From contig JACPBB010000001.1 of assembly GCA_016180525.1 (NCBI GenBank), positions 169,180 through 233,179 of the forward strand: DNA of 64,000 nt. The letters run 5' to 3'. Shown piece by piece: positions 1 to 64,000 of the stretch. Source of the stretch: Parcubacteria group bacterium. Lineage in GTDB: Bacteria; Patescibacteriota; Minisyncoccia; Phycocordibacterales; UBA2135. The notes beneath the pieces were generated by a model that was not told the origin of the DNA, did no database searches, and saw nothing but the letters and a program-made list of their open reading frames with translations. How positions within the stretch are numbered: the first letter of the stretch is position 1; each line of letters starts with the position of its first letter. The position numbers were made by a program, and so were the translations under genes.

Positions 1-3000
1 GAAACAACAAGCGTTCTTCCGTAGGGAATCGCGTACTCAATGCGTTCCCCTTTTTTCTTTCCAGCTCCCGCTTCCTCGGTTAATACCACGAGCACCTGCT
101 CATTCCCCTTGTTTTGAATTTCAAGAACCTCTCCGTCGGTACGAGAAACAACTGCGGGGTTTTTGGGAATGCGGCGTTCAAATACCTCTTCAACACGCGG
201 AAGACCTTTTGTAATATCAGATCCGGTAACACCTCCTTGGTGAAAAGTTCTCATGGTCAACTGCGTTCCCGGCTCTCCAATAGCTTGAGCCGCAATAACG
301 CCCACCGCCTCTCCTTGCTCAATTAATTTATGACGTCCCATATCAAGGCCGTAACAATTTCTGCAAAGACCATATACTGTCTTACAAGAAAGCGGGCTCC
401 GAATGAATACTTCTTCTGTACCCGCGTCTGTAATTTTTTTAATCTCTGCCCGTTTCAGAAGAGTCTTTTTAGGGACAATGACAACTCCGTCCGCACCGAC
501 AATATCTTTTACGATAATACGGCCTCCAATCACTTTTGTGAGAGAAACACCGATACCTGAAATATTTTCCTTTAAACTGACCCGACGCCCAACTTTATCT
601 CCGCAATCATCCTCCGTGATAATGACATCCTGGGCGACATCAACAAGCCGCCGCGTTAAATATCCGGCTTTCGCGGTTTGCAGTGCCGTGTCGGTAAGCC
701 CCTTTCTTGACCCGTGAGTAGTAATAAAATATTCAATAGGAGTAAGCCCTTCTTTGTAGGAGGAAACTATAGGGAAGTCAATTGGCACGCCAACGGTATT
801 CATCACAATCCCCTTCATGCCGGTCATCTGCGTAATGGGACCGAGAGAACCTCGGGCGCCTGATTTCCACATATCATGTACCGAGCCGTTAAGCGAAAGT
901 GTTCCGGGAATTGCCTTGGCAACTTCCTCTTTTGCTTTTTCCCAGACTTCAATAACCATTCTGTATCGCTCGACATCAGAGAGAAGCCCGCCGCTCCATT
1001 GTTCCATAATCTCCTTTTCTTTCTTTCTCGCCTCGGCAACAATGCGCTCTTTTTCTTTTGGAACCGCTAAGTCTTCCATGCCCCAGGTAATTCCCGACTT
1101 CGTCGCAAATTTGAATCCAAAATCTTTAATTTTATCGAGAATTGTCGTGATTCGTTCTACGGGATATTTCTCAATAATATTATCCATAATTTCGGAGAGA
1201 GCGCTTTTGTCCACCTCCGCGTTTATATATGGATAATCACTCGGGAGTACGCTGTTAAATAAAAGACGGCCAACAGAAGTTTCAAAAACACCACCCTTAA
1301 GTTGGGCATATTTTTCGGTTTCGGTCGCCATGACTTTTATTTTTGCCCGCAAACTCAAGATGCCGAAATCGTGCGCGGTGATAGCGAGGTTTGGGCTTCC
1401 AAAAACTTTACCCTCTCCTTTCTCACCAGGAAGTATTTTTGTAACCCAGTATGTTCCGAGCGTAATATCAAGCATTTTTGAAATAACTACCGGATATCCC
1501 GTTCCCGGTTTAAATATATTTTTATCCGCCGCCATTATTTCTCGGGCCTCTCCTTGCGCCTCTTTTGAGAGCGGCACGTGAACGGCCATCTGGTCTCCGT
1601 CAAAGTCAGCGTTAAATGCGGGACAAACAAGCGGATGCAATTCAATAGCGTTTCCTTCAATAAGAATTGGTTTAAACGCCTGCACGCCAAGCCGGTGAAG
1701 CGTCGGGGCCCTGTTTAAAAGAACGTATTTATCTTTGATAACATCTTCAAGAATAGCCCAGACTTCCGGTAGCCCTTCTTCAATAAGACGTCCGGCCCCC
1801 CTGATGTTGTACGCCAGTTCCTGTTTTAAAATTTCCGAAATAACAAATGGCCTAAACAGTTCAAGCGCCATGTGTTTTGGAAGGCCGCACTGGTCAAGCC
1901 TTAAGCTCGGGCCGACAACAATGACTGATCGCCCCGAATAATCAACCCGTTTACCCAATAAGTTTTGTCTAAAAAGCCCCTGTTTTCCTTTAAGGTTCTC
2001 CGACAGTGATTTTAAAACTTTTTTCCGGGCATGCGCGGCCTGCTGGGACGTAGAGCGACGCATTGAATTATCAAGAAGCGAGTCAACGGCTTCTTGAAGA
2101 ATTCTTTTTTCGTTACGCAAAATAACATCCGGAGCATTAATTTCCTTAAGTTTTTTAAGACGATTATTCCGATTTATAACACGTCGATACAAGTCATTCA
2201 CGTCGGAGGTGGCATGTCTTCCTCCGTCAAGAGCGACCATCGGCCGAAGCTGGGGAGGCATGACAGGTATCACCGTAAGAAACATCCATTCAGGACAAAC
2301 ATCGGCCTCTACAAGAGATTTAACCAAGGCGAGACGTTTTCGTATTTTAGTTTTTTCCGCGGCCGACGCTTCTTCAAAATCTGCTTCAAGCTGTGTCGCT
2401 AATTTTTCCAGATTTACTTTTTTCAGAAGATTATAGAGAGCCTCTGCGCCAATTTCCGCATGAAAAACACTTCCGTACTTCAGAGAAAAACGGTGATACG
2501 AAACCTCGTCAAGCACGGAACCTGCCCGCAGGTCTTCAATTTCTTTTCTTACTTCGGTAAAACGTTTCTTCAGAATTTCCTTTTCTTTCACGCTCTCGGC
2601 AATTTTTTGCTTTGATTTAAATTCTGATTCAAGGTCTTTTAAAATTTTATTTCGTTCGCCTTCGTATACCTCCGTCACCATGTAGCCGGCAAAATACACA
2701 ACTTTTTCAACATCGGAAAGAGAGAGGTTCAGTAAAAGTCCAATGCGTGAAGGCACTCCCCGCAAAAACCAAATATGAGAAACCGGCGAGGCAAGTTCTA
2801 TGTGGCCCATCCGCTCACGGCGCACGATTGATCGCGTTACCTCAACGCCGCACCGTTCGCAAATAATATTTTTGTAACGAATGCGGCGATATTTACCGCA
2901 ATAGCACTCGTAGTCTTTTGTGGGACCGAATATTCGCTCGTCAAAAAGTCCGTTACGCTCGCTTCTTCCGGTACGATAGTTTATGGTTTCTGCTTTCGTT

Positions 3001-3087
3001 ACCTCTCCGCGCGACCATTCCCGCATACGCTCGGGGGATGCGAGTTTGATAATGATTGAATTAAAGTCTTTTGTTTGTGGATTCATA
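1..3087 (-). CDS. rpoC: DNA-directed RNA polymerase subunit beta' (partial; 3' end beyond window start)
   Basis: Minus-strand reading frame starts at ATG 3087..3085 and translates [83 protein letters not shown]..., the canonical beta' N-terminus with its Zn-binding Cys motif. The frame stays open to position 1, so it is absent from the ORF track. It lies directly downstream of rpoB. Confidence 0.92.
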
Positions 3088-3091
3088 ATGC

Positions 3092-3170
3092 TAGGCTTTA
3101 GGCTTTAGGCTTTAGGCTTTAGGAATATCGTTTTTTCCTAGCGCCTAGTGCCTAATAACCTAGAGCCTCA
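3092..3170. repeat. Intergenic imperfect-palindrome element, copy 1: (TAGGCTT)x4-TAGG / 14-nt loop / CCTAGCGCCTAGTGCCTAA. It lies between the rpoB stop and the rpoC start, ending 4 nt before the rpoC ATG.
   Basis: Tandem 7-mer TAGGCTT x4 at 3092-3119. The downstream half (3137-3170) is its imperfect reverse complement in 5-bp modules separated by 2-nt mismatches. Two further copies with the same architecture are at 36887-36964 and 43202-43287. Confidence 0.8.
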
Positions 3171-3174
3171 ATAA

Positions 3175-6100
3175 TTACTTTTCATTGCTTAGCTCCACAT
3201 CAAGCGCAAGCGCTTTTAAATGATGCATGAGCACATTAAAAGATTCGGGTAAGTTCGGCTCTCGTAATTCCTCTCCTTTTATAATTGAATCAAACGTCGC
3301 CGCACGACCTAAAATATCGTCTGATTTCACGGTGAGCATCTCACGAAGTGTGTGCGCCGCGCCGTATCCTTCAAGCGCCCAGACTTCCATCTCTCCAAAC
3401 CTCTGCCCACCCCCTTGCGCCTTTCCTCCAAGTGGCTGCTGATGAATGAGCGAATACGGACCGATAGAGCGCATGTGGATTTTATCTTCAACCATGTGAT
3501 GCAATTTCATAATGTACATGTATCCGATGGCAATTTCTTGCTCAAACTGTTCTCCTGTGCGCCCGTCATAAAGTTTTACCTTTCCATTTTCATTGAAGCC
3601 GGCTTTTTTGAGTTCCTGTTTAATTTCCTCTTCTGTCGCGCCCAAAAACGGAGGAGTAATCGCCTGATAATTAAGCGTGTGCGCGGCAAGTCCGAGATGC
3701 AGCTCTAAAATCTGCCCCAAGTTCATACGAGACGGAACTCCAAGCGGAGTTAAAATAACGTCAATCGGGGTGCCGTCAGCGAGGTATGGCATTTCTTCTG
3801 TGGGAAGAATTTTTGAAATAACTCCCTTGTTGCCGTGTCGCCCCGCAAGCTTGTCTCCCACCGTTACGGTGCGCAGCTGTGCAACTTCCACATGAATGCG
3901 CTTGATGGTTCCTGAATCAAGCTCGTCGCCGTTGTCGCGAGAAAATACCTTAACCCGTATGACACGCCCCCGCTTTCCGTGCTCCATTCTTTTTGAAGTA
4001 TCTTTTACGTCACGCGCTTTTTCTCCGAAAATTGAACGCAGGAGCCGCTCTTCGGGAGTGAGCTCCGCTTCTCCTTTGGGGGTAATTTTCCCGACTAAAA
4101 TATCGTTCGGCCCCACTTCAGCGCCGACCATCACAATCCCGTCTTCATCAAGATTTTTCAGCTTTGCTTCTCCGACATTTGGTATGTCGTGGGTTGTAAT
4201 TTCAGGACCAAGTTTCGTATCTCGGACGTTTACCTGAAACTCATCAACATAAAGAGACGTAAAGACATGGTCGCGCACAAGCCGCTCCGATAAAATAATG
4301 GCGTCTTCATAGTTCGCCCCGCTCCATGACATAAACGCGACAAGAACGCTCTGCCCGAGAGAAATTTCTCCGTCAACAGTTGAAGCATTATCGGCAAGGG
4401 GCGTCCCCTTTTTAACTTTTTGCCCAAGCTCCACTATCGGACGCTGCCTGAACGCGGTGACTTCGTTTGTTTTTACGAAATTTACCAGTTTATATTCTTT
4501 CTCTTTGTTCTTTTTTGCTTTAGAATTTTTAGTAATAATTTTATTTCCATCAACGGCAATAACAGTTCCCTCTTCTTCGGCAACAACAATTCTACCGGAG
4601 TCGGCGGCCGCTTTCCCTTCAATGCCTGTAGCAACACGCGGTCTCTGCGGAATAATGCACGGCACCGCCTGCTTTTGCATGTTTGAACCCATGAGCGCCC
4701 TGTTCGCGTCATCATGTTCAAGAAATGGAATAAGAGATGTCGCGACAGAAAACGGCTGGTTTGAGGCAACGTCAATAAAATGAACGTCCTTGGTGCTCAC
4801 AAGCCGAACCTGACCTTCTTTGCCTTTCGCGCGAACTTCCACGAACTTCTCCACAAAAACACCATCGTCGTTATAGGCGGTTGCCGCGTGCGCAATATTA
4901 TAATTTTCCTCTTCAATGGCGTTTAAATAGACGATTTCTTTTGTCACGATGCCATCTACAACTTTAAGATACGGGGTTTCAATAATCCCAAACTCATTTA
5001 CACGGGCAAACATCGAAAGACGAAGGATGAGCCCGATACTCTGTCCTTCAGGGGTGTGAATGGGACAGACACGTCCATAGTGAGACGGGTGCACGTCTCG
5101 CACTTCAAAACCGGCTCTCTCGCGAGTAAGTCCACCCGGGCCAAGCGCGGAGAGCGTGCGCAAGTGTTCAAGCTCGTCAAGCGCGTTTTTTTGGTTCATG
5201 TATTGAGTAAGTTGGTGCGTGTTGAAAAATTCTTTAATAGATGTCTGCAACGGTCTTGGGTTTATAAGTTGCACGGGAAGCATTGTTTCGGGATCCGTTG
5301 TCGACATTCTGTCTTGAATATTGCGCTTCATGCGGGAAAGCCCGACCCGAATGCGCTGTTCAAGCATTTCCCCCATAAAGCGAACGCGCCGGACGCCTAG
5401 GTGATCAATATCGTCACCTTCCGCTCCGGGAGTGTGGTTGAGCGTAATAATATGAGAAATAATGGTCACTAAGTCGTCCGCGGAGATAGTGCGTCTGTCC
5501 ACCTCTTTCTTATCCATGCTTTTATTGAACATTTTGTTAAATCGGTAACGTCCGACCGGAGAGAGGTCATAGCGCTCAGCGCCGAATATCCCGTCAATGA
5601 ATTCCTTCGCGTTTTCAGCAGAAGCCAATGTGCCGTCACGAAGCCGTTTATATATTTCAATATATGATTCATCCACCGTGTGCGCGGCGTCTTTCGCGAT
5701 TGATGTTTTAATGTATTGAACTGCGTGCTCATTGCCTTTAAAAAGATTCAGCAATTCTGCTTCAGTTTTGGCACCGCTGAATATTCGGAGAAGTGCCGTA
5801 GCGGAAATTTTTCGTTTTTTATCTATACGGACGTAAATCGCCCCGTCTGCTTCTGATTCAATTTCAATCCACGCGCCACGGGAAGGAATTATTTTTGCTC
5901 CAAAATATTTTACTCCACGTGTTTCCTGTTCGTTGAAGAACACTCCGAATGAACGAGCAAGCTGAGAGACCACAACGCGCTCGTTACCGTTAATGATAAA
6001 CGTGCCGTGCGGAGTCATAATCGGGAAATCCACAAGGAAAATTTCCTGTTCTTTTTCTTTACCAAGATTTTTGTTTTTTAGTTTGACGATTGCCCGAAGC

Positions 6101-6345
6101 GGAGCCTGAAGCGTCAGTTTATTTTCCTTCGCATAAAATTCGTCAAATAGAGGCTCCGCGAGTTCAAACGAGATAAATTCCAAATCAAACTTTTTTCCGG
6201 AATAGTCGGAAATAGGAGAAAATTCTTTAAACAAACCTTTGAGATCTTCGGTGACAAGTTTTTTATATGAACGAACCTGTGGCTCCACCAAGTCAGGCGG
6301 AGTAAGAATCGGTTTTTTATATTTTGAAAAATATTTTTTTTGCAT
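3175..6345 (-). CDS. rpoB: DNA-directed RNA polymerase subunit beta
   Basis: 1056-aa ORF with hallmark rpoB motifs (…GEMEVWALEGYGAAHTLREMLTVKSDD…, …RFGEMEVWAL…) and full-length collinearity with bacterial beta subunits. Confidence 0.97.
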   Translation of the reverse strand: MQKKYFSKYKKPILTPPDLVEPQVRSYKKLVTEDLKGLFKEFSPISDYSGKKFDLEFISFELAEPLFDEFYAKENKLTLQAPLRAIVKLKNKNLGKEKEQEIFLVDFPIMTPHGTFIINGNERVVVSQLARSFGVFFNEQETRGVKYFGAKIIPSRGAWIEIESEADGAIYVRIDKKRKISATALLRIFSGAKTEAELLNLFKGNEHAVQYIKTSIAKDAAHTVDESYIEIYKRLRDGTLASAENAKEFIDGIFGAERYDLSPVGRYRFNKMFNKSMDKKEVDRRTISADDLVTIISHIITLNHTPGAEGDDIDHLGVRRVRFMGEMLEQRIRVGLSRMKRNIQDRMSTTDPETMLPVQLINPRPLQTSIKEFFNTHQLTQYMNQKNALDELEHLRTLSALGPGGLTRERAGFEVRDVHPSHYGRVCPIHTPEGQSIGLILRLSMFARVNEFGIIETPYLKVVDGIVTKEIVYLNAIEEENYNIAHAATAYNDDGVFVEKFVEVRAKGKEGQVRLVSTKDVHFIDVASNQPFSVATSLIPFLEHDDANRALMGSNMQKQAVPCIIPQRPRVATGIEGKAAADSGRIVVAEEEGTVIAVDGNKIITKNSKAKKNKEKEYKLVNFVKTNEVTAFRQRPIVELGQKVKKGTPLADNASTVDGEISLGQSVLVAFMSWSGANYEDAIILSERLVRDHVFTSLYVDEFQVNVRDTKLGPEITTHDIPNVGEAKLKNLDEDGIVMVGAEVGPNDILVGKITPKGEAELTPEERLLRSIFGEKARDVKDTSKRMEHGKRGRVIRVKVFSRDNGDELDSGTIKRIHVEVAQLRTVTVGDKLAGRHGNKGVISKILPTEEMPYLADGTPIDVILTPLGVPSRMNLGQILELHLGLAAHTLNYQAITPPFLGATEEEIKQELKKAGFNENGKVKLYDGRTGEQFEQEIAIGYMYIMKLHHMVEDKIHMRSIGPYSLIHQQPLGGKAQGGGQRFGEMEVWALEGYGAAHTLREMLTVKSDDILGRAATFDSIIKGEELREPNLPESFNVLMHHLKALALDVELSNEK

Positions 6346-6751
6346 AATAGATTTTAAACGAGTAAAACGAATATTAAAATCATTACCCTGTGAAAGAAAA
6401 ATCTAAAAGATTTTTATTTCGTGGGGTTAGAAAAAACAAAAGAAGAACTATGCACATGAAAAAGCCCCGATTGTGGTCGGTAAGATCAAAAAGGGGTTTT
6501 AAGAAAAAAGCATAGAGCTGTATTTTTCTATCGTTTAATATGTTTGCCTGCTTTTTTGAGGCGTGAAAGATTGCCGAATTCACGCTTTAAGCGGCAAAAA
6601 GCCCGATAAATATGTAGATTTTTGAGAGTCCCCCCGCAACTCAATCAGAACAGTTATTAATAGCCATTATATATATCCCCAAAACAATGTCAAGAGTTTT
6701 CCACACCCCCAACACAAAACGCCGCCGCCCCTCGCATTTTAACCTCGCACA

Positions 6752-6782
6752 ACAAAACACACCCTTACAAACTAGTTTGTAA
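6752..6782. promoter_or_regulatory. Perfect 14-bp-arm palindrome (CACCCTTACAAACT/AGTTTGTAAGGGTG) inside a long non-coding region upstream of rpoB
   Basis: Seen directly: acacccttacaaactagtttgtaagggtgt. It is flanked by a CA-rich low-complexity tract at 6690-6760. No convincing ORF in 6346-7252. Confidence 0.4.
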
Positions 6783-7297
6783 GGGTGTTGTGTGTAAAAA
6801 CTATGTACTTTTTCTTTTTTGCTCACGCAAACTTTTTTTGTGTTTTTTTGTCACTAACACGCAAAACTGCGCAATTTCTCGCAGACATGTTTCTTCATAT
6901 ATTGTCTGCTCGCGCGGATGAAAGACATATGTATTCCAGCGAGGAAACCAAGAAATATATCCAAGAAACGCACGTTCTTTTGTATTTCTTACCTCGTAAT
7001 GAGAAATATCTCGAGTATCATTGGATTCAATTTCTTGAAAATAAATATAGGTGCCGAATGTTTCTCTGTCGTCACTTCCTGCTCTAAGTGCCACAAACCC
7101 ACCGTTTTTAAATACTGCGTTTCAGTATAACAAAAAGTACTATACACGCAACGACAGCCAAAATTCTCCACATTTCAACCCAAACTAAAAACACCCCAAG
7201 TAATTTGAGTGTAATGTTGACTCATTTTAAAATTGTGCTAAAACAAAGCTAGTTGCCGACCCCCGTAACTGCTTCAACCACACAAGGAGGACCCACG

Positions 7298-7846
7298 ATG
7301 CGGAGAATGTTGCAGATCGCTCTTTTAGCAGTCTGCTTTGCGGTTCTCTCTCCTATCGTAGAGGCAAGCATCATCGGCCTGTACTATTACGTACAGAACG
7401 ACAAAGTAAGCGTTGTCTTAAAAGATGGCCGACCATTCCTTATAGTTGAAGTCTCGAAATTTCCCGATTTGCCGGCATGCACCGGTTTCCAAGTCTACCG
7501 CACCAAACCGTTTACCAGAAAAGAACTCAATCTCATAAGCGGGCCTCAAGGAAAAGGCACCGGTTTCGGTCTCTGGAAATCTAAAAAATGTCTTGATGCA
7601 TATTATGAAAAAACGGGCAAGAATGAACGCGTCCCCGTTAAAAAACTCGTTCAGGAAATAGACGTATATAACGATTTCTTCGGATATTTCACAAATAAAG
7701 AACAATTGATTCGTGACTTTGAAGCAGGGAATTTTTTCCTCGCCGTCATGTATCAGAAAAACTATGACGGGTACGAATCAGATATGTATGAAGAGCTCTA
7801 TTCGTACAAAGATGTAGTAAACGGAAAAGTGCTCCTCGGCCAATAA
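7298..7846 (+). CDS. hypothetical secreted protein (signal peptide)
   Basis: ORF 7253..7846. The internal ATG at 7298 is preceded by aaggagg and opens MRRMLQIALLAVCFAVLSPIVEA, a predicted signal peptide. No recognisable family. Confidence 0.55.
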   Translation: MRRMLQIALLAVCFAVLSPIVEASIIGLYYYVQNDKVSVVLKDGRPFLIVEVSKFPDLPACTGFQVYRTKPFTRKELNLISGPQGKGTGFGLWKSKKCLDAYYEKTGKNERVPVKKLVQEIDVYNDFFGYFTNKEQLIRDFEAGNFFLAVMYQKNYDGYESDMYEELYSYKDVVNGKVLLGQ

Positions 7847-7872
7847 TTAATAATACGTTTTCACCAATGCAC

Positions 7873-7904
7873 GCGGCTACTTTTAGTAGCCGTTTTTATT
7901 TTCC
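7873..7904 (+). terminator. Rho-independent terminator (GCGGCTAC-TTTT-AGTAGCCG + T-run)
   Basis: Perfect 8-bp stem followed by tttttatttt, immediately downstream of the 7846 stop. Confidence 0.75.
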
Positions 7905-7979
7905 CTCACCTATTTTGAATGTATAAAAAAAGACCCTTTGATGTTATCGCAGGGTCTTAGTTCTGGTTGGTTCGTGTGG

Positions 7980-8498
7980 CTAGGCGGGGTTAATCTGTTT
8001 CCAGCCCTCACCCTCGGTGTACCACCTTTCTGCATCCGACGGGGTGTCGGAGAGATGCGGAGGATGGCAGACTTCACCAAATTCACGCTTGGCAACGAGC
8101 CGCTCGAGCATCGGCGAGCCGTCGTCATGAAAATCGTTGTAGACGAGCGAATGCCCTTTGTAGAGATAGAATGAACGCCCGCCGATGCGAACACCGAGCT
8201 CGCCGATATCGTTGACGACCCACTCGACCTCCTCAGCGGAGAGAGGACCTGCAAGCCGGCGGATTCTTGCCTTCATCGCATCAATTAGTCGTGTGAAAAC
8301 GTTGGGCGGATTCTCCAGCATGATGCGTTCGGATCTTATCCTCATCTCTCTGCCCGAAGACAAAGCCACGAGGATACGCCCTCCTGCCTGTCTGATGACC
8401 GAAGCAACGGTGCCTGCTGATGCGCGCACCTTACCACTTCGTGAATCTTCCACAAAGACAATCTTGTCGCCCGTGTGGAACTGGGGTTTGGATAGCAT
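7980..8498 (-). CDS. hypothetical protein, compositionally GC-rich (possible horizontally acquired gene)
   Basis: ORF 7980..8543. The internal ATG (MLSKPQFHTGDKIVFVEDSRSGKV…) is preceded by GGAAGAAGGAGAG. GC content by eye is well above the flanking genes. No recognisable domain. Confidence 0.5.
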   Translation of the reverse strand: MLSKPQFHTGDKIVFVEDSRSGKVRASAGTVASVIRQAGGRILVALSSGREMRIRSERIMLENPPNVFTRLIDAMKARIRRLAGPLSAEEVEWVVNDIGELGVRIGGRSFYLYKGHSLVYNDFHDDGSPMLERLVAKREFGEVCHPPHLSDTPSDAERWYTEGEGWKQINPA

Positions 8499-8592
8499 TG
8501 CGCTCTCCTTCTTCCTTAGGGTTAAGTTAAGCAGAACGGACATTCGATTACTCGAACTCCAACTTAATTATACCATACTAAATGAGTATTTG

Positions 8593-9234
8593 TCAATAGA
8601 GCTTCCTCTTCCTCCATTCCGCTATTTTTTTGTGGTCGCCGGAGAGAAGAATTTTGGGGACTGCGTATTTTCTTTTTTTATGAACTATTATTTCCGGACG
8701 AGTGTAGACTTCCGAAGATGTCTCGCGTGACTCTTCAAGCGACTCATGTGTGCCGAGCACCCCTTTCATCTGCCGCGCTGTCGCGTCAATGACAATCATC
8801 GCGGGAAGCTCCCCTCCCGTGAGAATATAGGGACCGATAGAGATTTTTTCCGCCTTTAAAATTTTTGCCACGCGCTCATCAACCCCTTCGTAGTGTCCCG
8901 CGATTAAAATGATATCGGCATATGTTTTGGAAATTTTTTTTGCGTAGACATTCGTGAATTGCTTGCCGTCTGCGGCAAAAAGAATGACTTTGGCATTCTT
9001 TTTGCCGCGCCTGATTTTATCAACTATTTTTACAATCGGCTCAACTTTAAGCACCATACCGGGGCCTCCGCCATATGGCTTGTCATCTGCAACTTTGTGT
9101 TTCCCTTTCGCGAAATCGCGTATATCGTAAATTTTTACAGCGATTTTTCTGTTTTTCACCGCGCGCTTCAGCATTGACTCATTGAGATATGAGAAACTGT
9201 TTGGAAATAATGTGAGAATGTGAAACCGAACCAT
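8593..9234 (-). CDS. trmD: tRNA (guanine37-N1)-methyltransferase
   Basis: 213 aa; signature …DDKPYGGGPGMVLKVEPI… and SPOUT-fold collinearity. Downstream of rpsP and the KH-protein gene, as in canonical operons. Confidence 0.92.
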   Translation of the reverse strand: MVRFHILTLFPNSFSYLNESMLKRAVKNRKIAVKIYDIRDFAKGKHKVADDKPYGGGPGMVLKVEPIVKIVDKIRRGKKNAKVILFAADGKQFTNVYAKKISKTYADIILIAGHYEGVDERVAKILKAEKISIGPYILTGGELPAMIVIDATARQMKGVLGTHESLEESRETSSEVYTRPEIIVHKKRKYAVPKILLSGDHKKIAEWRKRKLY

Positions 9235-9328
9235 AAAATTAGAATATAGAATTACGAATTATGAATCAAGGAAAACAAAAACTCCCCGAAAAATAATTGA
9301 GGGGAGTTTTTGTTTTTAGAATCGCAGA

Positions 9329-9646
9329 TTAGAGCTTGAGATCATCCATTGCTCTGTCTACGTCGCTTGAAGCTCGAGATCGTTTTCCGCCCTCGGGCTC
9401 GCTAATTTTCAAATTAACCCGCGCGTTGTTTTTGATGCCGACCACTCGCAGAAGCGTGCGGATAGCTTTCGCTGTCGCACCCATTCGGCCAATGACTGTT
9501 CCCATATCTTCGGGAGCAACATCAAGCGTCATAAGGACGCCCATTTCGTCAACTTCTCGTTTGACTTTAACCGCGCTCGGGTTGCTTACTAATGCCTTCA
9601 CTACTACTTCAAGAAAATCTTGGTCTTTTAATTCTTTAGAAGCCAT
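9329..9646 (-). CDS. KH-domain RNA-binding protein (UPF0109/KhpA-like)
   Basis: 105 aa with a …VIGRMGATAKAIRTLLRV… KH core. Conserved position between rpsP and trmD. Confidence 0.8.
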   Translation of the reverse strand: MASKELKDQDFLEVVVKALVSNPSAVKVKREVDEMGVLMTLDVAPEDMGTVIGRMGATAKAIRTLLRVVGIKNNARVNLKISEPEGGKRSRASSDVDRAMDDLKL

Positions 9647-9759
9647 AAAGCAAATATATTATCTTTTAATCATTAATATCAAGCAGAAACCGACCTTGTT
9701 TTAATTCTGCGGGTTACCTATATTATATATTATTATTTTAAAATGTCAAGTACTTTTTA

Positions 9760-10209
9760 TTACGCCTTCGTTTCAGGGGCTGCGGGCTCTTCCTTCTTTT
9801 CTTCTTTTACCTGTTCCTCTTTTTTTACTTCATCTTTTGCCGTTTCGGATTTTGGTTCAATTGTTTTTTCCTCTACTTTTTTCTCGGCACTTACCGAAGG
9901 CGTTGCAACCCCCGCTTCTGTCTCGCCCTTCTTCAGTTTTTTCTTTGCCGAGACATCAATCTTTGCTCCTTTTATAATCCCTTTTTTTATGAGAAGGTTG
10001 TGGACTGTCGCGGTCGGCTGTGCCCCTTTTGACACAAGCTCCGCAATTCTGTCTTTCTTCAAGGCACCTTCCCGCCCACCTCGCGGGTCATAATTTCCGA
10101 GGACTTCCAAATACCGCCCGCTTTTCGTGCTGTTTCTGGAATCGGTCAAAACCACCCGAAACGCAGGCTCATGAATTCTTCCCACTCGCTGTAATCTGAT
10201 TTTTAACAT
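9760..10209 (-). CDS. rpsP: 30S ribosomal protein S16 with Lys/Glu-rich C-terminal extension
   Basis: The internal start MLKIRLQRVGRIHEPAFRVVLTDSRNSTKSGRYLEVLGNYDPR matches the bS16 N-terminus. ORF-track start 10248 is probably an upstream artefact. The C-terminal ~60 aa are a KE/A-rich low-complexity tail. Confidence 0.88.
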   Translation of the reverse strand: MLKIRLQRVGRIHEPAFRVVLTDSRNSTKSGRYLEVLGNYDPRGGREGALKKDRIAELVSKGAQPTATVHNLLIKKGIIKGAKIDVSAKKKLKKGETEAGVATPSVSAEKKVEEKTIEPKSETAKDEVKKEEQVKEEKKEEPAAPETKA

Positions 10210-10275
10210 AATGAAGAATATACTATCAAAAGAACATAGACCCCGCAAGCGTGCATAAAAAATGCTTTTTTAAGC

Positions 10276-11628
10276 TTAAAAATTTTCAAGAAGTTTAACC
10301 AAAAATCTGATAGGTGCGCCGGCGGAGCCTTTTGCCAAATGGTCGCTTGAAATTGCAACCATGCGCGGGGCCATATCAATGTGCGCCCATTTATACCCCT
10401 CCGCAAACTGCGAAAGAAACATTGCCGCGTGAATGGCATCCCCATACCGGGTGCCGCTTACTGCCGAATTCGCCACATCAGCAAAGTTGCCTTTCACTTC
10501 GTCTTCATACTCATCCCAAAGCGGCAAGGGCCAAAGGTATTCACCCGACTCCTCACCAAGCTTCATGCATGTTTCAATAAGTTTTTCGTCTTTGCTTAAA
10601 ATCGCACTTGCTCTCTGTCCTAGCGCCGCGACTGCCGCTCCAGTCAAGGTAGCCACGTCAACAACAAGCCGCGGTTTATATTTTTTAGCATGTGTTAGAG
10701 CATCCGCAAGTATAAGCCGCCCCTCCGCATCCGTATTTAATACTTCTATCGTTTTCCCAGACATTGATTTTAAAATATCTCCTGGGCGATAACTTGAACC
10801 CGATGGCATATTTTCAACCGCCGGAATAAGTCCCACGATATTCTTTTTTACTTTGAGTTTTGCTGCCGCGATAATCGCGTGCGCAACAGCCGCGCCACCC
10901 GACATGTCTAAATGCATATCCAAAATTCCTCCGGTCGGCTTCAAATTAAGCCCGCCCGTATCAAACGTAACTCCTTTCCCCACAAGCACAATCGGAGCCT
11001 CCCCCTTCTTTCCTTTTTTATATTCAAGAATGATAAACTGGGCCTCTTCTTCTGACCCGCGAGCAACTCCTAATACCGCGCCCATTTTAAGCCGCTTCAT
11101 CTCATTCTCTCCGAGAATTTTCACAATGATGCCAGTACCACGACACGCTTCTTTTATTTTCCGCGCGAGAAGCTTCGGAGTCATATCCCCTCCCGGTGTA
11201 TTTGAAAGAATTCGTGATTTATTTACCTCTTCCCCAACAACAACTCCGCGGGCAGCGCCTTTTTTAAATTGACTATCTGCTCCATATATAAAAACTTCCT
11301 CCACCTCGCCCCATCCTTCTTTGGGGCGAGTTTTAAAGGAGTTAAATTCAAAATTCGCCATGAGCGCGTTCTCCGCAAAAAGCGAGCCAAGTTCATATGG
11401 AGAAATATCTTTCGGCGTGGGAATGTCGGAAAGCGCAAGAGCAATTTTTTTTATTTTATGCTTTCTGGCGGTAGTAATTATTTTTCGCACAAGAATAATG
11501 AGGAGCCGCCGAGTAATGGGCTTTGTGCCAATGCTTATGTGGAGAAATTTTGTTTTTCCATCCTTCACGATTTCTGCATCCGGCTTTTTTTCAAAAACAA
11601 CACGAACAACAACTCCGTCTTGAGACAT
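10276..11628 (-). CDS. pepA: leucyl aminopeptidase (M17 family)
   Basis: Motifs VGKGVTFDTGG and NTDAEGRL; start taken at MSQDGVVVRV (ATG 11628). ORF-track start 11703 adds 25 unlikely residues. Confidence 0.9.
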   Translation of the reverse strand: MSQDGVVVRVVFEKKPDAEIVKDGKTKFLHISIGTKPITRRLLIILVRKIITTARKHKIKKIALALSDIPTPKDISPYELGSLFAENALMANFEFNSFKTRPKEGWGEVEEVFIYGADSQFKKGAARGVVVGEEVNKSRILSNTPGGDMTPKLLARKIKEACRGTGIIVKILGENEMKRLKMGAVLGVARGSEEEAQFIILEYKKGKKGEAPIVLVGKGVTFDTGGLNLKPTGGILDMHLDMSGGAAVAHAIIAAAKLKVKKNIVGLIPAVENMPSGSSYRPGDILKSMSGKTIEVLNTDAEGRLILADALTHAKKYKPRLVVDVATLTGAAVAALGQRASAILSKDEKLIETCMKLGEESGEYLWPLPLWDEYEDEVKGNFADVANSAVSGTRYGDAIHAAMFLSQFAEGYKWAHIDMAPRMVAISSDHLAKGSAGAPIRFLVKLLENF

Positions 11629-11724
11629 TTTTTCCTCTGTTTTAAATATAAAGTGCATAGACATCATTAAACCATAAAAAAACAAAAAAGAAAACTCGCC
11701 CAAAGAAGCGGGCGAGGTGCTGTT

Positions 11725-12180
11725 CTACACAATTTTTGTATCTAAGTGCTCGTGAAGAGGCGTATTTATTTTTTCAATATTGTTTCCAATAAACATCCTG
11801 CCCCATATCATGCCTAGACGCATGCAATAAAATCCCGCAGCTGCATAGACTGCCAAAGTAATAATATTTATTTGTCCGCCAACCAAGAAAAAAGAGGCTA
11901 GGGTTAGAAAAAAAACATTCGCTAGATTACGATACGCCATCCACATGTTTAATGAAGAATGCGGATTCAGTCTCGTTGCCATAACCTCCAATAACACCAC
12001 AATCCCAAGCAAAAGTTCTGCATAAGCGGGGCTATAGAACCTGCTCAGCGGAGCGGCCAATATTAACACTCCGGTAAGGGAGACATACGATCTCACTTTC
12101 ATGGAATCAACCCATCGCCATAGCGGAATAAATACTGGACGAGCAAGGAACTTTTTAAGCCACAAAAGACTTGAGTTCAT
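11725..12180 (-). CDS. hypothetical integral membrane protein
   Basis: 151 aa with 4 predicted hydrophobic helices; no recognised family. Confidence 0.5.
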   Translation of the reverse strand: MNSSLLWLKKFLARPVFIPLWRWVDSMKVRSYVSLTGVLILAAPLSRFYSPAYAELLLGIVVLLEVMATRLNPHSSLNMWMAYRNLANVFFLTLASFFLVGGQINIITLAVYAAAGFYCMRLGMIWGRMFIGNNIEKINTPLHEHLDTKIV

Positions 12181-12292
12181 GTATGCCTATTTCCTCAATA
12201 CTTCTGATTCCAGTAAATCAGGAAGAAGGGCGTGTGTCAAAGAAAAAGAAGAGCTATTTATTAAAAGAAAAAACATCTATAATTAGGAAACA

Positions 12293-14230
12293 ATGACCCA
12301 AAAGCAAAAAGGCGCGTCGCAATATATTGAGGATGTTATATTTATCACGCGAACCGGAGTTGGTTTCGTTGCATTTCCGGATAAAAAAGACGGCGAAGTG
12401 CGCATAGAAAACCGGCTTTTAAACACGGCGCTCAACGGCGATTTTGTCCGTGTGCTCGTGTATCCCAAAAAAGATGAGAAACAAAGAAGCGGAGAGATTG
12501 AGAAAATAATCGCCCGAGCTAAAGAAACATTTGTAGGAACTCTTTATAGCGAGCGCGGAGTGGTTACCGTGCGGCCTCAGGATTCACGTTTCTACACCCA
12601 TATCGTCATTCCACGCGAGGAGAGCAAGGGGGCCAAAGAAGGAGAAAAAGTGCTTGTTAAGATAGTGGAATGGAAAACGGGAAAAGATATTCCGCTCGGC
12701 TCAATTATAGAAGTCCTCGGTAAAAAGGGCGAGCACGAGACAGAAATTCAGGCAATTCTCCGTGACCGTGGAATTATTGATGAATTCCCTAATGCAGTGG
12801 AGGAAGAGACAAGAATGATCGTTTCAAAATATACGGAGCGCCTCATAAAAGAATTGCCGACACGAAGAGATATGCGCAAGACCCTCACGTGCACCATTGA
12901 CCCTGAAGATGCGAAAGATTTTGATGACGCGCTTTCAATTCAAAAACTTTCAAACGGAAACTATGAAGTGGGTGTGCATATCGCGGATGTTTCTTTTTTT
13001 GTACGAAAGGGAATGGCGCTTGATATTGAGGCGGCGCGCAGGAGTAATTCTTTGTATCTCGTTGACAGGACGATTCCCATGCTACCTTCCGCGCTTTCAA
13101 ACGACCTCTGCAGTTTAAAGCCGAATGAAGACCGTCTCACATTTGGGGCGGTATTTGAAATGACGCCCCTCGGAATTGTAAAAAATCGATGGTTTGGAAA
13201 AACAATTATTCATTCTAACAAACGATTTACTTATGAAGAAGCGCAAGGGGTGCTTCTCGGGAAGTCGGGTAATTGGCATGCTGAGCTTTCAGTGTTAAAC
13301 ACAATGGCAAAACATATTCGCGCAAAACGTGAAGACGAAGGGGCGCTCTCGTTTGACCATGACGAAGTCAAGTTTGAACTTGATGCAAAAGGCGTTCCGC
13401 TTCGGGTGTTCCGCAAAAAAAGTTTTGATACCAATAAATTAATTGAGGAATTCATGATTCTTGCGAACAGAGAGGTGGCGCAGTATATGTCAGCAAAAAA
13501 CCCTCATATACAGCAATCATTTATTTACCGGGTTCACGATTTACCTGACGCTGATAAAATAAAAGAACTAGAGCGGGTTATGCGGGCGCTTGGTTACGAA
13601 ATTACGCTGCGCAAAAAAAATATTACCTCAAAAGACATCGCGAATCTTTTAAAACAAGTTAAAGGAGCTCCGCACGAGGAAATGGTGCACATGCTCACCG
13701 TACGCGCGCTTGCGAAAGCAATATACACCACAAAAAATATCGGGCATTTCGGACTCTCTTTGAAACATTACACTCATTTTACCTCTCCCATTAGGCGATA
13801 CCCTGACCTTGTTGTGCATAGACTTCTTCTTAAAAATTTACAAAAAGAGAAAGTCAGCCTAGAGGATTTGAGACGCTATGAGGCCGTCTCGCGATACGCC
13901 ACGCAAGCAGAAATTTCGGCACAAGAAGCAGAGCGCGCCTCTGTGAAATATAAGCAGTCGGAATATATGGCAGCACGCGTAGGACACACATTTGACGGAA
14001 TCATTACCGGATTAACCGAGCGCGGCATATTTGTATCTGAAGCAGAAACACTTTCGGAAGGAATGGTGTCGCTCCGCGATATAGGAGACGACTATTACAT
14101 GTATGATGAAAAAAAAGTTGCCATTATTGGCCGTAAAACCAAGAAAAAATATTCACTCGGTGACAAAGTTAGAATAAAGGTTAAAAAAGTTGATGTTGAG
14201 GCCCGTTTGATTGATTATATATTCACATAA
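12293..14230 (+). CDS. rnr: ribonuclease R (RNB-family 3'-5' exoribonuclease with C-terminal S1 domain)
   Basis: 645 aa; RNB catalytic motif …TIDPEDAKDFDDALSI…, cold-shock-like N-terminus and C-terminal S1-like segment. Confidence 0.9.
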   Translation: MTQKQKGASQYIEDVIFITRTGVGFVAFPDKKDGEVRIENRLLNTALNGDFVRVLVYPKKDEKQRSGEIEKIIARAKETFVGTLYSERGVVTVRPQDSRFYTHIVIPREESKGAKEGEKVLVKIVEWKTGKDIPLGSIIEVLGKKGEHETEIQAILRDRGIIDEFPNAVEEETRMIVSKYTERLIKELPTRRDMRKTLTCTIDPEDAKDFDDALSIQKLSNGNYEVGVHIADVSFFVRKGMALDIEAARRSNSLYLVDRTIPMLPSALSNDLCSLKPNEDRLTFGAVFEMTPLGIVKNRWFGKTIIHSNKRFTYEEAQGVLLGKSGNWHAELSVLNTMAKHIRAKREDEGALSFDHDEVKFELDAKGVPLRVFRKKSFDTNKLIEEFMILANREVAQYMSAKNPHIQQSFIYRVHDLPDADKIKELERVMRALGYEITLRKKNITSKDIANLLKQVKGAPHEEMVHMLTVRALAKAIYTTKNIGHFGLSLKHYTHFTSPIRRYPDLVVHRLLLKNLQKEKVSLEDLRRYEAVSRYATQAEISAQEAERASVKYKQSEYMAARVGHTFDGIITGLTERGIFVSEAETLSEGMVSLRDIGDDYYMYDEKKVAIIGRKTKKKYSLGDKVRIKVKKVDVEARLIDYIFT

Positions 14231-14237
14231 AAAAATA

Positions 14238-14268
14238 AGAGTTCTCTTTAGAGAACTCTTATTTTTGC
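14238..14268. terminator. Bidirectional intrinsic terminator (AAGAGTTCTC-TTTA-GAGAACTCTT) shared by rnr (+) and rplU (-)
   Basis: Perfect 10-bp stem. A-run upstream and T-run downstream serve both strands. The rplU stop codon lies in the loop. Confidence 0.75.
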
Positions 14269-14670
14269 GTATGTTTGCCGATGTCCATACCGCCTCGTCC
14301 ATCTGCTTTTTGATTTAAATTTGAGCACATTGATTTTTTTGCCGCGCACCTTGTCTTCGAACACAGCACCTACTGTTTCTCCGACAAGATACGGAGTTCC
14401 AATTTTTATCTCTTTCCCATCAGAGACAAGAAGCACTTTATCAAAGACAATAGCATCCCCTTTTTTGTGGATATCAGAAAGTTTCTCAATTAAAAGCGTA
14501 TCGCCCGAAGAGACTTTGTATTGTTTCCCCCCTGTTTCAATAATCGCAAAACCGGACCCCAGTTTTGATGCTAATTTTGAAGTAGCTGGTGCGGTTTTTT
14601 TTGAAACAGCGGCCTTTGTTTTTTTTGCTGCCAGTTTCACCGCTTTTTTGACTGTTTTTGTTTCTGCCAT
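14248..14670 (-). CDS. rplU: 50S ribosomal protein L21 with Lys/Ala-rich N-terminal extension
   Basis: Core …FAIIETGGKQYKVSSGDTLLIEKL… is the bL21 signature. The N-terminal ~40 aa are KKTKAAVSKK-type low complexity. Confidence 0.85.
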   Translation of the reverse strand: MAETKTVKKAVKLAAKKTKAAVSKKTAPATSKLASKLGSGFAIIETGGKQYKVSSGDTLLIEKLSDIHKKGDAIVFDKVLLVSDGKEIKIGTPYLVGETVGAVFEDKVRGKKINVLKFKSKSRWTRRYGHRQTYAKIRVL

Positions 14671-14673
14671 AAT

Positions 14674-14944
14674 TTATCCCGTTCCAGAAAGGAAGCGCTT
14701 TAGTCTCTTTTTAAGATAGAGCCTGCCCTTTCCTGATTTAAGATACTTTTCTCTCGACCGAGCATCGTGCTCGTTAATACATGCTTCATAATATATAAGT
14801 TGAAATGGTCCCCGTCCTTTTGTCCATGCTCGCTCTTCTGTATCCCTCTCGTGCTCTTTAAAGCGCTTCCGTAGGTCTTTTGTCCTTCCAGTATACCATC
14901 TTCCGCTTTATCTTGCTTTGTAGCATATAAACATAAAACATCAT
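14674..14944 (-). pseudogene. GIY-YIG nuclease superfamily gene (UPF0213-like) interrupted by a +1 frameshift/in-frame TAA
   Basis: Reading from ATG 14944: MMFYVYMLQSKI in one frame, then after skipping one nt in a gatAAAg tract, SGRWYTGRTKDLRKRFKEHERDTEERAWTKGRGPFQLIYYEACINEHDARSREKYLKSGKGRLYLKKRL in the +1 frame. Together these match the GIY-YIG consensus (YVYIL.S.DG.LYTG.T.DL.RRL.EHN…). The ORF-track frame (14700..14984) has no such similarity. The gene ends 4 nt before the rplU start. Confidence 0.6.
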
Positions 14945-15045
14945 ATTCTGGAACGGGATTAACTGTAAATAATATAGAATTCATTTAAAAAAGCAACTAT
15001 TTAAAAAGGCCGCTATATTTTATGAACGGCCATATTTATATAAAA

Positions 15046-15657
15046 CTAATTAATTACCCTCGCCTTTTTACACGCATCGGTAAATTCACGAAGGAGTGAC
15101 TCCCTCAGTATTTTTTCTGCCTCTGCTTCAAAATCTATTTCCCACAAAATAGCATGGTTAAAAATCTCATTGAGACCGCAAATAATGTCAGGAAGGTCTT
15201 TGCATAATTTTGGATCCCCTTGTTTTACGGTAGAAAATCCATGTTCCCGACTATAATATGCAAATGTCTCCAGAGAAAGATCAATCCTGAAAAAATCAAG
15301 AATCCCCACTCCATCATCATTTCTTTTCCAGCCTTCATGAAATACGGGATATTGAAGCCCTTCTCGTGGAAATACCGGAGGCTGCACAAAAATCATCTTC
15401 CCTATAATCATAACGACCCGATTTTCCTTTGCCCTCCACGTAGCAACCCGTGGATGCTCTGGGATCCAGCATAAATGCGTAAAAAATGATTCGTCTTTGG
15501 CTTTAAAAATAGAGGCTCCGTGTTCCCCTAAATCATCACGGCAACACATGAAATCTCCAACTAAAAGATGTGAAGTATCAGGCCCATATTTGGGAAGGCA
15601 TTTGTTTGTCATAAATAGTAAATCCTGTATTTCATCCCAAACAGTTTTTGAGCTCAT
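15046..15657 (-). CDS. hypothetical protein (Cys/His-rich, 203 aa)
   Basis: Single long ORF; no family recognised. Confidence 0.5.
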   Translation of the reverse strand: MSSKTVWDEIQDLLFMTNKCLPKYGPDTSHLLVGDFMCCRDDLGEHGASIFKAKDESFFTHLCWIPEHPRVATWRAKENRVVMIIGKMIFVQPPVFPREGLQYPVFHEGWKRNDDGVGILDFFRIDLSLETFAYYSREHGFSTVKQGDPKLCKDLPDIICGLNEIFNHAILWEIDFEAEAEKILRESLLREFTDACKKARVIN

Positions 15658-15811
15658 GTAAAATAGCTCTTTCTTGCATCTGTGTATAATGTTATACCGT
15701 AACGGCTTTTAGTCAACGGTAACGCGTACTGTTCATGGCAAATATAATACTTTTTGATTTAAGGCTTGATGTCGTGTAATATTCTTAAAGATACACACTA
15801 GAGAGCCGTTC

Positions 15812-16219
15812 ATGCGAATATTAAAATCTTCGTGGGGTCTTGTCATTGCGATTGCGTTACTCAGTATTTTAAAAATCTCTCCAGCATTAGGAAGCCATGA
15901 AGGCCCCTATGTAATTGGAGAAACAAAACATATTAAAAATGTGTGGGTCTGTACGGAAGAGAAGCCTCTGCAAGATGCCGTTGCCGCCTTGCCAGACTGG
16001 GATATAATGCTAGAAACTATTTCAGAAAGCGTAGAGTGTTTTTACTTAAGTATCACCTTGGAAGTAAGGGTTCTGGGTCAAATTGGTAAAGACAAGGTGG
16101 ATGAAAATGGTGTGTTGTATCGTATTGTGAGTGTTAAAAACCCGATACACAATTCCAACTTGTATCTTCTAGTAATGGGAAGTGAAACAAAAGTTATTTC
16201 ACCAAGCCGCACCCTATAA
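15812..16219 (+). CDS. hypothetical secreted protein
   Basis: 135 aa with N-terminal signal-like segment MRILKSSWGLVIAIALLSILKISPALG. Confidence 0.5.
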   Translation: MRILKSSWGLVIAIALLSILKISPALGSHEGPYVIGETKHIKNVWVCTEEKPLQDAVAALPDWDIMLETISESVECFYLSITLEVRVLGQIGKDKVDENGVLYRIVSVKNPIHNSNLYLLVMGSETKVISPSRTL

Positions 16220-16236
16220 GTTATTTTAATATAAAA

Positions 16237-16266
16237 AACTCCCTTCATCGGGAGTTTTATTTTAAA
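16237..16266. terminator. Bidirectional intrinsic terminator (AACTCCC-TTCATC-GGGAGTT + T-run)
   Basis: Sits between the 16219 stop (+) and the rmuC stop at 16283 (-). Confidence 0.7.
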
Positions 16267-16282
16267 ATTACAAGCGCGAAAC

Positions 16283-17335
16283 TTACTCTTCCTCAAAAAT
16301 CGGTTTTTCGAGAGTAAGCGGCTCAATGCTTGACTCTTTGCCCGTGATACGAACCACGTCTTTATCAATTTTTTTAAACTCTTTGTACGCCGAGCTGTAG
16401 TGCGACACGGTGGTTTTCAATGAAACTCCAAGTTTTTTTAAAAATGAATCATAGCTGTCAATATGCCGTCCCAGCTCTCCTACCCGTTTAATGATTTCAG
16501 TTGCCTGCTCTTCTATCTGTAAAGCCTTGAGACCTTGCAGCACCGTCTGTAAATACGCGAGAAATGACGTGGGAGAGACAATAATAACTTTTTTGTCCCG
16601 AAACGCATATTCAACGAGATCCCTCGTGTTTATTTTTACCGCTCCGACTTGAGAGATGAGGAGGTCATAGTAAATCGCTTCATGTGGAATAAACATAAAC
16701 GCAAAGTCTAATGTCCCCTCTGTAGGTTTCACATACTGCGCTGTTTCGTCAATCCTGTTTTTTAAATCTTGTTTAAATGCTTTTTCAAGCCGCTCTCTCT
16801 CCATGGCATCTTTCGCTTCAACAAGACGAGTATAATTTTCAAGTGAAAATTTTGAATCTATCGGAATTATTTTATCTTTCACAAAGACAACGGCGTCCAC
16901 GATGCTGCCGTCTTTAAATGCGTACTGCATTTGAAAACTTCCAGGCGGCAGTACATTTTTAAGCACTGCTTCCAAATAGTATTCACCCAAAATTCCTCGC
17001 TGTTTTGGATTTTTTAAAATATCCTGCAATTCCTGCAATTTTTCCATTGAGCCCACCATCTGCCGTCCCGTTTCTTTCATTAAAGTAAGTTCTTCGGTCA
17101 CTTCTTTAACCAATTTTTGTGATTCAGAAAATTGTCGGCCCATTGATTCACTGATGTGCTTGTGTGACTGCCCGAGACGCTCGTCCAGAGTTTTTGTAAG
17201 CATGTTGAGCTGCTGTTGAAGCAGTAAAAATCCCTGTGCATCTCCTCCTGCCTCTCTCTTGCGCACGAAAAAGAAGGCAACCGCTGCGCCCGCTATAATA
17301 CCGAGGATAATAAAAATAATTGAAATGTTGTCCAT
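16283..17335 (-). CDS. rmuC: DNA recombination protein RmuC
   Basis: 350 aa with N-terminal TM helix, long coiled-coil and C-terminal RmuC nuclease-like domain (…NPKQRGILGEYYLEAVL…IPHEAIYYD…). Confidence 0.8.
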   Translation of the reverse strand: MDNISIIFIILGIIAGAAVAFFFVRKREAGGDAQGFLLLQQQLNMLTKTLDERLGQSHKHISESMGRQFSESQKLVKEVTEELTLMKETGRQMVGSMEKLQELQDILKNPKQRGILGEYYLEAVLKNVLPPGSFQMQYAFKDGSIVDAVVFVKDKIIPIDSKFSLENYTRLVEAKDAMERERLEKAFKQDLKNRIDETAQYVKPTEGTLDFAFMFIPHEAIYYDLLISQVGAVKINTRDLVEYAFRDKKVIIVSPTSFLAYLQTVLQGLKALQIEEQATEIIKRVGELGRHIDSYDSFLKKLGVSLKTTVSHYSSAYKEFKKIDKDVVRITGKESSIEPLTLEKPIFEEE

Positions 17336-17339
17336 CAGA

Positions 17340-18314
17340 TTAGTTTAGAACGCACTTGATACATTCTGGAATCGTAAGTCCAAGAAACAGAATATACACC
17401 AATAATAACACGCTTGCTTCAAGGCGGGTAATTTTACGCTTTGTATACACAAAGAAATGAAACATGAGAAACGCGACAAAAAGAAAGAAAGCGATTACAA
17501 AAAAATTTCCGTTTGAGTCAATTTCAATCGGATTTAAAACAGCCACAAGGCCGACAATCGCCGTTGCATTGTACGCGATTGAGCCCAAAGTATTTCCGAG
17601 CATCGCCGCTCCCTGCCCCATCCGTGAGGCACGCACGCCAAAGATAAATTCCGGAATCGTTGTGCCGAGGGCAAGAAAAATAATCCCAAAGAGGAAAAAA
17701 TTTTCGTCAAAATATGCTCCCACAATTTCTTTTGATGACCAAATAAGCAAAAAAGATGATACGAGCAAAAGCACGGAGCCTCCAAGAAACACTCCAAAAT
17801 GCCGCATCACGTTTGAAACAGAGCGTAGGTCAGGCGGCTCATGAATGGGTATGTGTTTGTGATAATATTCTTCATCCTTAAAAATTTTAATAATATAGAG
17901 TGCGAAAGCGAGAAGGAGAATAACACCGTCACCGCGGGAAATAACCCCATCCACGCCAAGGAGCGTTGGCAAAACCCCGAGAAAAAACACGAGCCAGAAA
18001 TTCTGATTGGAAATTTTCCCCTCTCCTGTTAGGGCGCCGACAATTAAAACGATAATTCCTACCTTTAATGTAATGTTCACCAAATTTCCTCCAAGGATAT
18101 TGCCGAGCGATATATCCGGAATATTCTGAAATGCCGATGAGATACCGATAAACAATTCCGGAATTGAAGTCGCAAGAGACACCAAGAAAAAGGCGGTTAC
18201 AAATTGGGATAAGCGTAAAATAAGCGCGATGCCGCCGAGCGCGCGGGGCAATATTCCCCCCGCCCACACGGTAAGCGCGAGAGAAAGCATAAAGACAAAA
18301 AATGGAAACAGCAT
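17340..18314 (-). CDS. Ca2+/Na+ antiporter (CaCA/YrbG family)
   Basis: 324 aa, about 10 TM segments, two alpha-repeat signatures (GNILGGNLVNITL… and GNTLGSIAYNATAIVGL…). Confidence 0.8.
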   Translation of the reverse strand: MLFPFFVFMLSLALTVWAGGILPRALGGIALILRLSQFVTAFFLVSLATSIPELFIGISSAFQNIPDISLGNILGGNLVNITLKVGIIVLIVGALTGEGKISNQNFWLVFFLGVLPTLLGVDGVISRGDGVILLLAFALYIIKIFKDEEYYHKHIPIHEPPDLRSVSNVMRHFGVFLGGSVLLLVSSFLLIWSSKEIVGAYFDENFFLFGIIFLALGTTIPEFIFGVRASRMGQGAAMLGNTLGSIAYNATAIVGLVAVLNPIEIDSNGNFFVIAFFLFVAFLMFHFFVYTKRKITRLEASVLLLVYILFLGLTIPECIKCVLN

Positions 18315-18544
18315 ACAGTATGTATATTATAGCGGGAGTGCGCCGAATTTTAAAATTACAGAGGAGTCGTGTACAATAATAAAGGTTCCTCGGGGCTTAC
18401 CCCGAAGAATTCGTCGGTACTCGCTTCGCTCGCTCTTGCGCACGGCAGAGCCGCGCGGTATTAACCTATATTTCATCTTCGCTCGGACGAAATAAAAATT
18501 TGATATTTTCATTTCGCTCCTCACTAGCCGAAATAAGAACCATT

Positions 18545-18997
18545 ATGCTACATGAACAAATAAAAAAAGAAGCGCAAGTAGCACTTAAAACAAAAAATGC
18601 CTCTTTACTTAAGGCGTTGCGTAATATTATAGCGGCTCTTTCCAATGAAGCGACTGCAAAAGGGAAAACACCAAGCGGCATATTGACTGATGAGGAAACT
18701 GTCGCGGTTATCACGCGACTTGCGAAACAGAGAAAAGAATCAATTGAACAGTTTGAAAAAGGTGGGCGTCCAGAACTTGCGGCAGAAGAGAGAGAAGAAT
18801 TGGAACATTTGCAGAAATACCTCCCTGAAATGATGAGTGAAGACGAGGTGCGAAAAATTATTTTTTCTAAAAAAGAAGCGTTGGGGATACCAGATAAGTC
18901 AAAAATGGGAACGTTAATAGGGGTGGTAATGAAGGAGCTCAAAGGAAAAGCAGATGGCGCTATGGTAAAAAAGATCGTTGAGAAATCTTTTGAATAA
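18545..18997 (+). CDS. GatB/YqeY domain protein
   Basis: Start moved to ATG 18545 (MLHEQIKKEAQVALK…), which matches YqeY N-termini. Confidence 0.8.
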   Translation: MLHEQIKKEAQVALKTKNASLLKALRNIIAALSNEATAKGKTPSGILTDEETVAVITRLAKQRKESIEQFEKGGRPELAAEEREELEHLQKYLPEMMSEDEVRKIIFSKKEALGIPDKSKMGTLIGVVMKELKGKADGAMVKKIVEKSFE

Positions 18998-19028
18998 ATG
19001 ACTAGTATAATGTCACCTATAAAATGAA

Positions 19029-19066
19029 ACAGCGGATATTACATGTCCGCTGTTTTGTGTTATTTG
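19029..19066. terminator. Intrinsic terminator (ACAGCGG-loop-CCGCTGT + TTTTGTGTTATTTG)
   Basis: Downstream of the yqeY-like gene; it overlaps the stop of the convergent minus gene. Confidence 0.65.
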
Positions 19067-19371
19067 CTAGATTTTCGTCTGTGTCGAGAGGCTATTGAAA
19101 GTAATTTTAGAAATGCGCGCAGTTGACCAGCAATGATTTGAGCAGTTGGTTCTATGTCAACCAAATCATTTTGAATAACCGTGAAAGTATACGTTTTCTC
19201 GACCAAATCATTGGCATGAGCAATATCATCATCCCGACCCTCTACAAGGGCTTCAACAATCTCCTCTGCAAAAGCATCAAAGTCTGGGCCTAATGAACTC
19301 AAACGCCCTTCTTTTATTGATATATTAATGTCTTTTAATAAGTCAGTAATAAATTGTGCTCGTTCAGACAT
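19060..19371 (-). CDS. hypothetical protein (103 aa, acidic)
   Basis: ORF with no recognised family, transcribed divergently from 19516. Confidence 0.45.
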   Translation of the reverse strand: MSERAQFITDLLKDINISIKEGRLSSLGPDFDAFAEEIVEALVEGRDDDIAHANDLVEKTYTFTVIQNDLVDIEPTAQIIAGQLRAFLKLLSIASRHRRKSSK

Positions 19372-19436
19372 TCGAGGTTTCCAACTGACAAAATCTATAA
19401 AATAGATTACAGCACGATTTAATTTTTGTCAAAATT

Positions 19437-19473
19437 GACTTTTATATTGAAATATGATATAATGTAAAAATAA
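19437..19473 (+). promoter_or_regulatory. Consensus sigma-70 promoter TTGACT-N17-TATAAT driving the 19516 gene
   Basis: ttgacttttatattgaaatatgatataat is read directly. It is followed by the RBS acaaggaggg 6 nt before the ATG at 19516. Confidence 0.65.
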
Positions 19474-19515
19474 GTTCTTGCTTGAAATTCTGCTGACAAT
19501 AACAAGGAGGGATCG

Positions 19516-19815
19516 ATGGCGGACATCAAGTTGCTCGCCGATAAGGCGGCTCGCCTGCGACGAGAAAAAAATCTCACGGTCCCCGGGGCGGTACAGAGAG
19601 TTCTGCGCGAAAACGGATTTAGAAATCGCTCGGACTTTAAAGAAATCATGAGCGATGTCTGCGCGGAACTCCAAAGGCGTGCCACGGCGCGCCGTAAGAA
19701 AAATAAGCGGCTCGGACGAAAATCAGAAAAAATGCCCGAGCAGCTAGAATTAAGGTACGAGGAAGCGCGTCAGATGGCGGATGAGCGCCGCGATGATTTG
19801 CTTCCCGACCTATAG
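19516..19815 (+). CDS. hypothetical basic protein, GC-rich relative to neighbours
   Basis: 99 aa, Arg/Lys-rich (MADIKLLADKAARLRREKNLTVPGAVQRVLRENGFRNRSDFKEIM…). It has a perfect promoter, a strong RBS and its own terminator, with elevated GC. Confidence 0.55.
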   Translation: MADIKLLADKAARLRREKNLTVPGAVQRVLRENGFRNRSDFKEIMSDVCAELQRRATARRKKNKRLGRKSEKMPEQLELRYEEARQMADERRDDLLPDL

Positions 19816-19844
19816 GGTAGCCTTCAGGCTACCCTTCTTTTTTA
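19815..19844 (+). terminator. Intrinsic terminator (GGGTAGCC-TTCA-GGCTACCC + TTCTTTTTT)
   Basis: Perfect 8-bp stem immediately after the 19815 stop. Confidence 0.75.
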
Positions 19845-19880
19845 TAACCAAACTCTGAACGTCGGATATCCGTCGTTTGG

Positions 19881-20513
19881 TTATCTATTTTTTGTTACAA
19901 ACGGAACAAATGCAAATCCGAGAAACGCTTGTTCGTCAAACGAGCCGCCTTTCTTCTTTATAAACAAGTGAATGGAACCCCCTATCGGCATGACGATTCG
20001 GCCTCCAATTTTGAGCTGTTTTTTCCATGCTTTGGGCACCTCTTCCCCCGATGCTCCCGCGATAATCCTGTCAAACGGCGCCTCCTGCGGAATGCCATTC
20101 TCCGCATTCATTTCCAAATTAACGACAATTCCTTTTTTAATGAAATTGTATTTCCCGATATTTTCATCCCCCATTTTTTTAACTTCCGAAATTCTCTCTA
20201 TGCCAAATACTTTTCCTTTGGGGCCCACAATGTGAGCAAGAAGCGCGCTCTGCCAACCGGAGCCAGATCCAACATCCATAATTTTATTCCCCTTCTCCGG
20301 CTGTAGTAGTTCAAGCATAAACGCAACGGTGTATGGCTGTGAAATTGTTTGTCCTTCGCCTGTTGGAAGTGCGGTGTCAATATACGCCTCATTTTTGTAT
20401 TCCTCCGGAACAAAATCTTTTCTGTCTATCGCCTTAAACGCCTCTATGATGTGAGGTGTTTTTAAAATATTTTGTTTTATGAGAGATTGAACAAGTTGAT
20501 CCATACTTGACAT
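19881..20513 (-). CDS. pcm: protein-L-isoaspartate O-methyltransferase
   Basis: 210 aa; SAM-binding …VLDVGSGSGWQSALLAH… and the PIMT family pattern. Confidence 0.88.
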   Translation of the reverse strand: MSSMDQLVQSLIKQNILKTPHIIEAFKAIDRKDFVPEEYKNEAYIDTALPTGEGQTISQPYTVAFMLELLQPEKGNKIMDVGSGSGWQSALLAHIVGPKGKVFGIERISEVKKMGDENIGKYNFIKKGIVVNLEMNAENGIPQEAPFDRIIAGASGEEVPKAWKKQLKIGGRIVMPIGGSIHLFIKKKGGSFDEQAFLGFAFVPFVTKNR

Positions 20514-20833
20514 ATTACTCTATATACTATATGATACAAATAGTTACAATTACGGAGGAAATGATGCTCGGTTTTACGAAACCAGTACGTAGCCCTCAAG
20601 TAAAGGAGACGACCATAAAAATTTCTCAATTATGCGATGCTGCAATTGAAGCGCAGTTAGTATTTCTCAAAGAGGAACATGCGCAACAGAGAAAGGTGGT
20701 GACTGCTGCTGCGGGTATTTCTGGGCGTGTTTACGAAAACGAGCTAGAGCTTGAAGCGGCTATTGAAGCAGATATATCTTTTTTCCAAACAGAATTGACA
20801 AAGAGAAACAGGCAAAAAAAATCAGCAGCATAA
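20507..20833 (+). CDS. hypothetical protein (start uncertain; possibly ATG 20561)
   Basis: ORF only; it overlaps the pcm start by 7 nt and the mpg stop by 12 nt. Confidence 0.3.
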   Translation: MTYYSIYYMIQIVTITEEMMLGFTKPVRSPQVKETTIKISQLCDAAIEAQLVFLKEEHAQQRKVVTAAAGISGRVYENELELEAAIEADISFFQTELTKRNRQKKSAA

Positions 20834-21403
20834 CACAAACCTCATTTTCTTTTTAGACCACACTGGTCCAGCATAGCCGACACCCACTCTGGGTGTCTTT
20901 TTTATGTCGCGCTTCTTTATTTTTACCCCCCTATCCTCAAACCAAAGCCCTGCTTTAGGAGACGCGCGAAGCGCGTTTAGTTTTTTATCTATCTTTAAAA
21001 ACTTCGTCAACTTCCCCGGCCCGTCGCAAAGCGAGGCTCGCCAATCTTTAATTGGCGCTCCATCCAAACTCTGGACATCCGATGTCCAGAGTTTGGCAGC
21101 ACGGATTAAGACAGCGGCAGGATATTCTTTGGGGCCTGTTACCACATTGAGCATATAGTACATGCCATAGCAGAGATAGATATATAAATGCCCCGCGGGG
21201 CCAAACATTATTTCTGTGCGAGCAGTTTTACCTTTGTGAGCGTGACTTGCTTTATCATGTGACCCGTCATACGCCTCTGTTTCAGTAATCATAAGGACAA
21301 TTTCTTTTCTTCCCATTTTCCGCACCAAAAACTTTCCAAGTAAATCCCTCGCGACAATACTTGCGTTTCTATTAAAAAATTCTTGCTTTAAAATTTTTCG
21401 CAT
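20822..21403 (-). CDS. mpg: DNA-3-methyladenine glycosylase (Mpg/AAG family)
   Basis: 193 aa; …ETEAYDGSHDKASHAHKGKTARTEIMFGPAGHLYIYLCYGMYYMLNV… and …AVLIRA…DGPGKL… match the MPG fold. Confidence 0.85.
   Translation of the reverse strand: MRKILKQEFFNRNASIVARDLLGKFLVRKMGRKEIVLMITETEAYDGSHDKASHAHKGKTARTEIMFGPAGHLYIYLCYGMYYMLNVVTGPKEYPAAVLIRAAKLWTSDVQSLDGAPIKDWRASLCDGPGKLTKFLKIDKKLNALRASPKAGLWFEDRGVKIKKRDIKKTPRVGVGYAGPVWSKKKMRFVLCC
21064..21096. repeat. 33-nt perfect palindrome (16-bp arms) inside the mpg coding sequence, with an adjacent 7-bp-arm palindrome at 21041-21059
   Basis: ccaaactctggacatc c gatgtccagagtttgg and cgccaat cttta attggcg. Both strands therefore encode LWTSDVQSL. Confidence 0.8.
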
Positions 21404-21407
21404 AAGT

Positions 21408-22115
21408 TTAAACTTCTTCTAATGTTTGCGCTTCAGTTACTTTAAAATCCCCAATTCTTGTCCGGCGCAACTCTTTGACTGTTGCGGGCACATTAAGCCG
21501 CCTGCCAACCTCCTCGGCAATAGAGCGCACATACGCCCCGCTTCCCACATCCATCTCGACAAAAAGAATAATTTTCCCGTCTTTTTTTATTATTCCCAAA
21601 AGTTCAATCTTGAAAATATTCATTTTCTTTTTGGGCAGGATAACAGATTCACCTCGTCGCGCTTTTTTATAGAGCGGCTCGCCACTTTGTTTTATCGCAG
21701 AATATGCGGGAACCGGAAGTTCAATTTCCCCAATAAGGCCCTCAAAAACTTTTTTAATCTCTTTCTCGTCAACAAAATTGACTTCTTTTTCTTCTAATAC
21801 TCGTCCTTCCATATCCCCAGTATCCGTTCGTACTCCCAAGAGAATGTGAGCTTCATACGTTTTAGGCAGTTTCAAAAATTCTCCCATCTTTTTGGTTCCA
21901 TCCCCTATTCCTAAAATTAAAAGTCCTGTTGCGAGCGGATCAAGCGTCCCGGCATGCCCAATTTTCAATTCGCCATATCGTCTTTTGAGCTCACGGATAA
22001 CATCATATGAGGTCACGCCTTTCGGTTTATCAACAAGAAGAATTTCGGGTAATTCCTTTTTTTGTTTTTTCCTAAAAAATGTCTTTAAAAAATGCATGGT
22101 GTTATACAACATCAT
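21408..22115 (-). CDS. truB: tRNA pseudouridine55 synthase
   Basis: Catalytic motif …GHAGTLDPLATGLLILGIG…; N-terminal start ambiguous. Confidence 0.9.
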   Translation of the reverse strand: MMLYNTMHFLKTFFRKKQKKELPEILLVDKPKGVTSYDVIRELKRRYGELKIGHAGTLDPLATGLLILGIGDGTKKMGEFLKLPKTYEAHILLGVRTDTGDMEGRVLEEKEVNFVDEKEIKKVFEGLIGEIELPVPAYSAIKQSGEPLYKKARRGESVILPKKKMNIFKIELLGIIKKDGKIILFVEMDVGSGAYVRSIAEEVGRRLNVPATVKELRRTRIGDFKVTEAQTLEEV

Positions 22116-22201
22116 ACGACATTTTTCAATACCTGCAAGGTTGAGAAATCGAGGGGAAAAAGGCTACAATGGGACCAGAAGCTTTTTGAAAGGTATTACT
22201 C

Positions 22202-24244
22202 ATGGCCGACGAAAAACAGAAGCGTCTGTGCGATGAAGTTCGTATTGCGCTTCTTTCACGCATAGATTATTGCGGAGACGGATATCGCAAACGCCTCATG
22301 GAATGTGGATTTAATCTCGCAAAGCTGGAACAAGTCGCTTTCCTTGTGTTGGTGGGTGGGCTTGTCCACAATGAAGGTCTTAAGGAACGAATTCAGGAAG
22401 AGCTTGCGGAAGAGAAGGTGAAGCCAAAGAAAAAGCGACGCAGTCGCGCAGATGTCATTGACCGTGTTTTAAGTGAGGTCGCGGAAGAACTTGCAAAACA
22501 AATTCCAAGTATCACTCTACCCGGTACCGAAAAGAAAATTCGTCTGTATATCATGACCTCCCCAGCCTATGATGGAAAATATGGGGCAGCAATTGCCGAA
22601 AGACTCGCTGTTCTCCGCCCAGACGATATTCGCCACTGGGCAAAGGCAAGCGAGCATTTGCCACTTGAGCCGGCACCGCATGAAAAATTCAAAGAAATTG
22701 CCTGTCTCGTACCGAGGACAACTTCATTCCGTTCAAAATATGACTCCACTGCAGTAGACCGAGTTGTTGAAGACTATCTGAATACTGCGAAAAAGGCGTA
22801 CGCACCTGTCGTTATTGTCGGTTGCTTTAATGTAAATTTTCACAAGCCGGCAGGCGGTGAAAGCTCGATTCATATCATTGGACTTCCCGGATCAAGCCGT
22901 ATTGAAGAGAACCGCGCTTCAGAAAACCAAGTTGGTTTGACAATACTTAGAATCACTAATGACGGAAACCTGTTCGTAAAATCTCACAACTTCAATGACC
23001 TAGTGGTCAGAGAGCGTGAGTCAATCAATATTTCGCCGAAGTATAACAAGACAACACAGCGCGTGCTTGAACAGTTCAAGCACCGGACATGGTGGACGCT
23101 GGGTCTTCTTTCGGAAAAACTTGGCGTACCCCGCGACGAACTCAAGAAAACGCTTAACAGTATTGTAAAGCGACCGAGGCTCAATCCTCCGCTTAAATAT
23201 GACGAATCTTCGCAGCGATATTTTATTCCTCGTCCGTGGATCCAGAAAAATGTTACATATCCCTATCCGTGGCCGACGAAAGAATTTATTGAAGAGCGGT
23301 TTTTGTCTTTTGGCTGCTTGCACGCTCTGTGCCGACATACCGCGCACGAGTTCATGCTTGATGAAATGCCAAAACTTATGCTCAAATATAACATTCATCA
23401 CCTCATTGGTGGTGGAGACTTCATTGAAGGCCGTTCACACGGTCTTCCGGAAAATGGAGAATTGCTTTTTGGCGCCACGTATGACGCGCAAGAGAAGTTT
23501 GCCGCATGGCTTGTGGCAGAAGTCCTTCTCCGAGTCTTTAAAGAGCGTATTCAAAAATTGACGCAAACTGCGGACAAGAAACTGTTTACCGATGAAGCTG
23601 CCGTTCTTAACTTCATCAAAGCGACCCTTCCTGATTTTTGGTACATTCCTGGAAATCATGACGAATGGACTGAAAGAGTCGCGTTTGAAGCTCTGACGGT
23701 GTTCCGTTATGAACTGTTTCAACTCGTTCGTAGGGGTGTAACAGAGACGCTGAAAAACACAGGTCTTGTTGTACCGGCAATCCTTGAACAATTCATTGAA
23801 AGCACTATGGTGAAAATGAGCCCTCTGGACGCCGCTATGCATTCGTCAGGCGTTTCTCTGTCGCTGAACCATCTTCACATGGGCAGAACGCAGACAAAAA
23901 CGATTCGGAGTCAAGCGCTCTTGGGCGCAACGACTGCCGTTATCAACATTCACGCGAATTTTCACACCGCTCTTTCTATGTCTCGCTTTGACCCGAACAT
24001 TGGCCAGCGCGTCGTTCAGCAGATTGGAACACTCAAGCTTCGCTCAGGATTTGAAGACCGAAAAGGAAAAAAAGTTGACTTTGGAGTCGGATATCTCCGA
24101 GTCGGACTAGAGCAGCGTGGTAATGAAAAAGTTATCCTGATGCACGAGGTCGCGCTTTTCGGAGATCCGGCAAAATATCAGAGTATCGAAAATAGAGGTT
24201 TTATTGAATCTTTCAAAAAGAAAATTTTCGGAAAAAAAATCTAA
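22202..24244 (+). CDS. large hypothetical protein with C-terminal calcineurin-like metallophosphoesterase motifs (GD-x2-[DE]…GNHDE…H-x-N-F-H)
   Basis: 680 aa; …HHLIGGGDFIEG… about 65 aa …IPGNHDEW… then …INIHANFH…. The N-terminal ~400 aa have no recognisable family. Preceded by a TTGAGA-N18-TACAAT promoter-like sequence; followed by a strong terminator. Confidence 0.55.
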   Translation: MADEKQKRLCDEVRIALLSRIDYCGDGYRKRLMECGFNLAKLEQVAFLVLVGGLVHNEGLKERIQEELAEEKVKPKKKRRSRADVIDRVLSEVAEELAKQIPSITLPGTEKKIRLYIMTSPAYDGKYGAAIAERLAVLRPDDIRHWAKASEHLPLEPAPHEKFKEIACLVPRTTSFRSKYDSTAVDRVVEDYLNTAKKAYAPVVIVGCFNVNFHKPAGGESSIHIIGLPGSSRIEENRASENQVGLTILRITNDGNLFVKSHNFNDLVVRERESINISPKYNKTTQRVLEQFKHRTWWTLGLLSEKLGVPRDELKKTLNSIVKRPRLNPPLKYDESSQRYFIPRPWIQKNVTYPYPWPTKEFIEERFLSFGCLHALCRHTAHEFMLDEMPKLMLKYNIHHLIGGGDFIEGRSHGLPENGELLFGATYDAQEKFAAWLVAEVLLRVFKERIQKLTQTADKKLFTDEAAVLNFIKATLPDFWYIPGNHDEWTERVAFEALTVFRYELFQLVRRGVTETLKNTGLVVPAILEQFIESTMVKMSPLDAAMHSSGVSLSLNHLHMGRTQTKTIRSQALLGATTAVINIHANFHTALSMSRFDPNIGQRVVQQIGTLKLRSGFEDRKGKKVDFGVGYLRVGLEQRGNEKVILMHEVALFGDPAKYQSIENRGFIESFKKKIFGKKI

Positions 24245-24256
24245 ATAACGTATATT

Positions 24257-24288
24257 AAAGGAGTTCACCTGAACTCCTTTTTTTAATT
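24257..24288 (+). terminator. Intrinsic terminator (AAAGGAGTTCA-CC-TGAACTCCTTT + T-run)
   Basis: Perfect 11-bp stem. Confidence 0.8.
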
Positions 24289-24401
24289 CACAAATGTATT
24301 TTATATGGTGGATGTTTTAAAAAATCATTTTATCTTATCGTCAAGGTTTTTTATTTTTTTGGGATGTTATTATGAACACAGATTAAAAAAAGGGGTGTTT
24401 C

Positions 24402-25190
24402 ATGGCGACAAAATTCGCACTGCATAAAATAAAAGTAATAATGCCAGATGATACGGTGTTTACCTTCTGGTTTGACGGCAACGGAAAAATTACTGCAGGA
24501 AACGGAACATTTGATTCCCCCGTTCCAAATGCCTTCTCGCTCGTACAAGTCAAAGACTGTCCGTCGGCAACACCGACATGCACCAGCGTTTGCTATGTGC
24601 ACAACCTTGAAAAAGCGGAGGCTGAGGTGCACGGCAAATATGCCCACAACAGCGTCACCATTCGTAAGATTCTTCAGAATGCCATTTATCGGCAAGCAAC
24701 TGAATTTGAATTTGTTCATTGGATAAAGAAAAACAATATCCGAGAATTCAGATGGCACGTCTCCGGTGATGTCTTTTCAAAAGAATACGCAAAATTTGTT
24801 GTATCGGTGTGTAATTTAGCTCCGGATGTTTTATTTTGGATTTATACGCGCTCATTTAATTTTGTTGAAACACTGCAAGAAGCACCCAATTTGGTTGTAA
24901 ATCTCTCGGCAGACAGAGACAATTATAAAAAAGCACTTGAAATAAACAGAAAATACGGAGTCCGTATCTGCTATCTTTCTCTTGAAGGAGAGATTCCTAA
25001 GGATTTGCCAAAAGGGTCCGTCATTTTCCCAAACTACACGCTTCGCGGAAGAGATTTGCCCGTTCCTACAGAAGCTCCATTTTGGAAACAGCTTACGCTG
25101 AAACAAAAAAAGATGGTGTGCCCGCCGGATTTCTTCGGCCAAAGCGAAAAACTCCGCTGCGGCCCGTGCCGGAAGTGCATGGTTCATTAA
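24402..25190 (+). CDS. phage Gp37/Gp68 (DUF5131)-like Cys-cluster protein
   Basis: 262 aa; N-terminal C-x6-C-x3-C-Y (…DCPSATPTCTSVCYVHN…), then …WHVSGDVF… and …VLFWIYTRSFN…, resembling the DUF5131 layout W.NP..GC…S.GC..CYA … GDLF … W.ILTKRP. C-terminal CPPD…C-x2-C-x2-C. Assignment from memory of the family pattern. Confidence 0.45.
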   Translation: MATKFALHKIKVIMPDDTVFTFWFDGNGKITAGNGTFDSPVPNAFSLVQVKDCPSATPTCTSVCYVHNLEKAEAEVHGKYAHNSVTIRKILQNAIYRQATEFEFVHWIKKNNIREFRWHVSGDVFSKEYAKFVVSVCNLAPDVLFWIYTRSFNFVETLQEAPNLVVNLSADRDNYKKALEINRKYGVRICYLSLEGEIPKDLPKGSVIFPNYTLRGRDLPVPTEAPFWKQLTLKQKKMVCPPDFFGQSEKLRCGPCRKCMVH

Positions 25191-25214
25191 CCCCGCAATA
25201 GCGGGGTTTTTTCT
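25191..25214 (+). terminator. Intrinsic terminator (CCCCGC-AATA-GCGGGG + TTTTTT)
   Basis: Perfect 6-bp GC stem right after the stop. Confidence 0.8.
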
Positions 25215-25273
25215 TGCATTTATTTCTTATTTACCTATACTCCTAAACAGAACTTGAAATTCGGAAGCATCAG

Positions 25274-26152
25274 GTGTCTGAGACAATATCGCAAGAAAAA
25301 TTTCTTACATTAATGCGTTTGTGCTGCACAAAAGAGACAAGCGCGAGTCCCGATACGTGGACTCCTAAAAATCCCCTGTGGGGGCATTGTGCCGCTGTTT
25401 CCCTTGTCGCTCAAAACATGTTTGGAGGTACACTTCTGCGTGTCTCTCTTACAGATACCCCGTTTAAAGCTATGCGGTCACACTACTTCAATAAATTACC
25501 CGATGGAACCGTCATCGATTTTACCAAAGAACAGTTTGGGAAATTATATCCAAGTGGTTTAAAAACAAAGACACGAACCTGCGGAAGCATTCTTGAACAT
25601 GAAAGCACCAGAAACCGCTATAAAAAACTTGCTCTCCGTTTTGCCTATGAAATGACTCAAAATGTGCTCCTTTTGCACCCTTTATATGGGGCATGTTTTG
25701 AAGCCGCACTTGATTCCGGATGCCAAAAACTATGGGTTGGCTCCGTACTCGTGCATAATGGAGTTGTTGTCTCTTCGGGTAATAACCATCCTGTAGAAGA
25801 GCTCGCGCATGTCTGCAAACCAAAGTGTATTCGCTTCAATATTCAATCAAGAACTGAATCAATGATTGGTGCGTGTGGGCACGCGGAAGAATACGCCATG
25901 TGGGAGGCTATCCAAAAAGGAATCCCGCTTTCTGAGTGCGATATGTATGTCGCTATGGTCGGCACAGACGGATTGCCGCGGTTTAGAAGCGACCCTTCTG
26001 TTGGATATACTTGCCTACGATGCGCAACAGCAATGCGTTTGGCTGGTATCAAAAATGTATATATTGATATTGTTGACCATTGGGAAAAAATCAGTATTAA
26101 GGATGCACTACAAAGCGCATTGCAATATGCTCTTGGTGAAAAGAAACTATAA
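25274..26152 (+). CDS. two-domain protein: unknown N-terminal domain + C-terminal dCMP/cytidine-deaminase-like zinc-binding domain
   Basis: The C-terminal half reads …SGCQKLWVGSVLVHNGVVVSSGNN…ACGHAEEYAMWEAI…YTCLRCATAMRLAGIKNVYI…. These are the CDA-fold H-A-E and C-x2-C zinc motifs plus the dCMP-deaminase AGIK.V tail. The N-terminal ~140 aa (…NPLWGHCAAVSLVAQNMFGG…) are unassigned. Confidence 0.6.
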   Translation: MSETISQEKFLTLMRLCCTKETSASPDTWTPKNPLWGHCAAVSLVAQNMFGGTLLRVSLTDTPFKAMRSHYFNKLPDGTVIDFTKEQFGKLYPSGLKTKTRTCGSILEHESTRNRYKKLALRFAYEMTQNVLLLHPLYGACFEAALDSGCQKLWVGSVLVHNGVVVSSGNNHPVEELAHVCKPKCIRFNIQSRTESMIGACGHAEEYAMWEAIQKGIPLSECDMYVAMVGTDGLPRFRSDPSVGYTCLRCATAMRLAGIKNVYIDIVDHWEKISIKDALQSALQYALGEKKL

Positions 26153-26249
26153 GTAATATGTGTTAAAATTCCAGCGTTTGCTGGATTTTTTTGCAAAAAC
26201 ATTTTTTCCCTATATACTATTCACAGATTATTCAAACGAGGCACCAGAG

Positions 26250-27245
26250 ATGATACAGGACGATGTGTGTATTGACCACGAACGTATACAGGCTATTGCC
26301 CGAACTATTGCTTCCATTCCTGAGCATGGTGGAACATTAAATTTCCACAGCATTGAAACACCGCAAGGTGCACGAGTGCTTTCCGATATGTATCCAGACG
26401 TTGATGACGCTCATGCGATTGATTTCTTTTTCTTTGCCATTCTTCATGATCATGGATTCTGGTTTGGAGATGATGCGGGATATGTCAGCCCTCTGTATGG
26501 AACCATTCTTGGGAAAAACAAGGTAAAGGGTTCTGATTTATTGTGGAAGTCATTAAAACGATCGTTTGATAAAAACCCAACCATCGTAACCATAGAGCGC
26601 CTTTTAAAAATAACTCCGGAGGAATTTGCCGATGTGTTTTCAGATGATAACGGACCAATTCCGTTTCCCGACTGGGAGGCTCGGTATATGCTTACAAAAC
26701 AATACGCGCAGTGGTTTCTAGCCGCGCGCATAAAACCCAAAGACATGCTTTTAAAAGTACGCGCCACGCCCAAACCACTCTTGGAATTTAGAAATCTTAT
26801 GCGAGTTGTACCGGGCTATACAGATCCTTTCAATAAAAAAACACTACTCCTTGCTATGGTGCTTTCATTGCGCCCAGAAAAATTTTTATCCGTCACGGAT
26901 ACAGAGTCATGGGACCCAATTATTGATTACCACCTTATGCGTCTTGCGTTACGGATGGGAATAGTGGCTATTCCGAATTCTAACCCACTCTACAAAAGGC
27001 TGACAAAACGAAATTGGGTAAATGCGGATGAAGAATTATTTATACGACAAGAAGTATATCAGGCAATGAAGAAAGTATTGCAGTACTCACGTAAGCCGCT
27101 TGCGTTTGTAGATTATGCATTCTGGTCTGGAAGAAAATTTTGCCCAGAAATGACGGAACCGAATTGCAGAGAGTGTCCATTTCAGAGTGTGTGCGCAAAA
27201 AAAACTGAGTTATTTCAACCGATATTTAGAACGCTCAATTATTAA
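26250..27245 (+). CDS. HhH-GPD superfamily N-glycosylase-like protein with endonuclease-III-type [4Fe-4S] cluster loop and ~190-aa N-terminal extension (possible Qng1/DUF2419-like or divergent DNA glycosylase)
   Basis: Start taken at ATG 26250 (MIQDDVCIDHERIQ…); promoter-like ttgcaa…tatact lies inside the ORF-track 5' extension. HhH-like …VPGYTDPFNKKTLLLAMVL…. …IDYHLMRLALRMGIV… resembles the EndoIII VDTHIFRVCNR segment with the catalytic Asp. C-terminal C-x7-C-x2-C-x5-C (FCPEMTEPNCRECPFQSVC). Confidence 0.5.
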   Translation: MIQDDVCIDHERIQAIARTIASIPEHGGTLNFHSIETPQGARVLSDMYPDVDDAHAIDFFFFAILHDHGFWFGDDAGYVSPLYGTILGKNKVKGSDLLWKSLKRSFDKNPTIVTIERLLKITPEEFADVFSDDNGPIPFPDWEARYMLTKQYAQWFLAARIKPKDMLLKVRATPKPLLEFRNLMRVVPGYTDPFNKKTLLLAMVLSLRPEKFLSVTDTESWDPIIDYHLMRLALRMGIVAIPNSNPLYKRLTKRNWVNADEELFIRQEVYQAMKKVLQYSRKPLAFVDYAFWSGRKFCPEMTEPNCRECPFQSVCAKKTELFQPIFRTLNY

Positions 27246-27258
27246 AGCGAGATAAAAT

Positions 27259-27287
27259 AAAGCCCAACTGTTTTGGTTGGGTTTTTC
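27259..27287. terminator. Bidirectional terminator (AGCCCAAC-TGTTTTG-GTTGGG + TTTTT) between convergent genes
   Basis: Between the 27245 stop (+) and the 27300 stop (-). Confidence 0.65.
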
Positions 27288-27299
27288 TAAAAATTAAGA

Positions 27300-27671
27300 T
27301 TACTTTTCTGCCATATGCTTCATCACTAAAAAGAAGCTTTTGTCGGGTCCATTTTTTATTTCCACTTCATTCGCAACAACAACTCGCTTTCTAATGCCGA
27401 GCATTTCCGTAAGCATAAATACTCCTCCCATATCAAATTTTGAACCATAACTTTTCTCGTCATACCAAATATGCACCTCATCGGCATCTAAAATTGCCTG
27501 AAAATTTGTCCTACAGATATTCACTCCGCCCGTCGGGTCATCTTGTTCCGTATCCAGAGTCGGCCAGTGAACACGGTGTCCTTGTTTTTCAAGCTGCTTT
27601 ACGTACTTTGCAATTTTAGCGTTCGTTTTTTTACTTGCGTTCGTGACCGGACAAACAAGAAATATTTTCAT
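27300..27671 (-). CDS. nucleoside 2-deoxyribosyltransferase-like / DNPH1(Rcl)-like protein
   Basis: 123 aa; MKIFLVCPVT… Rossmann-like N-terminus typical of the family, and a …D…SYGSKFDMGGVFML… segment at the expected position. Family-level only. Confidence 0.45.
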   Translation of the reverse strand: MKIFLVCPVTNASKKTNAKIAKYVKQLEKQGHRVHWPTLDTEQDDPTGGVNICRTNFQAILDADEVHIWYDEKSYGSKFDMGGVFMLTEMLGIRKRVVVANEVEIKNGPDKSFFLVMKHMAEK

Positions 27672-28345
27672 GCGCTCATTCCTACCGAAAAGTACTTTTT
27701 CAATCGCTCCACCGTTTCAGACCAGAGTTTTCTATCAATTTTAGGGTCCATGTCGCGCCAATTAGCACGCTCGGGCCTACCAAGCGCTTCGGCAAGACGA
27801 GTACGGAAATATTGTGCCGGAACACCTTTCGGATCCCATATAATGTCAGTTTTTTGGTCAACACCGGGAGGCCTGGAGAGAAGATATCCATCTCCAATCT
27901 TTCCAACTCCTTCGGGAATTCCATTCGTTACAAAATTAAATTGCTCATATAAAGTTTCGGGAAAGTCCTGCAGCATTTTTGTAGTGAGGTCTACATGAGC
28001 GGGAACTATGTGTAAGTGCGCATGCTTCACTGTCTGTCCGACTATTCCATGTTCAAACAATATTACAGACCGTTCGCCAACAGTAGAACCATTATATGCT
28101 CCATATTCATCGTGAACCAAATCCTCTACGTACAACAACAAATGAGTTAATTTTACTTGCTCTTTTTCTGTAAGTAAATTCATACAGATTACATGACGTT
28201 TCGGGAATACAAGCACATGTCCACCGTCAGTAATCTGCCCCAGTGTCGCGATAACAAAAAATTCATTGGTTTCTGTAATAATACGCTCTTTAAATGTTTC
28301 GCGATTGCAGAACGGACAATCTTTTTCCATACATTTCTTCTCCAA
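27668..28345 (-). CDS. HIT-family nucleotide hydrolase/transferase
   Basis: Histidine triad HAHLHIVP; N-terminal CPFC; overlaps the downstream gene by 4 nt (operon). Confidence 0.75.
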   Translation of the reverse strand: MEKKCMEKDCPFCNRETFKERIITETNEFFVIATLGQITDGGHVLVFPKRHVICMNLLTEKEQVKLTHLLLYVEDLVHDEYGAYNGSTVGERSVILFEHGIVGQTVKHAHLHIVPAHVDLTTKMLQDFPETLYEQFNFVTNGIPEGVGKIGDGYLLSRPPGVDQKTDIIWDPKGVPAQYFRTRLAEALGRPERANWRDMDPKIDRKLWSETVERLKKYFSVGMSA

Positions 28346-28448
28346 TTCAATCTGTAACTAGGTTAGCATACAAAAAACACAAAAAACTTGACGGTCAAAA
28401 AAATAAATGTTAAAGTTAAACAAGTAAACAAAGAGGAGTTGCATTGTT

Positions 28449-29201
28449 GTGGATGTTTTTTTGACAGCAGTTTTAACAATCACCCTAATCCTGTTATCCT
28501 CTCCATGTCATGAATTAGGACACATATACGCAATGCGTAAGTTTAATATTCCCATTAAAAAAATTGGATGGAGTTTTGTTCGGGTTGAGCGGGAGGGGGA
28601 CATAGAAAAGCTTGATTTAAAAGACCAAATATACATCTCTGGCGCAGGGCCCTTGTCCAGTATAATCTTTGGGACGATACTTCTTACCATTGCGGGAATA
28701 CGAGTGAATCCTCTTGCAATAGGAGATTTTCAAATCAACTTGCTATTGTGGGCGCCCGTTGTAGCATTGACCATAATTATTTTCGCCCGTTGGTGTTGCC
28801 AATATATTATTCCTCTTGTGGGGCTCTTAGAAATAATTCTCTTGTCCGACTTTCTTTTTTGGCTTTTTACTCATTCGCTTAATGATATTATAGGTGAGCC
28901 AATATCAGCTTCTACTATAAGAATAACTGCACAGCAAACAGTAGAAAACGTGGGTATCGTGTTTACGGCGACGTTCATAGCCGGTTTCTGTTCTCTATTT
29001 TCGGGTGCATTGAATATGTTGCCATTTTACCCAATAGACGGTGGACGCATCGTTCGAGCATATATAAAGACATTCAGTGTTAGTATTGCCGACTGGTTCG
29101 CAATTGTAGGATACTTGCTATACATTGTAATTCGCTTGGTATTGGCAATAGGTTTTGTCGTGTTTCTTTTGTCATCAGATTTAGAAGCTTTTATGAAGTA
29201 A
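28449..29201 (+). CDS. site-2 protease family (M50) membrane metalloprotease
   Basis: HELGH zinc motif at the N-terminus and conserved …LNMLPFYPIDGGRIVRA… (the LDG motif) in a polytopic membrane protein. Confidence 0.8.
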   Translation: MDVFLTAVLTITLILLSSPCHELGHIYAMRKFNIPIKKIGWSFVRVEREGDIEKLDLKDQIYISGAGPLSSIIFGTILLTIAGIRVNPLAIGDFQINLLLWAPVVALTIIIFARWCCQYIIPLVGLLEIILLSDFLFWLFTHSLNDIIGEPISASTIRITAQQTVENVGIVFTATFIAGFCSLFSGALNMLPFYPIDGGRIVRAYIKTFSVSIADWFAIVGYLLYIVIRLVLAIGFVVFLLSSDLEAFMK

Positions 29202-29207
29202 GAATTA

Positions 29208-29240
29208 GGCCCCGATGTTTTCATCGGGGCCCTTTAATTA
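29208..29240 (+). terminator. Intrinsic terminator (GGCCCCGATG-TTTT-CATCGGGGCC + CTTTAATT)
   Basis: Perfect 10-bp stem after the stop. Confidence 0.8.
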
Positions 29241-29317
29241 ACCATTAACGCTTTTAAATACTGTACAAAGAGCCGTATTTTTTGAAATAAAAAGCAATAA
29301 GTTTAAAATCCTGACAA

Positions 29318-29345
29318 AAAACTGTACAGTGTGTCGTACAGTTTT
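29318..29345. terminator. Bidirectional hairpin (AAAACTGTAC-8 nt-GTACAGTTTT)
   Basis: Perfect 10-bp stem whose arms include the A/T runs. On the minus strand it lies about 90 nt downstream of repeat copy A1. Confidence 0.6.
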
Positions 29346-29430
29346 TTGTTGCTACTGTTTGTGCTGAACCCTTAGATCGTAGTCTAAAAGTTAAGTACAA
29401 AAAAATCTATCAGCCCCAGATTAACAGATA

Positions 29431-29616
29431 TTATTTTCTGCTTTTTTTATTGCGAGGAGGTCCTCCTACAACCCCAAGAGTCGCGAGACCAAGAAGAAAA
29501 TCAAGCCCCTCACCAGCGCCACCGCTACCAGGAGATCCCCCGCCAGATTTACTCTTTTTCTTTTTTTTCTCCGACTTATTGCCGGAAGAGAATGATTCAA
29601 ATTTAGGCATATATTT
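29431..29616. repeat. Direct repeat A, copy 1 (conserved ends ttattttctgcttttttattgcgAggagg … ttgccggaagagaatgattcaaatttaggCatatat)
   Basis: The 30-nt left block and 37-nt right block are near-identical to those at 31671-31700 and 31856-31894. The middle is diverged. The minus-strand ORFs over the two copies (29431..29757 and 31650..31880) share no protein similarity, so the element is probably non-coding. Confidence 0.75.
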
Positions 29617-29775
29617 ATAATATTGATAATACTCTCTTTTGTTTAAAAAAACAAGAATACATCTTGTGCGGCAAAATACGGCATTATTTCTCAAAAAACG
29701 ACTCCTCTCCAACCCAAAAAGCGAGTACTGATTATAAGAAAAAGGCTCGTATTTCATATACGAGCCGTTATAATT

Positions 29776-31428
29776 TTACCCGATAGATAGACATGGGTCA
29801 GAATCAGACTGTTTTGCTTTTTTCTGAAGCGCGACAATAATCTCTCTTGCCGAATTAAACCCGCATGCTCCCGTAACTCCTCCGCCTGGATGAGTGCCGG
29901 CACCGCATAAAAAAAGATTCTTAATTGGTGTCCGATAATCTGCGTATCCCCTAAGCGGACGAAGCGAGAATATTTGAGATAAACTCATTGCCCCATGAAA
30001 AATATTTCCTTCGGTAATGCCGAATCTATTTTCAAGGTCAATGGGAGACAAAATTTCAACACCTTCAATAATCTCTGACATGTTGCTGATATACGGCATC
30101 ATGGCCCCCAAAATATTTTTTTCAAAATATTCTTTTTTAGTGACATCATCCCAAAATTTTCCATCAGCTCGATGGTACGGAACATATTGAACAAAAATAC
30201 CCATGACATGCCTGCCGTGAGGCGCGAGGGTGTTGTCAATTGACGATGGTATAGTGATTTCCAAAATAGGCTTCTCAGACGGGTGCCCATGTTTAAAATC
30301 TTCGTGAGCTCGCTGTATGTAATCAGTACTCGGCGCAATATGAATTGACCCCCTGTGTTCGGGTCCGATTCTCATTTTGTGAGACGCGTCATCCGGCATA
30401 CAACGGAAATGTGGCAGTCCGGAAAGAATAAGATTTACTTTCATCACGGGACTTCCAAAATCAAGCAACCGAACATTATGCACAAAATTTTTCAATTTTT
30501 TATTTTTCCCGGCAATGGATACCAATTTTGTAAATGTATTTTTTGGGTCTGCGTTTGAAATAACAATATCGGCATATATACATCTTCCATCTTTCAAAGA
30601 AATTCCTACCGCTCTGCTCTCATCCGGAGAAAGGATGATTTTTTCCACCTTGCAATCCGTATGTATCCTGACGCCAAGATTACGGGCGGAAGCTGCTAAC
30701 GCATTGCTAATTGCCCCCATGCCACCCCGCTGGTAACCCCACACGCCTCGGGATCCGCCGGCCTCTCCCATAACATGATGCAAAAGCACATAACCTGAAA
30801 AGTCCGTAGCCCCAATGGTGCTATCGGTTAAAAGTGTTGCTTTTAACACTTCGCTTTCAAACCAAGAGTTAAGAAATTTTCTTGCATCTTGAGTGAGAAG
30901 CTTGCATAAGCGGATATTTGTAGCCACCCCTCGCTTAACAAGTTCTTTTAAAATTTGTGTGTATTTTTTAATATCACTCATCGTGCGCGGCGGAAAGTAC
31001 GGCGGGGTCATCGTGAGCATGAAATCGGCGATTGAAGCAATTTCTATCAATGCTTTTTCATATTTTGGATATGCTTCTTCGTCTTTGCTCGAAAATTTCC
31101 TTATTTGTCGCATGTTCTCTTCTATGTCATTACCAAGTAGGAGATATTCTCCGCTTTCAAGAGGAGTAAAAGACGCCGGGTCGCGCTTCAAGACTTCGTA
31201 GCCGTATTTTTTTAACTCAAGGTCATTTACAATTCTGGGGAGAAATAAGCTATTTACATATGATGCTGAGGAAATTTTAAACCCGGGAAATGTTGTTTCA
31301 TCCGTAGTGGCACATCCACCGACAACTCTTAACCGTTCAAATATTTCAACATTGTGGCCCGCTTTCGCTAAATAGCATGCCGCAACAAGCCCATTATGAC
31401 CAGCGCCTATAACGACTATTTTCGCCAT
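29776..31428 (-). CDS. phytoene-desaturase (CrtI)-family FAD-dependent oxidoreductase
   Basis: Start at MAKIVVIGAGHNGLVAACYLAKAGHNVEIFE (FAD dinucleotide-binding motif); C-terminal …LFLCGAGTHPGGGVTGA… is typical of CrtI-like amine-oxidase-fold enzymes. Confidence 0.8.
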   Translation of the reverse strand: MAKIVVIGAGHNGLVAACYLAKAGHNVEIFERLRVVGGCATTDETTFPGFKISSASYVNSLFLPRIVNDLELKKYGYEVLKRDPASFTPLESGEYLLLGNDIEENMRQIRKFSSKDEEAYPKYEKALIEIASIADFMLTMTPPYFPPRTMSDIKKYTQILKELVKRGVATNIRLCKLLTQDARKFLNSWFESEVLKATLLTDSTIGATDFSGYVLLHHVMGEAGGSRGVWGYQRGGMGAISNALAASARNLGVRIHTDCKVEKIILSPDESRAVGISLKDGRCIYADIVISNADPKNTFTKLVSIAGKNKKLKNFVHNVRLLDFGSPVMKVNLILSGLPHFRCMPDDASHKMRIGPEHRGSIHIAPSTDYIQRAHEDFKHGHPSEKPILEITIPSSIDNTLAPHGRHVMGIFVQYVPYHRADGKFWDDVTKKEYFEKNILGAMMPYISNMSEIIEGVEILSPIDLENRFGITEGNIFHGAMSLSQIFSLRPLRGYADYRTPIKNLFLCGAGTHPGGGVTGACGFNSAREIIVALQKKAKQSDSDPCLSIG

Positions 31429-31670
31429 GTATTTGCTACCCCCTTCTTTCAAGATACAAAAAATTTAATTTCTAGACCACAGAATATAGGAAAAGGCAAA
31501 TAAAGTCAACCTGAATTCAAAAACTAATTTTTTGAATTCAGCGCTCCTTGTGATAAATAAATAACCGCGCTGCCTACCTGAGACAGGCATACGGGCGGGA
31601 ATCTCCCGAGTGGATAATAAAAAATACCTAGATAAATTCCGGTTATTTTTTACCCCGCATATGCTGGGTT

Positions 31671-31896
31671 TATTTTCTGCTTTTTTATTGCGCGGAGGTT
31701 GTACGATTCGAAGCGTTGCAAAGCAGAGCAAAAAATCAAGTCCTTCAGGCGAGTCACTAGGTCCTCCACAGGATTTATTCTTTTTTCACGACGCCTGCCT
31801 GTGACGAGGTCAGGACTCCGACCAGCGCGGGTGGTCGGATCTTCTTTTTTCCGGCTTTTTGCCGGAAGAGAATGATTCAAATTTAGGTATATATAA
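31671..31896. repeat. Direct repeat A, copy 2
   Basis: See copy 1. Lies between the ABC-transporter stop (31911) and the oxidoreductase start. Confidence 0.75.
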
Positions 31897-31910
31897 ATAA
31901 TACGTAAATC

Positions 31911-33701
31911 TTATGACTGATGTAAGCCGCCGATTTGATATTCATACAAATGGCGATAGGTCCCGTTTTTGATTGCAATAAGCTCATCGTGCGTCCCCTC
32001 CTCAACAATACCTCCTTTCTCAAATACAAAGATTCTATCTGCGCGGCGGGTGGTGCTTAAACGATGGGCGATAATAAATGTTGTTCGCCCCTTCATAAGT
32101 TTTTGAAGCGATTCAGAAATTGTATGCTCAATTTTTGCGTCCAGAGCACTTGTCGGCTCATCTAAAATCAAAATTTTCGGGTCGCGCAACATGGCGCGGG
32201 CAATCGCAATTCGCTGTTTTTGTCCCACGGAAAGTTTAATACCTCTCTCGCCAACGATTGTTTCGTAGCCGAGTGGAAGCTTTTTAATAAAAGCGTCAAT
32301 ATGAGCTTCTTTTGCAACACGCTCCACTGCGGCATCTGTCGCATTAAATACCCCGTACTTAATGTTTTCTTTTATGGTGTTATTGAATAGCGCGACTTCT
32401 TGCGGAACAACGCCGATATTTTTTCGTAAATCAATAAGGTTAATTGCTCGTGTATCAATGCCATCAATAAGTACGCTCCCTTTGGTTGGAAAATAATATC
32501 CGGAAATGAGCGCGATGGCCGTACTTTTTCCCACTCCGGACTCTCCGACAAAGGCCACGACTTCTCCTTCTTTTACCTTAAGATTCATGTTCTGAAGAAC
32601 GTCCGATTCACCCTTTCCGTATCTAAATGTAACCGAATTAAATTCTACGGCCCCAGACATAGCAGAGAGATTGCGCGCATTCTTCGGCGCATATTCTTCT
32701 TCTGGTTTAGAATAAATTTCTTCAGCAAGCACGGCTGAGGTGAGTCCGTTTTGGATCGTCTGCCAGCTATGCCCCAGTGAAACAAAGGGGCCAAAGAACA
32801 TAAGCGCGTACCCGTTAAGTGCTACAAGTTCACCAACTGTAATAATTCCGTTTTTAATAAAATATACCGACACAATAAATACGGCAAGCTGCGTGAAAAA
32901 CACGATAATGCGCTGGAAAAAGTTTACATTGCTCCATATTCGCTCCAATCTATACCACAAAGTATAAGTTTTTTCTAAAAGATTTGTTTGTGTTTTTTTT
33001 ATTTCATACGCTTCAGCAACAGCCTGTTTTACGGTTTCTATTTGATGCACCGCTTCAGCCGCATCTCCCCACGATTCATTCCACGTGCGATGGGCTACCT
33101 CGTCTATAGCCGCAACGGGCCTTAAAATACGAACAAGTAGCACAATATATAAGACCACACCAGCGGTAAGAATTCCCGCAAGTGTTATGTTAATCGTCGC
33201 GGCAAGAACAATGCCGATGAGAATACTTAGAAATTGCGGAGCGATGCTAATAGCTGTCTGAAGAATAGCGGATGACCGCCAACCAGCTTTATGAAAACGT
33301 TCTATGGTTTCATTTATCTTTGTATTTTTATGAAAAGAAAGCGGAAGATGAAGCAAGTGAATAAATCCGCTTGTTTGCACAGAAAGATGCAGCCTTGTGT
33401 CCACACTCCGACGAATACGATCAATAACCCAATCTATGTTATTGGCAATAAATTGTATTATTGCCCACAATCCCAAGAAAAAAATCCATGGCTGAATTTC
33501 TGAAACACCACTATCGCCTTGTGAAACATTAATGAGCGTGTCAAAAAAACGTCCAGTAATATAAGGCACAAATCCGTTTGCGGCGGCAGAGATAAGCCCA
33601 AGAAACGAAAGTATTATTAACTGCCGTTTAAATGGGCGCATATGACGCCACAGGGCTTTAATGCCAGTCTGTATTTTTGTTTTTTGTTTTTTATTATCCA
33701 T
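31911..33701 (-). CDS. ABC transporter, fused permease/ATP-binding (MsbA-like exporter)
   Basis: Walker A GESGVGKST, signature LSVGQKQRIAIARAML, Walker B ILILDEPTSALD, six N-terminal TM helices. Start taken at MDNKKQKTKIQ (33701); ORF-track start 33833 adds an unlikely 44 aa. Confidence 0.88.
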   Translation of the reverse strand: MDNKKQKTKIQTGIKALWRHMRPFKRQLIILSFLGLISAAANGFVPYITGRFFDTLINVSQGDSGVSEIQPWIFFLGLWAIIQFIANNIDWVIDRIRRSVDTRLHLSVQTSGFIHLLHLPLSFHKNTKINETIERFHKAGWRSSAILQTAISIAPQFLSILIGIVLAATINITLAGILTAGVVLYIVLLVRILRPVAAIDEVAHRTWNESWGDAAEAVHQIETVKQAVAEAYEIKKTQTNLLEKTYTLWYRLERIWSNVNFFQRIIVFFTQLAVFIVSVYFIKNGIITVGELVALNGYALMFFGPFVSLGHSWQTIQNGLTSAVLAEEIYSKPEEEYAPKNARNLSAMSGAVEFNSVTFRYGKGESDVLQNMNLKVKEGEVVAFVGESGVGKSTAIALISGYYFPTKGSVLIDGIDTRAINLIDLRKNIGVVPQEVALFNNTIKENIKYGVFNATDAAVERVAKEAHIDAFIKKLPLGYETIVGERGIKLSVGQKQRIAIARAMLRDPKILILDEPTSALDAKIEHTISESLQKLMKGRTTFIIAHRLSTTRRADRIFVFEKGGIVEEGTHDELIAIKNGTYRHLYEYQIGGLHQS

Positions 33702-33897
33702 AACAATGTTAATAACCGCACATTCACGGCCTTTAATGGTGACTTCACCGGGATAAGAACAACTGGGAAACCCACGGTTTTCCCAATCCTTCCTCCACGG
33801 GGAACTACCGTTCCCCGACCTCCTCCCGTTCAAATCCAGGAGAAAGATTCATTAAGTAAAATTAAATCTATTTTCAACAGATTTAATTTTACTTATG

Positions 33898-33972
33898 TGA
33901 CCTCACCGGGATTTGAACCCGGGTTTCAGCGTTGAGAACGCCGCGTCCTGGACCAGGCTAGACGATGAGGCC
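33898..33972 (-). tRNA. tRNA-Glu (anticodon CUC)
   Basis: Minus-strand GGCCTCATCGTCTAGCCTGGTCCAGGACGCGGCGTTCTCAACGCTGAAACCCGGGTTCAAATCCCGGTGAGGTCA. Cloverleaf with 7-bp acceptor (one G-U), anticodon stem CGGCG/CGCTG, loop TTCTCAA (anticodon CTC), T-arm CCGGG-TTCAAAT-CCCGG. No encoded CCA. Confidence 0.85.
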
Positions 33973-34139
33973 AGCAAGTGCTTCGCACTAAAAATTCTAA
34001 ATCCTAATTTCTAAACATTAAGAAATAGACTTTAAAATCATACCATATTTTGAGAAAAAATCTATTGGATTATATATGAATATGCGGCAAATTTATTTTA
34101 TACTGTATAATAGAAGTAATGAAAAAAGGAGAACTACGC

Positions 34140-35447
34140 ATGTCTACAGGAATTCTGGCTAAAAAAATTGAAGAATTTGAACGTATCGGAAAGCTTATCA
34201 ATGCTCCCGGCTGGTTTTACGATGAAATGCTCACGCCTAAACGCGTTTTGAAAATGCAAATTCGCGCAAACGTCGGCGGCAAACCAACGTCCCTTACAGC
34301 AATTCGAGTTTTGCATAGAAACCCGCACCCAACCGGCGCGCGCCCGTTTAAGGGCGGAACTCGCTTTCATCCAGCCGTTACTGAGGAGTTGCTTACCGTT
34401 CTTGCTATGGATATGACAGAAAAATGTGCGCTTGCGGGTCTCCCGTTTGGCGGAGCAAAAGGTGGAATTGCTTTTGATCCATCTGTATGCAGTGAAGCTG
34501 AATTGCGAAATATTACGGAACAAATGATCATAGAGATGCTTCAAGATAATATTCCACACCCCGATATTGATGTACCCGGTCCAGATGTTGGAACCAATCC
34601 AACAGTAATGTACTGGATGTATATTAAACTTGCCGACATGAATCGTTTCAGAAATATTCCAAACGTGCCAGCAATGGTTACTGGAAAGCCAATTGAAAAC
34701 GACGGAATCCCGGGAAGAGAGGACGCAACATCACACGGTCTTTTGATACAGCTCAAAGAATTCATCCGTCTCGCGCGCCCAGCATTTTCTGACTCTGCGC
34801 ATCCGAGTTTAGTCATTCAAGGATTTGGAAACGTTGGGTATAACACTGCTCGACTTGCAGGCAAAAAAGAGTTTGATTTCCGCGTACAGGCGGTCAGCGA
34901 CAAAGATGGCGGTATTTACAACCCAAACGGTCTTAACATAGCTCACGTAAAAAAGTGGTATGACGAGCGCGGCACACTTGCCGAATTTCCCGAAGGAGAT
35001 GTTGTTACAAACAAAGAACTTTTAGAGCTGAAAACCGACATCCTTATTCCTGCTGCTATTGAAAATCAGATAACAAAAGAAAACGCCGACAATATTAAGG
35101 CGATCATGATTTCAGAGGGCGGAAACGAAACTATTACCCCGGAAGCTCATCAGATTTTATACGCGCGCGGAATTCCCGCCATTCCGGGAATTGCGGCAAA
35201 CGTCGGAGGCGTGGTAGTTTCCTATTTTGAATGGCGGAGGAATCGAGGAGATAGAAAACACCGAGTTGATTTTGACGACGAAAAAGAGTGGGTTTATTCA
35301 GAACTCTCAAAAATTATGCACAATGTTATTCAAAACGTGTGGACAAAAAGCCAGGAACTTTCATGTTCGCTTTCTGATGCGGCACATATACTTGCTATGG
35401 AAACAATACGAGACCAATTGCGCAAAAAACACAGTTATATGGATTAG
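34140..35447 (+). CDS. gdhA: glutamate dehydrogenase (Glu/Leu/Phe/Val dehydrogenase family)
   Basis: Catalytic-lysine motif LPFGGAKGGIAFDP and a Rossmann GFGNVG. Start ATG 34140 preceded by AAAGGAG and a tataat box. Confidence 0.88.
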   Translation: MSTGILAKKIEEFERIGKLINAPGWFYDEMLTPKRVLKMQIRANVGGKPTSLTAIRVLHRNPHPTGARPFKGGTRFHPAVTEELLTVLAMDMTEKCALAGLPFGGAKGGIAFDPSVCSEAELRNITEQMIIEMLQDNIPHPDIDVPGPDVGTNPTVMYWMYIKLADMNRFRNIPNVPAMVTGKPIENDGIPGREDATSHGLLIQLKEFIRLARPAFSDSAHPSLVIQGFGNVGYNTARLAGKKEFDFRVQAVSDKDGGIYNPNGLNIAHVKKWYDERGTLAEFPEGDVVTNKELLELKTDILIPAAIENQITKENADNIKAIMISEGGNETITPEAHQILYARGIPAIPGIAANVGGVVVSYFEWRRNRGDRKHRVDFDDEKEWVYSELSKIMHNVIQNVWTKSQELSCSLSDAAHILAMETIRDQLRKKHSYMD

Positions 35448-35475
35448 TATAAAGAACGATACAATACAAAAAGCG

Positions 35476-35516
35476 CCACTCCGATATTCGTTGGGGTGGT
35501 TTTTTTATTTTTTATT
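35476..35516. terminator. Bidirectional intrinsic terminator (CCACTCC-loop-GGGGTGG + long T-run)
   Basis: After the gdh stop; the T-run is 7+6 T. Confidence 0.65.
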
Positions 35517-35715
35517 TACTTCCCAAATACCCAGTTACGACAAAACCAGAGTATGACAAGTATCCGGCAAGTACAAGAACGATCCACGAAGTCCACATCG
35601 GCATTTCCCATCCACCAAGCATAACGTCCCATCCAAGAAAAAGGCGAAGTCCATGCAAGACAAAAATGACTAAAAAAATAACCGAACTAACAACTACGTG
35701 ATCTTTTAAACTCAT
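35512..35715 (-). CDS. hypothetical small membrane protein (2 TM)
   Basis: 67 aa, two hydrophobic helices. Confidence 0.4.
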   Translation of the reverse strand: MSLKDHVVVSSVIFLVIFVLHGLRLFLGWDVMLGGWEMPMWTSWIVLVLAGYLSYSGFVVTGYLGSK

Positions 35716-35806
35716 AAAAATAATGCGAAATTACGAAATTTTAATATATTGTTTTCGTGTGTTTCGAATGTTTTTTCGTGCTTTCGTGTTACATTAAAAC
35801 GACCAA

Positions 35807-36412
35807 TTATATATTTTTTAAAACTAAAAAATCTTTTTTTAATGTATCAAGAAGCGTTCTATTGTACACGGCGGCCGCGGGATGATAGAGGGCCACGATT
35901 TTAATTGCTCCATGTGATGCGTTTGCTTCAAATACTTTTCCGTGTAATTTACTGATGGGCGCCAATTCTTCCCATAAATTAAATGTTTCAAGAATAAAAT
36001 TCATGGAGTATCTTCCAAGCGTTGCTAAAACAGAGGGTTGAATAATTTCAATTTGGCGAGTCAGAAACGGGGCATAAGCCCTTATTTCTTCAGGAAGCGG
36101 GTCACGGTTACGAGGCGGCCTGTCTTTTACAATATTTGTAATATATACTTCTTCTCGCTTAAGTCCCGCGGAAATAAGGAGCTCGTCTAAAATTTTTCCC
36201 GCTGTACCGCAAAACGGCCTTCCGGTTGCCGCCTCATTTCTTCCGGGCGCCTCCCCGATAAACATAATACGTGCGTCGTGACTCCCCTCGCCAATCACCG
36301 GATACACTTTGTTTTTTGTTCTTTCTTCAAACAGGGGTAAGTCATTTCCATCCAACACCTCATCTCGTATTTCTTTAAGGAGGTCGTGTTTTGTTTTATT
36401 AGATTTCTCCAT
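35807..36412 (-). CDS. uracil-DNA glycosylase, family 4-type
   Basis: Motif A GEGSHDARIMFIGEAPGRNEAATGRPFCGTAGKIL and the UDG-superfamily fold pattern. Start taken at MEKSNKTKHD; it overlaps the upstream mgtC-like gene by 14 nt. Confidence 0.8.
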   Translation of the reverse strand: MEKSNKTKHDLLKEIRDEVLDGNDLPLFEERTKNKVYPVIGEGSHDARIMFIGEAPGRNEAATGRPFCGTAGKILDELLISAGLKREEVYITNIVKDRPPRNRDPLPEEIRAYAPFLTRQIEIIQPSVLATLGRYSMNFILETFNLWEELAPISKLHGKVFEANASHGAIKIVALYHPAAAVYNRTLLDTLKKDFLVLKNI

Positions 36413-36881
36413 TACTCCATTTTCCCGATACTTTTTTAATTCGCGTTTCAAAAAACCAGAGTATCGTGAAAATAAACAAAGTAACAATTGTCGCGAAGGT
36501 AGCAATCGCATAAAGGCCAAACCCAGAGGCCATACCGATGCCCGCGGCAACCCATAATCCTGCGGCAGTCGTTATCCCCTCAACATGGCTGCCCCGAAAA
36601 ATAATAACCCCAGCGCCTAAAAATCCGATACCGGTTACAATCTGCGCCGCAACACGAAGTGGGTCAAAATTTGTAACGCCGACAAACTGGCTTGAAATAA
36701 TAACTGATACTGCAACAAAAAGTGCCGAGCCCATTGATACAAGAGCATAGGTACGCAGACCCGCTGTTTTATGAGCACGCTCGCGCTCAAGACCAAGAAT
36801 CCCGCCAAGAACAGCCGCCACAAGTAAGTGCGCAAATATAGACAATGTCTCCGCGTCAATAAAAAAACCAAATAAGTCCAT
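36399..36881 (-). CDS. MgtC/SapB family membrane protein
   Basis: 160 aa, …LGGILGLERERAHKTAGLRTYALVSMGSALF…; family signature. Confidence 0.85.
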   Translation of the reverse strand: MDLFGFFIDAETLSIFAHLLVAAVLGGILGLERERAHKTAGLRTYALVSMGSALFVAVSVIISSQFVGVTNFDPLRVAAQIVTGIGFLGAGVIIFRGSHVEGITTAAGLWVAAGIGMASGFGLYAIATFATIVTLFIFTILWFFETRIKKVSGKWSNGEI

Positions 36882-36886
36882 AGTAC

Positions 36887-36964
36887 TAGGCTTTAGGATT
36901 TAGGCTTTAGGCTTTAGGAGTTTCTGTTTTCCTAATGCCTAGCGCCTAACGCCTAGTGCCTTAA
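36887..36964. repeat. Intergenic imperfect-palindrome element, copy 2 (TAGGCTT-TAGGATT-TAGGCTT-TAGGCTT-TAGG / loop / TAATGCC-TAGCGCC-TAACGCC-TAGTGCC)
   Basis: Starts 6 nt upstream of the mgtC-like ATG (36881) and ends about 27 nt after the Cas4-like gene stop (36991). Confidence 0.8.
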
Positions 36965-36990
36965 TTTATTAATTGTACCAAACCCTATTC

Positions 36991-37806
36991 CTAAAACAAT
37001 GTGTCTTTCTTTTTTGTTTTTGAAGAAGGCAACTGTTTGTTGAATTTTGCCGCTCTTTGTATTATTTCCACTGCTGCGTTTCTATATGAGCAAAAATCAC
37101 AGTCAGGAGATGCTTTTGGAACCTCATCACCCATAAGACAGTTTCGTGCCTTAACGAGAGTGTCGGAAACCCAGTCGTCTTTTCCTGTGTAAGGAATCAC
37201 TGTCACGTCAAATTCAAGTTTGCCATCAAACGCTTCTCTGTCACGGAGGGCATTTGCATAAACAAAATATCCCGTGGAAGAAACTTTAAAATCGTTTTGT
37301 CTGAAAAGCCACTGATATATTTCCATCTGCCGCTTGTAGCCGTCTTGCCATTTCGCATCAAGCGTAATCTCATCATTTTTACTTGTCGCTTTGTAATCAA
37401 CGATGTGTAACTCCTCTTTGGGCGTAACCCAAACATCATCAATTGCTCCGAACACAAAAAAATTGCTCTCTGTATGAAGATACGAAACCCCTTTAAACGT
37501 GTCTCGCCATTTTTCTATATCTCTATGCTCAAAAGGAATTGCATCAATCTTATAAACTTTCATAAGTGGATGCGCTTCATTTTTTGCTCGATGCGCGTCA
37601 AACTCTTTTTTAAGAAGCGTATCAACCGCGCTGTTTAAAGTAAACGGGAATCCTGGAGGTCTTCCAACTCCCAATCGTCGGTCAATATAAAAACAACGCG
37701 GACATTCTAAAAACAGGTCTATTTTGGAGCGGCTTAATTTAAATGGCTCCGTACTATCGGGGTCAAATAAATTTCTTGAACGTTTGGGATTATAATATTG
37801 GCTCAT
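36991..37806 (-). CDS. Cas4/RecB-like PD-(D/E)XK nuclease with Fe-S cysteines (standalone)
   Basis: N-terminal …LECPRCFY…, core …GAIDDVWV…IVDYKAT… (D/E-x-K), RecB-family QhxxY (QMEIYQWLF), C-terminal C-x11-C-x2-C. Confidence 0.65.
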   Translation of the reverse strand: MSQYYNPKRSRNLFDPDSTEPFKLSRSKIDLFLECPRCFYIDRRLGVGRPPGFPFTLNSAVDTLLKKEFDAHRAKNEAHPLMKVYKIDAIPFEHRDIEKWRDTFKGVSYLHTESNFFVFGAIDDVWVTPKEELHIVDYKATSKNDEITLDAKWQDGYKRQMEIYQWLFRQNDFKVSSTGYFVYANALRDREAFDGKLEFDVTVIPYTGKDDWVSDTLVKARNCLMGDEVPKASPDCDFCSYRNAAVEIIQRAAKFNKQLPSSKTKKKDTLF

Positions 37807-37897
37807 AACTCATATCACGCAAATCGTGTAATTTGCAACACAAGATTTACGATTATTCTTTTGAGTATAACACGAGGAAAATTTTAAATGAAGAAAA

Positions 37898-37928
37898 ATG
37901 AAAAAAGCGCCCACCGGAGGTGGGCGCC
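37898..37928 (-). terminator. Intrinsic terminator of rpmF (9-bp GC-rich stem + T7 on minus strand)
   Basis: aaaaaagcgcccaccggaggtgggcgcc on the plus strand. Confidence 0.75.
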
Positions 37929-37946
37929 AAGAAAATGAACGGGCTA

Positions 37947-38075
37947 CTACTTTTTTTTGCTCTTGCCCTTGGACGTGATGTGACCCCGGAATTCGTGTTT
38001 CCGGTGCTTTTGGCCCCGGTATCGCGGATCCTGCCGGGCCTTGCGGCGACTCGCCTTACACTGTTGCGCGGTCAT
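37947..38075 (-). CDS. rpmF: 50S ribosomal protein L32 (short form), not in ORF track (<60 aa)
   Basis: Minus-strand 42-aa ORF MTAQQCKASRRKARQDPRYRGQKHRKHEFRGHITSKGKSKKK. Compare bL32 MAVQQNK.SRSKR…GEKHLRHHIT. AGGA sits 8 nt upstream. A strong terminator follows (GCGCCCACC-GGA-GGTGGGCGC + T-run on the minus strand at 37898-37928). Confidence 0.5.
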   Translation of the reverse strand: MTAQQCKASRRKARQDPRYRGQKHRKHEFRGHITSKGKSKKK

Positions 38076-38240
38076 GGGAGTATCCTTTCTTCTTTTCCAA
38101 GTAATTGTTGAACCAAGTTAAATTATATCAAATATAATTAAAAAGTCAAGCACACTTGACTTTTTAGAGAAAATATGCTATTTTAGATAAAGTTCTTTTT
38201 GTGGGATTCGCGAAGGGTAAAATAAGGAGGAGCCAGAGTC

Positions 38241-38786
38241 ATGAGTGTCATTTTAACTCTTCTTCGGTGGAATCAGCCCCTTCACCGATGCAAAGAATTC
38301 AAAACAGAAGAAGACCTCGTAAAAGAATTCGGTCGGCGCAGTGGCGGGGTCTCATTTTCAGAGCGTGAAGTCCGAAATGTAGCACGCCGCATTGTCAGCG
38401 CCTTGAGTCAGACTTGCGTTGCTGAGCAGGTTGCGAAAGAATGGGGTTCGCTCCCCTCCATGCTCCAGCGCTACATTATGCAGATCGGAAACGAGGGCGG
38501 ACATTCTGGCAATGTTGGAAAGGGGTTCGCCTATCTTGACCAACTGCTTGGCGGAACAATCCGCCGTGCGCCGGATACCGACGTCACTGAACGGCGACTT
38601 CGCGTGTACGACGGAGTGCTCATCTCGGAGCGCCATCGCATAGATCCGGCACGGGCTCGCGCTCAAGCCCTCTACGCAAATACGGAACGGCCGGCAAATT
38701 ACGACTCTCTGTCAAAGCGAGAAAAGAAACAGATTGACCGAGAGTTGACACTAGCGCGAAAAGAAATGCGCCAACAAAAACGATAA
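38241..38786 (+). CDS. hypothetical protein, GC-rich
   Basis: 181 aa; strong RBS AAGGAGG 8 nt upstream; TTGACT-N17-TATTTT promoter-like upstream; no recognised family. Confidence 0.5.
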   Translation: MSVILTLLRWNQPLHRCKEFKTEEDLVKEFGRRSGGVSFSEREVRNVARRIVSALSQTCVAEQVAKEWGSLPSMLQRYIMQIGNEGGHSGNVGKGFAYLDQLLGGTIRRAPDTDVTERRLRVYDGVLISERHRIDPARARAQALYANTERPANYDSLSKREKKQIDRELTLARKEMRQQKR

Positions 38787-38820
38787 GTTTCTTCCATACG
38801 ACCAGCCAAGGAGAAACACT

Positions 38821-39054
38821 ATGACGTGCATCTACTGCGACCATCCCGTACGGAGTGGCGGTGACCGCCACAAGAAAGGGCACTGCCCGGCAAAAGCAGG
38901 ACCATGGGGCAACCGCCACGCAAGACGAGGAGAACGGCGAAAGCGTCAAGGCCTTCCAAATAAGGTCAACCGCGTCGTCGAGCGAGGCAGCGCTCCCGTC
39001 ACCGTCACCCTCGGAAGTAAGGGTGATAGGCGGAGAAGGAAGCAGAAGAAGTAA
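38821..39054 (+). CDS. hypothetical small basic Cys/His-containing protein, GC-rich
   Basis: 77 aa MTCIYCDHPVRSGGDRHKKGHCPAK…RRRRKQKK; RBS AAGGAG; followed by a terminator. Confidence 0.45.
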   Translation: MTCIYCDHPVRSGGDRHKKGHCPAKAGPWGNRHARRGERRKRQGLPNKVNRVVERGSAPVTVTLGSKGDRRRRKQKK

Positions 39055-39071
39055 TCAACTGCTCCTCACTT

Positions 39072-39102
39072 AAAAGGCGATCCTGTCGGATCGCCTTTTT
39101 CC
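39072..39102. terminator. Bidirectional intrinsic terminator (AAAAGGCGATCC-TGTC-GGATCGCCTTTT)
   Basis: Perfect 12-bp stem between convergent genes. Confidence 0.8.
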
Positions 39103-39111
39103 TTAGTTACT

Positions 39112-39684
39112 TTAGCGAGAATATAAACCGATCAATTCTGCCTTCTCCAACACATGCCCCATCATTGCCTCCTCAAGGGCCCCTTTATCTGTCTCTTTAG
39201 AAAGATTAAGTTCCGCATCAAGCGCGTAGAGTTTAAAGAAATAACGATGCTCTCCATCTGGAGGGCACGGCCCACCGTATCCGGGTTTTCCGAAATTCGT
39301 CATTCCCTCTACCGCACCCTTAGGCACGCTGTTTTCTTTTATTTCTTTTGTGCCAGGAGATATGTTCCATAGAGTCCAATGCACCCAAAGTCCCACAGGA
39401 GCATCTGGATCATCCATAATAAGCGCGAGTGTTTTTGTCCCATTTGGAATATTAGAAAACGAAAGAGGCAGACTCACATTTTCCCCATCACACGTATATT
39501 TTTGAGGAATAATTTCGTTGTGTTTAAACGCCGAGCTTTCAATTTTCATATTTCCTAATTTAGTATTCGTAATGAGTGCACTATTAAATATAACATACAA
39601 TAAAGTAAGTGTAAGTACAATGCTACTTAAAATGACAGCTGCTCGCATATCATCTGTTAGTTTAACATAATTCTTTACAAGCAA
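39112..39684 (-). CDS. YbhB/YbcL-family phosphatidylethanolamine-binding (PEBP) protein, membrane-anchored
   Basis: …LALIMDDPDAPVGLWVHWTLWNI… and …GYGGPCPPDGEHRYFFKLYALD… are PEBP signatures. Confidence 0.85.
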   Translation of the reverse strand: MLVKNYVKLTDDMRAAVILSSIVLTLTLLYVIFNSALITNTKLGNMKIESSAFKHNEIIPQKYTCDGENVSLPLSFSNIPNGTKTLALIMDDPDAPVGLWVHWTLWNISPGTKEIKENSVPKGAVEGMTNFGKPGYGGPCPPDGEHRYFFKLYALDAELNLSKETDKGALEEAMMGHVLEKAELIGLYSR

Positions 39685-39700
39685 TCATGTTTTTGTTTAA

Positions 39701-39883
39701 ATGCAGGTAGTATCCACAAGGATGGTCTCTATGAATATCCGGGAGTTTGGTTGTGCTATGTTACGCATGTGGAGAGTCGTGCGTGGACCGCTTGCCACAT
39801 TCTGTTTCCTTATATTTGTATTATTTATAGTCGTTCTGGTAATGCAGTTTGCCGGAGCCGTAAGGCCTTCAATCCCTCTATAA
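39701..39883 (+). CDS. possible small hydrophobic protein (60 aa)
   Basis: ORF followed at once by a plus-strand hairpin + T-run (39889-39925) that overlaps the 3' end of ogt. Confidence 0.25.
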   Translation: MQVVSTRMVSMNIREFGCAMLRMWRVVRGPLATFCFLIFVLFIVVLVMQFAGAVRPSIPL

Positions 39884-40141
39884 CAGTAAAGCGCCTTCTT
39901 TTTTGAGAAGCGCTTTTTTCTTTTGTATTCCCCTATTGTAGCCACCAAGCGTGCCATTTGATTTAATAACCCGATGGCACGGAATAGCGGGGTCGTAATT
40001 TTTTGAAAGAATCCGACCGACAGCGCGATACGCAAGTGGCGCGCCAGCACGGCGCGCCACTTCTTTATAGGTAAGTATTTCCCCTCTCGGAATTTTTTTC
40101 ACCACCTCAAAAACACATCTGGTAAATCGTGTTTTGTTCAT
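39878..40141 (-). CDS. ogt: methylated-DNA--protein-cysteine methyltransferase, short single-domain form
   Basis: 87 aa; active-site IPCHRVI and the HTH …YKEVARRAGAPLAYRAVGRIL…. Confidence 0.85.
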   Translation of the reverse strand: MNKTRFTRCVFEVVKKIPRGEILTYKEVARRAGAPLAYRAVGRILSKNYDPAIPCHRVIKSNGTLGGYNRGIQKKKALLKKEGALLL

Positions 40142-40403
40142 ATTCCGTGAGTGCGTATTCTATTGCCGTGCTGATTTAAATGCCGAGAGAATATTCGCAA
40201 AGAAATTGTTCCTCTCGCGAGATGATATAGGCGAAGCACTCTGCGCTTTGCATCGCGTGCAGAGATTGTAGTTTTGAGAATCGGGTGACCCCACATAAGA
40301 ACATTCTGGAACAGTAGTAAAGTTAGCACACAACTCCGGCGTAACAGGAATATACCTATGGCTAATAATTTTCTATTTGTGGTTATTAAGATGCTCATAT
40401 TTT

Positions 40404-40646
40404 TTATCTTAACGGATTGTTATATTTAAATGGATTTGCCCGGTCAAGAGGATTTATTTCCGGTACGTCTTCTCCGGGATTAGTTTGAATTTGGGGAACT
40501 GATTCGCTTACATCTTTTGCTGTTTCAACGACACCAACAGGAGGCTTTTCTTTTTGAAATACATACCAAAGACCTACAGCTATAATAAGAAGAACGATAA
40601 CGCCGCCTGCGATTATTTTTGGATCTGTTTTTGATTGTGATTCCAT
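40404..40646 (-). CDS. small single-pass membrane protein with C-terminal NPxx/NPF motifs (paralogue of 43291..43554)
   Basis: 80 aa: charged N-terminus, TM helix IIAGGVIVLLIIAVGLWYVF, tail …TNPGEDVPEINPLDRANPFKYNNPLR. Confidence 0.55.
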   Translation of the reverse strand: MESQSKTDPKIIAGGVIVLLIIAVGLWYVFQKEKPPVGVVETAKDVSESVPQIQTNPGEDVPEINPLDRANPFKYNNPLR

Positions 40647-40701
40647 AATTAAATTAGATATTTATTCTATTAAACAATCTACCTTTCATGCAACCTTCCC
40701 A

Positions 40702-43197
40702 TCAACGAAACAATGGATTAAAAGCGGAGAGAATATTGGCAAATATAGTTAATACGTCGAGAGATGATGTGGGCGGAGGTGGGGGTGGCTGTGAGAAATC
40801 TCCTGGGGGAGACGTGAAACTGCCGCTTGTCCCCCCATCAAAACTGCCTGTTGGCGGAGGCGGCACAAACGAACTGCTTCCTTCAAAGCTTCCGCTTGGT
40901 GGCGGTGGTACAAAAGTTCCTTCCTGATGAAATTCTCCACTTGGAGAACCTCCCGGTGGTGGAGGAGTAAACCCAGCATCGGGCTGAGTAAAGCTTCCTT
41001 CTGGAGGATGCGAAAAGTCTCCTGGTGGCGAAGCAAATGAACCGGGGTTAAAACTACCGCTCGTCCCGCCGCCAAAACTTCCCGGTGGCGGAGGAGCAAA
41101 CCTATCATCAGGCTGGGTAAAGCTTCCTGAGTGGTCTTCAAAACTTCCCGTTGGTGAAAAAGTATTCGGTTGGGGAGCAAAGTTACCAGTTGCGGGTGGC
41201 TGAGTAAAACTTCCTCCAGGGGGATGCGGAAAATTGCCATCAGGCGGAGTAAAACTTCCGGGTTGAGGAAAGCCATGAAACTTACCACGGTCCTCACCGC
41301 TTCCGTCAAATCCATCACGCCCGCCGGGGAAACCACCTGGCTGAAAACCTGGAAATTCACTCGATTCAAATTCATCACCTTCGTTGCCTTCCCTTCTCGG
41401 AAATCCAAAGCCTGGCGGTGGAGGAAGACCGCGGAATTGACCATCTTCGCCATCTCTTTGAAATCTATCCTGATCAAGAAATTGTTCTGGAAGTGGAGCG
41501 GAGTGTCCTTCTCGTTCAAACTGCGCTCGCTGTTCGTCCGAAATTTGAAATTCTTCTCCTTCATGAAAGCCTTCACGAAATCCTTGACCCTGAATGAAAT
41601 CACCTTGTTGTGGAATTCTGCCCTGCTCAAATTCCCCTCTCAGTTGCTTAAATTGCTCAAATCGCGACTTAAACTGCTCCTCAACCTTACTTCGCTCTTC
41701 CGGAGGAATATTTTCAAACCCTGGTGGAAATCCACCCTCACCCGAGGGACCAAAACCCTGTCCAGGAAACCCTTGAGGACCACCACCCGAAAAGCCAGAA
41801 GGACCAAATCCTTGTGGGCTGCCAGGTCCAAATCCTTGAGGGTTAAAACCTCCCGGACCGGGTGGGCCAAAACCTCCTTGAGGCCCACGTGGTCCAAAAT
41901 GCTCAACTTCAATAAATTGACGGAGCGACTGTTCGGCTTCGTCAGGAGAAAGAAATCCTTCATTGACTGCAAATGCGGCGCACTCATCAAAATGTGAAGT
42001 GTCCGTGCAATATGTCCGACATTCCCTCTCTCCGCGACACCCACCAGGTCCGCCTTGCTCCTCTACTTTCTTTTCAATATTCTTAAACTTTTCAATGCGC
42101 TCTAACTCTCCCGGCGGCAACAGATTGTTGTTTTTTGCAAATTCAAAACATTGCTCGCGATTGTCGGGATTATTGCAAAATGCCTCACATTCTCTTCCTT
42201 TACACCCACCAGGACCGCCATGTTCCTCAACGACACTTACAAAGCGATTAATTTCTTCAAACTCCTCATCATTCATAAAACCTTGTGCATGCGCAAAATT
42301 AAGACACTCCCGTTCATGCCCAGGCGCTTCACAGTATGCCTCACATGCTCTCCCACGACATCCGCCAGGGCCTTCAGCGCTTGACAGTCGTTTAAATTTT
42401 TCGGCTTCCGCGGGGTCCATGAGCCCGTGCTCTATTGCGAAATTGAAACAGACCTCTTCGTTTCCTGCCGTTGAGCAAAACTCTTCACATGCGTCAAAAT
42501 CTTCACAACCACCAGGTCCACCGCCTAATTCAGCAAGAACTTGTGCGGCCCTTGATTCATCTATTCGTGGCCCTCCAGGACCAGGACCTCCTCTTCGCGA
42601 AGCCTGTGGACCAAACTCACCTGCTCCTCTAAACCCTCCTGCTTCATTGTTTAAAAATGATTTTATTTGCCGAGCTTGTTCAGCAGTCATGTGTCCTTCA
42701 GCAACGGCAAAATCAATACATTCAATTTGATTTCCCGGCTCACTGCAAAAATCCCGACATTCCTCTTCGCCACGACATCCGCCAGGGCCACCTCGCGCTT
42801 GTTGTTCTCTAATTCTAGCTGCTTCCTCGGATGATATATGACCGTGTTCTACGCCATATTGAAGACATTCGTCCGAGTGAGCCGGGTCGTTGCAATATGA
42901 AAAACATTCGTTTTCATCCGAGCACCCACCAGGACCTTCTCTAACTTCAACATCCCGGGGCTCCTCTACCTCAATGCCATGTTCATTTGCCCAAGTGATG
43001 CATACATTTTCGTTGTCAGGATTATCACAAAACGTGTGACATTCTTCTAGATTGGTGCAGTTGCCAAGTTCGGCAATTGGAAATTCTATATCAAATGGAT
43101 TTTGCGCGTGCGCAGCAAACGCGAATGCAAAAAGAAAGACAACAACAGGAACGGCTATAAAAAATAAAATAGTGAGTTTGTGTTTAAAAGAATTCAT
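40702..43197 (-). CDS. large secreted protein: signal peptide + seven tandem about 45-aa 4-Cys repeats (GGPGGC-x5-C-x3-C-x7-C-x2-FA…G…EA) + about 450-aa Gly/Pro/Phe/Gln/Glu-rich disordered tail
   Basis: 831 aa; signal MNSFKHKLTILFFIAVPVVVFLFAFAFAAHA; repeats such as PGGCRGEEECRDFCSEPGNQIECIDFAVAEGHMTAEQARQIKSF. Tail holds GSFTQP and PPPPxGSF repeats and ends hydrophobic (…LDVLTIFANILSAFNPLFR). Confidence 0.8.
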   Translation of the reverse strand: MNSFKHKLTILFFIAVPVVVFLFAFAFAAHAQNPFDIEFPIAELGNCTNLEECHTFCDNPDNENVCITWANEHGIEVEEPRDVEVREGPGGCSDENECFSYCNDPAHSDECLQYGVEHGHISSEEAARIREQQARGGPGGCRGEEECRDFCSEPGNQIECIDFAVAEGHMTAEQARQIKSFLNNEAGGFRGAGEFGPQASRRGGPGPGGPRIDESRAAQVLAELGGGPGGCEDFDACEEFCSTAGNEEVCFNFAIEHGLMDPAEAEKFKRLSSAEGPGGCRGRACEAYCEAPGHERECLNFAHAQGFMNDEEFEEINRFVSVVEEHGGPGGCKGRECEAFCNNPDNREQCFEFAKNNNLLPPGELERIEKFKNIEKKVEEQGGPGGCRGERECRTYCTDTSHFDECAAFAVNEGFLSPDEAEQSLRQFIEVEHFGPRGPQGGFGPPGPGGFNPQGFGPGSPQGFGPSGFSGGGPQGFPGQGFGPSGEGGFPPGFENIPPEERSKVEEQFKSRFEQFKQLRGEFEQGRIPQQGDFIQGQGFREGFHEGEEFQISDEQRAQFEREGHSAPLPEQFLDQDRFQRDGEDGQFRGLPPPPGFGFPRREGNEGDEFESSEFPGFQPGGFPGGRDGFDGSGEDRGKFHGFPQPGSFTPPDGNFPHPPGGSFTQPPATGNFAPQPNTFSPTGSFEDHSGSFTQPDDRFAPPPPGSFGGGTSGSFNPGSFASPPGDFSHPPEGSFTQPDAGFTPPPPGGSPSGEFHQEGTFVPPPPSGSFEGSSSFVPPPPTGSFDGGTSGSFTSPPGDFSQPPPPPPTSSLDVLTIFANILSAFNPLFR

Positions 43198-43201
43198 GTG
43201 T

Positions 43202-43287
43202 TTAGGCTCTAGGTGGTTAGGCCTTAGGCTTTAGGAATATTAGAAGTTTTTATTTTTCTAATGCCTAGTGCCTAGCGCCCAATGCCT
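43202..43287. repeat. Intergenic imperfect-palindrome element, copy 3
   Basis: TTAGGCTC-TAGGTGG-TTAGGCC-TTAGGCT-TTAGG / AT-rich loop / TAATGCC-TAGTGCC-TAGCGCC-CAATGCC. Starts 5 nt upstream of the 43197 ATG. Confidence 0.8.
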
Positions 43288-43290
43288 CAT

Positions 43291-43554
43291 TTACTGTTGA
43301 AACGGATTAGTTACGGCTCCTTCAAAAGGGTTTTTGTATCCTTCTTCAAAGGGATTCACTGTTTCCGCAAACGGGTTTGCCGCCTCCGCAATCGCCTCTT
43401 GCGCGGCTTTTTTTTCTGCCTCAACGGCTGCTGCCTGTTCTGCCACATATGCCTTTTTCCCTTGCAAAACTCCAATAAAATAACCGCCCCCCGCACCAAC
43501 AAGAAGCGCGACAATCGCTGCGATAATTAATTTGTTTTGTGGATGGTCTTCCAT
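43291..43554 (-). CDS. small single-pass membrane protein with four C-terminal NPF motifs
   Basis: 87 aa; TM LIIAAIVALLVGAGGGYFIGVL, an Ala/Glu-rich helix, tail …ANPFAETVNPFEEGYKNPFEGAVTNPFQQ. Confidence 0.55.
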   Translation of the reverse strand: MEDHPQNKLIIAAIVALLVGAGGGYFIGVLQGKKAYVAEQAAAVEAEKKAAQEAIAEAANPFAETVNPFEEGYKNPFEGAVTNPFQQ

Positions 43555-43751
43555 AATAAAAAAGAAATCTAAGCGATTTTATGCTTAAAATCACACAGAA
43601 TTAATAAAAATAATAATAGATTTATACCTTATATCATTATACCCCCTATGTATTATTATTAACAACATTATCCACAGATATAATCTAAAAAATAAAGAAA
43701 AAGAAGCCGCATAAGGCTTCTTTGACTACGCAATATTACATGTGCGTCCTA

Positions 43752-43982
43752 TTATCGTGAATATACAGGAACAGGGCCGGCGCCGGTGACTTCCGGCTGT
43801 CCGCGAAACGCGTTTGCCCAGCGCACTTCCGTGCCTTTGGGGACAGTAATAAAATAAAAATCTCCTGAAACGCACACCTTGCCGAACTCAAGGCCAAAAT
43901 CTTTCACTATTTGCTCCACCACTTTGCCGGCAACGTTTGTTTTGCAAGTTACCACAATTTTTCCAGAACCGCTCTTCGCCAT
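43752..43982 (-). CDS. hypothetical small protein downstream of mnmA
   Basis: 76 aa; no confident family. Confidence 0.4.
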   Translation of the reverse strand: MAKSGSGKIVVTCKTNVAGKVVEQIVKDFGLEFGKVCVSGDFYFITVPKGTEVRWANAFRGQPEVTGAGPVPVYSR

Positions 43983-44036
43983 TCCCTTTTTACCCCGTGT
44001 TACATATCTGCCGGCATTCTAGCAAGAGTTATCATG

Positions 44037-45152
44037 TTACACAATAATACCTCCGCCGAGACATTCTTCTCCGCTATAGAGCACCAGCGATTGGCCCGGG
44101 GTCACCGCTTCCTGCCCATTTTCAAAAAGTATCTTGTATCTTGCCTGCCCCGCACCGAGCTTTGCTCTGGTGTCTGGGGTATCTTGTATCTTGTATCTTA
44201 CTTTTTGCAATGGCTGTCGGTACCGAGTCCGTGCCATATATGTTTTATTAGTATTGGGCGAGTTTCCGGAAACCCAATTAACATCCTGTAAGACAACTTC
44301 TTTCGCGGCGCTTTCTTCAATTTTTTTATGAGAAACGGTAATGATATTTTTTCCAATATCTTTTCCAACAATGTAATATGGTTTATCGTGTGGTGTTTTT
44401 TTGGTAATCGTAAACCCATGCCGCTGTCCGATTGTTAAGAAAAATACCCCGTCGTGATGCCCGATTATTTCCCCTTTTTCATTTACCACATCACCTCTTT
44501 TTTCTTTTATATAATGTTTCAAAAACTCTTTCATGTCCATTTTGCCGACAAAACAAAGCCCTTGACTTTCTTTTCGCTCCGCATTGGGAAGTTCAAATTT
44601 TCTCGCCAACTCCCGCACTTCTGGTTTATTGTATATTCCAACCGGAAAAAGAGTCCGATTTAACTGATCTTGAGTAAGAGTCCAGAGAAAATAACTCTGA
44701 TCTTTATTTAAATCAATGCCCGTCAAGAGTTTATATTGCCCATCTATACCTTCCTCTGTCCGTGCATAATGCCCCGTTGCAATCATATCTGCTCCCATAT
44801 CTTTTGCCTTTTTTAAAAACGCCCCAAATTTAATTGTTTTGTTGCACATAACATCAGGATTCGGCGTTCTTCCTTTTTTGTATTCAGAAATCATATAATC
44901 AATCACTTCTTCTTTGTATTCTTTTTCAAAATCAAATGTAAGAAATGGAATACCGATGTGCGCGGCAGCACGCATCGCATCCAATCTATCATCCCCTCTT
45001 TCGCACTCCAAAAAGTCCGGTTGCCAAACCTTCATAAAAACTCCCGTCACATCATAGCCTTCTTTTTTGAGTAATGCCACAGAGACAGAAGAATCCACAC
45101 CTCCGCTCATCGCTACAAATACCTTTTTCTTTTGCTTATTCATACCAAACAT
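44037..45152 (-). CDS. mnmA: tRNA-specific 2-thiouridylase
   Basis: PP-loop SGGVDSS, catalytic Cys context and C-terminal barrel; full-length collinearity. Two short 7-mer tandem repeats (AAGATAC)x3 and x2 lie in the 3' coding region at 44136-44200. Confidence 0.9.
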   Translation of the reverse strand: MFGMNKQKKKVFVAMSGGVDSSVSVALLKKEGYDVTGVFMKVWQPDFLECERGDDRLDAMRAAAHIGIPFLTFDFEKEYKEEVIDYMISEYKKGRTPNPDVMCNKTIKFGAFLKKAKDMGADMIATGHYARTEEGIDGQYKLLTGIDLNKDQSYFLWTLTQDQLNRTLFPVGIYNKPEVRELARKFELPNAERKESQGLCFVGKMDMKEFLKHYIKEKRGDVVNEKGEIIGHHDGVFFLTIGQRHGFTITKKTPHDKPYYIVGKDIGKNIITVSHKKIEESAAKEVVLQDVNWVSGNSPNTNKTYMARTRYRQPLQKVRYKIQDTPDTRAKLGAGQARYKILFENGQEAVTPGQSLVLYSGEECLGGGIIV

Positions 45153-45187
45153 GATACATATATTATAGAAAAGAAAAAGAGATTTTT

Positions 45188-45517
45188 GTGATGAGCCTTA
45201 AAGAACTCCTGTGGGCTAAACCAGTACCTATAAAAGAAATTTTAAATCTTTGGGAAGAAGTCCGTTACAAAAAAACTGAAGGAGAATTTAAAAAATTGCA
45301 CATTACTTTTCGCTTGTATGAAGTGTTGTGTTTCTTATGCCTTGGATACGCGGCCTATGCATTGATGCTGATTGTAGCGGGATTTATATACATTCCATTT
45401 GAAAAAATGCCGTGGTGGGACGTTGCGTTTGATGGTTTTCAAATGTTCTGCGCATATCGCGTTATGGTCTATGGGATAAATAGAACCGCGGAAATGCTCG
45501 GCTACAAAAAAGAATAA
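45188..45517 (+). CDS. hypothetical membrane protein
   Basis: 109 aa with a central hydrophobic segment. Confidence 0.4.
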   Translation: MMSLKELLWAKPVPIKEILNLWEEVRYKKTEGEFKKLHITFRLYEVLCFLCLGYAAYALMLIVAGFIYIPFEKMPWWDVAFDGFQMFCAYRVMVYGINRTAEMLGYKKE

Positions 45518-45528
45518 ATAAAAACTCG

Positions 45529-46536
45529 CTACTTAAGATAGCGGGCTTTTTTTGCAACATGTTCGTGAAATGTGCGGCTGTAATAAATATTTCCTTCTTT
45601 GTCAGAGAGATAGTAGAAGTATGGTGACTCTATGGGGGTAAGGGCCGCGCGAATGGAATCAAGTCCGGGGTTTGCAATCGGCCCTACGGGCAACCCCTTA
45701 TATTTATATGTGTTATACGGGGAATCAATTTGTAAATCCTCTGTGGTAAGTGTATATGTGTTTTTGTCGATAATATATTCAAACACCGCATCAACCTGAA
45801 GTGGCATATCAAGTTCTAGCCGCTTCCATAAAATACCGGCAATAGTGCGACGCGTCTCCATGGTTCGCGCCTCTTTTTCCAAAAGGGATGCCATAATGAT
45901 TATATCTTTGAGACTTTTTCCTGACTGAAGAAGATTTTGTTCCACTGCTTTAATTTTTTCATCAAAATTTTCTCTTAATGTCCGATACGCTTTCAATTCT
46001 CCGTCGTTTGGAAAAAACTTGTATGTATCGGGGAATAAATATCCTTCATCTTTTTTTGCAATACGTATAAAAACATCTTTATTAAAGGCAGTGAGGTGTG
46101 TTGCGAAAATATCGGCCATTCCTACAACCGTTGTCCCCTCCGGAATAACAATTGAAACAGGAATGATTCTGAAGTCAGCCGAAGTGATTCTTCTTGCGAT
46201 ACTCCACGCGCTTTCTGGTTTTTTAAAGAGATATTCCCCATGCCGCACCCCACCCTCCCCTTCAAGTGTTATGACTATAATTTCAAACAGTGTTTGCGAT
46301 TTAATTAATCCTCTGTCATATAGCTTTTTTGAAACCTGTGAAAGCGTGAGGCCTTCTTCAACAGTAAAACGAGTATCGGCTCCAAAAGACACGGGCGGGC
46401 TTACAAAAATAAAATATAAAACAATAATTATTATTGCGAACAAAAGAAGTAGCTGCCAAATAATGGGGTATCGTTTTAATATCCGAACAGTAGCTATGTC
46501 TTTTTTTTCTAGCCAGGAAATAATATCTGGGGGCAT
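45529..46536 (-). CDS. mltG: endolytic murein transglycosylase
   Basis: YceG-family signature …YKGLPVGPIANPGLDSIRAALTP…YFYYLSDKEGN… and an N-terminal TM anchor. Confidence 0.85.
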   Translation of the reverse strand: MPPDIISWLEKKDIATVRILKRYPIIWQLLLLFAIIIIVLYFIFVSPPVSFGADTRFTVEEGLTLSQVSKKLYDRGLIKSQTLFEIIVITLEGEGGVRHGEYLFKKPESAWSIARRITSADFRIIPVSIVIPEGTTVVGMADIFATHLTAFNKDVFIRIAKKDEGYLFPDTYKFFPNDGELKAYRTLRENFDEKIKAVEQNLLQSGKSLKDIIIMASLLEKEARTMETRRTIAGILWKRLELDMPLQVDAVFEYIIDKNTYTLTTEDLQIDSPYNTYKYKGLPVGPIANPGLDSIRAALTPIESPYFYYLSDKEGNIYYSRTFHEHVAKKARYLK

Positions 46537-46538
46537 AA

Positions 46539-47831
46539 TTATACGGGAAGATTCGCTGGAGGCTCTGCTTTTTGTGATTCAATTCGTTTGAAAGTCGGCG
46601 TTTCGGAAACTTGACCCGGAAAGTGATAAATAGTTGCAAGTTCTTCTGTATTTAAAACATACGGTTGCCGTTCATACGGGGGGAAAAACCATGAGCGCCT
46701 TCGATATGCGTCAAAAAATTTCCATTTTTTATATAGCAAGCGTCTTCCTTTAGGTGAAAAAAACGGAACCTGAGTTGGCGGATCAAAAAAAGGAATATTT
46801 ATATATTTCTGCCAAGGATAATCATAAGCAGCATAATCTCGTGGTTTAAAGCCGTTTAAATCATTTGAACTGTATTGCTTCATCGTTCCGAATAATCCGG
46901 CAACGTTTGCAGGATTGTATATACTTTTCTTCGCAAGATACAGCCCTCTGATACCACAATCAAGCCCGTGTTTTCCCGTGCTTCTGTCTATGGCCTTAAT
47001 AACATTTCGCTCGCCCTCCGTAAGCATTGAGAACCGAAAATCACTTGTCGCATCTTCAGGAAGCGGACCAGAACGTTCTTTTGCCTCATCCATAATTTTT
47101 TTAGTAAGCTCCTTTCCTTCTTCTTGCCAATTACGTTTACGCCACATTGTTGTAAAATCTTTTTCTCCCTTATTGGCGCGAACAAGAATTTGCACCCACG
47201 CCTGCTCTCCACGCCCCAAATCCCCGAGCCATTCAATAACCGAAAGCATCGGGTCAACCTTGAATTCCTCTTTCGGATCTTTTTCAAGACCATAATCAAC
47301 ATATGTTTTTATTGGATATGGATCGGGCTTGGTTAACTTCCATTCAACAGCAAAAAGATCCCAATCGGAACCTTCTTTTGCGTAGGGAACATCAGCGGTA
47401 TAGTCGGAAACTTCTTTAATTTCCGCTGTTGGATATTGTGAATATATCTGGGTTTCAATAAACTTTTTATACCCCTCACGAGTCCATATTAAAAAACGAA
47501 CATCGCCTTCAACGGAAATCATTTCAAGCGAAAAATCAGCGCGTACTTTTCCTAAAATATATCGGTCATACCAGTTTGACTCCCCGATAGTTTGATGAAA
47601 CGTTCCGAGCACAATTTCCATCGCAAGGGGTGATTTCGGAACATCCCGTGGAACTTTTATCTGGAGTAAAATATATTTTTGTTTGGCGAAAAATTGCTCC
47701 CTCCGAGCAAGCACCCACAGATGCCGAAAAATAAAAACAAGAACTACCGGGAGCGCGTAAATAAAAAATGAAGACGCGTACGCTACAAAAAATGTAAAAT
47801 TTTCTCCTAAAAAATTAAGGGATGCTTCCAT
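46539..47831 (-). CDS. hypothetical membrane-anchored protein (430 aa), translationally coupled to mltG
   Basis: Its stop abuts the mltG start; N-terminal TM helix; no recognised family. Confidence 0.5.
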   Translation of the reverse strand: MEASLNFLGENFTFFVAYASSFFIYALPVVLVFIFRHLWVLARREQFFAKQKYILLQIKVPRDVPKSPLAMEIVLGTFHQTIGESNWYDRYILGKVRADFSLEMISVEGDVRFLIWTREGYKKFIETQIYSQYPTAEIKEVSDYTADVPYAKEGSDWDLFAVEWKLTKPDPYPIKTYVDYGLEKDPKEEFKVDPMLSVIEWLGDLGRGEQAWVQILVRANKGEKDFTTMWRKRNWQEEGKELTKKIMDEAKERSGPLPEDATSDFRFSMLTEGERNVIKAIDRSTGKHGLDCGIRGLYLAKKSIYNPANVAGLFGTMKQYSSNDLNGFKPRDYAAYDYPWQKYINIPFFDPPTQVPFFSPKGRRLLYKKWKFFDAYRRRSWFFPPYERQPYVLNTEELATIYHFPGQVSETPTFKRIESQKAEPPANLPV

Positions 47832-47862
47832 TGTTTAAATATACCGTAAAAGGATATTATTG

Positions 47863-47900
47863 AAAACCCAGCCCCGCCGAGGGGCGGGGCTGGGTTTTTT
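47863..47900. terminator. Very strong bidirectional terminator (16-bp perfect GC-rich stem AAAACCCAGCCCCGCC-GAGG-GGCGGGGCTGGGTTTT)
   Basis: Read directly. Confidence 0.85.
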
Positions 47901-47907
47901 GAAATCT

Positions 47908-48945
47908 TTACGCAACTGTATACATATCGTTATCGTCTTTTTTGAAATACTTTTTGTTCTGTAGATTAACTAAAACAGTGTTTTCTTTCACGTATCGTTC
48001 TTTAAGCACTTTTTCAACGAGATCATCTTTGTGAAGCGAGCCATGCTCTTGTAAAATATCCCGAATTACATCTCGCACAATTCCGTTTGTGTACCCCCAT
48101 TCAGCAAGACCATAAATGCCACGGCCTACAAGCACGAATCGGTCTTTGTCTTTTATAAGTTCATTGTGACAAGTGGCAGTGTGCGCTGATTTTCCAAAAA
48201 GTTTTGTGATTTCTTTGGCAACTTCAGTAAAGTGAAGTGGTGAGCCGTGTCGTCTAATGACCAGATACGCGTAGTCCCGTGCACCACGAGCTCGAATATT
48301 CGGGGAAGACGCAAGCCCCCATTCTCCAAGAGGATTCCTCTGGATCACTTTTGAAATATTGAGCCAACGCCGAAGGGTTTCTTCGTCTTTTCTGTGACGT
48401 TCTTCAACCTCTTTCAGCCGGCTTACGAACATGTCAATAATTTCATTTTCAGCAACAAGATCGTCTTCTTTTAAATTTTTATATAAATCATGGAGTGCCC
48501 GATGAACATGCTGACTTGTCTCTTCATTCTGTACCCAGCGATGTTTAAAATGAGCGTCTTCCCGCTTTTTCTCAAATGGCTCACCAAGCACTAGCAAAAG
48601 ATGGAAATGATTTTGAAGTCCTCTATTTTCTGGAGCAAGGTGCTCAAGCAAATCTTCTTCGGCAACAACGCCTCCAAGCGCGTCAAGCAGATTATGAAGC
48701 TCGGTAAAAGCGTCTTGCTCATTTTTATACGCATCTGATTTCCGAATGCTGTTTAAAGCAAAATTTTCTATTTGGCGAACCCTCTCCCGTGTAATATTGT
48801 ATGTATCTCCGATTGACTCAAGGGTTCTTTTCTTTGGGTCTTTACCCAATCCGAAACGACTCTCTACAACGTCTTGTGCCCGCTCGGGCAACACCAAAAG
48901 TAGGTTTTTGGTGACTTGTTTAGGCTTAAAAGTAAGCGTTTTCAT
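47908..48945 (-). CDS. sigma-70 region-4-like HTH domain protein (putative transcription factor)
   Basis: N-terminal …LPERAQDVVESRFGL…LESIGDTYNITRERVRQIENFALNSI… matches sigma-70 region 4.2. The remaining about 260 aa are unassigned. Confidence 0.55.
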   Translation of the reverse strand: MKTLTFKPKQVTKNLLLVLPERAQDVVESRFGLGKDPKKRTLESIGDTYNITRERVRQIENFALNSIRKSDAYKNEQDAFTELHNLLDALGGVVAEEDLLEHLAPENRGLQNHFHLLLVLGEPFEKKREDAHFKHRWVQNEETSQHVHRALHDLYKNLKEDDLVAENEIIDMFVSRLKEVEERHRKDEETLRRWLNISKVIQRNPLGEWGLASSPNIRARGARDYAYLVIRRHGSPLHFTEVAKEITKLFGKSAHTATCHNELIKDKDRFVLVGRGIYGLAEWGYTNGIVRDVIRDILQEHGSLHKDDLVEKVLKERYVKENTVLVNLQNKKYFKKDDNDMYTVA

Positions 48946-49061
48946 GATTGTTTATATTTTTAGCACCTATAGGTTTTATAGTCAAGTCCTATGAGTGTTT
49001 TAGTAAAAATACCCCGTTGATGTATATTATGCAAATAATCGTTATCGTGTCAAGCGCTCAG

Positions 49062-51863
49062 CTACTCATGCTTTCTTTTTGTCACAATGCTGACCAGTTT
49101 CCCCTGTACATATAATATCTTTTGTATATCCTTACCCTCTACCCATCTCAAAACTTTGTCAAGTACCTGTGCCTTTTTCTTAATTTCTTCTTCAGTCGTT
49201 TCTTTTGAGATAGTAAATTCATCTCTTACCTTTCCATCCACTTGCACAACAATGGTCATCGTCGCTTTCTCCATTTTTTTCTCGTCATATGGTGGCCATG
49301 TTTCGGTATGAATGGAAGATGTGTGAAGAAGCCCCTTCCACAACTCTTCGGTAACATGCGGCGCAAACGGAGCAAGCAGGCATAATAGCAACTCATACTG
49401 TGTTTTTAAAATTACAGGTTCTTTTTCTAGCGCATTTGCAAAAATCATAAGCGCGGAGACGGCGGTATTAAATTTAAAATTTTCTATATCTTCTCCCACT
49501 TTTTTAATTGTCTGATGAGTGAGTGTTTCCAGTTCCGGATTCAGTGTATCATTTTCTGTCTTGGCAATTTTTTCTTGCAGTTTCCACACACGTTCAAGAA
49601 ATCTTCGCGTACCCGCGATACCTCCCGTGTCCCACGGATAGTGTCCGACGGTATTGTACGGGCCGATGAAGGCAAGGTAGAGACGCACGGAATCTGCCCC
49701 AACCATCTTTACTTGAGTGTCCGGATCAATCACGTTTCCCCAACGCTTACTCATTTTGCGTCCGTCAGTTCCTAAAATAATTCCGCGGTTCATTCGTGAA
49801 AGATACGGTTCTTTTTCTGTCACAATTCCCAGATCAAAAAGTGCTTTGTGGAAAAAACGGGAATACAACAAATGCATTGTCGTATGCTCCGCTCCGCCCG
49901 AATAACGCTTCACCGGCATCCATTGTTTGAGAAGCTTTTTTGAAGCCGGTTCTTTGTCGTTTTTGGGGTCCGTATAGCGCAAAAAGTACCATGAAGAATC
50001 TATAAACGTATCCATAGTGTCATATTCAGAACGCCAGCCTTTTCCGAATATCTTTTCCGTCCTTTTTTTAAGCTCTTTTGAAGACGCGAGCGGCGGCTCC
50101 CCCGTAGGGGTAAAATCAACGTCTGTGGGCAATGTCCATGGCAAGTGCTCCTCTGGAATAGGGTACGCTTTTCCATTTGGGTCATAGACAATAGGTATGG
50201 GACAGCCCCAATATCTCTGGCGGGAGATAAGCCAGTCACGGAGTTTATACGTCGTCTCTTTTTTCCCTTTAACAAACGCTGTTATTTTTTCTTTTGCTTC
50301 CTCGCTTTCCATACCATCAAATTTTCCTGAATTAATCATTGTTCCTTCACCGATAAATAAACGGGTTCCTAAAAGATAAGCGTTGATCGCATCTTTCACC
50401 CTAGGATTCATTCTAGGATGTACAATTGCTTCTTCAAGTGTCAGGGGTACAATTGCTTTTCCTTCGTGCAGGCGAAGTGAGCTCTCATCAATATCACGAA
50501 TATGAGCCGCCCAAATATGGCGATCCGATTCATTCGCCTCAAATGCGCATGTAGAAACTATTTTCTGCTCTCCTAATTTAAGTTCCAGTTCTTCTTCTAG
50601 TTCTCGTGCAAGACTTTGTAAAAAAATAGTTTCTCCCACTTCAATGGCGCCACCAAAGAGCCCTATGCCTCCAGGATTCGTGGGCATACCCTTATCTCTC
50701 TGTTGAAATAGAAACGTCCCAGGACGTTGCTTCGATTCCAAAAATGCCACTACGTGAGTTACTGGTTTTTGTGCCACAACGGTACGAACTGGTAATTTAT
50801 TTTTTTTTGCAAACGCAAAATCACGTTCATCATGCGCAGGTACTGCCATAATCGCTCCCGTTCCATACCCACCGAGAACGTAGTCGGCAACCCATATCGG
50901 AATCTCCTCATTGTTGGCGGGATTTATTGCTTTTATTCCCTTGAGCTCAACTCCTGTCTTTTCTCCCTTTTCAGCAATTCTATCTATATCTTTTTTTGCC
51001 AAAGCATGTTTTATATAACGCTCTACTTCGTTCCAATTTGAAATCTGCAATCTTAAATCTGAAATTATCTTGTGCTCTGGCGCCAATACTAAATATGTTG
51101 CCCCAAATAAAGTATCCGGCCGTGTTGTAAATACCTCAATTTGAAATTTGAGACTTGAGATTTGAAATTTAATCAGAGCACCTTCGCTCTTCCCAATCCA
51201 CGCGCGCTGGGATTGCTTGATTTCTTCCAGCCAGGAAAGTTCCCCGAGGTCTTTAAGAAGCCGTTCGGCATAATCGGTGATTTTTAAAAACCACTGCTCA
51301 AGCTCTTTTTTTTCAACGACTGCTCCGGAGCGCTCTGCTGTTCCATCAGGAAGCACTTGTTCGTTCGCGAGCACCGTTTTATCAATCGGGTCCCAGTTTA
51401 CGACCGCTTTTCCGCGGTACGCAAGTCCTTTCTTATATAGTTGTAAAAAAAGCCACTGTGTCCATTTATAATATTCTGGATCTGACGTAATAACCTGCCG
51501 AGACCAGTCAAACGAAGCACCGATGCTTTTTAACTGTTCCGTCATCCGTGAAATATTCTCGTACGTCCATTTCTTCGGGTCTACTTTGTTTTTTATCGCC
51601 GCGTTTTCCGCAGGCAGACCAAACGCGTCAAATCCGATGGGGAAAAGGACGTTATGCCCTTGCATCCGCTTATAGCGGGCAAAAATATCAGGCACTGCAA
51701 AAGCATACCAGTGGCCGATATGGAGGTTCCCTGACGGGTACGGAAACTCTACAAGTGTGTAGTAATTTTCTTTTTTAGCCGCCGTATCAGGTGTTTTATA
51801 GAGCCCGTCTTTCTCCCACTGTTTTTGCCATTTTTTTTCTATTTTGTGGTTATATTTCTGCAT
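49062..51863 (-). CDS. leuS: leucyl-tRNA synthetase with inserted Nudix hydrolase domain
   Basis: HIGH (…PYPSGNLHIGH…), KMSKS (…KMSKRWGN…) and the editing-domain …AVPAHDERDFAFAKK…. Between …KLPVRTVV… and …GTMINSGKFDG… lies about 145 aa with a Nudix box (GGAIEVGETIFLQSLARELEEELEL), absent from canonical LeuRS. Confidence 0.9.
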   Translation of the reverse strand: MQKYNHKIEKKWQKQWEKDGLYKTPDTAAKKENYYTLVEFPYPSGNLHIGHWYAFAVPDIFARYKRMQGHNVLFPIGFDAFGLPAENAAIKNKVDPKKWTYENISRMTEQLKSIGASFDWSRQVITSDPEYYKWTQWLFLQLYKKGLAYRGKAVVNWDPIDKTVLANEQVLPDGTAERSGAVVEKKELEQWFLKITDYAERLLKDLGELSWLEEIKQSQRAWIGKSEGALIKFQISSLKFQIEVFTTRPDTLFGATYLVLAPEHKIISDLRLQISNWNEVERYIKHALAKKDIDRIAEKGEKTGVELKGIKAINPANNEEIPIWVADYVLGGYGTGAIMAVPAHDERDFAFAKKNKLPVRTVVAQKPVTHVVAFLESKQRPGTFLFQQRDKGMPTNPGGIGLFGGAIEVGETIFLQSLARELEEELELKLGEQKIVSTCAFEANESDRHIWAAHIRDIDESSLRLHEGKAIVPLTLEEAIVHPRMNPRVKDAINAYLLGTRLFIGEGTMINSGKFDGMESEEAKEKITAFVKGKKETTYKLRDWLISRQRYWGCPIPIVYDPNGKAYPIPEEHLPWTLPTDVDFTPTGEPPLASSKELKKRTEKIFGKGWRSEYDTMDTFIDSSWYFLRYTDPKNDKEPASKKLLKQWMPVKRYSGGAEHTTMHLLYSRFFHKALFDLGIVTEKEPYLSRMNRGIILGTDGRKMSKRWGNVIDPDTQVKMVGADSVRLYLAFIGPYNTVGHYPWDTGGIAGTRRFLERVWKLQEKIAKTENDTLNPELETLTHQTIKKVGEDIENFKFNTAVSALMIFANALEKEPVILKTQYELLLCLLAPFAPHVTEELWKGLLHTSSIHTETWPPYDEKKMEKATMTIVVQVDGKVRDEFTISKETTEEEIKKKAQVLDKVLRWVEGKDIQKILYVQGKLVSIVTKRKHE

Positions 51864-51883
51864 ATTTTATTCTTCAGAAAAAA

Positions 51884-52492
51884 TTAGTTAAGTACGGCAC
51901 CCAGATTACTTCGCATATTCTCAAACATTTTTTTATGGCCAATACTATTTGGATGAATGCCGTCAATTAAATCATTTTTTGAAAGAAGATTAAAAATTGA
52001 GATAAAAGTTATTTCCTTCGCATGACAAAATTCTTTAATCGCAGCATCGTATTGTTTTATGTTTTCATTATGATAATAAGCGCCCCATGCAGTAGGAGTT
52101 GTCTTTAATTCATCAACGGGAGTAAGCCCGACAAAAATTATTTTTGGGGTAAACCTTCTAGCTGTTTTAAAGATATTTCCAATATTTTTAACAAACATAG
52201 AAAACGGCACGAGAAATGTTTCCTTAGTATCAATAATTTGCGAGTCATTAATTCCTACTGAAACAATAATTATGTCAGGTTTTCGAGCAGTACATTCTGC
52301 CGGAAGCCGCCCTAAAACATCCTGTGTTGTTTCCCCACGAATACCGAGAGCATATATACGAACATCCAATTCATTATTTGCTTGTAATTCAAAATAATTT
52401 CTTAAGCGAGTCGCCCACCCACCCTTTTGGGCGTCTCCTTGTCCATAGACAATACTATCTCCAAAAATACAAACGTTTATTTTCCCTTTCAT
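51884..52492 (-). CDS. SGNH/GDSL-family hydrolase
   Basis: Block I …VCIFGDSIVYG… and block V …DGIHPN…. Confidence 0.8.
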   Translation of the reverse strand: MKGKINVCIFGDSIVYGQGDAQKGGWATRLRNYFELQANNELDVRIYALGIRGETTQDVLGRLPAECTARKPDIIIVSVGINDSQIIDTKETFLVPFSMFVKNIGNIFKTARRFTPKIIFVGLTPVDELKTTPTAWGAYYHNENIKQYDAAIKEFCHAKEITFISIFNLLSKNDLIDGIHPNSIGHKKMFENMRSNLGAVLN

Positions 52493-52568
52493 TGTATGAT
52501 TATCACGCGGACCGAGCACTCAATGCGTTGAGTGCTTGGTTCTCAAAAATACTGGTCGCTAACGCTCC

Positions 52569-53147
52569 CTAATTTTTGGAAAATTTTTTTACTCCCGCCC
52601 AGAGGAGCGCGACGAGCGCGATACCGAGAATAATAACGCGCAGGTAGTCTTGCATTTCAGACCAGTAGCGGACTGACGCGATAAAGAGCGTAATGACTCC
52701 GCCTGCGGCAAGCGCGGGTGCCACAACCGCAATCGCGCGAAGGAGGAAGCTCGCGACAAGCGTAAGCGTGCCGAGTACTACAAGCGCGATAAATACATTT
52801 CGTTGGTATAGTTTCCACGCTTCATTATAGTCTGCGCTACAGGTAAAATCTTCGTTGCAATATCCTTTTTGTTCCTCTGTAATAACCGGCGGTTCAATAT
52901 ATTGCGCACGTGGAAGTCCTTTTTGAACATAAATGCCCTCAACCCATTGGCCTCCAACAAGGACACACTCATCTTGCGTTTGGGGAATAATGTGAACCTG
53001 CTCTTTGGCACAAAATGTATCATACGTGGGCTGCTCATACACGAGCTGAATACTAAAAATAAAGAACAAGTTAAGAACAATAATAATGGCCGCGGCAAGC
53101 GCGAGTTTCAAAATATTTGCTTTCGTAAAAAAATGGTTTCTTTCCAT
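52569..53147 (-). CDS. hypothetical membrane protein
   Basis: 192 aa, N- and C-terminal TM segments, Cys-containing periplasmic middle. Confidence 0.5.
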   Translation of the reverse strand: MERNHFFTKANILKLALAAAIIIVLNLFFIFSIQLVYEQPTYDTFCAKEQVHIIPQTQDECVLVGGQWVEGIYVQKGLPRAQYIEPPVITEEQKGYCNEDFTCSADYNEAWKLYQRNVFIALVVLGTLTLVASFLLRAIAVVAPALAAGGVITLFIASVRYWSEMQDYLRVIILGIALVALLWAGVKKFSKN

Positions 53148-53282
53148 AATGTTTTAAATATTAATTAACAGGTAGTAATAGAGCAATTATACAACGTACA
53201 TTGTATGAGCGCAAAAGCCACTTGTCATGCTCTTGTGGAGGGAGTAATATGCGGATAGATATATACCGTTGAGGCAAGCGGC

Positions 53283-53471
53283 ATGATAGAAAGTAATCCG
53301 TCAGCTCTTCATCCACTAAAATCTCGTGATAGTTGGAGACTTTTCTGGATTGGTTTTGCGGGCGGTATTATGCTCACGCCATTCATACTTTTATTCGGAG
53401 CGTCATGGATTGTTATTGAACTACTCGAGTCCCTCCTTGTTTTTATACAACTTATTTCAGCCATTTTGTAA
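53283..53471 (+). CDS. possible small membrane protein
   Basis: 62-aa hydrophobic ORF followed by a terminator. Confidence 0.25.
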   Translation: MIESNPSALHPLKSRDSWRLFWIGFAGGIMLTPFILLFGASWIVIELLESLLVFIQLISAIL

Positions 53472-53504
53472 AACCCCAAAACTTACATTGGGGTTTTAAA
53501 TTTT
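53470..53504. terminator. Bidirectional terminator (AAAACCCC-loop-GGGGTTTT)
   Basis: Lies between the 53471 stop and the ychF stop. Confidence 0.65.
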
Positions 53505-54566
53505 AAATTCAATTACGTCACCGTCTTTGACTATATATTCCTTACCTTCAGTACGCACAAGTCCCTTTTCACGCGCTTTTGCGTAAGAGCCGACTTCCAG
53601 CAGGTCACTGCATCCAATTACTTCGGCGCGGATAAATTTGTCTTTGAAATCGGTGTGAATGGCGGCGCCCGCCTCCGGTGCGGACGAGCCTCGCTTAATA
53701 GTCCACCCCCGCGTTTCATCCTCGCCTGTCGTAAAAAAAGTTATAAGGTCAAGAATCTGGTATCCTTTTTTAATAATCATCTCTATTCCCACTTCTGCCA
53801 TTCCCAATTCTTTTCGTATGCCCATGCCCTCCTCCGCGGAAAGATCGTTAAGCTCGCGCTCTGTTTTAATATCAAGTATCGCATACTCTGCTTTTTCTTT
53901 TTCAAAAAAATCAGCCAGTTCTTTTGGCAGTTGCGTCTCGCCTTTGGTATTTAAAATATAGAGGATTGGTTTTGCGGAAAGCAAATGAAGTCCTTTTATA
54001 ATTTTTTGTTCATCCGTATTGTAATCTTCCATTCGCACAAGTTTTCCCGTAGTAAGCATGGCTTCAATTTTTTTTAAAACATCATACTCTTTTGCTGTTT
54101 TTTCATCCCCTCGTTTTAATTCTTTTTGAATGTTGTTAATTCGTTTTGTTACTGTTTCCAAGTCGGCAAGAATAAGCTCTAAGTTTATAACCTCAATGTC
54201 ATGAAGCGGATTAATGGCATTATGCACATGAATAATATCTTTGTCCTCAAACACTCGCACGACTTCGGCTATCGCCTCCACCTCTCGTATATGAGAGAGA
54301 AATTTATTTCCGAGCCCCTCGCCGAGAGATGCCCCCTTCACAAGCCCCGCAATGTCGGTAAACTGTACGACCGCCGGAATTGTCTTTGCTGATTTTGAAA
54401 AGTCGGTAAGTTTTTGTAGCCGCGAGTCAGGCACGGGAACAATGCCCACAGAAGGGTCAATAGTGCAAAACGGATAATTCTCCGCAGGCACGGATTGTTT
54501 CGTAAGCGCGTTAAATAACGTGGACTTTCCGACATTTGGGAGCCCTACAATTCCAACAGATAACAT
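53496..54566 (-). CDS. ychF: ribosome-binding ATPase YchF
   Basis: G1 GLPNVGKST, …NAINPLHDIE… and a C-terminal TGS domain. Start at MLSVGIVG. Confidence 0.9.
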   Translation of the reverse strand: MLSVGIVGLPNVGKSTLFNALTKQSVPAENYPFCTIDPSVGIVPVPDSRLQKLTDFSKSAKTIPAVVQFTDIAGLVKGASLGEGLGNKFLSHIREVEAIAEVVRVFEDKDIIHVHNAINPLHDIEVINLELILADLETVTKRINNIQKELKRGDEKTAKEYDVLKKIEAMLTTGKLVRMEDYNTDEQKIIKGLHLLSAKPILYILNTKGETQLPKELADFFEKEKAEYAILDIKTERELNDLSAEEGMGIRKELGMAEVGIEMIIKKGYQILDLITFFTTGEDETRGWTIKRGSSAPEAGAAIHTDFKDKFIRAEVIGCSDLLEVGSYAKAREKGLVRTEGKEYIVKDGDVIEFKI

Positions 54567-54699
54567 GGAGAGACTGTAGCACAAAAAATTACTTTAGAAA
54601 AACTTAAAAAGAAGGTCTTATTTTAAAATTGACATAATTAATTCTTAATGTTAAAATAAAATTAGTATTTGAAACCACAGAGATACGGAGCACGTGAAA

Positions 54700-55692
54700 A
54701 TGAAAACAGTCACAATACTCCCCGGAGACGGCATTGGCCCTGAGGTTGTCTCAGCAACGCTTAGAGTGCTTGAGGCACTTGATATCGGACTCTCGTTTGA
54801 AATTCATGATTTTGGCGAAGCAGTAGGCGGAGTGTTGCCAGAGACGGTCCTTGAGTCAATCAGGCGCAACAAGGTCGCGCTTAAAGGTCCAACCATGACA
54901 CCCTCCGGAGGAGGATACACAAGTGTAAACGTAAGACTTCGGCAGGAACTTGAATTGTACGCAAATGTTCGACCCTTTGCGTCCATGCCGAACGTACGGA
55001 CACGCTGGAGCGATGTGCCCCTTGACCTTATCGTCGTTCGTGAAAACACCGAGGGTGAATACGCGGTGAAAGAAGAGAAGCGGGAAGGCCGCGTCGTCGC
55101 GACATTTGAATTTACCAATAAGGGCTGTAGCCGCATTGCCGAATTCACTTTTAAATATGCCGATAGGCTGGGAAGGAAAAAGGTCTGCGTAAGCCACAAA
55201 GCGAATATTATTAAACTCTCTCACGGTATGTTCCGTGACGCGGCATATAAAGCCGCGCAGAAATATCCGCACATTGCCTGCACGGATCTCATTATTGATA
55301 ATTACGGAATGCAGCTGGTACGCAATCCATCACAGTTTGACGTAATGCTTCATACAAATTTGTTTGGAGACATTTTCTCCGATGTCTGCGCGGGGCTTGT
55401 GCACGGCTCACTCGGATTTGCCTCTGGCGCAAATATTGGAGATGAGTACGCGGTGTTTGAAGCGGTACACGGAACAGCTCCGGATATTGCCGGCAAAGGT
55501 GTCGCAAACCCCGCCGCGCTCATGCTTTCGTCTGTCCTCATGCTTGAGCACCTCGGTATGAAAGATGCCGCCCTTTCTGTGCGCAATGGAATCATGAAAA
55601 CGCTAGAAGACGGGATCGTAACAAAAGACGTAGATCGCGCCGCTGGAGTTACTACCAATGAGTGGACAAACGCCGTTATCACACGAATGTAA
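54700..55692 (+). CDS. icd: isocitrate/homoisocitrate dehydrogenase family (beta-decarboxylating dehydrogenase)
   Basis: …KGPTMTPSGGGYTSVNVRLRQELELYANVRP… resembles the IDH substrate-binding segment; the metal site is …NLFGDIFSD…. GC is visibly higher than neighbours. Confidence 0.8.
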   Translation: MKTVTILPGDGIGPEVVSATLRVLEALDIGLSFEIHDFGEAVGGVLPETVLESIRRNKVALKGPTMTPSGGGYTSVNVRLRQELELYANVRPFASMPNVRTRWSDVPLDLIVVRENTEGEYAVKEEKREGRVVATFEFTNKGCSRIAEFTFKYADRLGRKKVCVSHKANIIKLSHGMFRDAAYKAAQKYPHIACTDLIIDNYGMQLVRNPSQFDVMLHTNLFGDIFSDVCAGLVHGSLGFASGANIGDEYAVFEAVHGTAPDIAGKGVANPAALMLSSVLMLEHLGMKDAALSVRNGIMKTLEDGIVTKDVDRAAGVTTNEWTNAVITRM

Positions 55693-55821
55693 AAAATTAA
55701 ATAGAACCCTACAACCACACGGAAGAATCGTGTGGTTTTTTGTACGACAAAAAAATTGACTTAGATACTATTTAATGGTAAAATTAATTTAGAACAAATA
55801 AACGGATGGACAGAGAATAAA

Positions 55822-57111
55822 ATGCCTTCGCATGAGTATGATGTGGTGATTGTCGGTGGCGGAGTTACCGGCACTGCCCTTCTCTATGTGCTAAGCCTCT
55901 ATTCCGATATCAGAAACATCGCGCTTATTGAAAAAAATGCTTCTGTTGGAGAGGTCAATTCTCATCCTTTAAATAACGCGCAAACATCACACGATGGAGG
56001 AACTGAAACAAACTATCCCTTGGAACATGCGCTTCTAGTGCAAAAGGCAGCAAAGCTTCTGCGCGCGTATGTTGAAGCACGTAAGACAGAGGGTCTTTTC
56101 AAAAAGACACACAGAATGGTGCTTGGGGTTGGCGAAGATGAGACACGGGACCTGCGAGAAGAACGGTTCCCTAAATTCAAGCCACACTATCCTGACCTGC
56201 ATCTTGCGGAAAAAGATGAACTGCGTGTTATTGAGCCGAATGTCGTTCTCGGCAGAGATGAGAATGAAGCCATCTGTGCCATGGTAAGCTCGGAAGGATA
56301 TGCGGTTAATTACCAGCGTCTGTCGGAGTGTTTCCTTGAAGATGTGCGCGTTCATAACCCGTACGCGAAAGTGTTCTTTAACACGAAAATCAAACACATC
56401 AGGAAGGAAAACGGCGTGTTTACGCTTGAGACAAACACGGGGGTTTACAGAGCTTCCGTCGTGGTATGTGCCGCGGGAGCGTATTCGCTTCTCTTTGCAC
56501 AGGAGCTCGGCTATGGAATGCATTTGGGCATTTTGCCCGTTGCGGGCAGTTTCTACTCTTCAGGGCCCTTGCTCAAAGGAAAGGTGTATCGCGTACAGAT
56601 AGAAGGTATGCCATTTGCCGCAATCCACGGAGACCCCGATGTTTTAAATCAGGCTGACACGCGTTTTGGCCCAACGACAAAACCACTTCCGTTTATGGAA
56701 CGGCATCGTCCAAAAACATTTTTTGATTACGTGAAGCTTCCGATCGTCTCTTTGCGAGGGTTGTGGGTCCTCACAAAGCTTCTCATGAATAAAAAATTGT
56801 TGGGATATGTCTTTAAAAACGCTCTCTACGATCTGCCTGTCATTGGCCCATATCTTTTCTTGCGCGAGGCGCGGGTCATTGTACCCACGCTTACATATCA
56901 GAATTTGAAATTACGGAAGGGAGCCGGCGGTATCCGCCCGCAAATCGTAAATCTAGAAACGGGAGAGCTTGAGATGGGCGACAAAACGCTTGTAGGAGAA
57001 AATTGTATCTTCAATACTACCCCCTCACCCGGCGCATCCGTCTGTCTTGCAAACGCGCACCGCGACGCGAAACAGGTGGCAGCGTTTCTCGGTAAAAAAT
57101 ATTCTGCGTAA
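55822..57111 (+). CDS. mqo: malate:quinone oxidoreductase-like FAD-dependent oxidoreductase
   Basis: …YDVVIVGGGVTGTALL…NNAQTSHDGGTETNYP… and …FNTTPSPGAS… match the Mqo family, although the protein is short (429 aa). Confidence 0.65.
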   Translation: MPSHEYDVVIVGGGVTGTALLYVLSLYSDIRNIALIEKNASVGEVNSHPLNNAQTSHDGGTETNYPLEHALLVQKAAKLLRAYVEARKTEGLFKKTHRMVLGVGEDETRDLREERFPKFKPHYPDLHLAEKDELRVIEPNVVLGRDENEAICAMVSSEGYAVNYQRLSECFLEDVRVHNPYAKVFFNTKIKHIRKENGVFTLETNTGVYRASVVVCAAGAYSLLFAQELGYGMHLGILPVAGSFYSSGPLLKGKVYRVQIEGMPFAAIHGDPDVLNQADTRFGPTTKPLPFMERHRPKTFFDYVKLPIVSLRGLWVLTKLLMNKKLLGYVFKNALYDLPVIGPYLFLREARVIVPTLTYQNLKLRKGAGGIRPQIVNLETGELEMGDKTLVGENCIFNTTPSPGASVCLANAHRDAKQVAAFLGKKYSA

Positions 57112-57117
57112 AAAACT

Positions 57118-57153
57118 ACCCCGCTTTCGGCATAGCCGAGACGGGGTTTTTAT
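57118..57153 (+). terminator. Intrinsic terminator (nested hairpin ACCCCG…CGGGGT + TTTTTAT)
   Basis: Directly after the mqo-like stop. Confidence 0.65.
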
Positions 57154-57204
57154 ATTTTATACATAACATATAAAAAAGATCGGCGAAGCCGATCTAAACT
57201 ATGC

Positions 57205-57795
57205 TTATTTGGTTGAAAAATCTGGTTCAATGCTCGCGAAAACCCGCTTCTTAATACTCTCGTATAACCCTCGAATATAATAGAAGATTTTATTAAAGAC
57301 CTTAAATACAAAATCATCAATCAGCGTCCACAGAACGCTCCACGGCCAAAATGTCATCCATGTCACGATTTTCTCTTTATAGTCAAAAATGCTTGAACGA
57401 ATGAGGCGCTTCATTTCACTGTGCGTATTGGTTCTCTTCCAATTCTCAAGATTTTTCTCGTCCATATCACTATCCGAGAAGTGTTGTTTCTTTAATTCTT
57501 CATATTCTTCCTTCTTGTTCAAGAGATAAAAATACCATTTCAGCACCGACCAGACGGTGCCACACACCAGATAGCCACCAAAATACATAAAGATTGCGAA
57601 CGGATGATTTTTCAGATACGTAAACAGATGAAGGTCGCCCAAAAACTGCAAGAGCAAAAAGGTGCCAAGGAGAACAAAGATGCCGAGAAACGGCCGCTCG
57701 TTTTCGGTACACGCAAACAGTGCAATATTGGCAATAACGACTAGCGTCCAAAACCCAAACGACCCGAGCACAAACAAACCAAAAAACCATTCCAT
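57205..57795 (-). CDS. hypothetical membrane protein
   Basis: 196 aa, 4 TM helices. Confidence 0.5.
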   Translation of the reverse strand: MEWFFGLFVLGSFGFWTLVVIANIALFACTENERPFLGIFVLLGTFLLLQFLGDLHLFTYLKNHPFAIFMYFGGYLVCGTVWSVLKWYFYLLNKKEEYEELKKQHFSDSDMDEKNLENWKRTNTHSEMKRLIRSSIFDYKEKIVTWMTFWPWSVLWTLIDDFVFKVFNKIFYYIRGLYESIKKRVFASIEPDFSTK

Positions 57796-57917
57796 TCGCG
57801 CGCACTCCGACTGTGATGTCTAAGGAGACAGATTAATACTATAGATAAAAAAGACAACTTGCAAAATATTTTATTTATTGTATAAGATGTAGAGATACAA
57901 AACTGAGGCGGAGAATC

Positions 57918-58493
57918 GTGGGAGAAAAAATAAAGTCATTCTTTTTTCGTTTAGGATTATGTATTGTGGGAGCTGCCCTATTCGCCGCAGCCGGTATGTT
58001 TATTGGATACCGCCTATGGCACAAACCGCCCACCCCGCTTGAAAGAGGGGTAAGTCTTTTTATTGAGGAGGTCACCGACGGCGATACGATGGTTGTACGA
58101 ATGAGCGGTGAACGCATTAAAGTGCGCCTCATGGGGGTGGACACGCCGGAGACAGTGGATAAGCGAAAAGCGGAGCAGTGTTTTGGAAAACGAGCAAGTA
58201 TAGAAACAAAAAAATTTGAAGGACAAACGCTGCAATTTGAGTTCATTCCCCCTGAATGGCCAGCTGTAAAGAGAGACACTTATGGTCGTCCGCTTGTATA
58301 TCTCTACCTGCCAAACGGAGAGCTTTATAACGAAAAGCTCATTCGCGAAGGCCTTGCCCACGAGTATACCTACAAGGGCGGATATAAATATCGTCCGCAA
58401 TTGCAAGATGCTGAAAAAGACGCTCGCACACATAAGCGCGGAATGTGGAAAAGCACATCATGCGCAGAAGAATCTTCGCGAAAAAAGAAGTAA
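57918..58493 (+). CDS. thermonuclease (staphylococcal-nuclease family), membrane-anchored
   Basis: N-terminal TM helix, then …VTDGDTMVVRMSGERIKVRLMGVDTPE…DTYGRPLVYLYL…REGLA…, the SNase catalytic pattern. Confidence 0.85.
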   Translation: MGEKIKSFFFRLGLCIVGAALFAAAGMFIGYRLWHKPPTPLERGVSLFIEEVTDGDTMVVRMSGERIKVRLMGVDTPETVDKRKAEQCFGKRASIETKKFEGQTLQFEFIPPEWPAVKRDTYGRPLVYLYLPNGELYNEKLIREGLAHEYTYKGGYKYRPQLQDAEKDARTHKRGMWKSTSCAEESSRKKK

Positions 58494-58726
58494 TTAAGAA
58501 AAAATTCAAACCATCCTGAGCAGGTGGTTTTTCATTTGCCGAAAAAACCAATAAAATGAAAGTGTTTTTGGCAAACGAAAAGCCCCCCGAAGGGGGATTT
58601 TCGCAGACATTTGCGGTGTTCGGAAGAACTCCGGACACTCATGCCTCTATATTAGCAAAAGGGGTTCCAAATGTCAAGCGATTTGGGGACAACCAAAAAC
58701 TATACGTCCAAATCCCTAAATATACG

Positions 58727-61030
58727 CTACGGATTACGCCCTGCTCTAATTTCCCGTATAAAATACTCCCCCTGCTCTTTAAATTCCGGAAACAGCTCTA
58801 TTGCCATTTCAATTTGAGCTACCGCCTTATTTCGCTCACCCAACTCAAGATACGCAGCCGAGAGTGAAACATACGCTTCCAGATTTTGCGGTTCATTTTT
58901 AATTTGTTCCTCTCGAAATGTGATTAATTTATCAAATCTGCCAATACTTACATACGCATTTACGATGTCAGGATTTAATGAATAATCATCGCCGATAAAA
59001 CCTTTTAGCATCTCTTCCGCTTCTGTTGTTCGTCCTACTCGTATAAGCAGGGAAGCATATATTTTGAGGGCACGGTCATTATTTGGCTCAAGATCAAGAG
59101 CGCGCTTCGCCACCTCAAGCGCTTTTCCTGTGTTTCCCGTATTTAAATACGTGTTCGCGAGAAGATAATATATGTCTTGTTTTTTATCTGAAACAGTGAG
59201 TGCTTTTTCAAGTTCTATAATCGCTTCATCAAAAAGCCGATAGCGTATAAGAAGGGTTCCCAGAAAAATCCGCGGACGAAGATTCTCCGGAGTTTCTTCT
59301 ATTTGTTTTTTCATTTCGGTATTCGCAAGTGTAAAAAATTCCTGTCGCACTACCTGGGAAATGGGCGCATCAACCAGGTTGCCTGTAATCTGGGATAATT
59401 GCTCCCGTGTTTCTGCCCTCCCCAAAAAACCGCTTTCTATAGATTTTTGAAACGATTGGAAATTCCCTCGGAGAAGCATCTCTCTGCTCTCTGGCGCCCC
59501 AGCTTCTTGAGCGGCGCGCAAATCAATACCATGAAGTAACGCGCGATTTCCTAACATATGTTTAATGTTTCCAACATACAAAGATAAGACAAGCATAATT
59601 ACCGTAATCGGCCCCACGAAGCGATTCATGAATTCATTTCCGCTCAAATTCATTTTTACCCAGCTAAAATGATGAAGTGCAGATGGTTTAACGCCGGCAG
59701 AAGCCTGATGCACAAACGCAAGCATAGAGAAGAAAAATATGTAGCTGATCACATTATCAAATACGAAAAAATTGTGAAAAAGATACGCCCCGAATAACCC
59801 CGTAAGAATACTTTTTTCAAAGACAGAAAAATATTCCCCCTCTCCCGTTCTTTTTTGTTCTTCAATCTTTCTCAAACCCAAAGGATAAAACCAGAGCCCG
59901 TATATGAGGACAATAAAAATAGACAAATATGAGAGGAGCGCGAGGGCTCCGCCGGCAACAAGCCAGTCAACAAAAACATTATGAGCGCGGTCAAACCATG
60001 GCTCTTCGGTATACATTTTTGGATCATAGTGCTTGCCAAACGCTACAATAAAATTATCCTGCCCCCACCCGAGTAATGGATGCTCTTTTATCCCCTCCCA
60101 CGCAACGCCCCAAACCAAAAACCGCGATTTGCCCGCGTCAAGAGAGATCCCGGCAAGACGGTCAAGCGCCTGATTTTGTCTTACAAAATTAGTGTCTTTA
60201 ATTGCTATAAAAATACCCATGAGAAGAACAATGCCTCCCAAAACTCCTGCCGCATATTTTTTAAGCGTGGGAGCATGTTTCCCAAAAAAGATAAAAAGAA
60301 GCGCAGTCAATATCGTGCCGCCAATAAGAGCAAGAATCGCTCCGCGCGTCATTGTGTTGAAAAGCATAAACACATGAAGTGCGATTATTGCTCCATAAAG
60401 TCCTTTCAACCAATTCGGAATATTTTTTTGAGCAAGTAAAAATGCCGCGAAAAAAATGTGAAGCAAAAGATAGCCGGCAAGATACGTGGCGTTGCCAAGC
60501 GTTCCGTCAACCCGCACCCCGCCTTGGTTAATCACAATTTTCCCCGCAAGTTGCAAGATGCCGTAGAAAGACATAATGGCGCTTGCTCCAAGTGATGTTT
60601 GCAAAAACCGAGTCCAGAGCTGTTTCGTATTCATTACCGGGGCGGCGACAATAAAAAGCACAAACAAATGCAGAGTGGTAATGAACCCATCCATTCGCTC
60701 ATAATTTGACCAAAAACTGCGCAAAAAATCTTGTCCAAAAATATCAGCAACGAAGACTACGCCCACAAATGTCGCAAGCGCTGCGAAAATCCATGAAAAT
60801 TTTAAACGGTATTGAACATCACGAAACGCAAGCACGATCCAGCTTGCAAATATGATTTCAATAATAATTCTAAAAGCAAAATTCTTTCCGACAATAAACG
60901 GAAAGAACATTGATTTCGTAACGATAAACGGAATAAACGGAAGCAAAAAAATGCCGCCGATAATGACAGCCCTTAACCACCATTCTATGCCATATTTTGA
61001 ACGCATCTCACTACTATACAAAAAAGACAT
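58727..61030 (-). CDS. O-antigen ligase/polymerase (Wzy_C)-like polytopic membrane protein with C-terminal TPR repeats
   Basis: Start taken at MSFLYSSEMRSKYGIEWW (61030); ORF-track start 61213 would overlap ald. About 12 TM helices including …LGNATYLAGYLLLH…, C-terminal TPR-like repeats (…YYLLANTYLNTGNTGKALEVAKRALDLEPNN…). Confidence 0.7.
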   Translation of the reverse strand: MSFLYSSEMRSKYGIEWWLRAVIIGGIFLLPFIPFIVTKSMFFPFIVGKNFAFRIIIEIIFASWIVLAFRDVQYRLKFSWIFAALATFVGVVFVADIFGQDFLRSFWSNYERMDGFITTLHLFVLFIVAAPVMNTKQLWTRFLQTSLGASAIMSFYGILQLAGKIVINQGGVRVDGTLGNATYLAGYLLLHIFFAAFLLAQKNIPNWLKGLYGAIIALHVFMLFNTMTRGAILALIGGTILTALLFIFFGKHAPTLKKYAAGVLGGIVLLMGIFIAIKDTNFVRQNQALDRLAGISLDAGKSRFLVWGVAWEGIKEHPLLGWGQDNFIVAFGKHYDPKMYTEEPWFDRAHNVFVDWLVAGGALALLSYLSIFIVLIYGLWFYPLGLRKIEEQKRTGEGEYFSVFEKSILTGLFGAYLFHNFFVFDNVISYIFFFSMLAFVHQASAGVKPSALHHFSWVKMNLSGNEFMNRFVGPITVIMLVLSLYVGNIKHMLGNRALLHGIDLRAAQEAGAPESREMLLRGNFQSFQKSIESGFLGRAETREQLSQITGNLVDAPISQVVRQEFFTLANTEMKKQIEETPENLRPRIFLGTLLIRYRLFDEAIIELEKALTVSDKKQDIYYLLANTYLNTGNTGKALEVAKRALDLEPNNDRALKIYASLLIRVGRTTEAEEMLKGFIGDDYSLNPDIVNAYVSIGRFDKLITFREEQIKNEPQNLEAYVSLSAAYLELGERNKAVAQIEMAIELFPEFKEQGEYFIREIRAGRNP

Positions 61031-61118
61031 GAGTTGCGCAACGGAAATAGATTGACTTTCAGCATTTTTTTTCTTATACCTAATGTAGAAATGTTTTTTG
61101 TTGTTAAAGGAACCGCAG

Positions 61119-62276
61119 ATGATTATCGGCGTTTTGAAAGAGGTAAAAAAGGGAGAGCACCGAGTGGGACTTACTCCTGCGGGTGCGTCACTTTTAAAGC
61201 ATGGGGGGCACACGGTGCTTGTAGAAACTGGAGCCGGGGTTGGTTCTGGGTTTGAAGATATTCATTATAAAAATGCCGGGGCTTCCATATGTTTAAAGCC
61301 GATAGAGGTGGTGCACCGCGCTGATATGGTCATAAAGATAAAGGAGCCGATTCCTCAGGAATACAAGCTCCTAAAAATGTTGCGTGGGAAAATACTATTT
61401 ACTTATTTCCATCTTTCTGGGTCTCCGAAGCTGTTGACTAAAAAACTTTTGGAGCACAAAGTTACAGCGCTTGCATATGAAACAATTGAGGACGAAAGCG
61501 GCCACCTTCCGCTTCTTGCGCCCATGAGCTCTGTTGCTGGAGTGGCGGCAATTCAATACGCCACAGAGTATTTACAGAAAAAGTACGGCGGATGTGGAAT
61601 AACTCTGGGTAAAATCCCCAATACCGAACCTGCGCAGGTTGTAGTTGTAGGAGGAGGTGTCGCCGGAGTATCTGCTGCAAAAACCGCAGTAGGCATGGGA
61701 ACACAGGTAACGATTATTGAGCAACGGCAACAGAGGATATTTGAACTTAAAGAAATGTTTCAAGGGCGTGCCAAGATTTTTGACTCCCAAAAACATGGCA
61801 TAAACGAGTGTCTTCGAGACGCACACGTGCTTATTGGAGCAACACTCTCTTCTGGAGCTAAAGCGGAGTGTGTAATATCAAAAGAGCAAGTTCTTTTGAC
61901 AACGCCGGGAGCTGTTATTGTTGACATCTCAATTGACCAGGGCGGATGTATTTGGGGCTCATCTCCAACAACTCACGAAAAACCAACTTTTGTAAAGGAA
62001 GGACGAGTCTATTGCTGTGTTGCAAATATTCCCGGACAGTTCCCACGGCAATCAACGCCGGCGCTTACCGCAAAAACAATTTCATATATACAGACATTGG
62101 CAAACAATGATTTTTTGTTTTCTCTCAGAAAAGACCGTGGGCTTGCGAAGGGGTTGAGTACATTTGCCGGCTTTATTACAAACAAAGCGGTTGCGAGAGA
62201 CCTTAAGATGGAAAAAAATTACAAGGACCTGTGGTTTTTGTTGGAGGAAAGCCTCAGAAAGAGTATTGTTTCCTAG
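61119..62276 (+). CDS. ald: alanine dehydrogenase
   Basis: MIIGVLKEVKKGEHRVGLTPAGASLLKHGGHTVLVETGAG… and NAD-binding VVVVGGGVAGVSAA. Confidence 0.88.
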   Translation: MIIGVLKEVKKGEHRVGLTPAGASLLKHGGHTVLVETGAGVGSGFEDIHYKNAGASICLKPIEVVHRADMVIKIKEPIPQEYKLLKMLRGKILFTYFHLSGSPKLLTKKLLEHKVTALAYETIEDESGHLPLLAPMSSVAGVAAIQYATEYLQKKYGGCGITLGKIPNTEPAQVVVVGGGVAGVSAAKTAVGMGTQVTIIEQRQQRIFELKEMFQGRAKIFDSQKHGINECLRDAHVLIGATLSSGAKAECVISKEQVLLTTPGAVIVDISIDQGGCIWGSSPTTHEKPTFVKEGRVYCCVANIPGQFPRQSTPALTAKTISYIQTLANNDFLFSLRKDRGLAKGLSTFAGFITNKAVARDLKMEKNYKDLWFLLEESLRKSIVS

Positions 62277-62281
62277 CATAT

Positions 62282-62313
62282 AATCCGCGTATTTTCAAAA
62301 CGCGGATTTTTTT
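62282..62313. terminator. Bidirectional terminator (AATCCGCGT-loop-ACGCGGATT + TTTTT)
   Basis: Sits between the ald stop and the convergent cytidylyltransferase stop. Confidence 0.75.
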
Positions 62314-62740
62314 ATGCGTGATAATTTTTAAGTAACTCAGAGCTTGAGCGGATTTTTCCCCCGCCGACATTAAATATCATCTCTACTCCGAGTTTTTTAC
62401 AGATATCCGCCTCAGGTATGTCTTTTTCTTCTTTTCGATCTCCCCCGTTCGCAAAAATATGGGGGCGGAATTTTTCAATCGCCTCCACTACATCGTTGCG
62501 GTCGCTCTCCAATATAAAGACCTCGTCAACACATGAAAAGCCCGCTATAAGCTCCGCGCGCTCGTTTTGGTTCATAAACGCTTTACCCTTTTTTCGCATA
62601 AGCCACGCGTCACAGTTAAGCACGACGATGAGTTTCGTGCCCAATTTTTTCGCCGCATCGAACATGCGCAGGTGTCCAACGTGCACGGGGTCAAAACCCC
62701 CGCTTACCATCACCACTTTTCCTTTTTTTTGTACAGCCAT
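62312..62740 (-). CDS. cytidylyl/adenylyltransferase (RfaE domain II / HldE-C-like nucleotidyltransferase)
   Basis: HxGH motif VSGGFDPVHVGHLRM in a 142-aa cytidylyltransferase fold. Confidence 0.8.
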   Translation of the reverse strand: MAVQKKGKVVMVSGGFDPVHVGHLRMFDAAKKLGTKLIVVLNCDAWLMRKKGKAFMNQNERAELIAGFSCVDEVFILESDRNDVVEAIEKFRPHIFANGGDRKEEKDIPEADICKKLGVEMIFNVGGGKIRSSSELLKNYHA

Positions 62741-62749
62741 AGAAATGTA

Positions 62750-63817
62750 TTATTTATGTTTACGAAATTCTGCCGGCACGTTGTTCTCATAACGTCCATT
62801 TGTATATTCAAACGCGTCAGCAGAATTATATTTATATGTATAGTGAAGCATACGAGTAATTTTTGACCCATCCATCACAATTGGATATGAATAAAAACGC
62901 CATACACCACGAGAAGTTGGTACTTTGCCACGGGAAATATGCCAAAAAATGAAATATACCAATCTTACCATCCATGGATATACCCTTAAAACCCGCTTCC
63001 CCACCGCGCGAGCCATTTGTGGTGCCAAAACTGGGTCTCCGGGTGGTGTAATGTTAAAAATAGCATATCCGATAGGTGTATTCACTTCAAATGCAAAAAA
63101 AGAAATAATGTCTGTTACATCGTCTTCGTGTATAAATTGCCGCACCCACCATGGCGTTGCCGGCACAAATGAAACCATAAGTGAAATAATCTTATACAAT
63201 GAATCTCCTTTTAACTGACCGGAGAGCGCTGATTGCAGACCAAAACGCACCCGCATAAACCTTCCCCGCGGACCGGTAATCGCGGCTGGGCGAACAATAA
63301 AAACAGATTTATTTTTCTGACTTTCCTCCCAAGCATTTTTTAAAATCTCTTCAGCCTGTTTTTTTTCATACCCATAAGAATATTCCTCTTCCCGCATTCC
63401 ATCTTTTTCCATAAATCGATACTCTAGAGAGTTTGTATAATATGCGCCGTACACAGCTGCCGATGAAAAATAAATTAATTTTTTAACTGATGGTAGTTTT
63501 AGGGCAACATCAAATACATTGTGAGACCCCTCAACATTCCACCTGTATTGTTCACGCCTGTTTCCATATAATTCACGAATTTGCCATGCTGTATGAATCA
63601 CAACATCTGGATGTAACTCCTTTACTTTTTCTTGCCAATCCATGTCCGCAGTATTTGTTTGCATCCATATAATTTTTTTATTCTCTACAAGAAACTCTGG
63701 CCTCTTCTCTTTGTCAAGAGCAATAATTTTCTCTACATCGGTACGTTTTGAAAATTGGTCACACAGCATTGCGCCTACATAACCCGCAGCTCCCGTAATA
63801 AAAATTGTGTATTTCAT
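62750..63817 (-). CDS. NAD-dependent epimerase/dehydratase (extended SDR)
   Basis: ITGAAGYVG glycine motif, YxxxK …YGYEKKQAE…; start at MKYTIFITGAAGYVG. Confidence 0.8.
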   Translation of the reverse strand: MKYTIFITGAAGYVGAMLCDQFSKRTDVEKIIALDKEKRPEFLVENKKIIWMQTNTADMDWQEKVKELHPDVVIHTAWQIRELYGNRREQYRWNVEGSHNVFDVALKLPSVKKLIYFSSAAVYGAYYTNSLEYRFMEKDGMREEEYSYGYEKKQAEEILKNAWEESQKNKSVFIVRPAAITGPRGRFMRVRFGLQSALSGQLKGDSLYKIISLMVSFVPATPWWVRQFIHEDDVTDIISFFAFEVNTPIGYAIFNITPPGDPVLAPQMARAVGKRVLRVYPWMVRLVYFIFWHISRGKVPTSRGVWRFYSYPIVMDGSKITRMLHYTYKYNSADAFEYTNGRYENNVPAEFRKHK

Positions 63818-63841
63818 AATAACAATAACCCGAACAATCAA

Positions 63842-63960
63842 AATTATTTACTCGAAAATCCCGAATCAAATTGCAGTTTTATAATTCTTTTTAATGTCAT
63901 AATATTATTCGAGATTTTCGGGTGTATTTGTAGATTCGGGTTATTATTTGTTATCTTCCC
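63842..63960. promoter_or_regulatory. Nested imperfect inverted repeats upstream of the epimerase/cytidylyltransferase operon
   Basis: aataacaataacccgaa…ttcgggttattatttgttat (outer) and tcgaaaatcccgaa…ttcgagattttcggg (inner) bracket AT-rich -10-like boxes (tataat-like ttataattc, tcataatat). Confidence 0.35.
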
Positions 63961-64000
63961 GATCGCGAGAGAAGTGTTTTTATGGTTTTTAGAGCAATCA

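What the first reader, a model, noticed from the sequence alone, without database searches (positions are those of the whole stretch)
3092..3170. Family of (TAGGCTT)n hairpin elements positioned 4-6 nt upstream of minus-strand start codons, including the rpoB-rpoC junction (copies at 3092-3170, 36887-36964, 43202-43287)
The three copies share the same architecture. There are 4-5 tandem TAGGCTT-like heptamers, an AT-rich 14-25-nt loop, and 3-4 CCTAGNG/TAATGCC heptamers that are the imperfect reverse complement. This predicts a long stem of 5-bp helices separated by 2-nt internal loops. Each copy lies between two co-directional genes, and its heptamer side ends 4-6 nt before the downstream ATG, so no Shine-Dalgarno can fit. 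In E. coli the rplL-rpoB and rpoB-rpoC intergenic regions carry attenuator and RNase III processing hairpins. These elements may be the analogous processing, attenuation or translation-control sites, but they form a dispersed repeat family.
Basis: seen in the sequence. Interest (0 to 1): 0.65.

Follow-up and report, generated by a model that had tools for sequence, protein, structure and literature searches.

The report
Heptamer-built hairpin repeats between genes
Three copies of a roughly 75-base hairpin built from 7-base repeats sit between neighbouring genes, including rpoB and rpoC, of a Parcubacteria genome; they belong to a dispersed repeat family found in several bacterial phyla, not to a conserved rpoBC control site.

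Summary
Three hairpins (window 3092-3169, 36887-36962, 43203-43288) have one arm of (TAGGCTT)n and one of (GCCTARY)n. They fold at -30 to -41 kcal/mol (z -3.3 to -6.0). Each ends exactly 5 nt before a minus-strand ATG.

The same architecture turned up in at least 117 loci of a 185,579-species genome set, mainly Patescibacteria and Bacteroidales, with some Cyanobacteria and others. Of 131 elements, 129 are intergenic. Of those between co-directional genes, 68 have the window's orientation and 26 the opposite (p=1.7e-5). They usually fill the whole stop-to-start spacer and are frequent in ribosomal-protein operons.

The element is not a conserved rpoBC regulator. Relatives with 87% identical RpoB have 9- and 19-nt AT-rich spacers. 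None of 75 measurable metagenomic relatives has it, but a few carry unrelated heptamer hairpins at the same junction. It has no U-tract and matches no Rfam family. About two thirds of the window's genes lack a Shine-Dalgarno anyway.

Best reading: a REP/MITE-like palindromic relative of the heptamer repeats known near start codons, inserted into tight operon junctions and transcribed as an easily unzipped hairpin. Any role in coupling or processing is untested.

The parts
3092..3169 (-). Copy 1 of the heptamer hairpin. It fills the rpoB-rpoC spacer. Plus-strand arm (TAGGCTT)4+TAGG at 3092-3123, loop, then (GCCTARY)-type arm at 3137-3169.
   Evidence: (-38.8 kcal/mol on the mRNA strand, z -5.8).
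36887..36962 (-). Copy 2, between the PD-(D/E)XK nuclease gene and the MgtC-family gene. It lies 5 nt from the MgtC ATG and 28 nt from the upstream stop.
   Evidence: (-35.2 kcal/mol, z -5.8). Identical in five independent read-set assemblies.
43203..43288 (-). Copy 3, the most degenerate, with a longer loop. It lies between an 87-aa ORF (stop 2 nt away) and an 831-aa ORF (ATG 5 nt away).
   Evidence: (-29.9 kcal/mol, z -4.1).
1..3086 (-). rpoC (beta-prime). ATG at 3086-3084. The gene runs off the left edge of the window.
   Evidence: translation. In relatives the gene following rpoB carries the RNA_pol_Rpb1 Pfam domains.
3175..6345 (-). rpoB (beta), 1056 aa. Its TAA stop at 3177-3175 lies 5 nt before the hairpin.
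   Evidence: six Rpb2 Pfam domains. (100% identical to a Parcubacteria MAG protein).
36399..36881 (-). MgtC-family gene downstream of copy 2.
36991..37806 (-). PD-(D/E)XK nuclease-family gene upstream of copy 2.
40702..43197 (-). 831-aa ORF with no Pfam match, downstream of copy 3.
43291..43554 (-). 87-aa ORF with no Pfam match, upstream of copy 3. Whether it is a real gene was not established.

Best explanation
Each element is a copy of a dispersed, multi-phylum family of palindromic intergenic repeats whose two arms are tandem heptamer arrays: (TAGGCTT)n facing (GCCTARY)n.

Shown:
- The rpoB-rpoC copy is an insertion of about 79 nt into what is, in relatives, a 9-20-nt AT-rich spacer without a Shine-Dalgarno.
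- Family members share lineage-specific loop sequences at unrelated loci, which implies copy-and-paste spread.
- Unit number drifts between orthologous copies, which fits slippage.
- Copies sit almost only in intergenic DNA. They prefer tight junctions between co-directional genes and have a 72:28 orientation bias.

Inferred:
- The element is transcribed within the operon mRNA and folds into a long but 'soft' hairpin of 5-bp helices broken every 7 nt.
- The fold keeps the upstream stop codon and the downstream start codon physically adjacent, and a ribosome can unzip it stepwise. Translation of rpoC, by re-initiation or SD-independent initiation, would then continue much as it does across the short spacer of relatives.
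- Every arm carries TAG or TAA at a 7-nt period, so all reading frames are closed on both strands.
- On this reading the element is primarily a tolerated, selfish or neutral repeat of the REP/MITE kind, built from heptamer repeats like those known near start codons. Any effect on mRNA stability, RNase III processing or coupling strength is a by-product, not the conserved reason the site exists.
For: - Structure and non-randomness.
By my estimate about 25 matches would occur by chance. Matches carry a mean of 3.7 units per arm, more than the pattern requires, with median length 74 nt and median energy -34 kcal/mol.
- Taxa, from record titles: about 66 Patescibacteria loci, 38 Bacteroidota, 5 Cyanobacteria and 8 others.
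- Insertion status: L121 and L122 (87% RpoB identity) have 9- and 19-nt spacers. In 75 metagenomic relatives the median spacer is 20 nt and none holds this element, but L152, L183 and L118 hold different heptamer hairpins and L196 and L194 hold other hairpin inserts.
- Copy-and-paste: shared loops across loci and genomes, for example TAGCTAGTTTCCTAG in Nomurabacteria and TTCGGCGAAGCTTC in Muribaculaceae.
- Unit-number change between orthologous copies: L083 versus L104.
- Placement: 129 of 131 intergenic against 87% coding sequence. 81% lie at co-directional junctions, against 70% expected by junction number and 62% by length. Residual spacer median 23 nt against a background of 67 nt.
- Orientation: 68 to 26, p=1.7e-5.
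- No mRNA-strand-specific wobble signature and no unit-by-unit compensation. Both fit a DNA repeat rather than a selected RNA fold.
- Period 7 dominates tandem arrays in these genomes, as reported generally (Mrazek 2007, cited in PMC4679880).
- No Rfam family matches.
Against: - No transposase, target-site duplication or empty/filled pair within a species was found, so mobility is inferred, not shown.
- The very tight, orientation-dependent spacing to start codons looks more ordered than random tolerated insertion. In 37 of 68 cases the gap is at most 6 nt, and five of the seven copies in one Saccharibacteria ribosomal-protein operon are followed directly by CTAGAAC-ATG or CTAGAAT-ATG.
- The same heptamer core across at least 8 phyla, with conserved mismatch identity (TT facing RY), suggests recognition by some conserved factor.
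- A hairpin of about -35 kcal/mol ending 5 nt before the ATG of an essential gene should cost translation unless it is used.
Confidence: 0.6

Rival explanations
1. It is a selected intercistronic RNA device. The hairpin sequesters the region just 5' of the start codon, so the downstream gene is translated only when a ribosome finishing the upstream gene unzips the stem base (strict translational coupling). Alternatively or additionally, it is an RNase III or 3'-exonuclease-blocking site that sets segmental mRNA stability, as at phage T7 intercistronic sites or Neisseria Correia hairpins.
For: - Orientation bias of 68:26 and an ATG 2-6 nt from the stem in most orientation-A copies.
- The upstream stop lies a median of 8 nt from the stem, within reach of a terminating ribosome.
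- Enrichment at tight co-directional junctions.
- Recurrence in operons that need balanced output: rpoBC, S10/spc, L10-L12, S12-S7, infA-S13, atp.
- Other hairpins occupy the same rpoB-rpoC junction in other relatives.
- The stem is longer than 20 bp, as RNase III requires (the requirement is from my own knowledge).
Against: - Absent at the same junction in the closest relatives, which manage with 9-20-nt spacers.
- 22 of 116 classifiable copies lie between convergent or divergent genes, and 26 are in the opposite orientation.
- The mRNA-sense strand is not the more stable one, and the strand asymmetry is the same in both orientations.
- No compensatory arrangement of variant units.
Confidence: 0.25
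2. It is an array of binding sites for a protein that reads single-stranded RNA or DNA in a 7-nt register. That could be an oligomeric regulator of the HutP type (UAG-N4-UAG-N4-UAG), or a strand-specific recombinase or transposase that recognises the folded, periodically mismatched hairpin, as RAYT, IS200/IS605 TnpA or integrases do.
For: - The mRNA-sense 5' arm reads (C-UAG-GCR)n, that is UAG every 7 nt. The HutP site rule is from my own memory.
- The arm core and the identity of the mismatches (TT facing RY) are conserved across phyla while loops vary.
- Arms keep equal unit numbers: 106 of 133 within one unit.
- Heptamer direct repeats near start codons elsewhere have been proposed to bind an unidentified factor (PMC4679880; bioRxiv 10.1101/2022.06.06.494920).
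Against: - No candidate protein was identified. No transposase family appears in the partial lists of flanking-gene families, which show only the top 25 of about 130 families per side.
- The sites are buried in a stem in the folded form.
- Only partial genomes could be examined.
Confidence: 0.1
3. It is a transcription attenuator or terminator between rpoB and rpoC.
For: A strong stem-loop lies inside the rpoBC operon.
Against: - No U-tract follows the stem on either strand, and the scan finds no terminator-like site there.
- rpoC is essential and lies immediately downstream.
- The element is absent from relatives.
- The same element sits inside ribosomal-protein operons seven times in 8 kb.
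Confidence: 0.03
4. Each copy arose locally, by slippage of a spacer heptamer plus template switching that created the inverted arm. On this view it is not a mobile or copied family.
For: - Period-7 arrays are the commonest tandem repeats in these genomes.
- Direct heptamer arrays occur in other spacers, including the trmD leader and L140 and L142.
- Heptamer hairpins of unrelated sequence occupy the same junction in L118, L152 and L183.
Against: The three window copies and more than 100 copies elsewhere share the same heptamer, the same arm asymmetry and, within lineages, the same loops at unrelated loci. Independent local origin does not explain this.
Confidence: 0.1

Closest known systems
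Contiguous heptamer direct repeats next to start codons: TAACTGA repeats of Beggiatoaceae, Cyanobacteria and Bacteroidetes (MacGregor 2015, PMC4679880), cyanobacterial STRR-type heptamers, and Nostoc recF/recO heptamers (bioRxiv 10.1101/2022.06.06.494920)
   Same: - The unit is 7 nt and arrays hold 2-6 copies.
- They are intergenic, usually a few nt upstream of a start codon in the forward orientation.
- They occur inside ribosomal-protein operons, usually with no canonical ribosome-binding site nearby.
- Their phylogenetic distribution is patchy across Bacteroidetes and Cyanobacteria.
- Their function is unknown, and a binding factor or a translational role has been proposed.
   Different: - Those are direct arrays. 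Here two different arrays face each other as an inverted repeat and form a hairpin of about 25 bp.
- The heptamer sequence differs.
- The main hosts here are Patescibacteria and Bacteroidales.
REP/BIME and REPIN elements of Proteobacteria
   Same: - Short imperfect palindromes, extragenic and in many copies, often between co-directional genes of one operon and transcribed with them.
- They are not conserved at orthologous sites.
- They have conserved asymmetries between the arms.
- They are known to act as mRNA 3'-end stabilisers (own knowledge).
   Different: - REP arms are not tandem heptamer arrays.
- REPs carry a conserved GTAG-type head and are associated with a RAYT transposase. Neither was shown here.
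- REP families are lineage-specific, whereas this core recurs in several phyla.
Neisseria Correia/NEMIS and other MITEs (ERIC, RUP, BOX)
   Same: - Roughly 100-nt elements whose inverted ends fold in mRNA.
- They are inserted close to genes and co-transcribed.
- NEMIS hairpins are cut by RNase III and alter mRNA levels (own knowledge). This is a plausible model for how the element here might act.
   Different: - MITEs have terminal inverted repeats flanking unrelated internal sequence, target-site duplications and a parent IS.
- Here the whole element is the inverted repeat, no duplication was seen, and no parent element is known.
Phage T7 intercistronic RNase III sites and the E. coli rplL-rpoB processing hairpin
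   Same: An imperfect long stem with internal loops lying between cistrons of one transcript.
   Different: - Those are single, conserved, site-specific signals, not a dispersed repeat family.
- Cleavage is not testable here.
- The E. coli site is upstream of rpoB, not between rpoB and rpoC (own knowledge).

Membership tests
Heptamer (STRR/TAACTGA-type) start-codon-proximal repeats | Tandem arrays of a 7-nt unit | tested here: met
   TRF reports period 7, 4.6 copies, 92-100% matches at 3092 and 36887. Mean 3.7 units per arm in 133 elements.
Heptamer (STRR/TAACTGA-type) start-codon-proximal repeats | Intergenic, ending a few nt upstream of a start codon | tested here: met
   5 nt in all three window copies. 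Median 5.5 nt in 68 orientation-A copies.
Heptamer (STRR/TAACTGA-type) start-codon-proximal repeats | Direct repeats only, with no inverted partner array | tested here: not met
   Every copy has a complementary second array and folds as a hairpin.
REP/REPIN | Extragenic imperfect palindrome in multiple copies | tested here: met
   129 of 131 copies are intergenic. There are 3 copies in 64 kb.
REP/REPIN | Conserved GTAG-type 5' tetranucleotide and a 20-40-nt single palindrome | tested here: not met
   The arms are 3-5 tandem heptamers of TAGGC/GCCTA, the whole element is about 75 nt, and there is no GTAG head.
REP/REPIN | A cognate RAYT (Y1 transposase) gene in the genome, flanked by REPs | not testable with these tools
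   Only 64 kb of this genome and 8-kb loci of others were available. No transposase family appears in the flanking-gene lists, which show only the top 25 of about 130 families per side.
MITE | Target-site duplication flanking the element | tested here: not met
   No consistent direct repeat at the boundaries of 94 copies or of the window copies.
MITE | Presence/absence polymorphism at orthologous sites | tested here: met
   Filled in the window and empty in L121, L122 and 75 relatives. These are different species, not strains.
Intrinsic terminator / attenuator | G+C-rich stem followed by a U-tract | tested here: not met
   No T-run follows the stem, and the scan finds no terminator-like site at the element.
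RNase III processing site | About 20 bp or more of double-stranded RNA in the transcript | tested here: met
   Predicted stems of about 25 bp. This is an in-silico result only.
RNase III processing site | Cleavage within the stem in vivo | not testable with these tools
   No transcript-end data were available.
Integron attC site | R'' (RYYYAAC) in the 5' arm and R' (GTTRRRY) in the 3' arm, between mobile cassettes near an integrase | tested here: not met
   The arm order is the reverse (TAGGC in the 5' arm, GCCTA in the 3' arm on either strand). The flanking genes are rpoB, rpoC and ribosomal-protein genes.
Any Rfam family | Score at or above the family's gathering threshold | tested here: not met
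   Only a tRNA in the whole window. At the element there are only sub-threshold generic miRNA-hairpin matches.

The most novel reading that the evidence does not exclude
Heptamer-periodic hairpins may be a previously unrecognised, horizontally shared class of modular intercistronic elements in bacteria that make little use of Shine-Dalgarno sequences (Patescibacteria, Bacteroidales, Cyanobacteria). On this reading they insert precisely between a stop and a start codon. They would be read in a 7-nt register by a conserved but unidentified RNA- or ssDNA-binding factor, or used by the ribosome for termination-reinitiation across the stem base. That would set the expression ratios of core operons such as rpoBC and the ribosomal-protein operons.
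Probability: 0.2. Interest if true: 0.8.

Novelty: new variant of a known kind. Interest (0 to 1): 0.55.

Why it matters
If the family is only a tolerated selfish repeat, it still matters in three ways.
- It is a useful marker.
- It probably breaks assemblies. Contig L212 begins inside copy 2, and runs of N abut copies in L064 and L100.
- It shows that ultra-small genomes of the candidate phyla radiation tolerate 75-nt palindromes inside rpoBC and ribosomal-protein operons.

If the ordered placement reflects function, it would expose a translation-coupling or mRNA-processing mechanism in lineages whose gene expression is almost unstudied. It would also give a concrete handle on the long-standing question of what heptamer repeats next to start codons do in Cyanobacteria, Beggiatoaceae and Bacteroidetes. 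The ordered features are placement flush with stop and start codons, a 72:28 orientation bias, and the same core in several phyla.

Tried and rejected
- **Rfam.** The whole window at gathering threshold and copy 1 at E<=10 gave only generic miRNA-like hairpin noise.
- **Literature search by raw sequence.** It returned only HIV primer hits. Searches for heptamer repeats in the candidate phyla radiation found nothing.
- **Terminator or attenuator.** No U-tract and no terminator-like site at the element.
- **attC.** GCCTAAC/GTTAGGC-like strings occur, but the arm order is reversed and the neighbours are core genes. Rejected.
- **Covariation.** A first count on minimum-free-energy pairs suggested matched variants between arms (148/197 against 120.5 permuted). 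A fairer control that refolds after permuting the units shows no difference (+0.12 kcal/mol, p=0.56). I treat the first result as an artefact of the fold.
- **mRNA-strand wobble signature.** The strand asymmetry is small and is the same in both orientations.
- **Target-site duplications.** None seen.
- **Strain-level polymorphism of copy 2.** Five other assemblies are identical.
- **Exact look-up of the window's RpoB.** Not on record.
- **blastn against plasmids and phages.** No match. This is weak evidence, because the low-complexity filter may mask the query.
- **IMG/VR pattern scan.** One viral contig has three Muribaculaceae-type copies and another has one copy. Two further loci look like chance hits.
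- **The inverted-repeat tool.** It missed the elements because no exact seed of 8 nt exists in 5-bp helices.

Full report
**1. Observation**

The three elements are at the coordinates given. On the plus strand each begins with four or five TAGGCTT-like heptamers. An A/T-rich loop follows, and then three to five units of GCCTA plus two variable bases, mostly G or A followed by C or T.

A scan of the window finds exactly three clusters of TAGGC/GCCTA. All 11 occurrences of TAGG-N3-TAGG lie inside them, against 0.76 expected from shuffles. The pentamers themselves are otherwise under-represented.

RNAfold gives long hairpins on both strands. Energies are -29.9 to -41.5 kcal/mol, with z-scores of -3.3 to -6.0 against dinucleotide shuffles. 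The stems are 5-bp helices separated by 2x2 internal loops.

The three copies align at 74% mean column identity. The arm next to the start codon, (CCUAAAG)n in mRNA sense, is nearly identical in all three.

**2. Surroundings**

The window comes from a Parcubacteria-group MAG: its RpoB is 100% identical to P0001, which lies on a 344-kb contig.

- Copy 1 lies between rpoB (3175-6345, six Rpb2 domains) and rpoC (ATG at 3086).
- Copy 2 lies between a PD-(D/E)XK nuclease gene and an MgtC-family gene.
- Copy 3 lies between an 87-aa and an 831-aa ORF, neither with a Pfam match.

All six genes are on the minus strand. In all three cases the last heptamer ends 5 nt before the ATG. The upstream stop lies 5, 28 and 2 nt from the other end of the element.

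No Shine-Dalgarno fits, but this is not special. Only about 20 of 65 crude gene calls in the window have any SD-like tetramer within 20 nt, and most leaders are simply A/T-rich. No promoter-like or terminator-like site is found at copy 1, and no Rfam family matches.

**3. The family elsewhere**

I searched one genome per GTDB species for the exact pattern TAGGCTTTAGG-N8-30-CTARYGCCTA. I estimate about 25 chance matches for a pattern of this information content in 596 Gb.

The hits are not chance.
- They carry a mean of 3.7 heptamers per arm, more than the pattern demands.
- Their median length is 74 nt and median energy -34 kcal/mol.
- Many genomes have several copies.

By record title, about 66 loci are Patescibacteria (Saccharibacteria, Nomurabacteria, Paceibacterota, Kaiserbacteria and others). 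A further 38 are Bacteroidota, mostly Muribaculaceae, Prevotellaceae and other Bacteroidales. Five are Cyanobacteria (Moorena, Chamaesiphon). Single or double hits come from Terriglobales, Victivallales, Planctomycetota, Hydrogenedentes, Thermomicrobiales and a gammaproteobacterium.

Within lineages, copies at unrelated loci share loop sequences:
- TAGCTAGTTTCCTAG or GCTTTTTGATTTGC in Nomurabacteria and relatives;
- TTCGGCGAAGCTTC in Muribaculaceae;
- GGAAT...TTCC in this window and in UBA2135.

This points to copying of whole elements. Orthologous copies in two Muribaculaceae/Porphyromonadaceae species (L083 and L104) differ by a heptamer unit, which fits slippage.

**4. Placement statistics**

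Using crude ORF-based gene calls on the loci, 129 of 131 unique elements are intergenic, although 87% of the sequence is coding.

| Context | Count |
|---|---|
| Between co-directional genes | 94 |
| Convergent | 11 |
| Divergent | 11 |
| At a locus edge | 13 |
| Overlapping an ORF call by more than 25 nt | 2 |

Co-directional junctions account for 81% of the classifiable copies. The expectation is 70% by junction number (p=0.03) and 62% by intergenic length (p=2e-4).

Among the 94 co-directional cases, 68 have the window's orientation, with the AAGCCTA arm next to the downstream start. The other 26 have the opposite orientation (binomial p=1.7e-5).

- In the major orientation the ATG lies a median of 5.5 nt from the element (37 of 68 within 6 nt), and the upstream stop a median of 8 nt away.
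- In the minor orientation the TAGGCTT arm abuts the upstream stop (median 5.5 nt), and the start is further away (median 19.5 nt).
- The TAGGCTT side is therefore the one flush with a gene in both orientations.

The residual spacer has a median of 23 nt, against 67 nt for element-free co-directional junctions. The elements occupy tight operon junctions and essentially fill them.

Flanking genes are housekeeping genes and are rich in translation genes: S5, S7, S8, S11, S12, S13, L10, L7/L12 and L18, IF-1, ATP synthase b and c, aminoacyl-tRNA synthetases, RecA, and RNase III twice. No transposase family appears in the lists of flanking-gene families, but each list shows only the top 25 of about 130 families.

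One Saccharibacteria contig (L064) carries seven copies in 8 kb of the S10/spc ribosomal-protein operon. They stand before S19, L22, L16, L14, S14, S8 and S5. Five are followed directly by CTAGAAC-ATG or CTAGAAT-ATG.

**5. Is it a conserved rpoBC control site? No.**

The two closest relatives (RpoB 87% identical) have rpoB-rpoC spacers of TACTTTTCT and ATAAAAATAATAATTTTCT. These are 9 and 19 nt, with no hairpin and no SD.

A metagenome scan returned 80 relatives whose RpoC N-terminus is 66-71% identical. In the 75 I could measure, the median spacer is 20 nt, 62 are shorter than 50 nt, and none has the TAGGCTT element.

A minority carry other insertions at the same junction.
- Heptamer hairpins of unrelated sequence: (AATCAAA)n/(TTTTGAT)n in L118, which is 85% identical in RpoB; (CYAATAG)n/(CTATMAG)n in L152, at -39.5 kcal/mol; and (CAACCAA)n/(GGTTGTA)n in L183.
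- Direct 7-mers in L140 and L142.
- Large unrelated hairpins in L194 and L196.

So the junction is repeatedly and independently occupied by hairpin-forming inserts, but usually it is empty. Removing 3092-3170 from the window leaves a spacer of about 9 nt, the same size as in L121.

**6. RNA fold or DNA palindrome?**

- Strand stability. The plus-sense strand (TAGGCTT arm first) is slightly more stable than its complement, because T facing G becomes A facing C on the other strand. The difference is about 1-2 kcal/mol and is the same whichever strand is transcribed.
- Compensation. A first count suggested that variant units are matched between arms. When units of one arm are permuted and the sequence refolded, the real arrangement is no more stable. 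There is therefore no unit-by-unit compensation.
- Unit number. The arms do keep similar unit numbers (means 3.68 and 3.68; 106 of 133 within one unit; r about 0.4).

Together these results fit a palindromic DNA repeat whose arms are homogenised by slippage. They neither prove nor exclude selection on the RNA.

**7. Context of heptamer repeats**

Period 7 is by far the commonest period among tandem arrays with about three or more copies. It accounts for 18 of 26 such arrays in 413 kb of Parcubacteria sequence.

Published work gives the closest precedents.
- MacGregor 2015 (PMC4679880) summarises Mrazek's finding that heptanucleotide repeats are the most abundant long simple repeats in prokaryotes.
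- The same paper describes TAACTGA direct repeats lying a few nt upstream of start codons in Beggiatoaceae, Cyanobacteria and Bacteroidetes. They usually lack a ribosome-binding site, occur inside ribosomal-protein operons, and have no known function.
- A Nostoc study reports effects of heptamer repeats next to recF and recO on reporter expression and postulates an unidentified binding partner (bioRxiv 10.1101/2022.06.06.494920).

I found no paper describing the TAGGCTT hairpin, or heptamer hairpins in the candidate phyla radiation. The library is not exhaustive.

**8. Mechanism**

Shown:
- The element is an insertion.
- It belongs to a copied family.
- The family is confined to intergenic DNA, prefers tight co-directional junctions and has an orientation bias.

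Inferred:
- The element is transcribed within the operon and folds.
- With internal loops every 7 nt, the stem can be opened helix by helix.
- A ribosome stopped at the rpoB stop codon, 5 nt from the stem, would already have opened its base and freed the nucleotides just 5' of the rpoC ATG.
- The folded remainder keeps the stop and start codons side by side, so initiation can proceed much as across the 9-20-nt spacers of relatives.
- Each arm contains TAG or TAA at a period coprime with 3, so every frame is closed within 21 nt on either strand, and read-through products cannot form.

This makes the element tolerable at exactly the places where it is found. I rank a tolerated selfish or neutral palindromic repeat first (0.6). 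A selected coupling or processing device comes second (0.25). The ordered spacing and orientation bias are the main arguments for the second reading, and the absence from close relatives is the main argument against it. A 7-nt-register binding array, either a HutP-like UAG-N4 rule or a recombinase recognising the mismatched hairpin, remains possible (0.1). Terminator/attenuator and attC readings are rejected.

**9. Verdict**

This is a new variant of known kinds (REP/MITE-like palindromic repeats and start-codon-proximal heptamer repeats), notable for its hairpin-of-heptamers architecture, its spread across phyla and its stop-to-start placement. Interest 0.55.

Noticed in passing
window 9235-9271 (minus-strand leader of trmD, gene 8593-9234); L118 8236-8271; L121 8352-8395: Direct heptamer repeats (TTCATAA TTCGTAA TTCTATA TTCTAAT) run right up to the trmD ATG, just after a terminator hairpin. 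The same array is present in a relative with 85% identical RpoB and is weaker in a relative with 87%. This is a conserved leader with 7-nt periodicity, of the kind described for TAACTGA repeats.
   Followed up: partly
window 9272-9316: A perfect 16-bp inverted repeat (AAAACAAAAACTCCCC / GGGGAGTTTTTGTTTT) lies between the KhpA-like gene (9329-9646) and trmD. With A- and T-runs on both sides, it looks like a two-way intrinsic terminator inside what is elsewhere an operon.
   Followed up: no
L064 1-8000 (Saccharibacteria contig CAYVZN010000002.1): Seven heptamer hairpins lie in 8 kb of the S10/spc ribosomal-protein operon. They have extra outer arms of (TAGCTTY)n. In five of them the spacer before the ATG is CTAGAAC or CTAGAAT. 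The outer arm contains AGGAAG about 9 nt from the ATG, a possible buried SD-like motif.
   Followed up: partly
L118 13160-13296; L152, L183, L196 and L194 rpoB-rpoC spacers: In other Parcubacteria the rpoB-rpoC junction holds unrelated inserts. There are heptamer hairpins built from AATCAAA, CTAATAG and CAACCAA units, a 294-nt hairpin at -96 kcal/mol, and a 168-nt structured insert. The junction looks like a recurrent landing or tolerance site.
   Followed up: partly
window, whole: Outside the three elements, the pentamers TAGGC and GCCTA occur at well under half the frequency expected from shuffles. The element is therefore built from words the genome otherwise avoids (CTAG-type avoidance).
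   Followed up: no
window 33992-34015, next to tRNA 33898-33972 (minus strand): A short 7-nt periodic tract (AAATTCT AAATCCT AATTTCT) lies immediately 5' of a tRNA gene.
   Followed up: no
window 51035-51065 and 51138-51170 (inside the 933-aa ORF 49062-51863): Two period-7 DNA tracts (AATCTGA and AATTTGA) lie inside a coding region. By its TTRPDTLFGATY motif the ORF looks like leucyl-tRNA synthetase (own recognition). The tracts encode KFQISSLKFQI and DLRLQISNW on either side of that motif. Heptamer periodicity inside a gene is unusual.
   Followed up: partly
Muribaculaceae loci L029, L034, L083, L090, L093, L104: The loop of the Muribaculaceae subfamily contains GGCGAAGC. This includes GCGAAGC, a sequence known to form an unusually stable DNA mini-hairpin (own knowledge).
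   Followed up: no
L212 (contig starts inside copy 2); L064 and L100 (runs of N next to elements): Contig ends and masked stretches coincide with the elements. They probably break short-read assemblies of these genomes.
   Followed up: no
L207 and L203 (IMGVR_UViG_3300045988_178469): One 23-kb contig classed as viral carries three Muribaculaceae-type copies. It could be a prophage or phage vector for spread, or a misclassified chromosomal fragment.
   Followed up: no

What the first reader, a model, noticed from the sequence alone, without database searches (positions are those of the whole stretch)
22141..28345. Accessory island of nucleobase/nucleotide-processing enzymes with a phage-associated DUF5131-like gene: candidate salvage, modification or nucleotide-targeting defence system
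Six consecutive non-housekeeping genes lie between truB and an S2P protease. Four plus-strand genes each have their own promoter-like sequence and a strong terminator: a 680-aa metallophosphoesterase-domain protein, a Gp37/Gp68(DUF5131)-like Cys protein, a two-domain dCMP-deaminase-fold protein and an HhH-GPD/Fe-S glycosylase-like protein. Convergent to them is a two-gene operon of a nucleoside 2-deoxyribosyltransferase-like protein and a HIT hydrolase. Every product acts on nucleotides, nucleosides or N-glycosidic bonds. GC content is slightly elevated. Taken together this does not look like scattered housekeeping. Candidate roles are (i) base or queuine/7-deazapurine salvage in an auxotrophic symbiont, (ii) a DNA/nucleotide hypermodification pathway of phage origin, or (iii) a nucleotide-depletion/base-editing antiviral module. 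I cannot place the combination in any described system.
Basis: partly seen in the sequence, partly recalled or inferred. Interest (0 to 1): 0.78.

Follow-up and report, generated by a model that had tools for sequence, protein, structure and literature searches.

The report
Loose nucleotide-salvage gene neighbourhood in Patescibacteria
Six neighbouring genes for nucleotide-handling enzymes in a tiny symbiotic (Patescibacteria) bacterium are real, but they are separately transcribed salvage/repair-type genes that mostly lie apart in related genomes, not a mobile island, a defence system or a phage DNA-modification pathway.

Summary
The six ORFs exist as described, and four intrinsic terminators separate them. 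Several details are wrong. GC is not elevated (0.4295 against 0.4286 for the window). Promoter-like sites are at chance level. The "DUF5131-like" gene is a GP88 (PF17338) phage-family protein. The "HhH-GPD/Fe-S glycosylase" is a Qng1/DUF2419-like protein (queuosine salvage fold) that also carries a MutY/EndoIII-type four-Cys loop. The 680-aa protein is a Patescibacteria-wide metallophosphoesterase resembling PolD-DP1 and Mre11, with a winged helix.

Neighbourhood tests gave little support for a system. With 80 loci anchored on the Qng1-like gene, 80 on the deoxyribosyltransferase-like gene, and 10 further lineages anchored on the other genes, the six genes never recur together. Only scattered pairs recur: g1-g3, g1-g4, g3-g4, g4-g5, g5-HIT and g5-YunG. 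The usual neighbours are housekeeping genes: ClpXP and PCMT for g1, and NDK, M50 and ComEC for g5. PADLOC gives no defence assignment. Only g2 and g5 have relatives on viral contigs, always alone.

The best reading is a lineage-specific juxtaposition of nucleotide salvage and repair genes in an organism that cannot make nucleotides. It may include a small functional core, g1/g3/g4/g5. The Fe-S-bearing Qng1-like family is the most interesting by-product.

The parts
22141..22170 (+). sigma-70-like site upstream of g1 (TTGAGA-18-TACAAT)
   Evidence: 10 of 12 matches. The number of such sites in the region equals the chance expectation, so this is weak evidence.
22202..24244 (+). g1: 680-aa Patescibacteria-specific protein. 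It has an N-terminal degenerate MPE-like domain, a winged helix (about residues 276-327) and a C-terminal metallophosphoesterase domain. Predicted nuclease or phosphodiesterase.
24257..24280 (+). intrinsic terminator after g1
   Evidence: 10-bp stem followed by TTTTTAATT.
24402..25190 (+). g2: GP88-family (PF17338) Cys-rich protein of phage type, function unknown
   Evidence: Pfam E 1.8e-33, phrog_1392 E 7.9e-30. 387 phage records, all annotated hypothetical. 862 clusters in 1.84 billion representatives. Invariant C53, C60, C64 and nearly invariant C240, C253, C256, C259. No DUF5131 hit in 30 members.
25189..25208 (+). intrinsic terminator after g2
   Evidence: 8-bp stem with 6 GC pairs, then a T-run.
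25274..26152 (+). g3: YunG domain (N-terminal) fused to a zinc-dependent CDA-fold deaminase (C-terminal), dCMP-deaminase-like
   Evidence: PF24585 E 1.9e-20 and PF00383 E 1.7e-9. More than 225 homologues; all 120 listed hit YunG and most also hit the deaminase domain. Invariant C201-G-H203-A-E205 and C247-x-x-C250; H38-C39 and D82 conserved in the YunG part.
26170..26185 (+). intrinsic terminator after g3. It lies inside the mechanically extended g4 ORF.
26250..27245 (+). g4: Qng1/DUF2419-like nucleotide N-glycosidase with a C-terminal Cx7Cx2Cx5C loop (predicted 4Fe-4S)
   Evidence: 115 homologues, about half passing PF10343, some named 'queuosine salvage family protein'. Profile against PDB: human and S. 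thermophilus Qng1, E 2.9e-6. AF2 pLDDT 94.7. Foldseek: top 11 hits are Qng1 (TM 0.72-0.78), then MutY/EndoIII (TM about 0.4). Conserved K196, D226-Y227, D288...W292, C-terminal Y331, and C298/C306/C309/C315. GAGG plus ATG at 26250.
27263..27281 (.). bidirectional terminator between the convergent g4 and g5
   Evidence: A-run, CCCAAC-loop-GTTGGG, T-run.
27300..27671 (-). g5: small protein resembling nucleoside 2-deoxyribosyltransferase/Rcl. The motif S-x-G-S-x-F-D-x-G has Asp where NDT has the Glu nucleophile.
   Evidence: PF05014 E 0.012, below threshold. Conserved motifs. 80 metagenome relatives. Commonest adjacent gene is NDK, in 15 of 64 loci. No PDB sequence match.
27668..28345 (-). g6: HIT-family hydrolase with CxxC and HxHxH motifs plus a C-terminal extension of about 100 aa. 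Overlaps g5 by 4 bp.
   Evidence: DcpS_C E 5.7e-7, HIT E 1.7e-5. PDB HIT proteins E 1.6e-6. Motifs CPFC and HAHLHIV read from the translation.

Best explanation
This is an ordinary chromosomal neighbourhood of a Parcubacteria-group (Patescibacteria) genome. Nucleotide-salvage and nucleic-acid-processing genes happen to lie side by side in this lineage. It is not a discrete island or multi-gene system.

Four genes are transcribed on their own, and g6-g5 form one small operon. The inferred roles are as follows (biochemistry inferred, not shown):
- g1 is a DP1/Mre11-like metallophosphoesterase with a DNA-binding winged helix. It would cut or trim nucleic acid.
- g3 would deaminate dCMP or a related cytosine nucleotide to supply dUMP.
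- g4 would work like Qng1, hydrolysing the N-glycosidic bond of a guanine-type (possibly queuosine) nucleoside 5'-monophosphate to free the base. It has an added Fe-S loop.
- g5 would exchange or remove bases on (deoxy)nucleosides or nucleotides.
- g6 would hydrolyse a nucleotide phosphoramidate or dinucleotide.
- g2 is a phage-type Cys-rich protein acquired or retained only in this lineage.

Together they fit the need of an organism without de novo nucleotide synthesis to recycle scavenged nucleic acid. The recurrent pairs among g1, g3, g4 and g5 may reflect real but loose functional coupling.
For: Organism and lifestyle: g4 and g3 are 100% identical to proteins of a 'Parcubacteria group bacterium' MAG on a 344-kb contig. 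Patescibacteria lack de novo nucleotide synthesis (PMC10633639).

Family assignments.

Separate transcription units: a terminator follows each plus-strand gene.

No island signature: GC equals the window. Flanks are housekeeping genes: MPG, TruB, PCMT, YqeY, RmuC and M50.

Dispersal: the g4 anchor had 80 loci and 1.05 Mb of flank, and only L003 and L010 carry another of the genes by tblastn. L002 also has a split, highly divergent g1, seen only by profile comparison. The g5 anchor had 80 loci and 0.62 Mb of flank, with only L105 and L123 positive. g1 sits beside PCMT, ClpX and ClpP. g5 sits beside NDK, M50, ComEC and RecA. g3 is alone in L091 and L185-L187.

The closest relative, L090, keeps MPG-truB-g1-...-g3 but has g5 between them and lacks g2, g4 and g6.

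Loose coupling, as recurring pairs:
- g3-g4-g1 in L003.
- g3-g1 in L093/L094.
- g4 next to a split g1 in L002.
- g5 next to g4 in the window, L082 and L010, in three different orientations.
- g5-HIT in L105 and YunG-g5 in L123.
Against: The concentration of six nucleotide-related genes is still striking. Immediate g4-g5 adjacency in three arrangements, and g1 with g3/g4 in several Yanofskybacteria, are more than a rough chance estimate predicts. That estimate is about 0.2% per genome for immediate adjacency of two single-copy genes in a genome of about 1,000 genes. A small real module may therefore be hidden inside the region.

No biochemical function was tested. g2 and the YunG domain have no known activity. 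Many comparison contigs are short: only 51 of 80 g4 loci and 27 of 80 g5 loci have at least 2 kb on both sides. tblastn at E 1e-3 misses very divergent homologues; L002's split g1 was seen only by profile comparison.
Confidence: 0.62

Rival explanations
1. A genuine small salvage module. g4 (Qng1-like NMP glycosidase) with g5, and possibly g1 and g3, would form a Patescibacteria pathway that liberates queuine or another guanine-type base from scavenged nucleotides. The base would be reused, for example inserted into tRNA by TGT. The other genes would be bystanders.
For: g4 keeps the Qng1 catalytic, ribose-binding and base-anchoring residues and the C-terminal Tyr (PMC9881137). It has the Qng1 fold. 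Three relatives are fused to a PfkB kinase, which fits a nucleoside -> 5'-NMP -> base route. g4-g5 adjacency is seen in three arrangements, and g4-g1 and g4-g3 adjacency in Yanofskybacteria. A bacterial-type TGT with no QueA is found in the fetched loci, 8.5 kb from g4 in L002.
Against: None of the 80 g5-anchored loci has g4, and 78 of the 80 g4-anchored loci have none of the other genes by tblastn; L002 additionally has a split g1 seen only by profile comparison. By profile alignment, the aromatic residues Y93 and W94 that shape the queuosine side-chain pocket are replaced by Ser-Asp, and W299 is not conserved. The genes are separated by terminators. One TGT within 10 kb among 80 loci is about what chance gives. 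No queuine transporter or TGT lies in the island.
Confidence: 0.27
2. A phage-derived nucleotide or DNA hypermodification pathway, built from the GP88-like protein, deaminase, glycosylase-like protein and deoxyribosyltransferase-like protein and integrated in the chromosome.
For: g2 belongs to a family found in 387 phage records and two IMG/VR contigs. g5 relatives occur on six viral contigs. phrog_174 dCMP deaminase matches g3 at E 2.3e-8.
Against: On viral contigs g2 and g5 occur without any other island gene. g4 (alignment scan) had no relative, and g3 and g6 (single-protein scans, close relatives only) had none, among 2.9 million viral contigs. No integrase, no flanking tRNA and no shift in GC. 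g1, g3 and g5 are broadly conserved CPR chromosomal genes.
Confidence: 0.04
3. An antiviral module based on nucleotide depletion or base editing.
For: Deaminases, HIT proteins and nucleosidases occur in known defence systems. There are weak PADLOC hits: ThsC-type HIT at E 1.3e-5 and dCTPase at E 0.0021.
Against: The hits are generic domain similarity. The NCBIfam anti-phage dCTP deaminase model scores 12 bits against a 400-bit cut-off. There are no partner proteins of any PADLOC system, no defence-island neighbours, and no conserved co-occurrence. g3 is near-universal in its clade with fixed architecture, as expected for metabolism rather than defence.
Confidence: 0.03

Closest known systems
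Qng1 / DUF2419 (PF10343), queuosine-5'-monophosphate N-glycosidase (PDB 7uk3, 7u07, 7ugk)
   Same: g4 has the same two-lobe HhH fold (TM 0.72-0.78). It has equivalents of the HhH Lys (K196 = K199) and Asp-Tyr (D226-Y227 = D231-Y232). It also has the base-anchoring Asp and stacking Trp (D288/W292 = D298/W302), an aliphatic residue at I203 (L200), and a conserved C-terminal Tyr.
   Different: g4 scores below Pfam's threshold (17.7 bits against 25) and is 16-17% identical to the solved structures. It carries an extra invariant Cx7Cx2Cx5C loop before the C-terminus; the Qng1 paper does not contain the term iron-sulfur. By profile alignment the Q side-chain pocket residues Y93/W94/W299 are not conserved, so the substrate may differ.
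Endonuclease III / MutY Fe-S HhH DNA glycosylases
   Same: HhH glycosylase superfamily. The C-terminal four-Cys loop has nearly the EndoIII spacing (Cx6Cx2Cx5C, from my own knowledge). These are the next-best structural matches.
   Different: TM is only about 0.4 and there is no Pfam HhH-GPD hit. The Qng1-type insertions and C-terminal Tyr point to a free nucleotide, not DNA, as substrate.
dCMP deaminase / ComEB (PF00383)
   Same: g3's C-terminal half has the H-A-E and C-x-x-C zinc and catalytic motifs.
   Different: It is fused to a YunG domain of unknown function. It scores far below the ComEB equivalog cut-off (21.6 bits against 219), and its best PDB match is only E 0.24.
Nucleoside 2-deoxyribosyltransferase / Rcl (DNPH1) family (PF05014)
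   Same: g5 has similar size, a weak profile match, and a G-S/T-x-F-acid-x-G motif at the position of the nucleophile (motif comparison from memory).
   Different: E 0.012 is below threshold, Asp replaces the Glu nucleophile, and no solved relative is found by sequence.
PolD small subunit DP1 / Mre11 / MJ0936 metallophosphoesterases
   Different: Motif I is C-x-H rather than D-x-H, and motif V is N-F-H. There is an additional N-terminal MPE-like domain and a Zalpha/MarR-like winged helix. The family appears restricted to Patescibacteria and has no Pfam model.
Pfam GP88 (PF17338) actinophage proteins
   Same: g2 matches over the full length (E 1.8e-33) and shares the conserved Cys pattern.
   Different: g2 is encoded in a bacterial chromosome at 43% GC. 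Its closest viral relatives, at about 50% identity, are on 60% GC contigs. No member has a known function.

Membership tests
Qng1 / Q_salvage (PF10343) | Passes the Pfam gathering threshold | tested here: not met
   g4 scores 17.7 bits against a 25-bit cut-off. About half of its 115 homologues carry a precomputed PF10343 hit.
Qng1 / Q_salvage (PF10343) | Two-lobe HhH fold of the solved Qng1 structures | tested here: met
   Model pLDDT 94.7. The top 11 Foldseek PDB hits are all Qng1, TM 0.72-0.78, E about 1e-10.
Qng1 / Q_salvage (PF10343) | HhH-motif Lys and Asp (StQng1 K199, D231) plus Y232 | tested here: met
   K196 is invariant, D226 nearly invariant and Y227 invariant. They align to K199, D231 and Y232.
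Qng1 / Q_salvage (PF10343) | Base-anchoring Asp and stacking Trp (D298, W302), and the terminal Tyr carboxylate (Y323) | tested here: met
   D288 is invariant. W292 is present in nearly all sequences. Y331 is the last residue in at least 90% of sequences.
Qng1 / Q_salvage (PF10343) | Aromatic pocket for the cyclopentenediol side chain (W48, Y93, W94, W299) | tested here: inconclusive
   The profile alignment puts S95-D96 opposite Y93-W94, and a variable residue opposite W299. No residue-level structural superposition was available.
Qng1 / Q_salvage (PF10343) | Hydrolysis of queuosine-5'-monophosphate to queuine | not testable with these tools
   Needs an enzyme assay.
EndoIII/MutY Fe-S DNA glycosylases | HhH-GPD domain hit and close fold match | tested here: not met
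   No PF00730 hit. TM about 0.4, far below the Qng1 matches.
EndoIII/MutY Fe-S DNA glycosylases | C-terminal four-Cys Fe-S cluster loop | tested here: met
   C298, C306, C309 and C315 are invariant in 28 sequences, with spacing Cx7Cx2Cx5C. Cluster binding itself was not tested.
DUF5131 (Gp37/Gp68, PF07505) | Profile match | tested here: not met
   g2 and 29 relatives hit only GP88 PF17338.
GP88 (PF17338) | Profile match above threshold over the full length | tested here: met
   116.8 bits against a 24.4-bit cut-off, covering profile positions 6-228 of 230.
dCMP/cytidine deaminase (PF00383) | H(C)-A-E and C-x-x-C zinc motifs, and the Pfam threshold | tested here: met
   37.9 bits against a 25-bit cut-off. 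H203-A-E205 and C247/C250 are invariant. The ComEB equivalog is not met.
Nucleoside 2-deoxyribosyltransferase (PF05014) | Profile match above threshold and a Glu nucleophile | tested here: not met
   16.2 bits against a 28.8-bit cut-off. Asp80 is invariant at the aligned position among the four aligned relatives.
HIT superfamily | HxHxHxx motif and profile match | tested here: met
   HIT scores 25.8 bits against 21.5, and DcpS_C 30.4 against 24. The HAHLHIV motif is in the translation. PDB HIT proteins match at E 1.6e-6.
Metallophosphoesterase superfamily | MPE fold and metal-binding motifs | tested here: met
Known anti-phage defence systems (PADLOC-DB 2.0) | Significant hit to system components with partner genes present | tested here: not met
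   Only generic hits: HIT to ThsC at E 1.3e-5 and deaminase to dCTPase at E 0.0021. No partner genes.
Genomic island / mobile element | Compositional shift, integrase or tRNA border, patchy presence as a block | tested here: not met
   GC is equal to the window. The only tRNA in the window is at 33897-33972. No integrase among the annotated neighbours. The genes vary individually, not as a block.

The most novel reading that the evidence does not exclude
g4 may define an undescribed, Fe-S-cluster-bearing branch of the Qng1 fold. It would be a structural intermediate between free-nucleotide glycosidases and MutY/EndoIII DNA glycosylases. The branch is widespread in Patescibacteria and is also found in MAGs labelled Myxococcota, Acidimicrobiia and Chloroflexota. 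In some lineages it is fused to a PfkB nucleoside kinase. With the NDT-like g5, and perhaps the DP1/Mre11-like nuclease g1 and the YunG-deaminase g3, it would form a Patescibacteria-specific route. That route would strip and reuse guanine-type bases (queuine, or ordinary or preQ bases) from scavenged nucleic acid.
Probability: 0.25. Interest if true: 0.55.

Novelty: new member of a known kind. Interest (0 to 1): 0.3.

Why it matters
The negative result removes a candidate defence or hypermodification island from the list. It shows that thematic clustering in a streamlined symbiont genome can arise without a conserved system.

The positive by-products are modest but usable:
- A well-modelled Qng1-like family has a MutY-type Fe-S loop, an apparently altered substrate pocket and kinase fusions. 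It could reveal how ultra-small bacteria without nucleotide or queuosine synthesis obtain bases.
- A Patescibacteria-wide protein combines a DP1/Mre11-like phosphoesterase with a winged helix, has no annotation, and often sits beside ClpXP.

Both are directly testable by expression and enzyme assays.

Tried and rejected
- A metagenome scan anchored on a g1 alignment found 600 pattern matches but no true relative, because the generic MPE motifs were too unspecific. A first attempt with 32 sequences had no usable conserved stretch.
- Sequence searches of g2 and g5 against PDB gave nothing meaningful, only designed coiled coils and lithostathine at chance level.
- Literature searches for YunG returned only author names. 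Searching DUF5131, PF17338 and PF07505 found one paper, which mentions DUF5131 only, on the radical-SAM resource. Searching Patescibacteria plus queuosine found nothing relevant.
- I looked for TGT and QueA in the window and in all 2.08 Mb of fetched loci. There was one TGT (L002) and no QueA, too little to link g4 to tRNA queuosine. The L002 TGT has DEFT and GGVAVGGE where E. coli has DECT and GGLAVGE, which I could not interpret.
- The context of a PfkB-g4 fusion (L188) showed no TGT or transporter.
- The phage context of GP88 (Streptomyces phage Jay2Jay) is all hypothetical proteins plus ParB-like and Lsr2-like genes, so it was uninformative.
- Clustering of neighbours of g4 revealed no recurrent partner family. 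High-GC loci gave spurious long ORFs in my simple ORF caller.

Full report
**Observation.** The ORF list confirms six consecutive genes between truB (21408-22115, -) and an M50 peptidase (28449-29201, +):
- g1, 22202-24244+
- g2, 24402-25190+
- g3, 25274-26152+
- g4, mechanical ORF 26160-27245+
- g5, 27300-27671-
- g6, 27668-28345-

The real start of g4 is the ATG at 26250. The database copy of this very protein is 331 aa. All homologues begin there. A terminator hairpin (26170-26185) and a GAGG box precede it. Terminator-like hairpins also follow g1 and g2. A bidirectional hairpin separates the convergent g4 and g5. The region has 19 terminator-like sites against 9.3 +/- 3.4 in shuffles. Promoter-like sites are at chance level, 18 against 17.0 +/- 4.4. 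GC is not elevated: 0.4295 for 22141-28345 against 0.4286 for the window, and 0.428 +/- 0.015 for sliding 6.2-kb windows. g6 and g5 overlap by 4 bp, so they form one operon. The four plus-strand genes look like separate transcription units.

**What the proteins are.**
- **g2** is a full-length member of Pfam GP88 (PF17338, E 1.8e-33) and phrog_1392, not DUF5131. Thirty family members all hit GP88 and none hits DUF5131. The family has invariant C53, C60 and C64 and a second Cys group at 240-259. It occurs in 387 phage records, all annotated hypothetical.
- **g3** is a YunG domain fused to a deaminase with invariant C-G-H-A-E and C-x-x-C motifs.
- **g4** hits Q_salvage below threshold. A profile of 28 homologues finds human and Sphaerobacter Qng1 in PDB at E 2.9e-6. 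An AF2 model (pLDDT 94.7) matches all Qng1 structures first (TM 0.72-0.78), then MutY and EndoIII at TM about 0.4.
- **g4 active site.** Using the residue roles in PMC9881137, g4 keeps K199, D231, Y232, D298, W302 and the C-terminal Tyr, as K196, D226, Y227, D288, W292 and Y331. By profile alignment it does not keep Y93, W94 or W299 of the queuosine side-chain pocket. It adds an invariant Cx7Cx2Cx5C loop. Three relatives are fused to a PfkB kinase.
- **g5** matches Nuc_deoxyrib_tr only weakly (E 0.012). It has a G-S-x-F-D-x-G motif where, from memory, NDT has its Glu nucleophile.
- **g6** is a HIT protein with CPFC and HAHLHIV motifs and a C-terminal extension.

PADLOC and NCBIfam give no defence assignment.

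**Is it a system?** I anchored neighbourhood searches on each gene that could be searched.
- **g4 anchor.** 80 loci from species-representative genomes, with 1.05 Mb of flank. tblastn with all six proteins finds another island gene in only two. L003 (Yanofskybacteria) has g3-g4-g1, followed by a plain deaminase on the other strand. L010 (Tagabacteria) has g5 directly upstream of g4.
- **Other g4 contexts.** A 55%-identical g4 (L082) has a divergent neighbour in which g5 is fused to DUF7768. In L002, g4 is followed by two ORFs that profile comparison shows to be a split, highly divergent g1.
- **g5 anchor.** 80 metagenome loci with 0.62 Mb of flank. None has g4. One has an adjacent HIT gene (L105) and one an adjacent YunG-only ORF (L123). 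The commonest adjacent gene is NDK, in 15 of 64 loci. M50 peptidase follows in 10 loci, as in the window. ComEC with its MBL domain, RecA and SecA also recur.
- **g1 anchor.** Relatives at 69% (Wolfebacteria), 43% and 33% (Kaiserbacteria) identity lie next to PCMT, a ClpX-like ATPase and/or ClpP. None of g2-g6 is nearby.
- **g3 anchor.** More than 225 homologues; all 120 listed carry the YunG domain and most also the deaminase domain. g1 is adjacent in L093/L094 and, via g4, in L003. g1 is nearby in L090. g3 is alone in L091, L185, L186 and L187.
- **Closest relative.** L090 keeps MPG-truB-g1-[g5-like, 134 aa]-g3, followed by glutamate dehydrogenase. It lacks g2, g4 and g6. The window has the same dehydrogenase further on, at 34119.
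- **Viral contigs.** The two closest g2 relatives are on 60% GC contigs. The six g5 relatives are on contigs of 31-68% GC. All lack the other genes. g4, scanned with an alignment, has no relative on viral contigs, and g3 and g6, scanned as single proteins, have no close relative there.

**Interpretation.** The six genes never recur as a set. Most of them have their own, mostly housekeeping, contexts. There is no compositional, tRNA or integrase signature of an island. The region is therefore best read as a lineage-specific juxtaposition in a syntenic chromosomal stretch whose content varies gene by gene.

The recurring pairs, in different orders and orientations, are more frequent than a rough 0.2% per-genome expectation for immediate adjacency of two given genes. 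These pairs are g1-g3, g1-g4, g3-g4, g4-g5, g5-HIT and g5-YunG. I take this as evidence of loose functional relatedness in nucleic-acid breakdown and nucleotide and base recycling. That fits the lack of de novo nucleotide synthesis in Patescibacteria (PMC10633639). The individual reactions are inferred from family membership only.

**Comparison with known systems.** g4 works most like Qng1 but fails Pfam's threshold. It also differs by the Fe-S loop and by pocket residues that are probably altered. I did not find this variant described: the Qng1 structure paper does not contain the term iron-sulfur, and no paper links Patescibacteria to queuosine salvage. A bacterial-type TGT exists in at least one Yanofskybacteria locus (L002, 42% identical to E. 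coli Tgt). No QueA was seen in 2.08 Mb of fetched loci. Queuine salvage is therefore conceivable but unproven. None of the six proteins places the region in a described defence or DNA-modification system.

**Verdict.** Interest is low to moderate. It is carried by the Fe-S Qng1-like family and the DP1/Mre11-like winged-helix phosphoesterase rather than by the island.

Noticed in passing
window 22202-24244; L083-L089: The g1 family (about 650-720 aa, apparently restricted to Patescibacteria, no Pfam model) combines a degenerate MPE-like domain, a Zalpha/MarR-like winged helix and a DP1/Mre11-like MPE domain. It repeatedly lies beside a ClpX-like ATPase, ClpP or PCMT. One member is named 'helix-turn-helix transcriptional regulator' by NCBI.
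   Followed up: partly
P0109-P0111 (601 aa); L188:10001-11806: The Qng1-like domain is fused C-terminally to a PfkB carbohydrate/nucleoside kinase in three metagenome proteins. This suggests a kinase-then-glycosidase route. The neighbourhood of one fusion shows no TGT or transporter.
   Followed up: partly
L082:1755-2606 (-): A 283-aa protein fuses DUF7768 (E 1.9e-25) to a g5-like domain (55% identical to g5). It lies divergent to a g4 homologue, so it may be a tandem of two NDT-like domains.
   Followed up: partly
L002 8.7-13.7 kb, L003, L093/L094 10-13.8 kb: In Yanofskybacteria, one syntenic slot between a TPR gene and a MerR-like gene holds g3-g1-deaminase in L093/L094 and g4 plus a split g1 in L002. 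L003, a 6-kb contig without these flanks, carries g3-g4-g1-deaminase. g1 is the constant member and g3 and g4 are the variable ones.
   Followed up: partly
L002:281-1462 (-): A Yanofskybacteria TGT (42% identical to E. coli Tgt) has DEFT and GGVAVGGE where E. coli has DECT and GGLAVGE. This may mean altered base specificity. No QueA was found in any fetched locus.
   Followed up: no
L123:2389-2739 and 2782-3108; L105:1657-2344: A stand-alone YunG-domain ORF lies directly upstream of a g5 homologue (L123). A HIT gene lies directly downstream of another g5 homologue (L105). These echo the window's g5-g6 pair.
   Followed up: no
window 29207-29232 and 29312-29351: There is a very strong bidirectional GC-rich hairpin (8 GC pairs) after the M50 gene. 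A 16-bp AT-rich inverted repeat lies just downstream.
   Followed up: no
window 20822-21403 (-) and 12293-17335: Immediately upstream of truB is a methylpurine-DNA glycosylase (MPG, E 2.1e-54). RNase R (12293-14230) and RmuC (16283-17335) lie further upstream. The wider region is therefore also rich in nucleic-acid-processing genes.
   Followed up: no
L003:4897-5553 (-), L093:13139-13756 (-): A second, plain CDA-fold deaminase (205-218 aa) sits convergent to g1 in Yanofskybacteria. It is absent from the window.
   Followed up: no

What the first reader, a model, noticed from the sequence alone, without database searches (positions are those of the whole stretch)
22202..24244. 680-aa protein with unknown 400-aa N-terminal region fused to a metallophosphoesterase core
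GD-x2-E…GNHDE…HANFH motifs indicate a calcineurin-like phosphoesterase (nuclease or nucleotidase), but the canonical motif I (D-x-H) is not obvious and the N-terminal two-thirds are unassigned. It is the largest gene of the island and has its own promoter and terminator.
Basis: partly seen in the sequence, partly recalled or inferred. Interest (0 to 1): 0.5.

Follow-up and report, generated by a model that had tools for sequence, protein, structure and literature searches.

The report
Tandem phosphoesterase-fold protein of Patescibacteria
This gene encodes an uncharacterised protein found only in tiny "candidate phyla radiation" bacteria, built from a dead copy and a live copy of the metallophosphoesterase fold joined by a winged-helix module, and the live copy has an unusual cysteine-containing metal site otherwise documented in the eukaryotic RNA-debranching enzyme Dbr1.

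Summary
The "missing" motif I is Cys372-x-His374. In 173 full-length homologues, C372, H374, G405, D406, G484, N485, H486 and H557 are 173/173, and N586 and H588 are 172/173.

The family is small (164 clusters among 1.84 billion representatives) and every named member is Patescibacteria. It was not found in the phage, plasmid or viral collections searched. Pfam, NCBIfam, PHROGs, PADLOC and PDB sequence searches give no significant match.

It is not an island gene. None of 12 other genomic contexts shares this window's downstream genes; the neighbours are housekeeping genes (clpX/clpP, PCMT, yceG, IMPDH). A terminator follows the gene in all 5 genomes checked.

Most likely it is a metal-dependent phosphodiesterase acting on nucleic acid. 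The substrate is unknown.

Verdict: a new architectural and active-site variant of a known superfamily, of moderate interest.

The parts
22141..22170 (+). Promoter-like site TTGAGA-18 nt-TACAAT in the 86-bp divergent intergenic region between truB (-) and the gene
   Evidence: best-scoring site of the scanned region (10 of 12 matches), although promoter-like matches overall are at chance frequency.
22188..22193 (+). Shine-Dalgarno-like GAAAGG, 8 nt upstream of the ATG
   Evidence: Read directly from the sequence.
22202..24244 (+). CDS, 680 aa: tandem MPE-fold protein (pseudo-MPE, winged helix, active MPE)
   Evidence: AF2 model pLDDT 94.4, pTM 0.93. 164 homologous clusters, full-length architecture conserved.
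22223..23035 (+). N-terminal domain (residues 8-278): MPE fold without the canonical metal ligands (S19-R-I where D-x-H is expected, G52-G53 where G-D is expected, S120-P-A-Y-D124 near the G-N-H-D position, G207-C208 near G-H-x-H). It has its own near-invariant polar residues: R29, D124, R139, E241, N242, E271.
23048..23236 (+). Winged-helix module (residues about 283-345). The recognition helix is variable except for R311. The wing consensus is WPGL..DE.S.RY.F.
23279..24181 (+). C-terminal catalytic MPE domain (residues about 360-660), with long helical insertions between motifs II-III and III-IV
23315..23323 (+). Motif I variant C372-L-H374 (Cys in place of the canonical Asp)
   Evidence: C and H are 173/173 in the family. 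Cys-x-His is described as Dbr1-specific in PMC5113202 and PMC4176325.
23414..23431 (+). Motif II G405-D406-F-I-E-G410 (bridging Asp)
   Evidence: G405, D406 and G410 are 173/173. hhalign places this stretch on SbcD VAGDVFD and YfcE ILGDVL, though the scores are insignificant.
23651..23668 (+). Motif III G484-N485-H486-D-E-W489 (metal-binding Asn plus putative general-acid His)
   Evidence: G, N and H are 173/173; W is 167/173.
23870..23872 (+). Motif IV H557
   Evidence: 173/173.
23957..23965 (+). Motif V variant N586-F-H588 (Asn in place of the first His of G-H-x-H)
   Evidence: N and H are 172/173, with one gap.
24050..24079 (+). Family-specific invariant patch F617-E618...K623...D626, downstream of motif V
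   Evidence: F 168, E 172, K 171 and D 159 of 173. Its role is unknown.
24257..24288 (+). Intrinsic-terminator-like hairpin (10-bp stem AAAGGAGTTC/GAACTCCTTT) followed by a T-run, 13 nt after the stop codon
   Evidence: Equivalent hairpins follow the homologues in L003, L005, L006 and L011.

Best explanation
The gene is a self-contained, chromosomal housekeeping-type gene known only from Patescibacteria (the Parcubacteria group / Minisyncoccota among named members). Its product has three modules. (1) An N-terminal MPE-fold domain has lost all canonical metal ligands. It is as conserved as the catalytic domain, so it is a selected pseudo-enzyme module. I infer that it acts as an intramolecular 'pseudo-dimer' partner and/or substrate-binding platform, by analogy with the inactive MPE folds of eukaryotic polymerase B-subunits and with dimeric Mre11/SbcD. 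(2) A central winged helix probably provides non-sequence-specific nucleic-acid contact. (3) A C-terminal MPE domain is predicted to hold a binuclear metal centre. One site would be ligated by C372, H374, D406 and H588; the other by D406, N485, H557 and N586. H486 would act as general acid. The soft Cys ligand predicts a preference for Mn2+, Fe2+ or Zn2+. The most likely activity is hydrolysis of a phosphodiester in a nucleic-acid substrate (exo- or endonuclease, or end-processing). Shown: the ORF, the fold of both domains, the motif set and its absolute conservation, the taxonomic restriction among named members, the monocistronic layout, and the lack of a conserved operon partner. Inferred: the metal-ligand assignment (by homology to Dbr1 and other MPEs), catalytic competence, a nucleic-acid substrate, and the role of the N-domain.
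Confidence: 0.5

Rival explanations
1. It is a nucleotide-level phosphodiesterase or nucleotidase serving nucleotide salvage or signalling (for example 5'-nucleotidase, 2',3'-cNMP, cNMP, Ap4A or pApA hydrolase). These bacteria depend on salvage.
For: The MPE superfamily includes many such enzymes among the fold hits (5'-nucleotidases, CpdB, Rv0805, GpdQ, SapH). Neighbours in some genomes are nucleotide-metabolism genes: IMPDH directly upstream in L001 and L008, dCTP deaminase downstream in L010, and NAD synthase and adenosine deaminase nearby in L009. This window has deaminase, NDT-like and HIT genes downstream.
Against: These neighbours are not consistent across the 12 contexts and are separated from the gene by terminators. 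A 680-aa three-module protein with a winged helix and, in some members, Myb-like extensions is more elaborate than known small-molecule MPEs. The top structural neighbours are nucleases.
Confidence: 0.2
2. It is a bacterial functional analogue of the lariat-debranching enzyme Dbr1: a 2'-5' phosphodiesterase acting on branched RNA (group II intron lariats or retron-like branched RNA-DNA).
For: The invariant Cys-x-His motif I is the feature that PMC5113202 and PMC4176325 describe as distinguishing Dbr1 from virtually all other MPEs. The general-acid His (H486) is invariant. In one lineage (L003/L004) a reverse-transcriptase-like ORF (DDFVIF...FLGW) overlaps the gene start by 8 nt.
Confidence: 0.07
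3. It is primarily a winged-helix transcription regulator (as NCBI names one homologue), and the MPE domains act as ligand or metal sensors rather than as a housekeeping enzyme.
For: P0062 is annotated 'helix-turn-helix transcriptional regulator'. A winged helix is present. Some members have extra HTH-like N-terminal modules.
Against: The recognition helix is the least conserved part of the protein, whereas the catalytic residues are absolutely invariant. That pattern fits an enzyme, not a sensor. There is no conserved divergent target gene or operon in 13 contexts.
Confidence: 0.07
4. It is a phosphoprotein phosphatase linked to proteostasis (Clp protease, protein-isoaspartyl repair).
Against: Terminators separate the gene from clpX/clpP in all four cases checked, so this is synteny rather than an operon. 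The association is absent in 7 of 12 contexts and in this window. PPP-type motifs (GDxHG, GDxVDRG) are absent. PPP structures rank far below the nucleases.
Confidence: 0.05
5. It is part of a mobile or defence 'island' together with the downstream GP88, deaminase, Q_salvage-like, NDT-like and HIT genes (implied by the first reader).
For: The genes are adjacent in this window.
Against: None of 12 other contexts repeats this neighbourhood. There are no PADLOC hits and no phage, plasmid or viral relatives. GC content is unremarkable (0.44-0.47 against about 0.43 for the window). A terminator separates the gene from GP88.
Confidence: 0.03

Closest known systems
Archaeal PolD small subunit DP1 (Mre11-like 3'-5' proofreading exonuclease) and the eukaryotic polymerase B-subunits
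   Different: No detectable sequence similarity. No evidence of the OB-fold that accompanies the MPE domain in DP1 and the B-subunits. No DP2-type partner. Motif I here is Cys-x-His. This protein has two MPE folds in one chain with a winged helix between them.
Mre11 / SbcD nucleases
   Different: No Rad50/SbcC-like ATPase gene next to it in any of 13 contexts. No match to TIGR00619 (best E 0.1 in one homologue). hhalign probability to E. coli SbcD is 1.4%. One of the two 'protomers' here is ligand-less.
Dbr1 RNA lariat-debranching enzyme
   Same: It uses Cys-x-His instead of Asp-x-His to bind one catalytic metal, together with a motif III general-acid His (PMC5113202, PMC4176325).
   Different: Dbr1 is eukaryotic. 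It is not among the top structural or sequence hits. The Dbr1 lariat-recognition loop and C-terminal domain have no counterpart identified here. Motif V is N-x-H here against H-x-H in Dbr1.
YfcE / MJ0936-type small phosphodiesterases
   Different: Those are 160-190-aa single-domain enzymes with canonical ligands. The domain that resembles them here lacks the ligands. hhalign probability to E. coli YfcE is 0.2-2.5%.

Membership tests
Metallophosphoesterase (calcineurin-like) superfamily - C-terminal domain | Four-layer alpha/beta-beta/alpha MPE fold | tested here: met
Metallophosphoesterase (calcineurin-like) superfamily - C-terminal domain | Motif I: metal ligand-x-His after strand 1 (D-x-H; C-x-H in the accepted member Dbr1) | tested here: met
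   C372-L-H374, 173/173. This is the Cys variant, documented as functional in Dbr1.
Metallophosphoesterase (calcineurin-like) superfamily - C-terminal domain | Motifs II (G-D), III (G-N-H-[DE]) and IV (H) | tested here: met
   G405-D406, G484-N485-H486-D487 and H557 are all 173/173.
Metallophosphoesterase (calcineurin-like) superfamily - C-terminal domain | Motif V G-H-x-H (two metal-binding His) | tested here: inconclusive
   The sequence reads A-N586-F-H588 (172/173). The second His is kept and the first is Asn, a possible but unverified ligand.
Pfam PF00149 Metallophos (model-defined family) | HMM score at or above the gathering threshold | tested here: not met
   The window protein has no hit even at E<=10. 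11 of 30 homologues give weak hits (best E 2.1e-5).
Metallophosphoesterase superfamily - N-terminal domain, as an active enzyme | Canonical metal-ligand motifs I-V | tested here: not met
Dbr1 lariat-debranching enzymes | Invariant Cys-x-His motif I | tested here: met
   C372-x-H374 is 173/173.
Dbr1 lariat-debranching enzymes | Dbr1-specific C-terminal domain (about 90 aa) following the MPE domain, and a lariat-recognition loop (PMC4176325) | tested here: not met
Dbr1 lariat-debranching enzymes | 2'-5' phosphodiesterase activity on branched RNA | not testable with these tools
   Needs an enzyme assay.
Mre11/SbcD nuclease | Sequence membership (TIGR00619 or hhalign) and an adjacent Rad50/SbcC ATPase partner | tested here: not met
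   No NCBIfam hit for the window protein. hhalign probability 1.4% to E. coli SbcD. No SbcC/Rad50-like gene in 13 neighbourhoods.
PolD DP1 / polymerase B-subunit family | OB-fold plus MPE architecture and sequence membership | tested here: not met
   This is the top fold hit only. No sequence hit to any DP1 or B-subunit chain in PDB. The architecture here is MPE, winged helix, MPE.
YfcE/MJ0936 (COG0622) phosphodiesterases | Single-domain protein of about 160-190 aa with canonical D-x-H...G-D...G-N-H...H...G-H-x-H motifs | tested here: not met
   680 aa with three modules. hhalign probability 0.2% (C-domain) and 2.5% (N-domain) to E. coli YfcE.

The most novel reading that the evidence does not exclude
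The invariant Cys-x-His metal site marks this family as a bacterial counterpart of Dbr1: a 2'-5' phosphodiesterase that debranches group II intron lariats or other branched nucleic acids in Patescibacteria. No dedicated bacterial debranching enzyme is known to me. The dead N-terminal MPE fold and the winged helix would play the substrate-recognition role that the lariat-recognition loop and C-terminal domain play in eukaryotic Dbr1.
Probability: 0.06. Interest if true: 0.85.

Novelty: new variant of a known kind. Interest (0 to 1): 0.5.

Why it matters
Three points make it more than another hypothetical MPE. First, the Cys-for-Asp metal ligand was described in 2014-2016 as a Dbr1 hallmark replacing the Asp of 'virtually all other' MPEs. 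Here it is invariant in an unrelated bacterial family, combined with an Asn-for-His change at the other metal site. That is a natural experiment in MPE metal-site chemistry. Second, a fused 'dead plus live' MPE tandem with a winged helix between the two folds is an architecture I could not find in Pfam, NCBIfam, PDB or the literature searched. It offers a bacterial example of a selected pseudo-enzyme module. Third, the family is conserved, single-unit and housekeeping-embedded in Parcubacteria-group genomes. These genomes are about 1 Mb and lack many standard pathways, so the protein is a candidate for a lineage-specific replacement of a standard nucleic-acid-processing or nucleotide-salvage activity. 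If it turns out to be an ordinary phosphodiesterase, the finding reduces to a new family annotation.

Tried and rejected
1. Direct family assignment. Pfam, PHROGs, NCBIfam, PADLOC and PDB phmmer on the protein gave no significant hit.
2. Family profiles against PDB. The full-length profile (A2), N-domain profile (A3) and C-domain profile (A5) gave only winged-helix-type hits. No MPE chain reached E<=10.
3. Internal duplication. hhalign of the N-domain against the C-domain gave probability 0.3%. If the two MPE folds share an origin, it is no longer detectable by sequence.
4. Dbr1 kinship beyond the motif was rejected at fold and sequence level.
5. Operon or island with the downstream genes was rejected: 0 of 12 contexts share them.
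6. A Clp operon was rejected as co-transcription, because terminators intervene. It is kept only as synteny.
7. A conserved small partner ORF. An HNH-like ORF follows the gene in 3 contexts but is absent from the window.
8. Wider locus harvesting failed. Alignments A2 and A1 had no stretch conserved enough to seed a scan. The single-protein scan of GTDB genomes found only the Wolfebacteria relative. The metagenome and viral scans seeded with GNHDE/GDFIEG patterns mostly matched unrelated MPEs.
9. A Foldseek search of the AlphaFold database could not be run because the library was unavailable.
10. hhalign against E. coli SbcD and YfcE was insignificant.
11. A deep search with the C-domain profile for stand-alone relatives found only fragments of the same family.
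12. Literature searches for a prior description returned nothing relevant.

Full report
**Observation**

The ORF at 22202-24244 (+) exists as described: ATG start, 680 codons. It lies 86 bp from the divergently transcribed truB. It is preceded by the best promoter-like match of the scanned region (TTGAGA-18-TACAAT, 22141-22170) and a GAAAGG Shine-Dalgarno-like element. It is followed 13 nt after the stop by a 10-bp hairpin and T-run. There is indeed no D-x-H.

**Source organism**

The window is a Patescibacteria (CPR) genome fragment. The closest homologue (69% identity) is from Candidatus Wolfebacteria. Other named homologues come from Kaiserbacteria, Spechtbacterales and 'Patescibacteria group' bacteria. 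The surrounding genes are typical housekeeping genes: RNase R, L21, RmuC, PCMT, MPG glycosylase, TruB and an M50 protease.

**The family**

The protein has no significant hit in Pfam, PHROGs, NCBIfam, PADLOC or PDB sequences.

An exhaustive phmmer search of 1.84 billion cluster representatives finds only 164 relatives. Nearly all have the same full-length architecture of about 650-720 aa. The word-indexed search gives 80 relatives, one carrying a precomputed PF00149 hit and one named 'helix-turn-helix transcriptional regulator'.

There are no relatives in the phage, plasmid or viral-contig collections. A C-domain profile search found no stand-alone or annotated distant relatives.

**Catalytic domain**

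In a 173-sequence alignment reaching down to about 24% identity, these residues are invariant or missing only through one gap: C372, H374, G405, D406, G410, G484, N485, H486, H557, N586 and H588.

They map onto the five MPE motifs. Cys replaces the motif I Asp, and Asn replaces the first His of motif V.

Using the ligand assignment given for Dbr1 and Rv0805 in PMC5113202, one metal would be held by C372, H374, D406 and H588. The other would be held by D406, N485, H557 and N586, with H486 as general acid. This assignment is an inference by homology.

11 of 30 members give weak Pfam Metallophos hits (best E 2.1e-5). Absolute conservation of every catalytic position argues strongly for an active enzyme. 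A further invariant patch (F617, E618, K623, D626) and H413 and W489 are family-specific and of unknown role.

**Structure**

AlphaFold2 with a 76-sequence alignment gives pLDDT 94.4 and pTM 0.93.

The N-domain lacks the ligands:
- S19-R-I sits where D-x-H is expected.
- G52-G53 sits where G-D is expected.
- No G-N-H or G-H-x-H is present.

An insignificant hhalign alignment to YfcE does put G53 on the bridging Asp.

The N-domain is nevertheless as conserved as the catalytic domain (0.46 against 0.48 mean column conservation). It has its own near-invariant polar residues: R29, D124, R139, E241, N242 and E271. It is therefore a selected pseudo-enzyme module.

No sequence relationship between the two halves is detectable (hhalign probability 0.3%).

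The middle segment (about 283-345) is a winged helix: profile hits to PscE, MarR and Z-alpha chains, and weak HTH Pfam hits in members. Its recognition helix is variable apart from R311.

**Genomic context**

I examined twelve contexts from other genomes.
- None contains the window's downstream genes: GP88/PF17338, the YunG-dCMP-deaminase fusion, a weak Q_salvage-like gene, a weak NDT-like gene, or HIT.
- A ClpX-like AAA+ gene or clpP lies within two genes downstream in 5 of 12.
- yceG lies within two genes downstream in 4 of 12.
- PCMT is a neighbour in 2 of 12.
- IMPDH lies directly upstream in 2 of 12.
- alaS lies a few genes upstream in 3 of 12.

In the four Clp-adjacent cases checked, a strong terminator-like hairpin follows the stop codon, as in the window. 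The gene is therefore an independent transcription unit, and the recurrences reflect retained synteny rather than operons.

GC content is unremarkable. The 'island' idea is not supported.

**Clues to the substrate**

Evidence for nucleic acid:
- The nuclease-dominated fold neighbours.
- The winged helix.
- About 17 family members have 100-250-aa N-terminal extensions with weak Myb/SANT-like matches. The P0095 extension scores E 3.9e-5 (24.1 bits against a 24.4 cut-off). The P0090 extension hits three Myb families at E 0.01-0.03.

Evidence for a small-molecule nucleotide substrate:
- Occasional nucleotide-metabolism neighbours.

Evidence for a Dbr1-like 2'-5' activity:
- The Cys-x-His motif. 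[quoted passage not shown]
- One lineage has an overlapping reverse-transcriptase-like upstream ORF.

Evidence against a Dbr1-like activity:
- Dbr1 is not among the top structural or sequence hits.
- There is no Dbr1-type C-terminal domain.
- Motif V differs.
- Rfam finds no group II intron in the window.

**Verdict**

The N-terminal region is resolved as a dead MPE fold plus a winged helix. The island interpretation is rejected.

The best explanation is a Patescibacteria-specific, constitutively organised metal-dependent phosphodiesterase, most likely acting on nucleic acid. The active domain is permanently paired with a pseudo-MPE partner. Confidence is about 0.5 overall: about 0.9 for the architecture and catalytic competence, and about 0.45 for a polymeric nucleic-acid substrate.

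It is a new architectural and active-site variant within a well-known superfamily. Interest is moderate (0.5), with a low-probability, high-interest reading as a bacterial debranching-type enzyme.

Noticed in passing
window 24402-28345: Downstream of the gene lies a compact set of nucleoside- or nucleic-acid-flavoured genes. They are a GP88-family protein (PF17338, E 1.8e-33; 24402-25190 +), a YunG + dCMP/cytidine-deaminase fusion (25274-26152 +), a 361-aa protein with a weak Queuosine-salvage-like hit (E 0.0027) and a C-terminal Cys-rich motif (26160-27245 +), a 123-aa ORF with a weak nucleoside 2-deoxyribosyltransferase hit (E 0.012; 27300-27671 -), and a HIT/DcpS-like protein (27668-28345 -). 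This set is not found next to the homologues in 12 other genomes. It may be a salvage or base-modification cluster in its own right.
   Followed up: partly
L008 10093-10599; L014 4458-4994; L015 8020-8433: A small ORF (137-178 aa) between the tandem-MPE gene and yceG is mutually homologous in three genomes (30-40% identity, E 1e-5 to 1e-7). It carries an HH[IL]xP(T/R)SRGG motif that looks HNH-nuclease-like. No copy is present in the window (tblastn).
   Followed up: partly
L003 1-423 and L004 3-437: The ORF immediately upstream of the homologue P0008 is cut by the contig start and overlaps the gene start by 8 nt. It reads DDFVIFHEN...DFLGWVHFPRHRVL, which looks like the YxDD and following motifs of a reverse transcriptase. 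It is seen in one lineage only.
   Followed up: no
homologues P0079, P0090, P0095, P0099, P0106, P0111, P0126, P0129, P0130, P0136, P0138, P0154 and others (N-terminal 100-250 aa): A subclade has N-terminal extensions made of helical repeats with weak Myb/SANT-like matches. These are followed by a conserved linker peptide of the form W-[PD]-x-P-x-[VI]-x-x-[IL]-x(4)-W-x-x-P-G just before strand 1 of the pseudo-MPE domain.
   Followed up: partly
window 19881-20513 (-) compared with L001 10222-10854: The window's PCMT gene is 55% identical to the PCMT that lies directly downstream and co-oriented with the homologue in the closest relative (Wolfebacteria). In the window it lies upstream on the opposite strand, with MPG glycosylase and truB in between. 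This indicates a local inversion or rearrangement around the gene.
   Followed up: partly
window 15046-15657 (-) and 19060-19371 (-): Two further ORFs (203 aa and 103 aa) in the housekeeping stretch have no Pfam match even at E<=1.
   Followed up: no
window 21900-28500: Intrinsic-terminator-like hairpins are about twice as frequent as in shuffled sequence (14 found against 7.1 expected, sd 2.8). They sit at most gene ends here (after 24244, 25190 and 27245/27300), which suggests many short, independently terminated transcription units in this genome.
   Followed up: no
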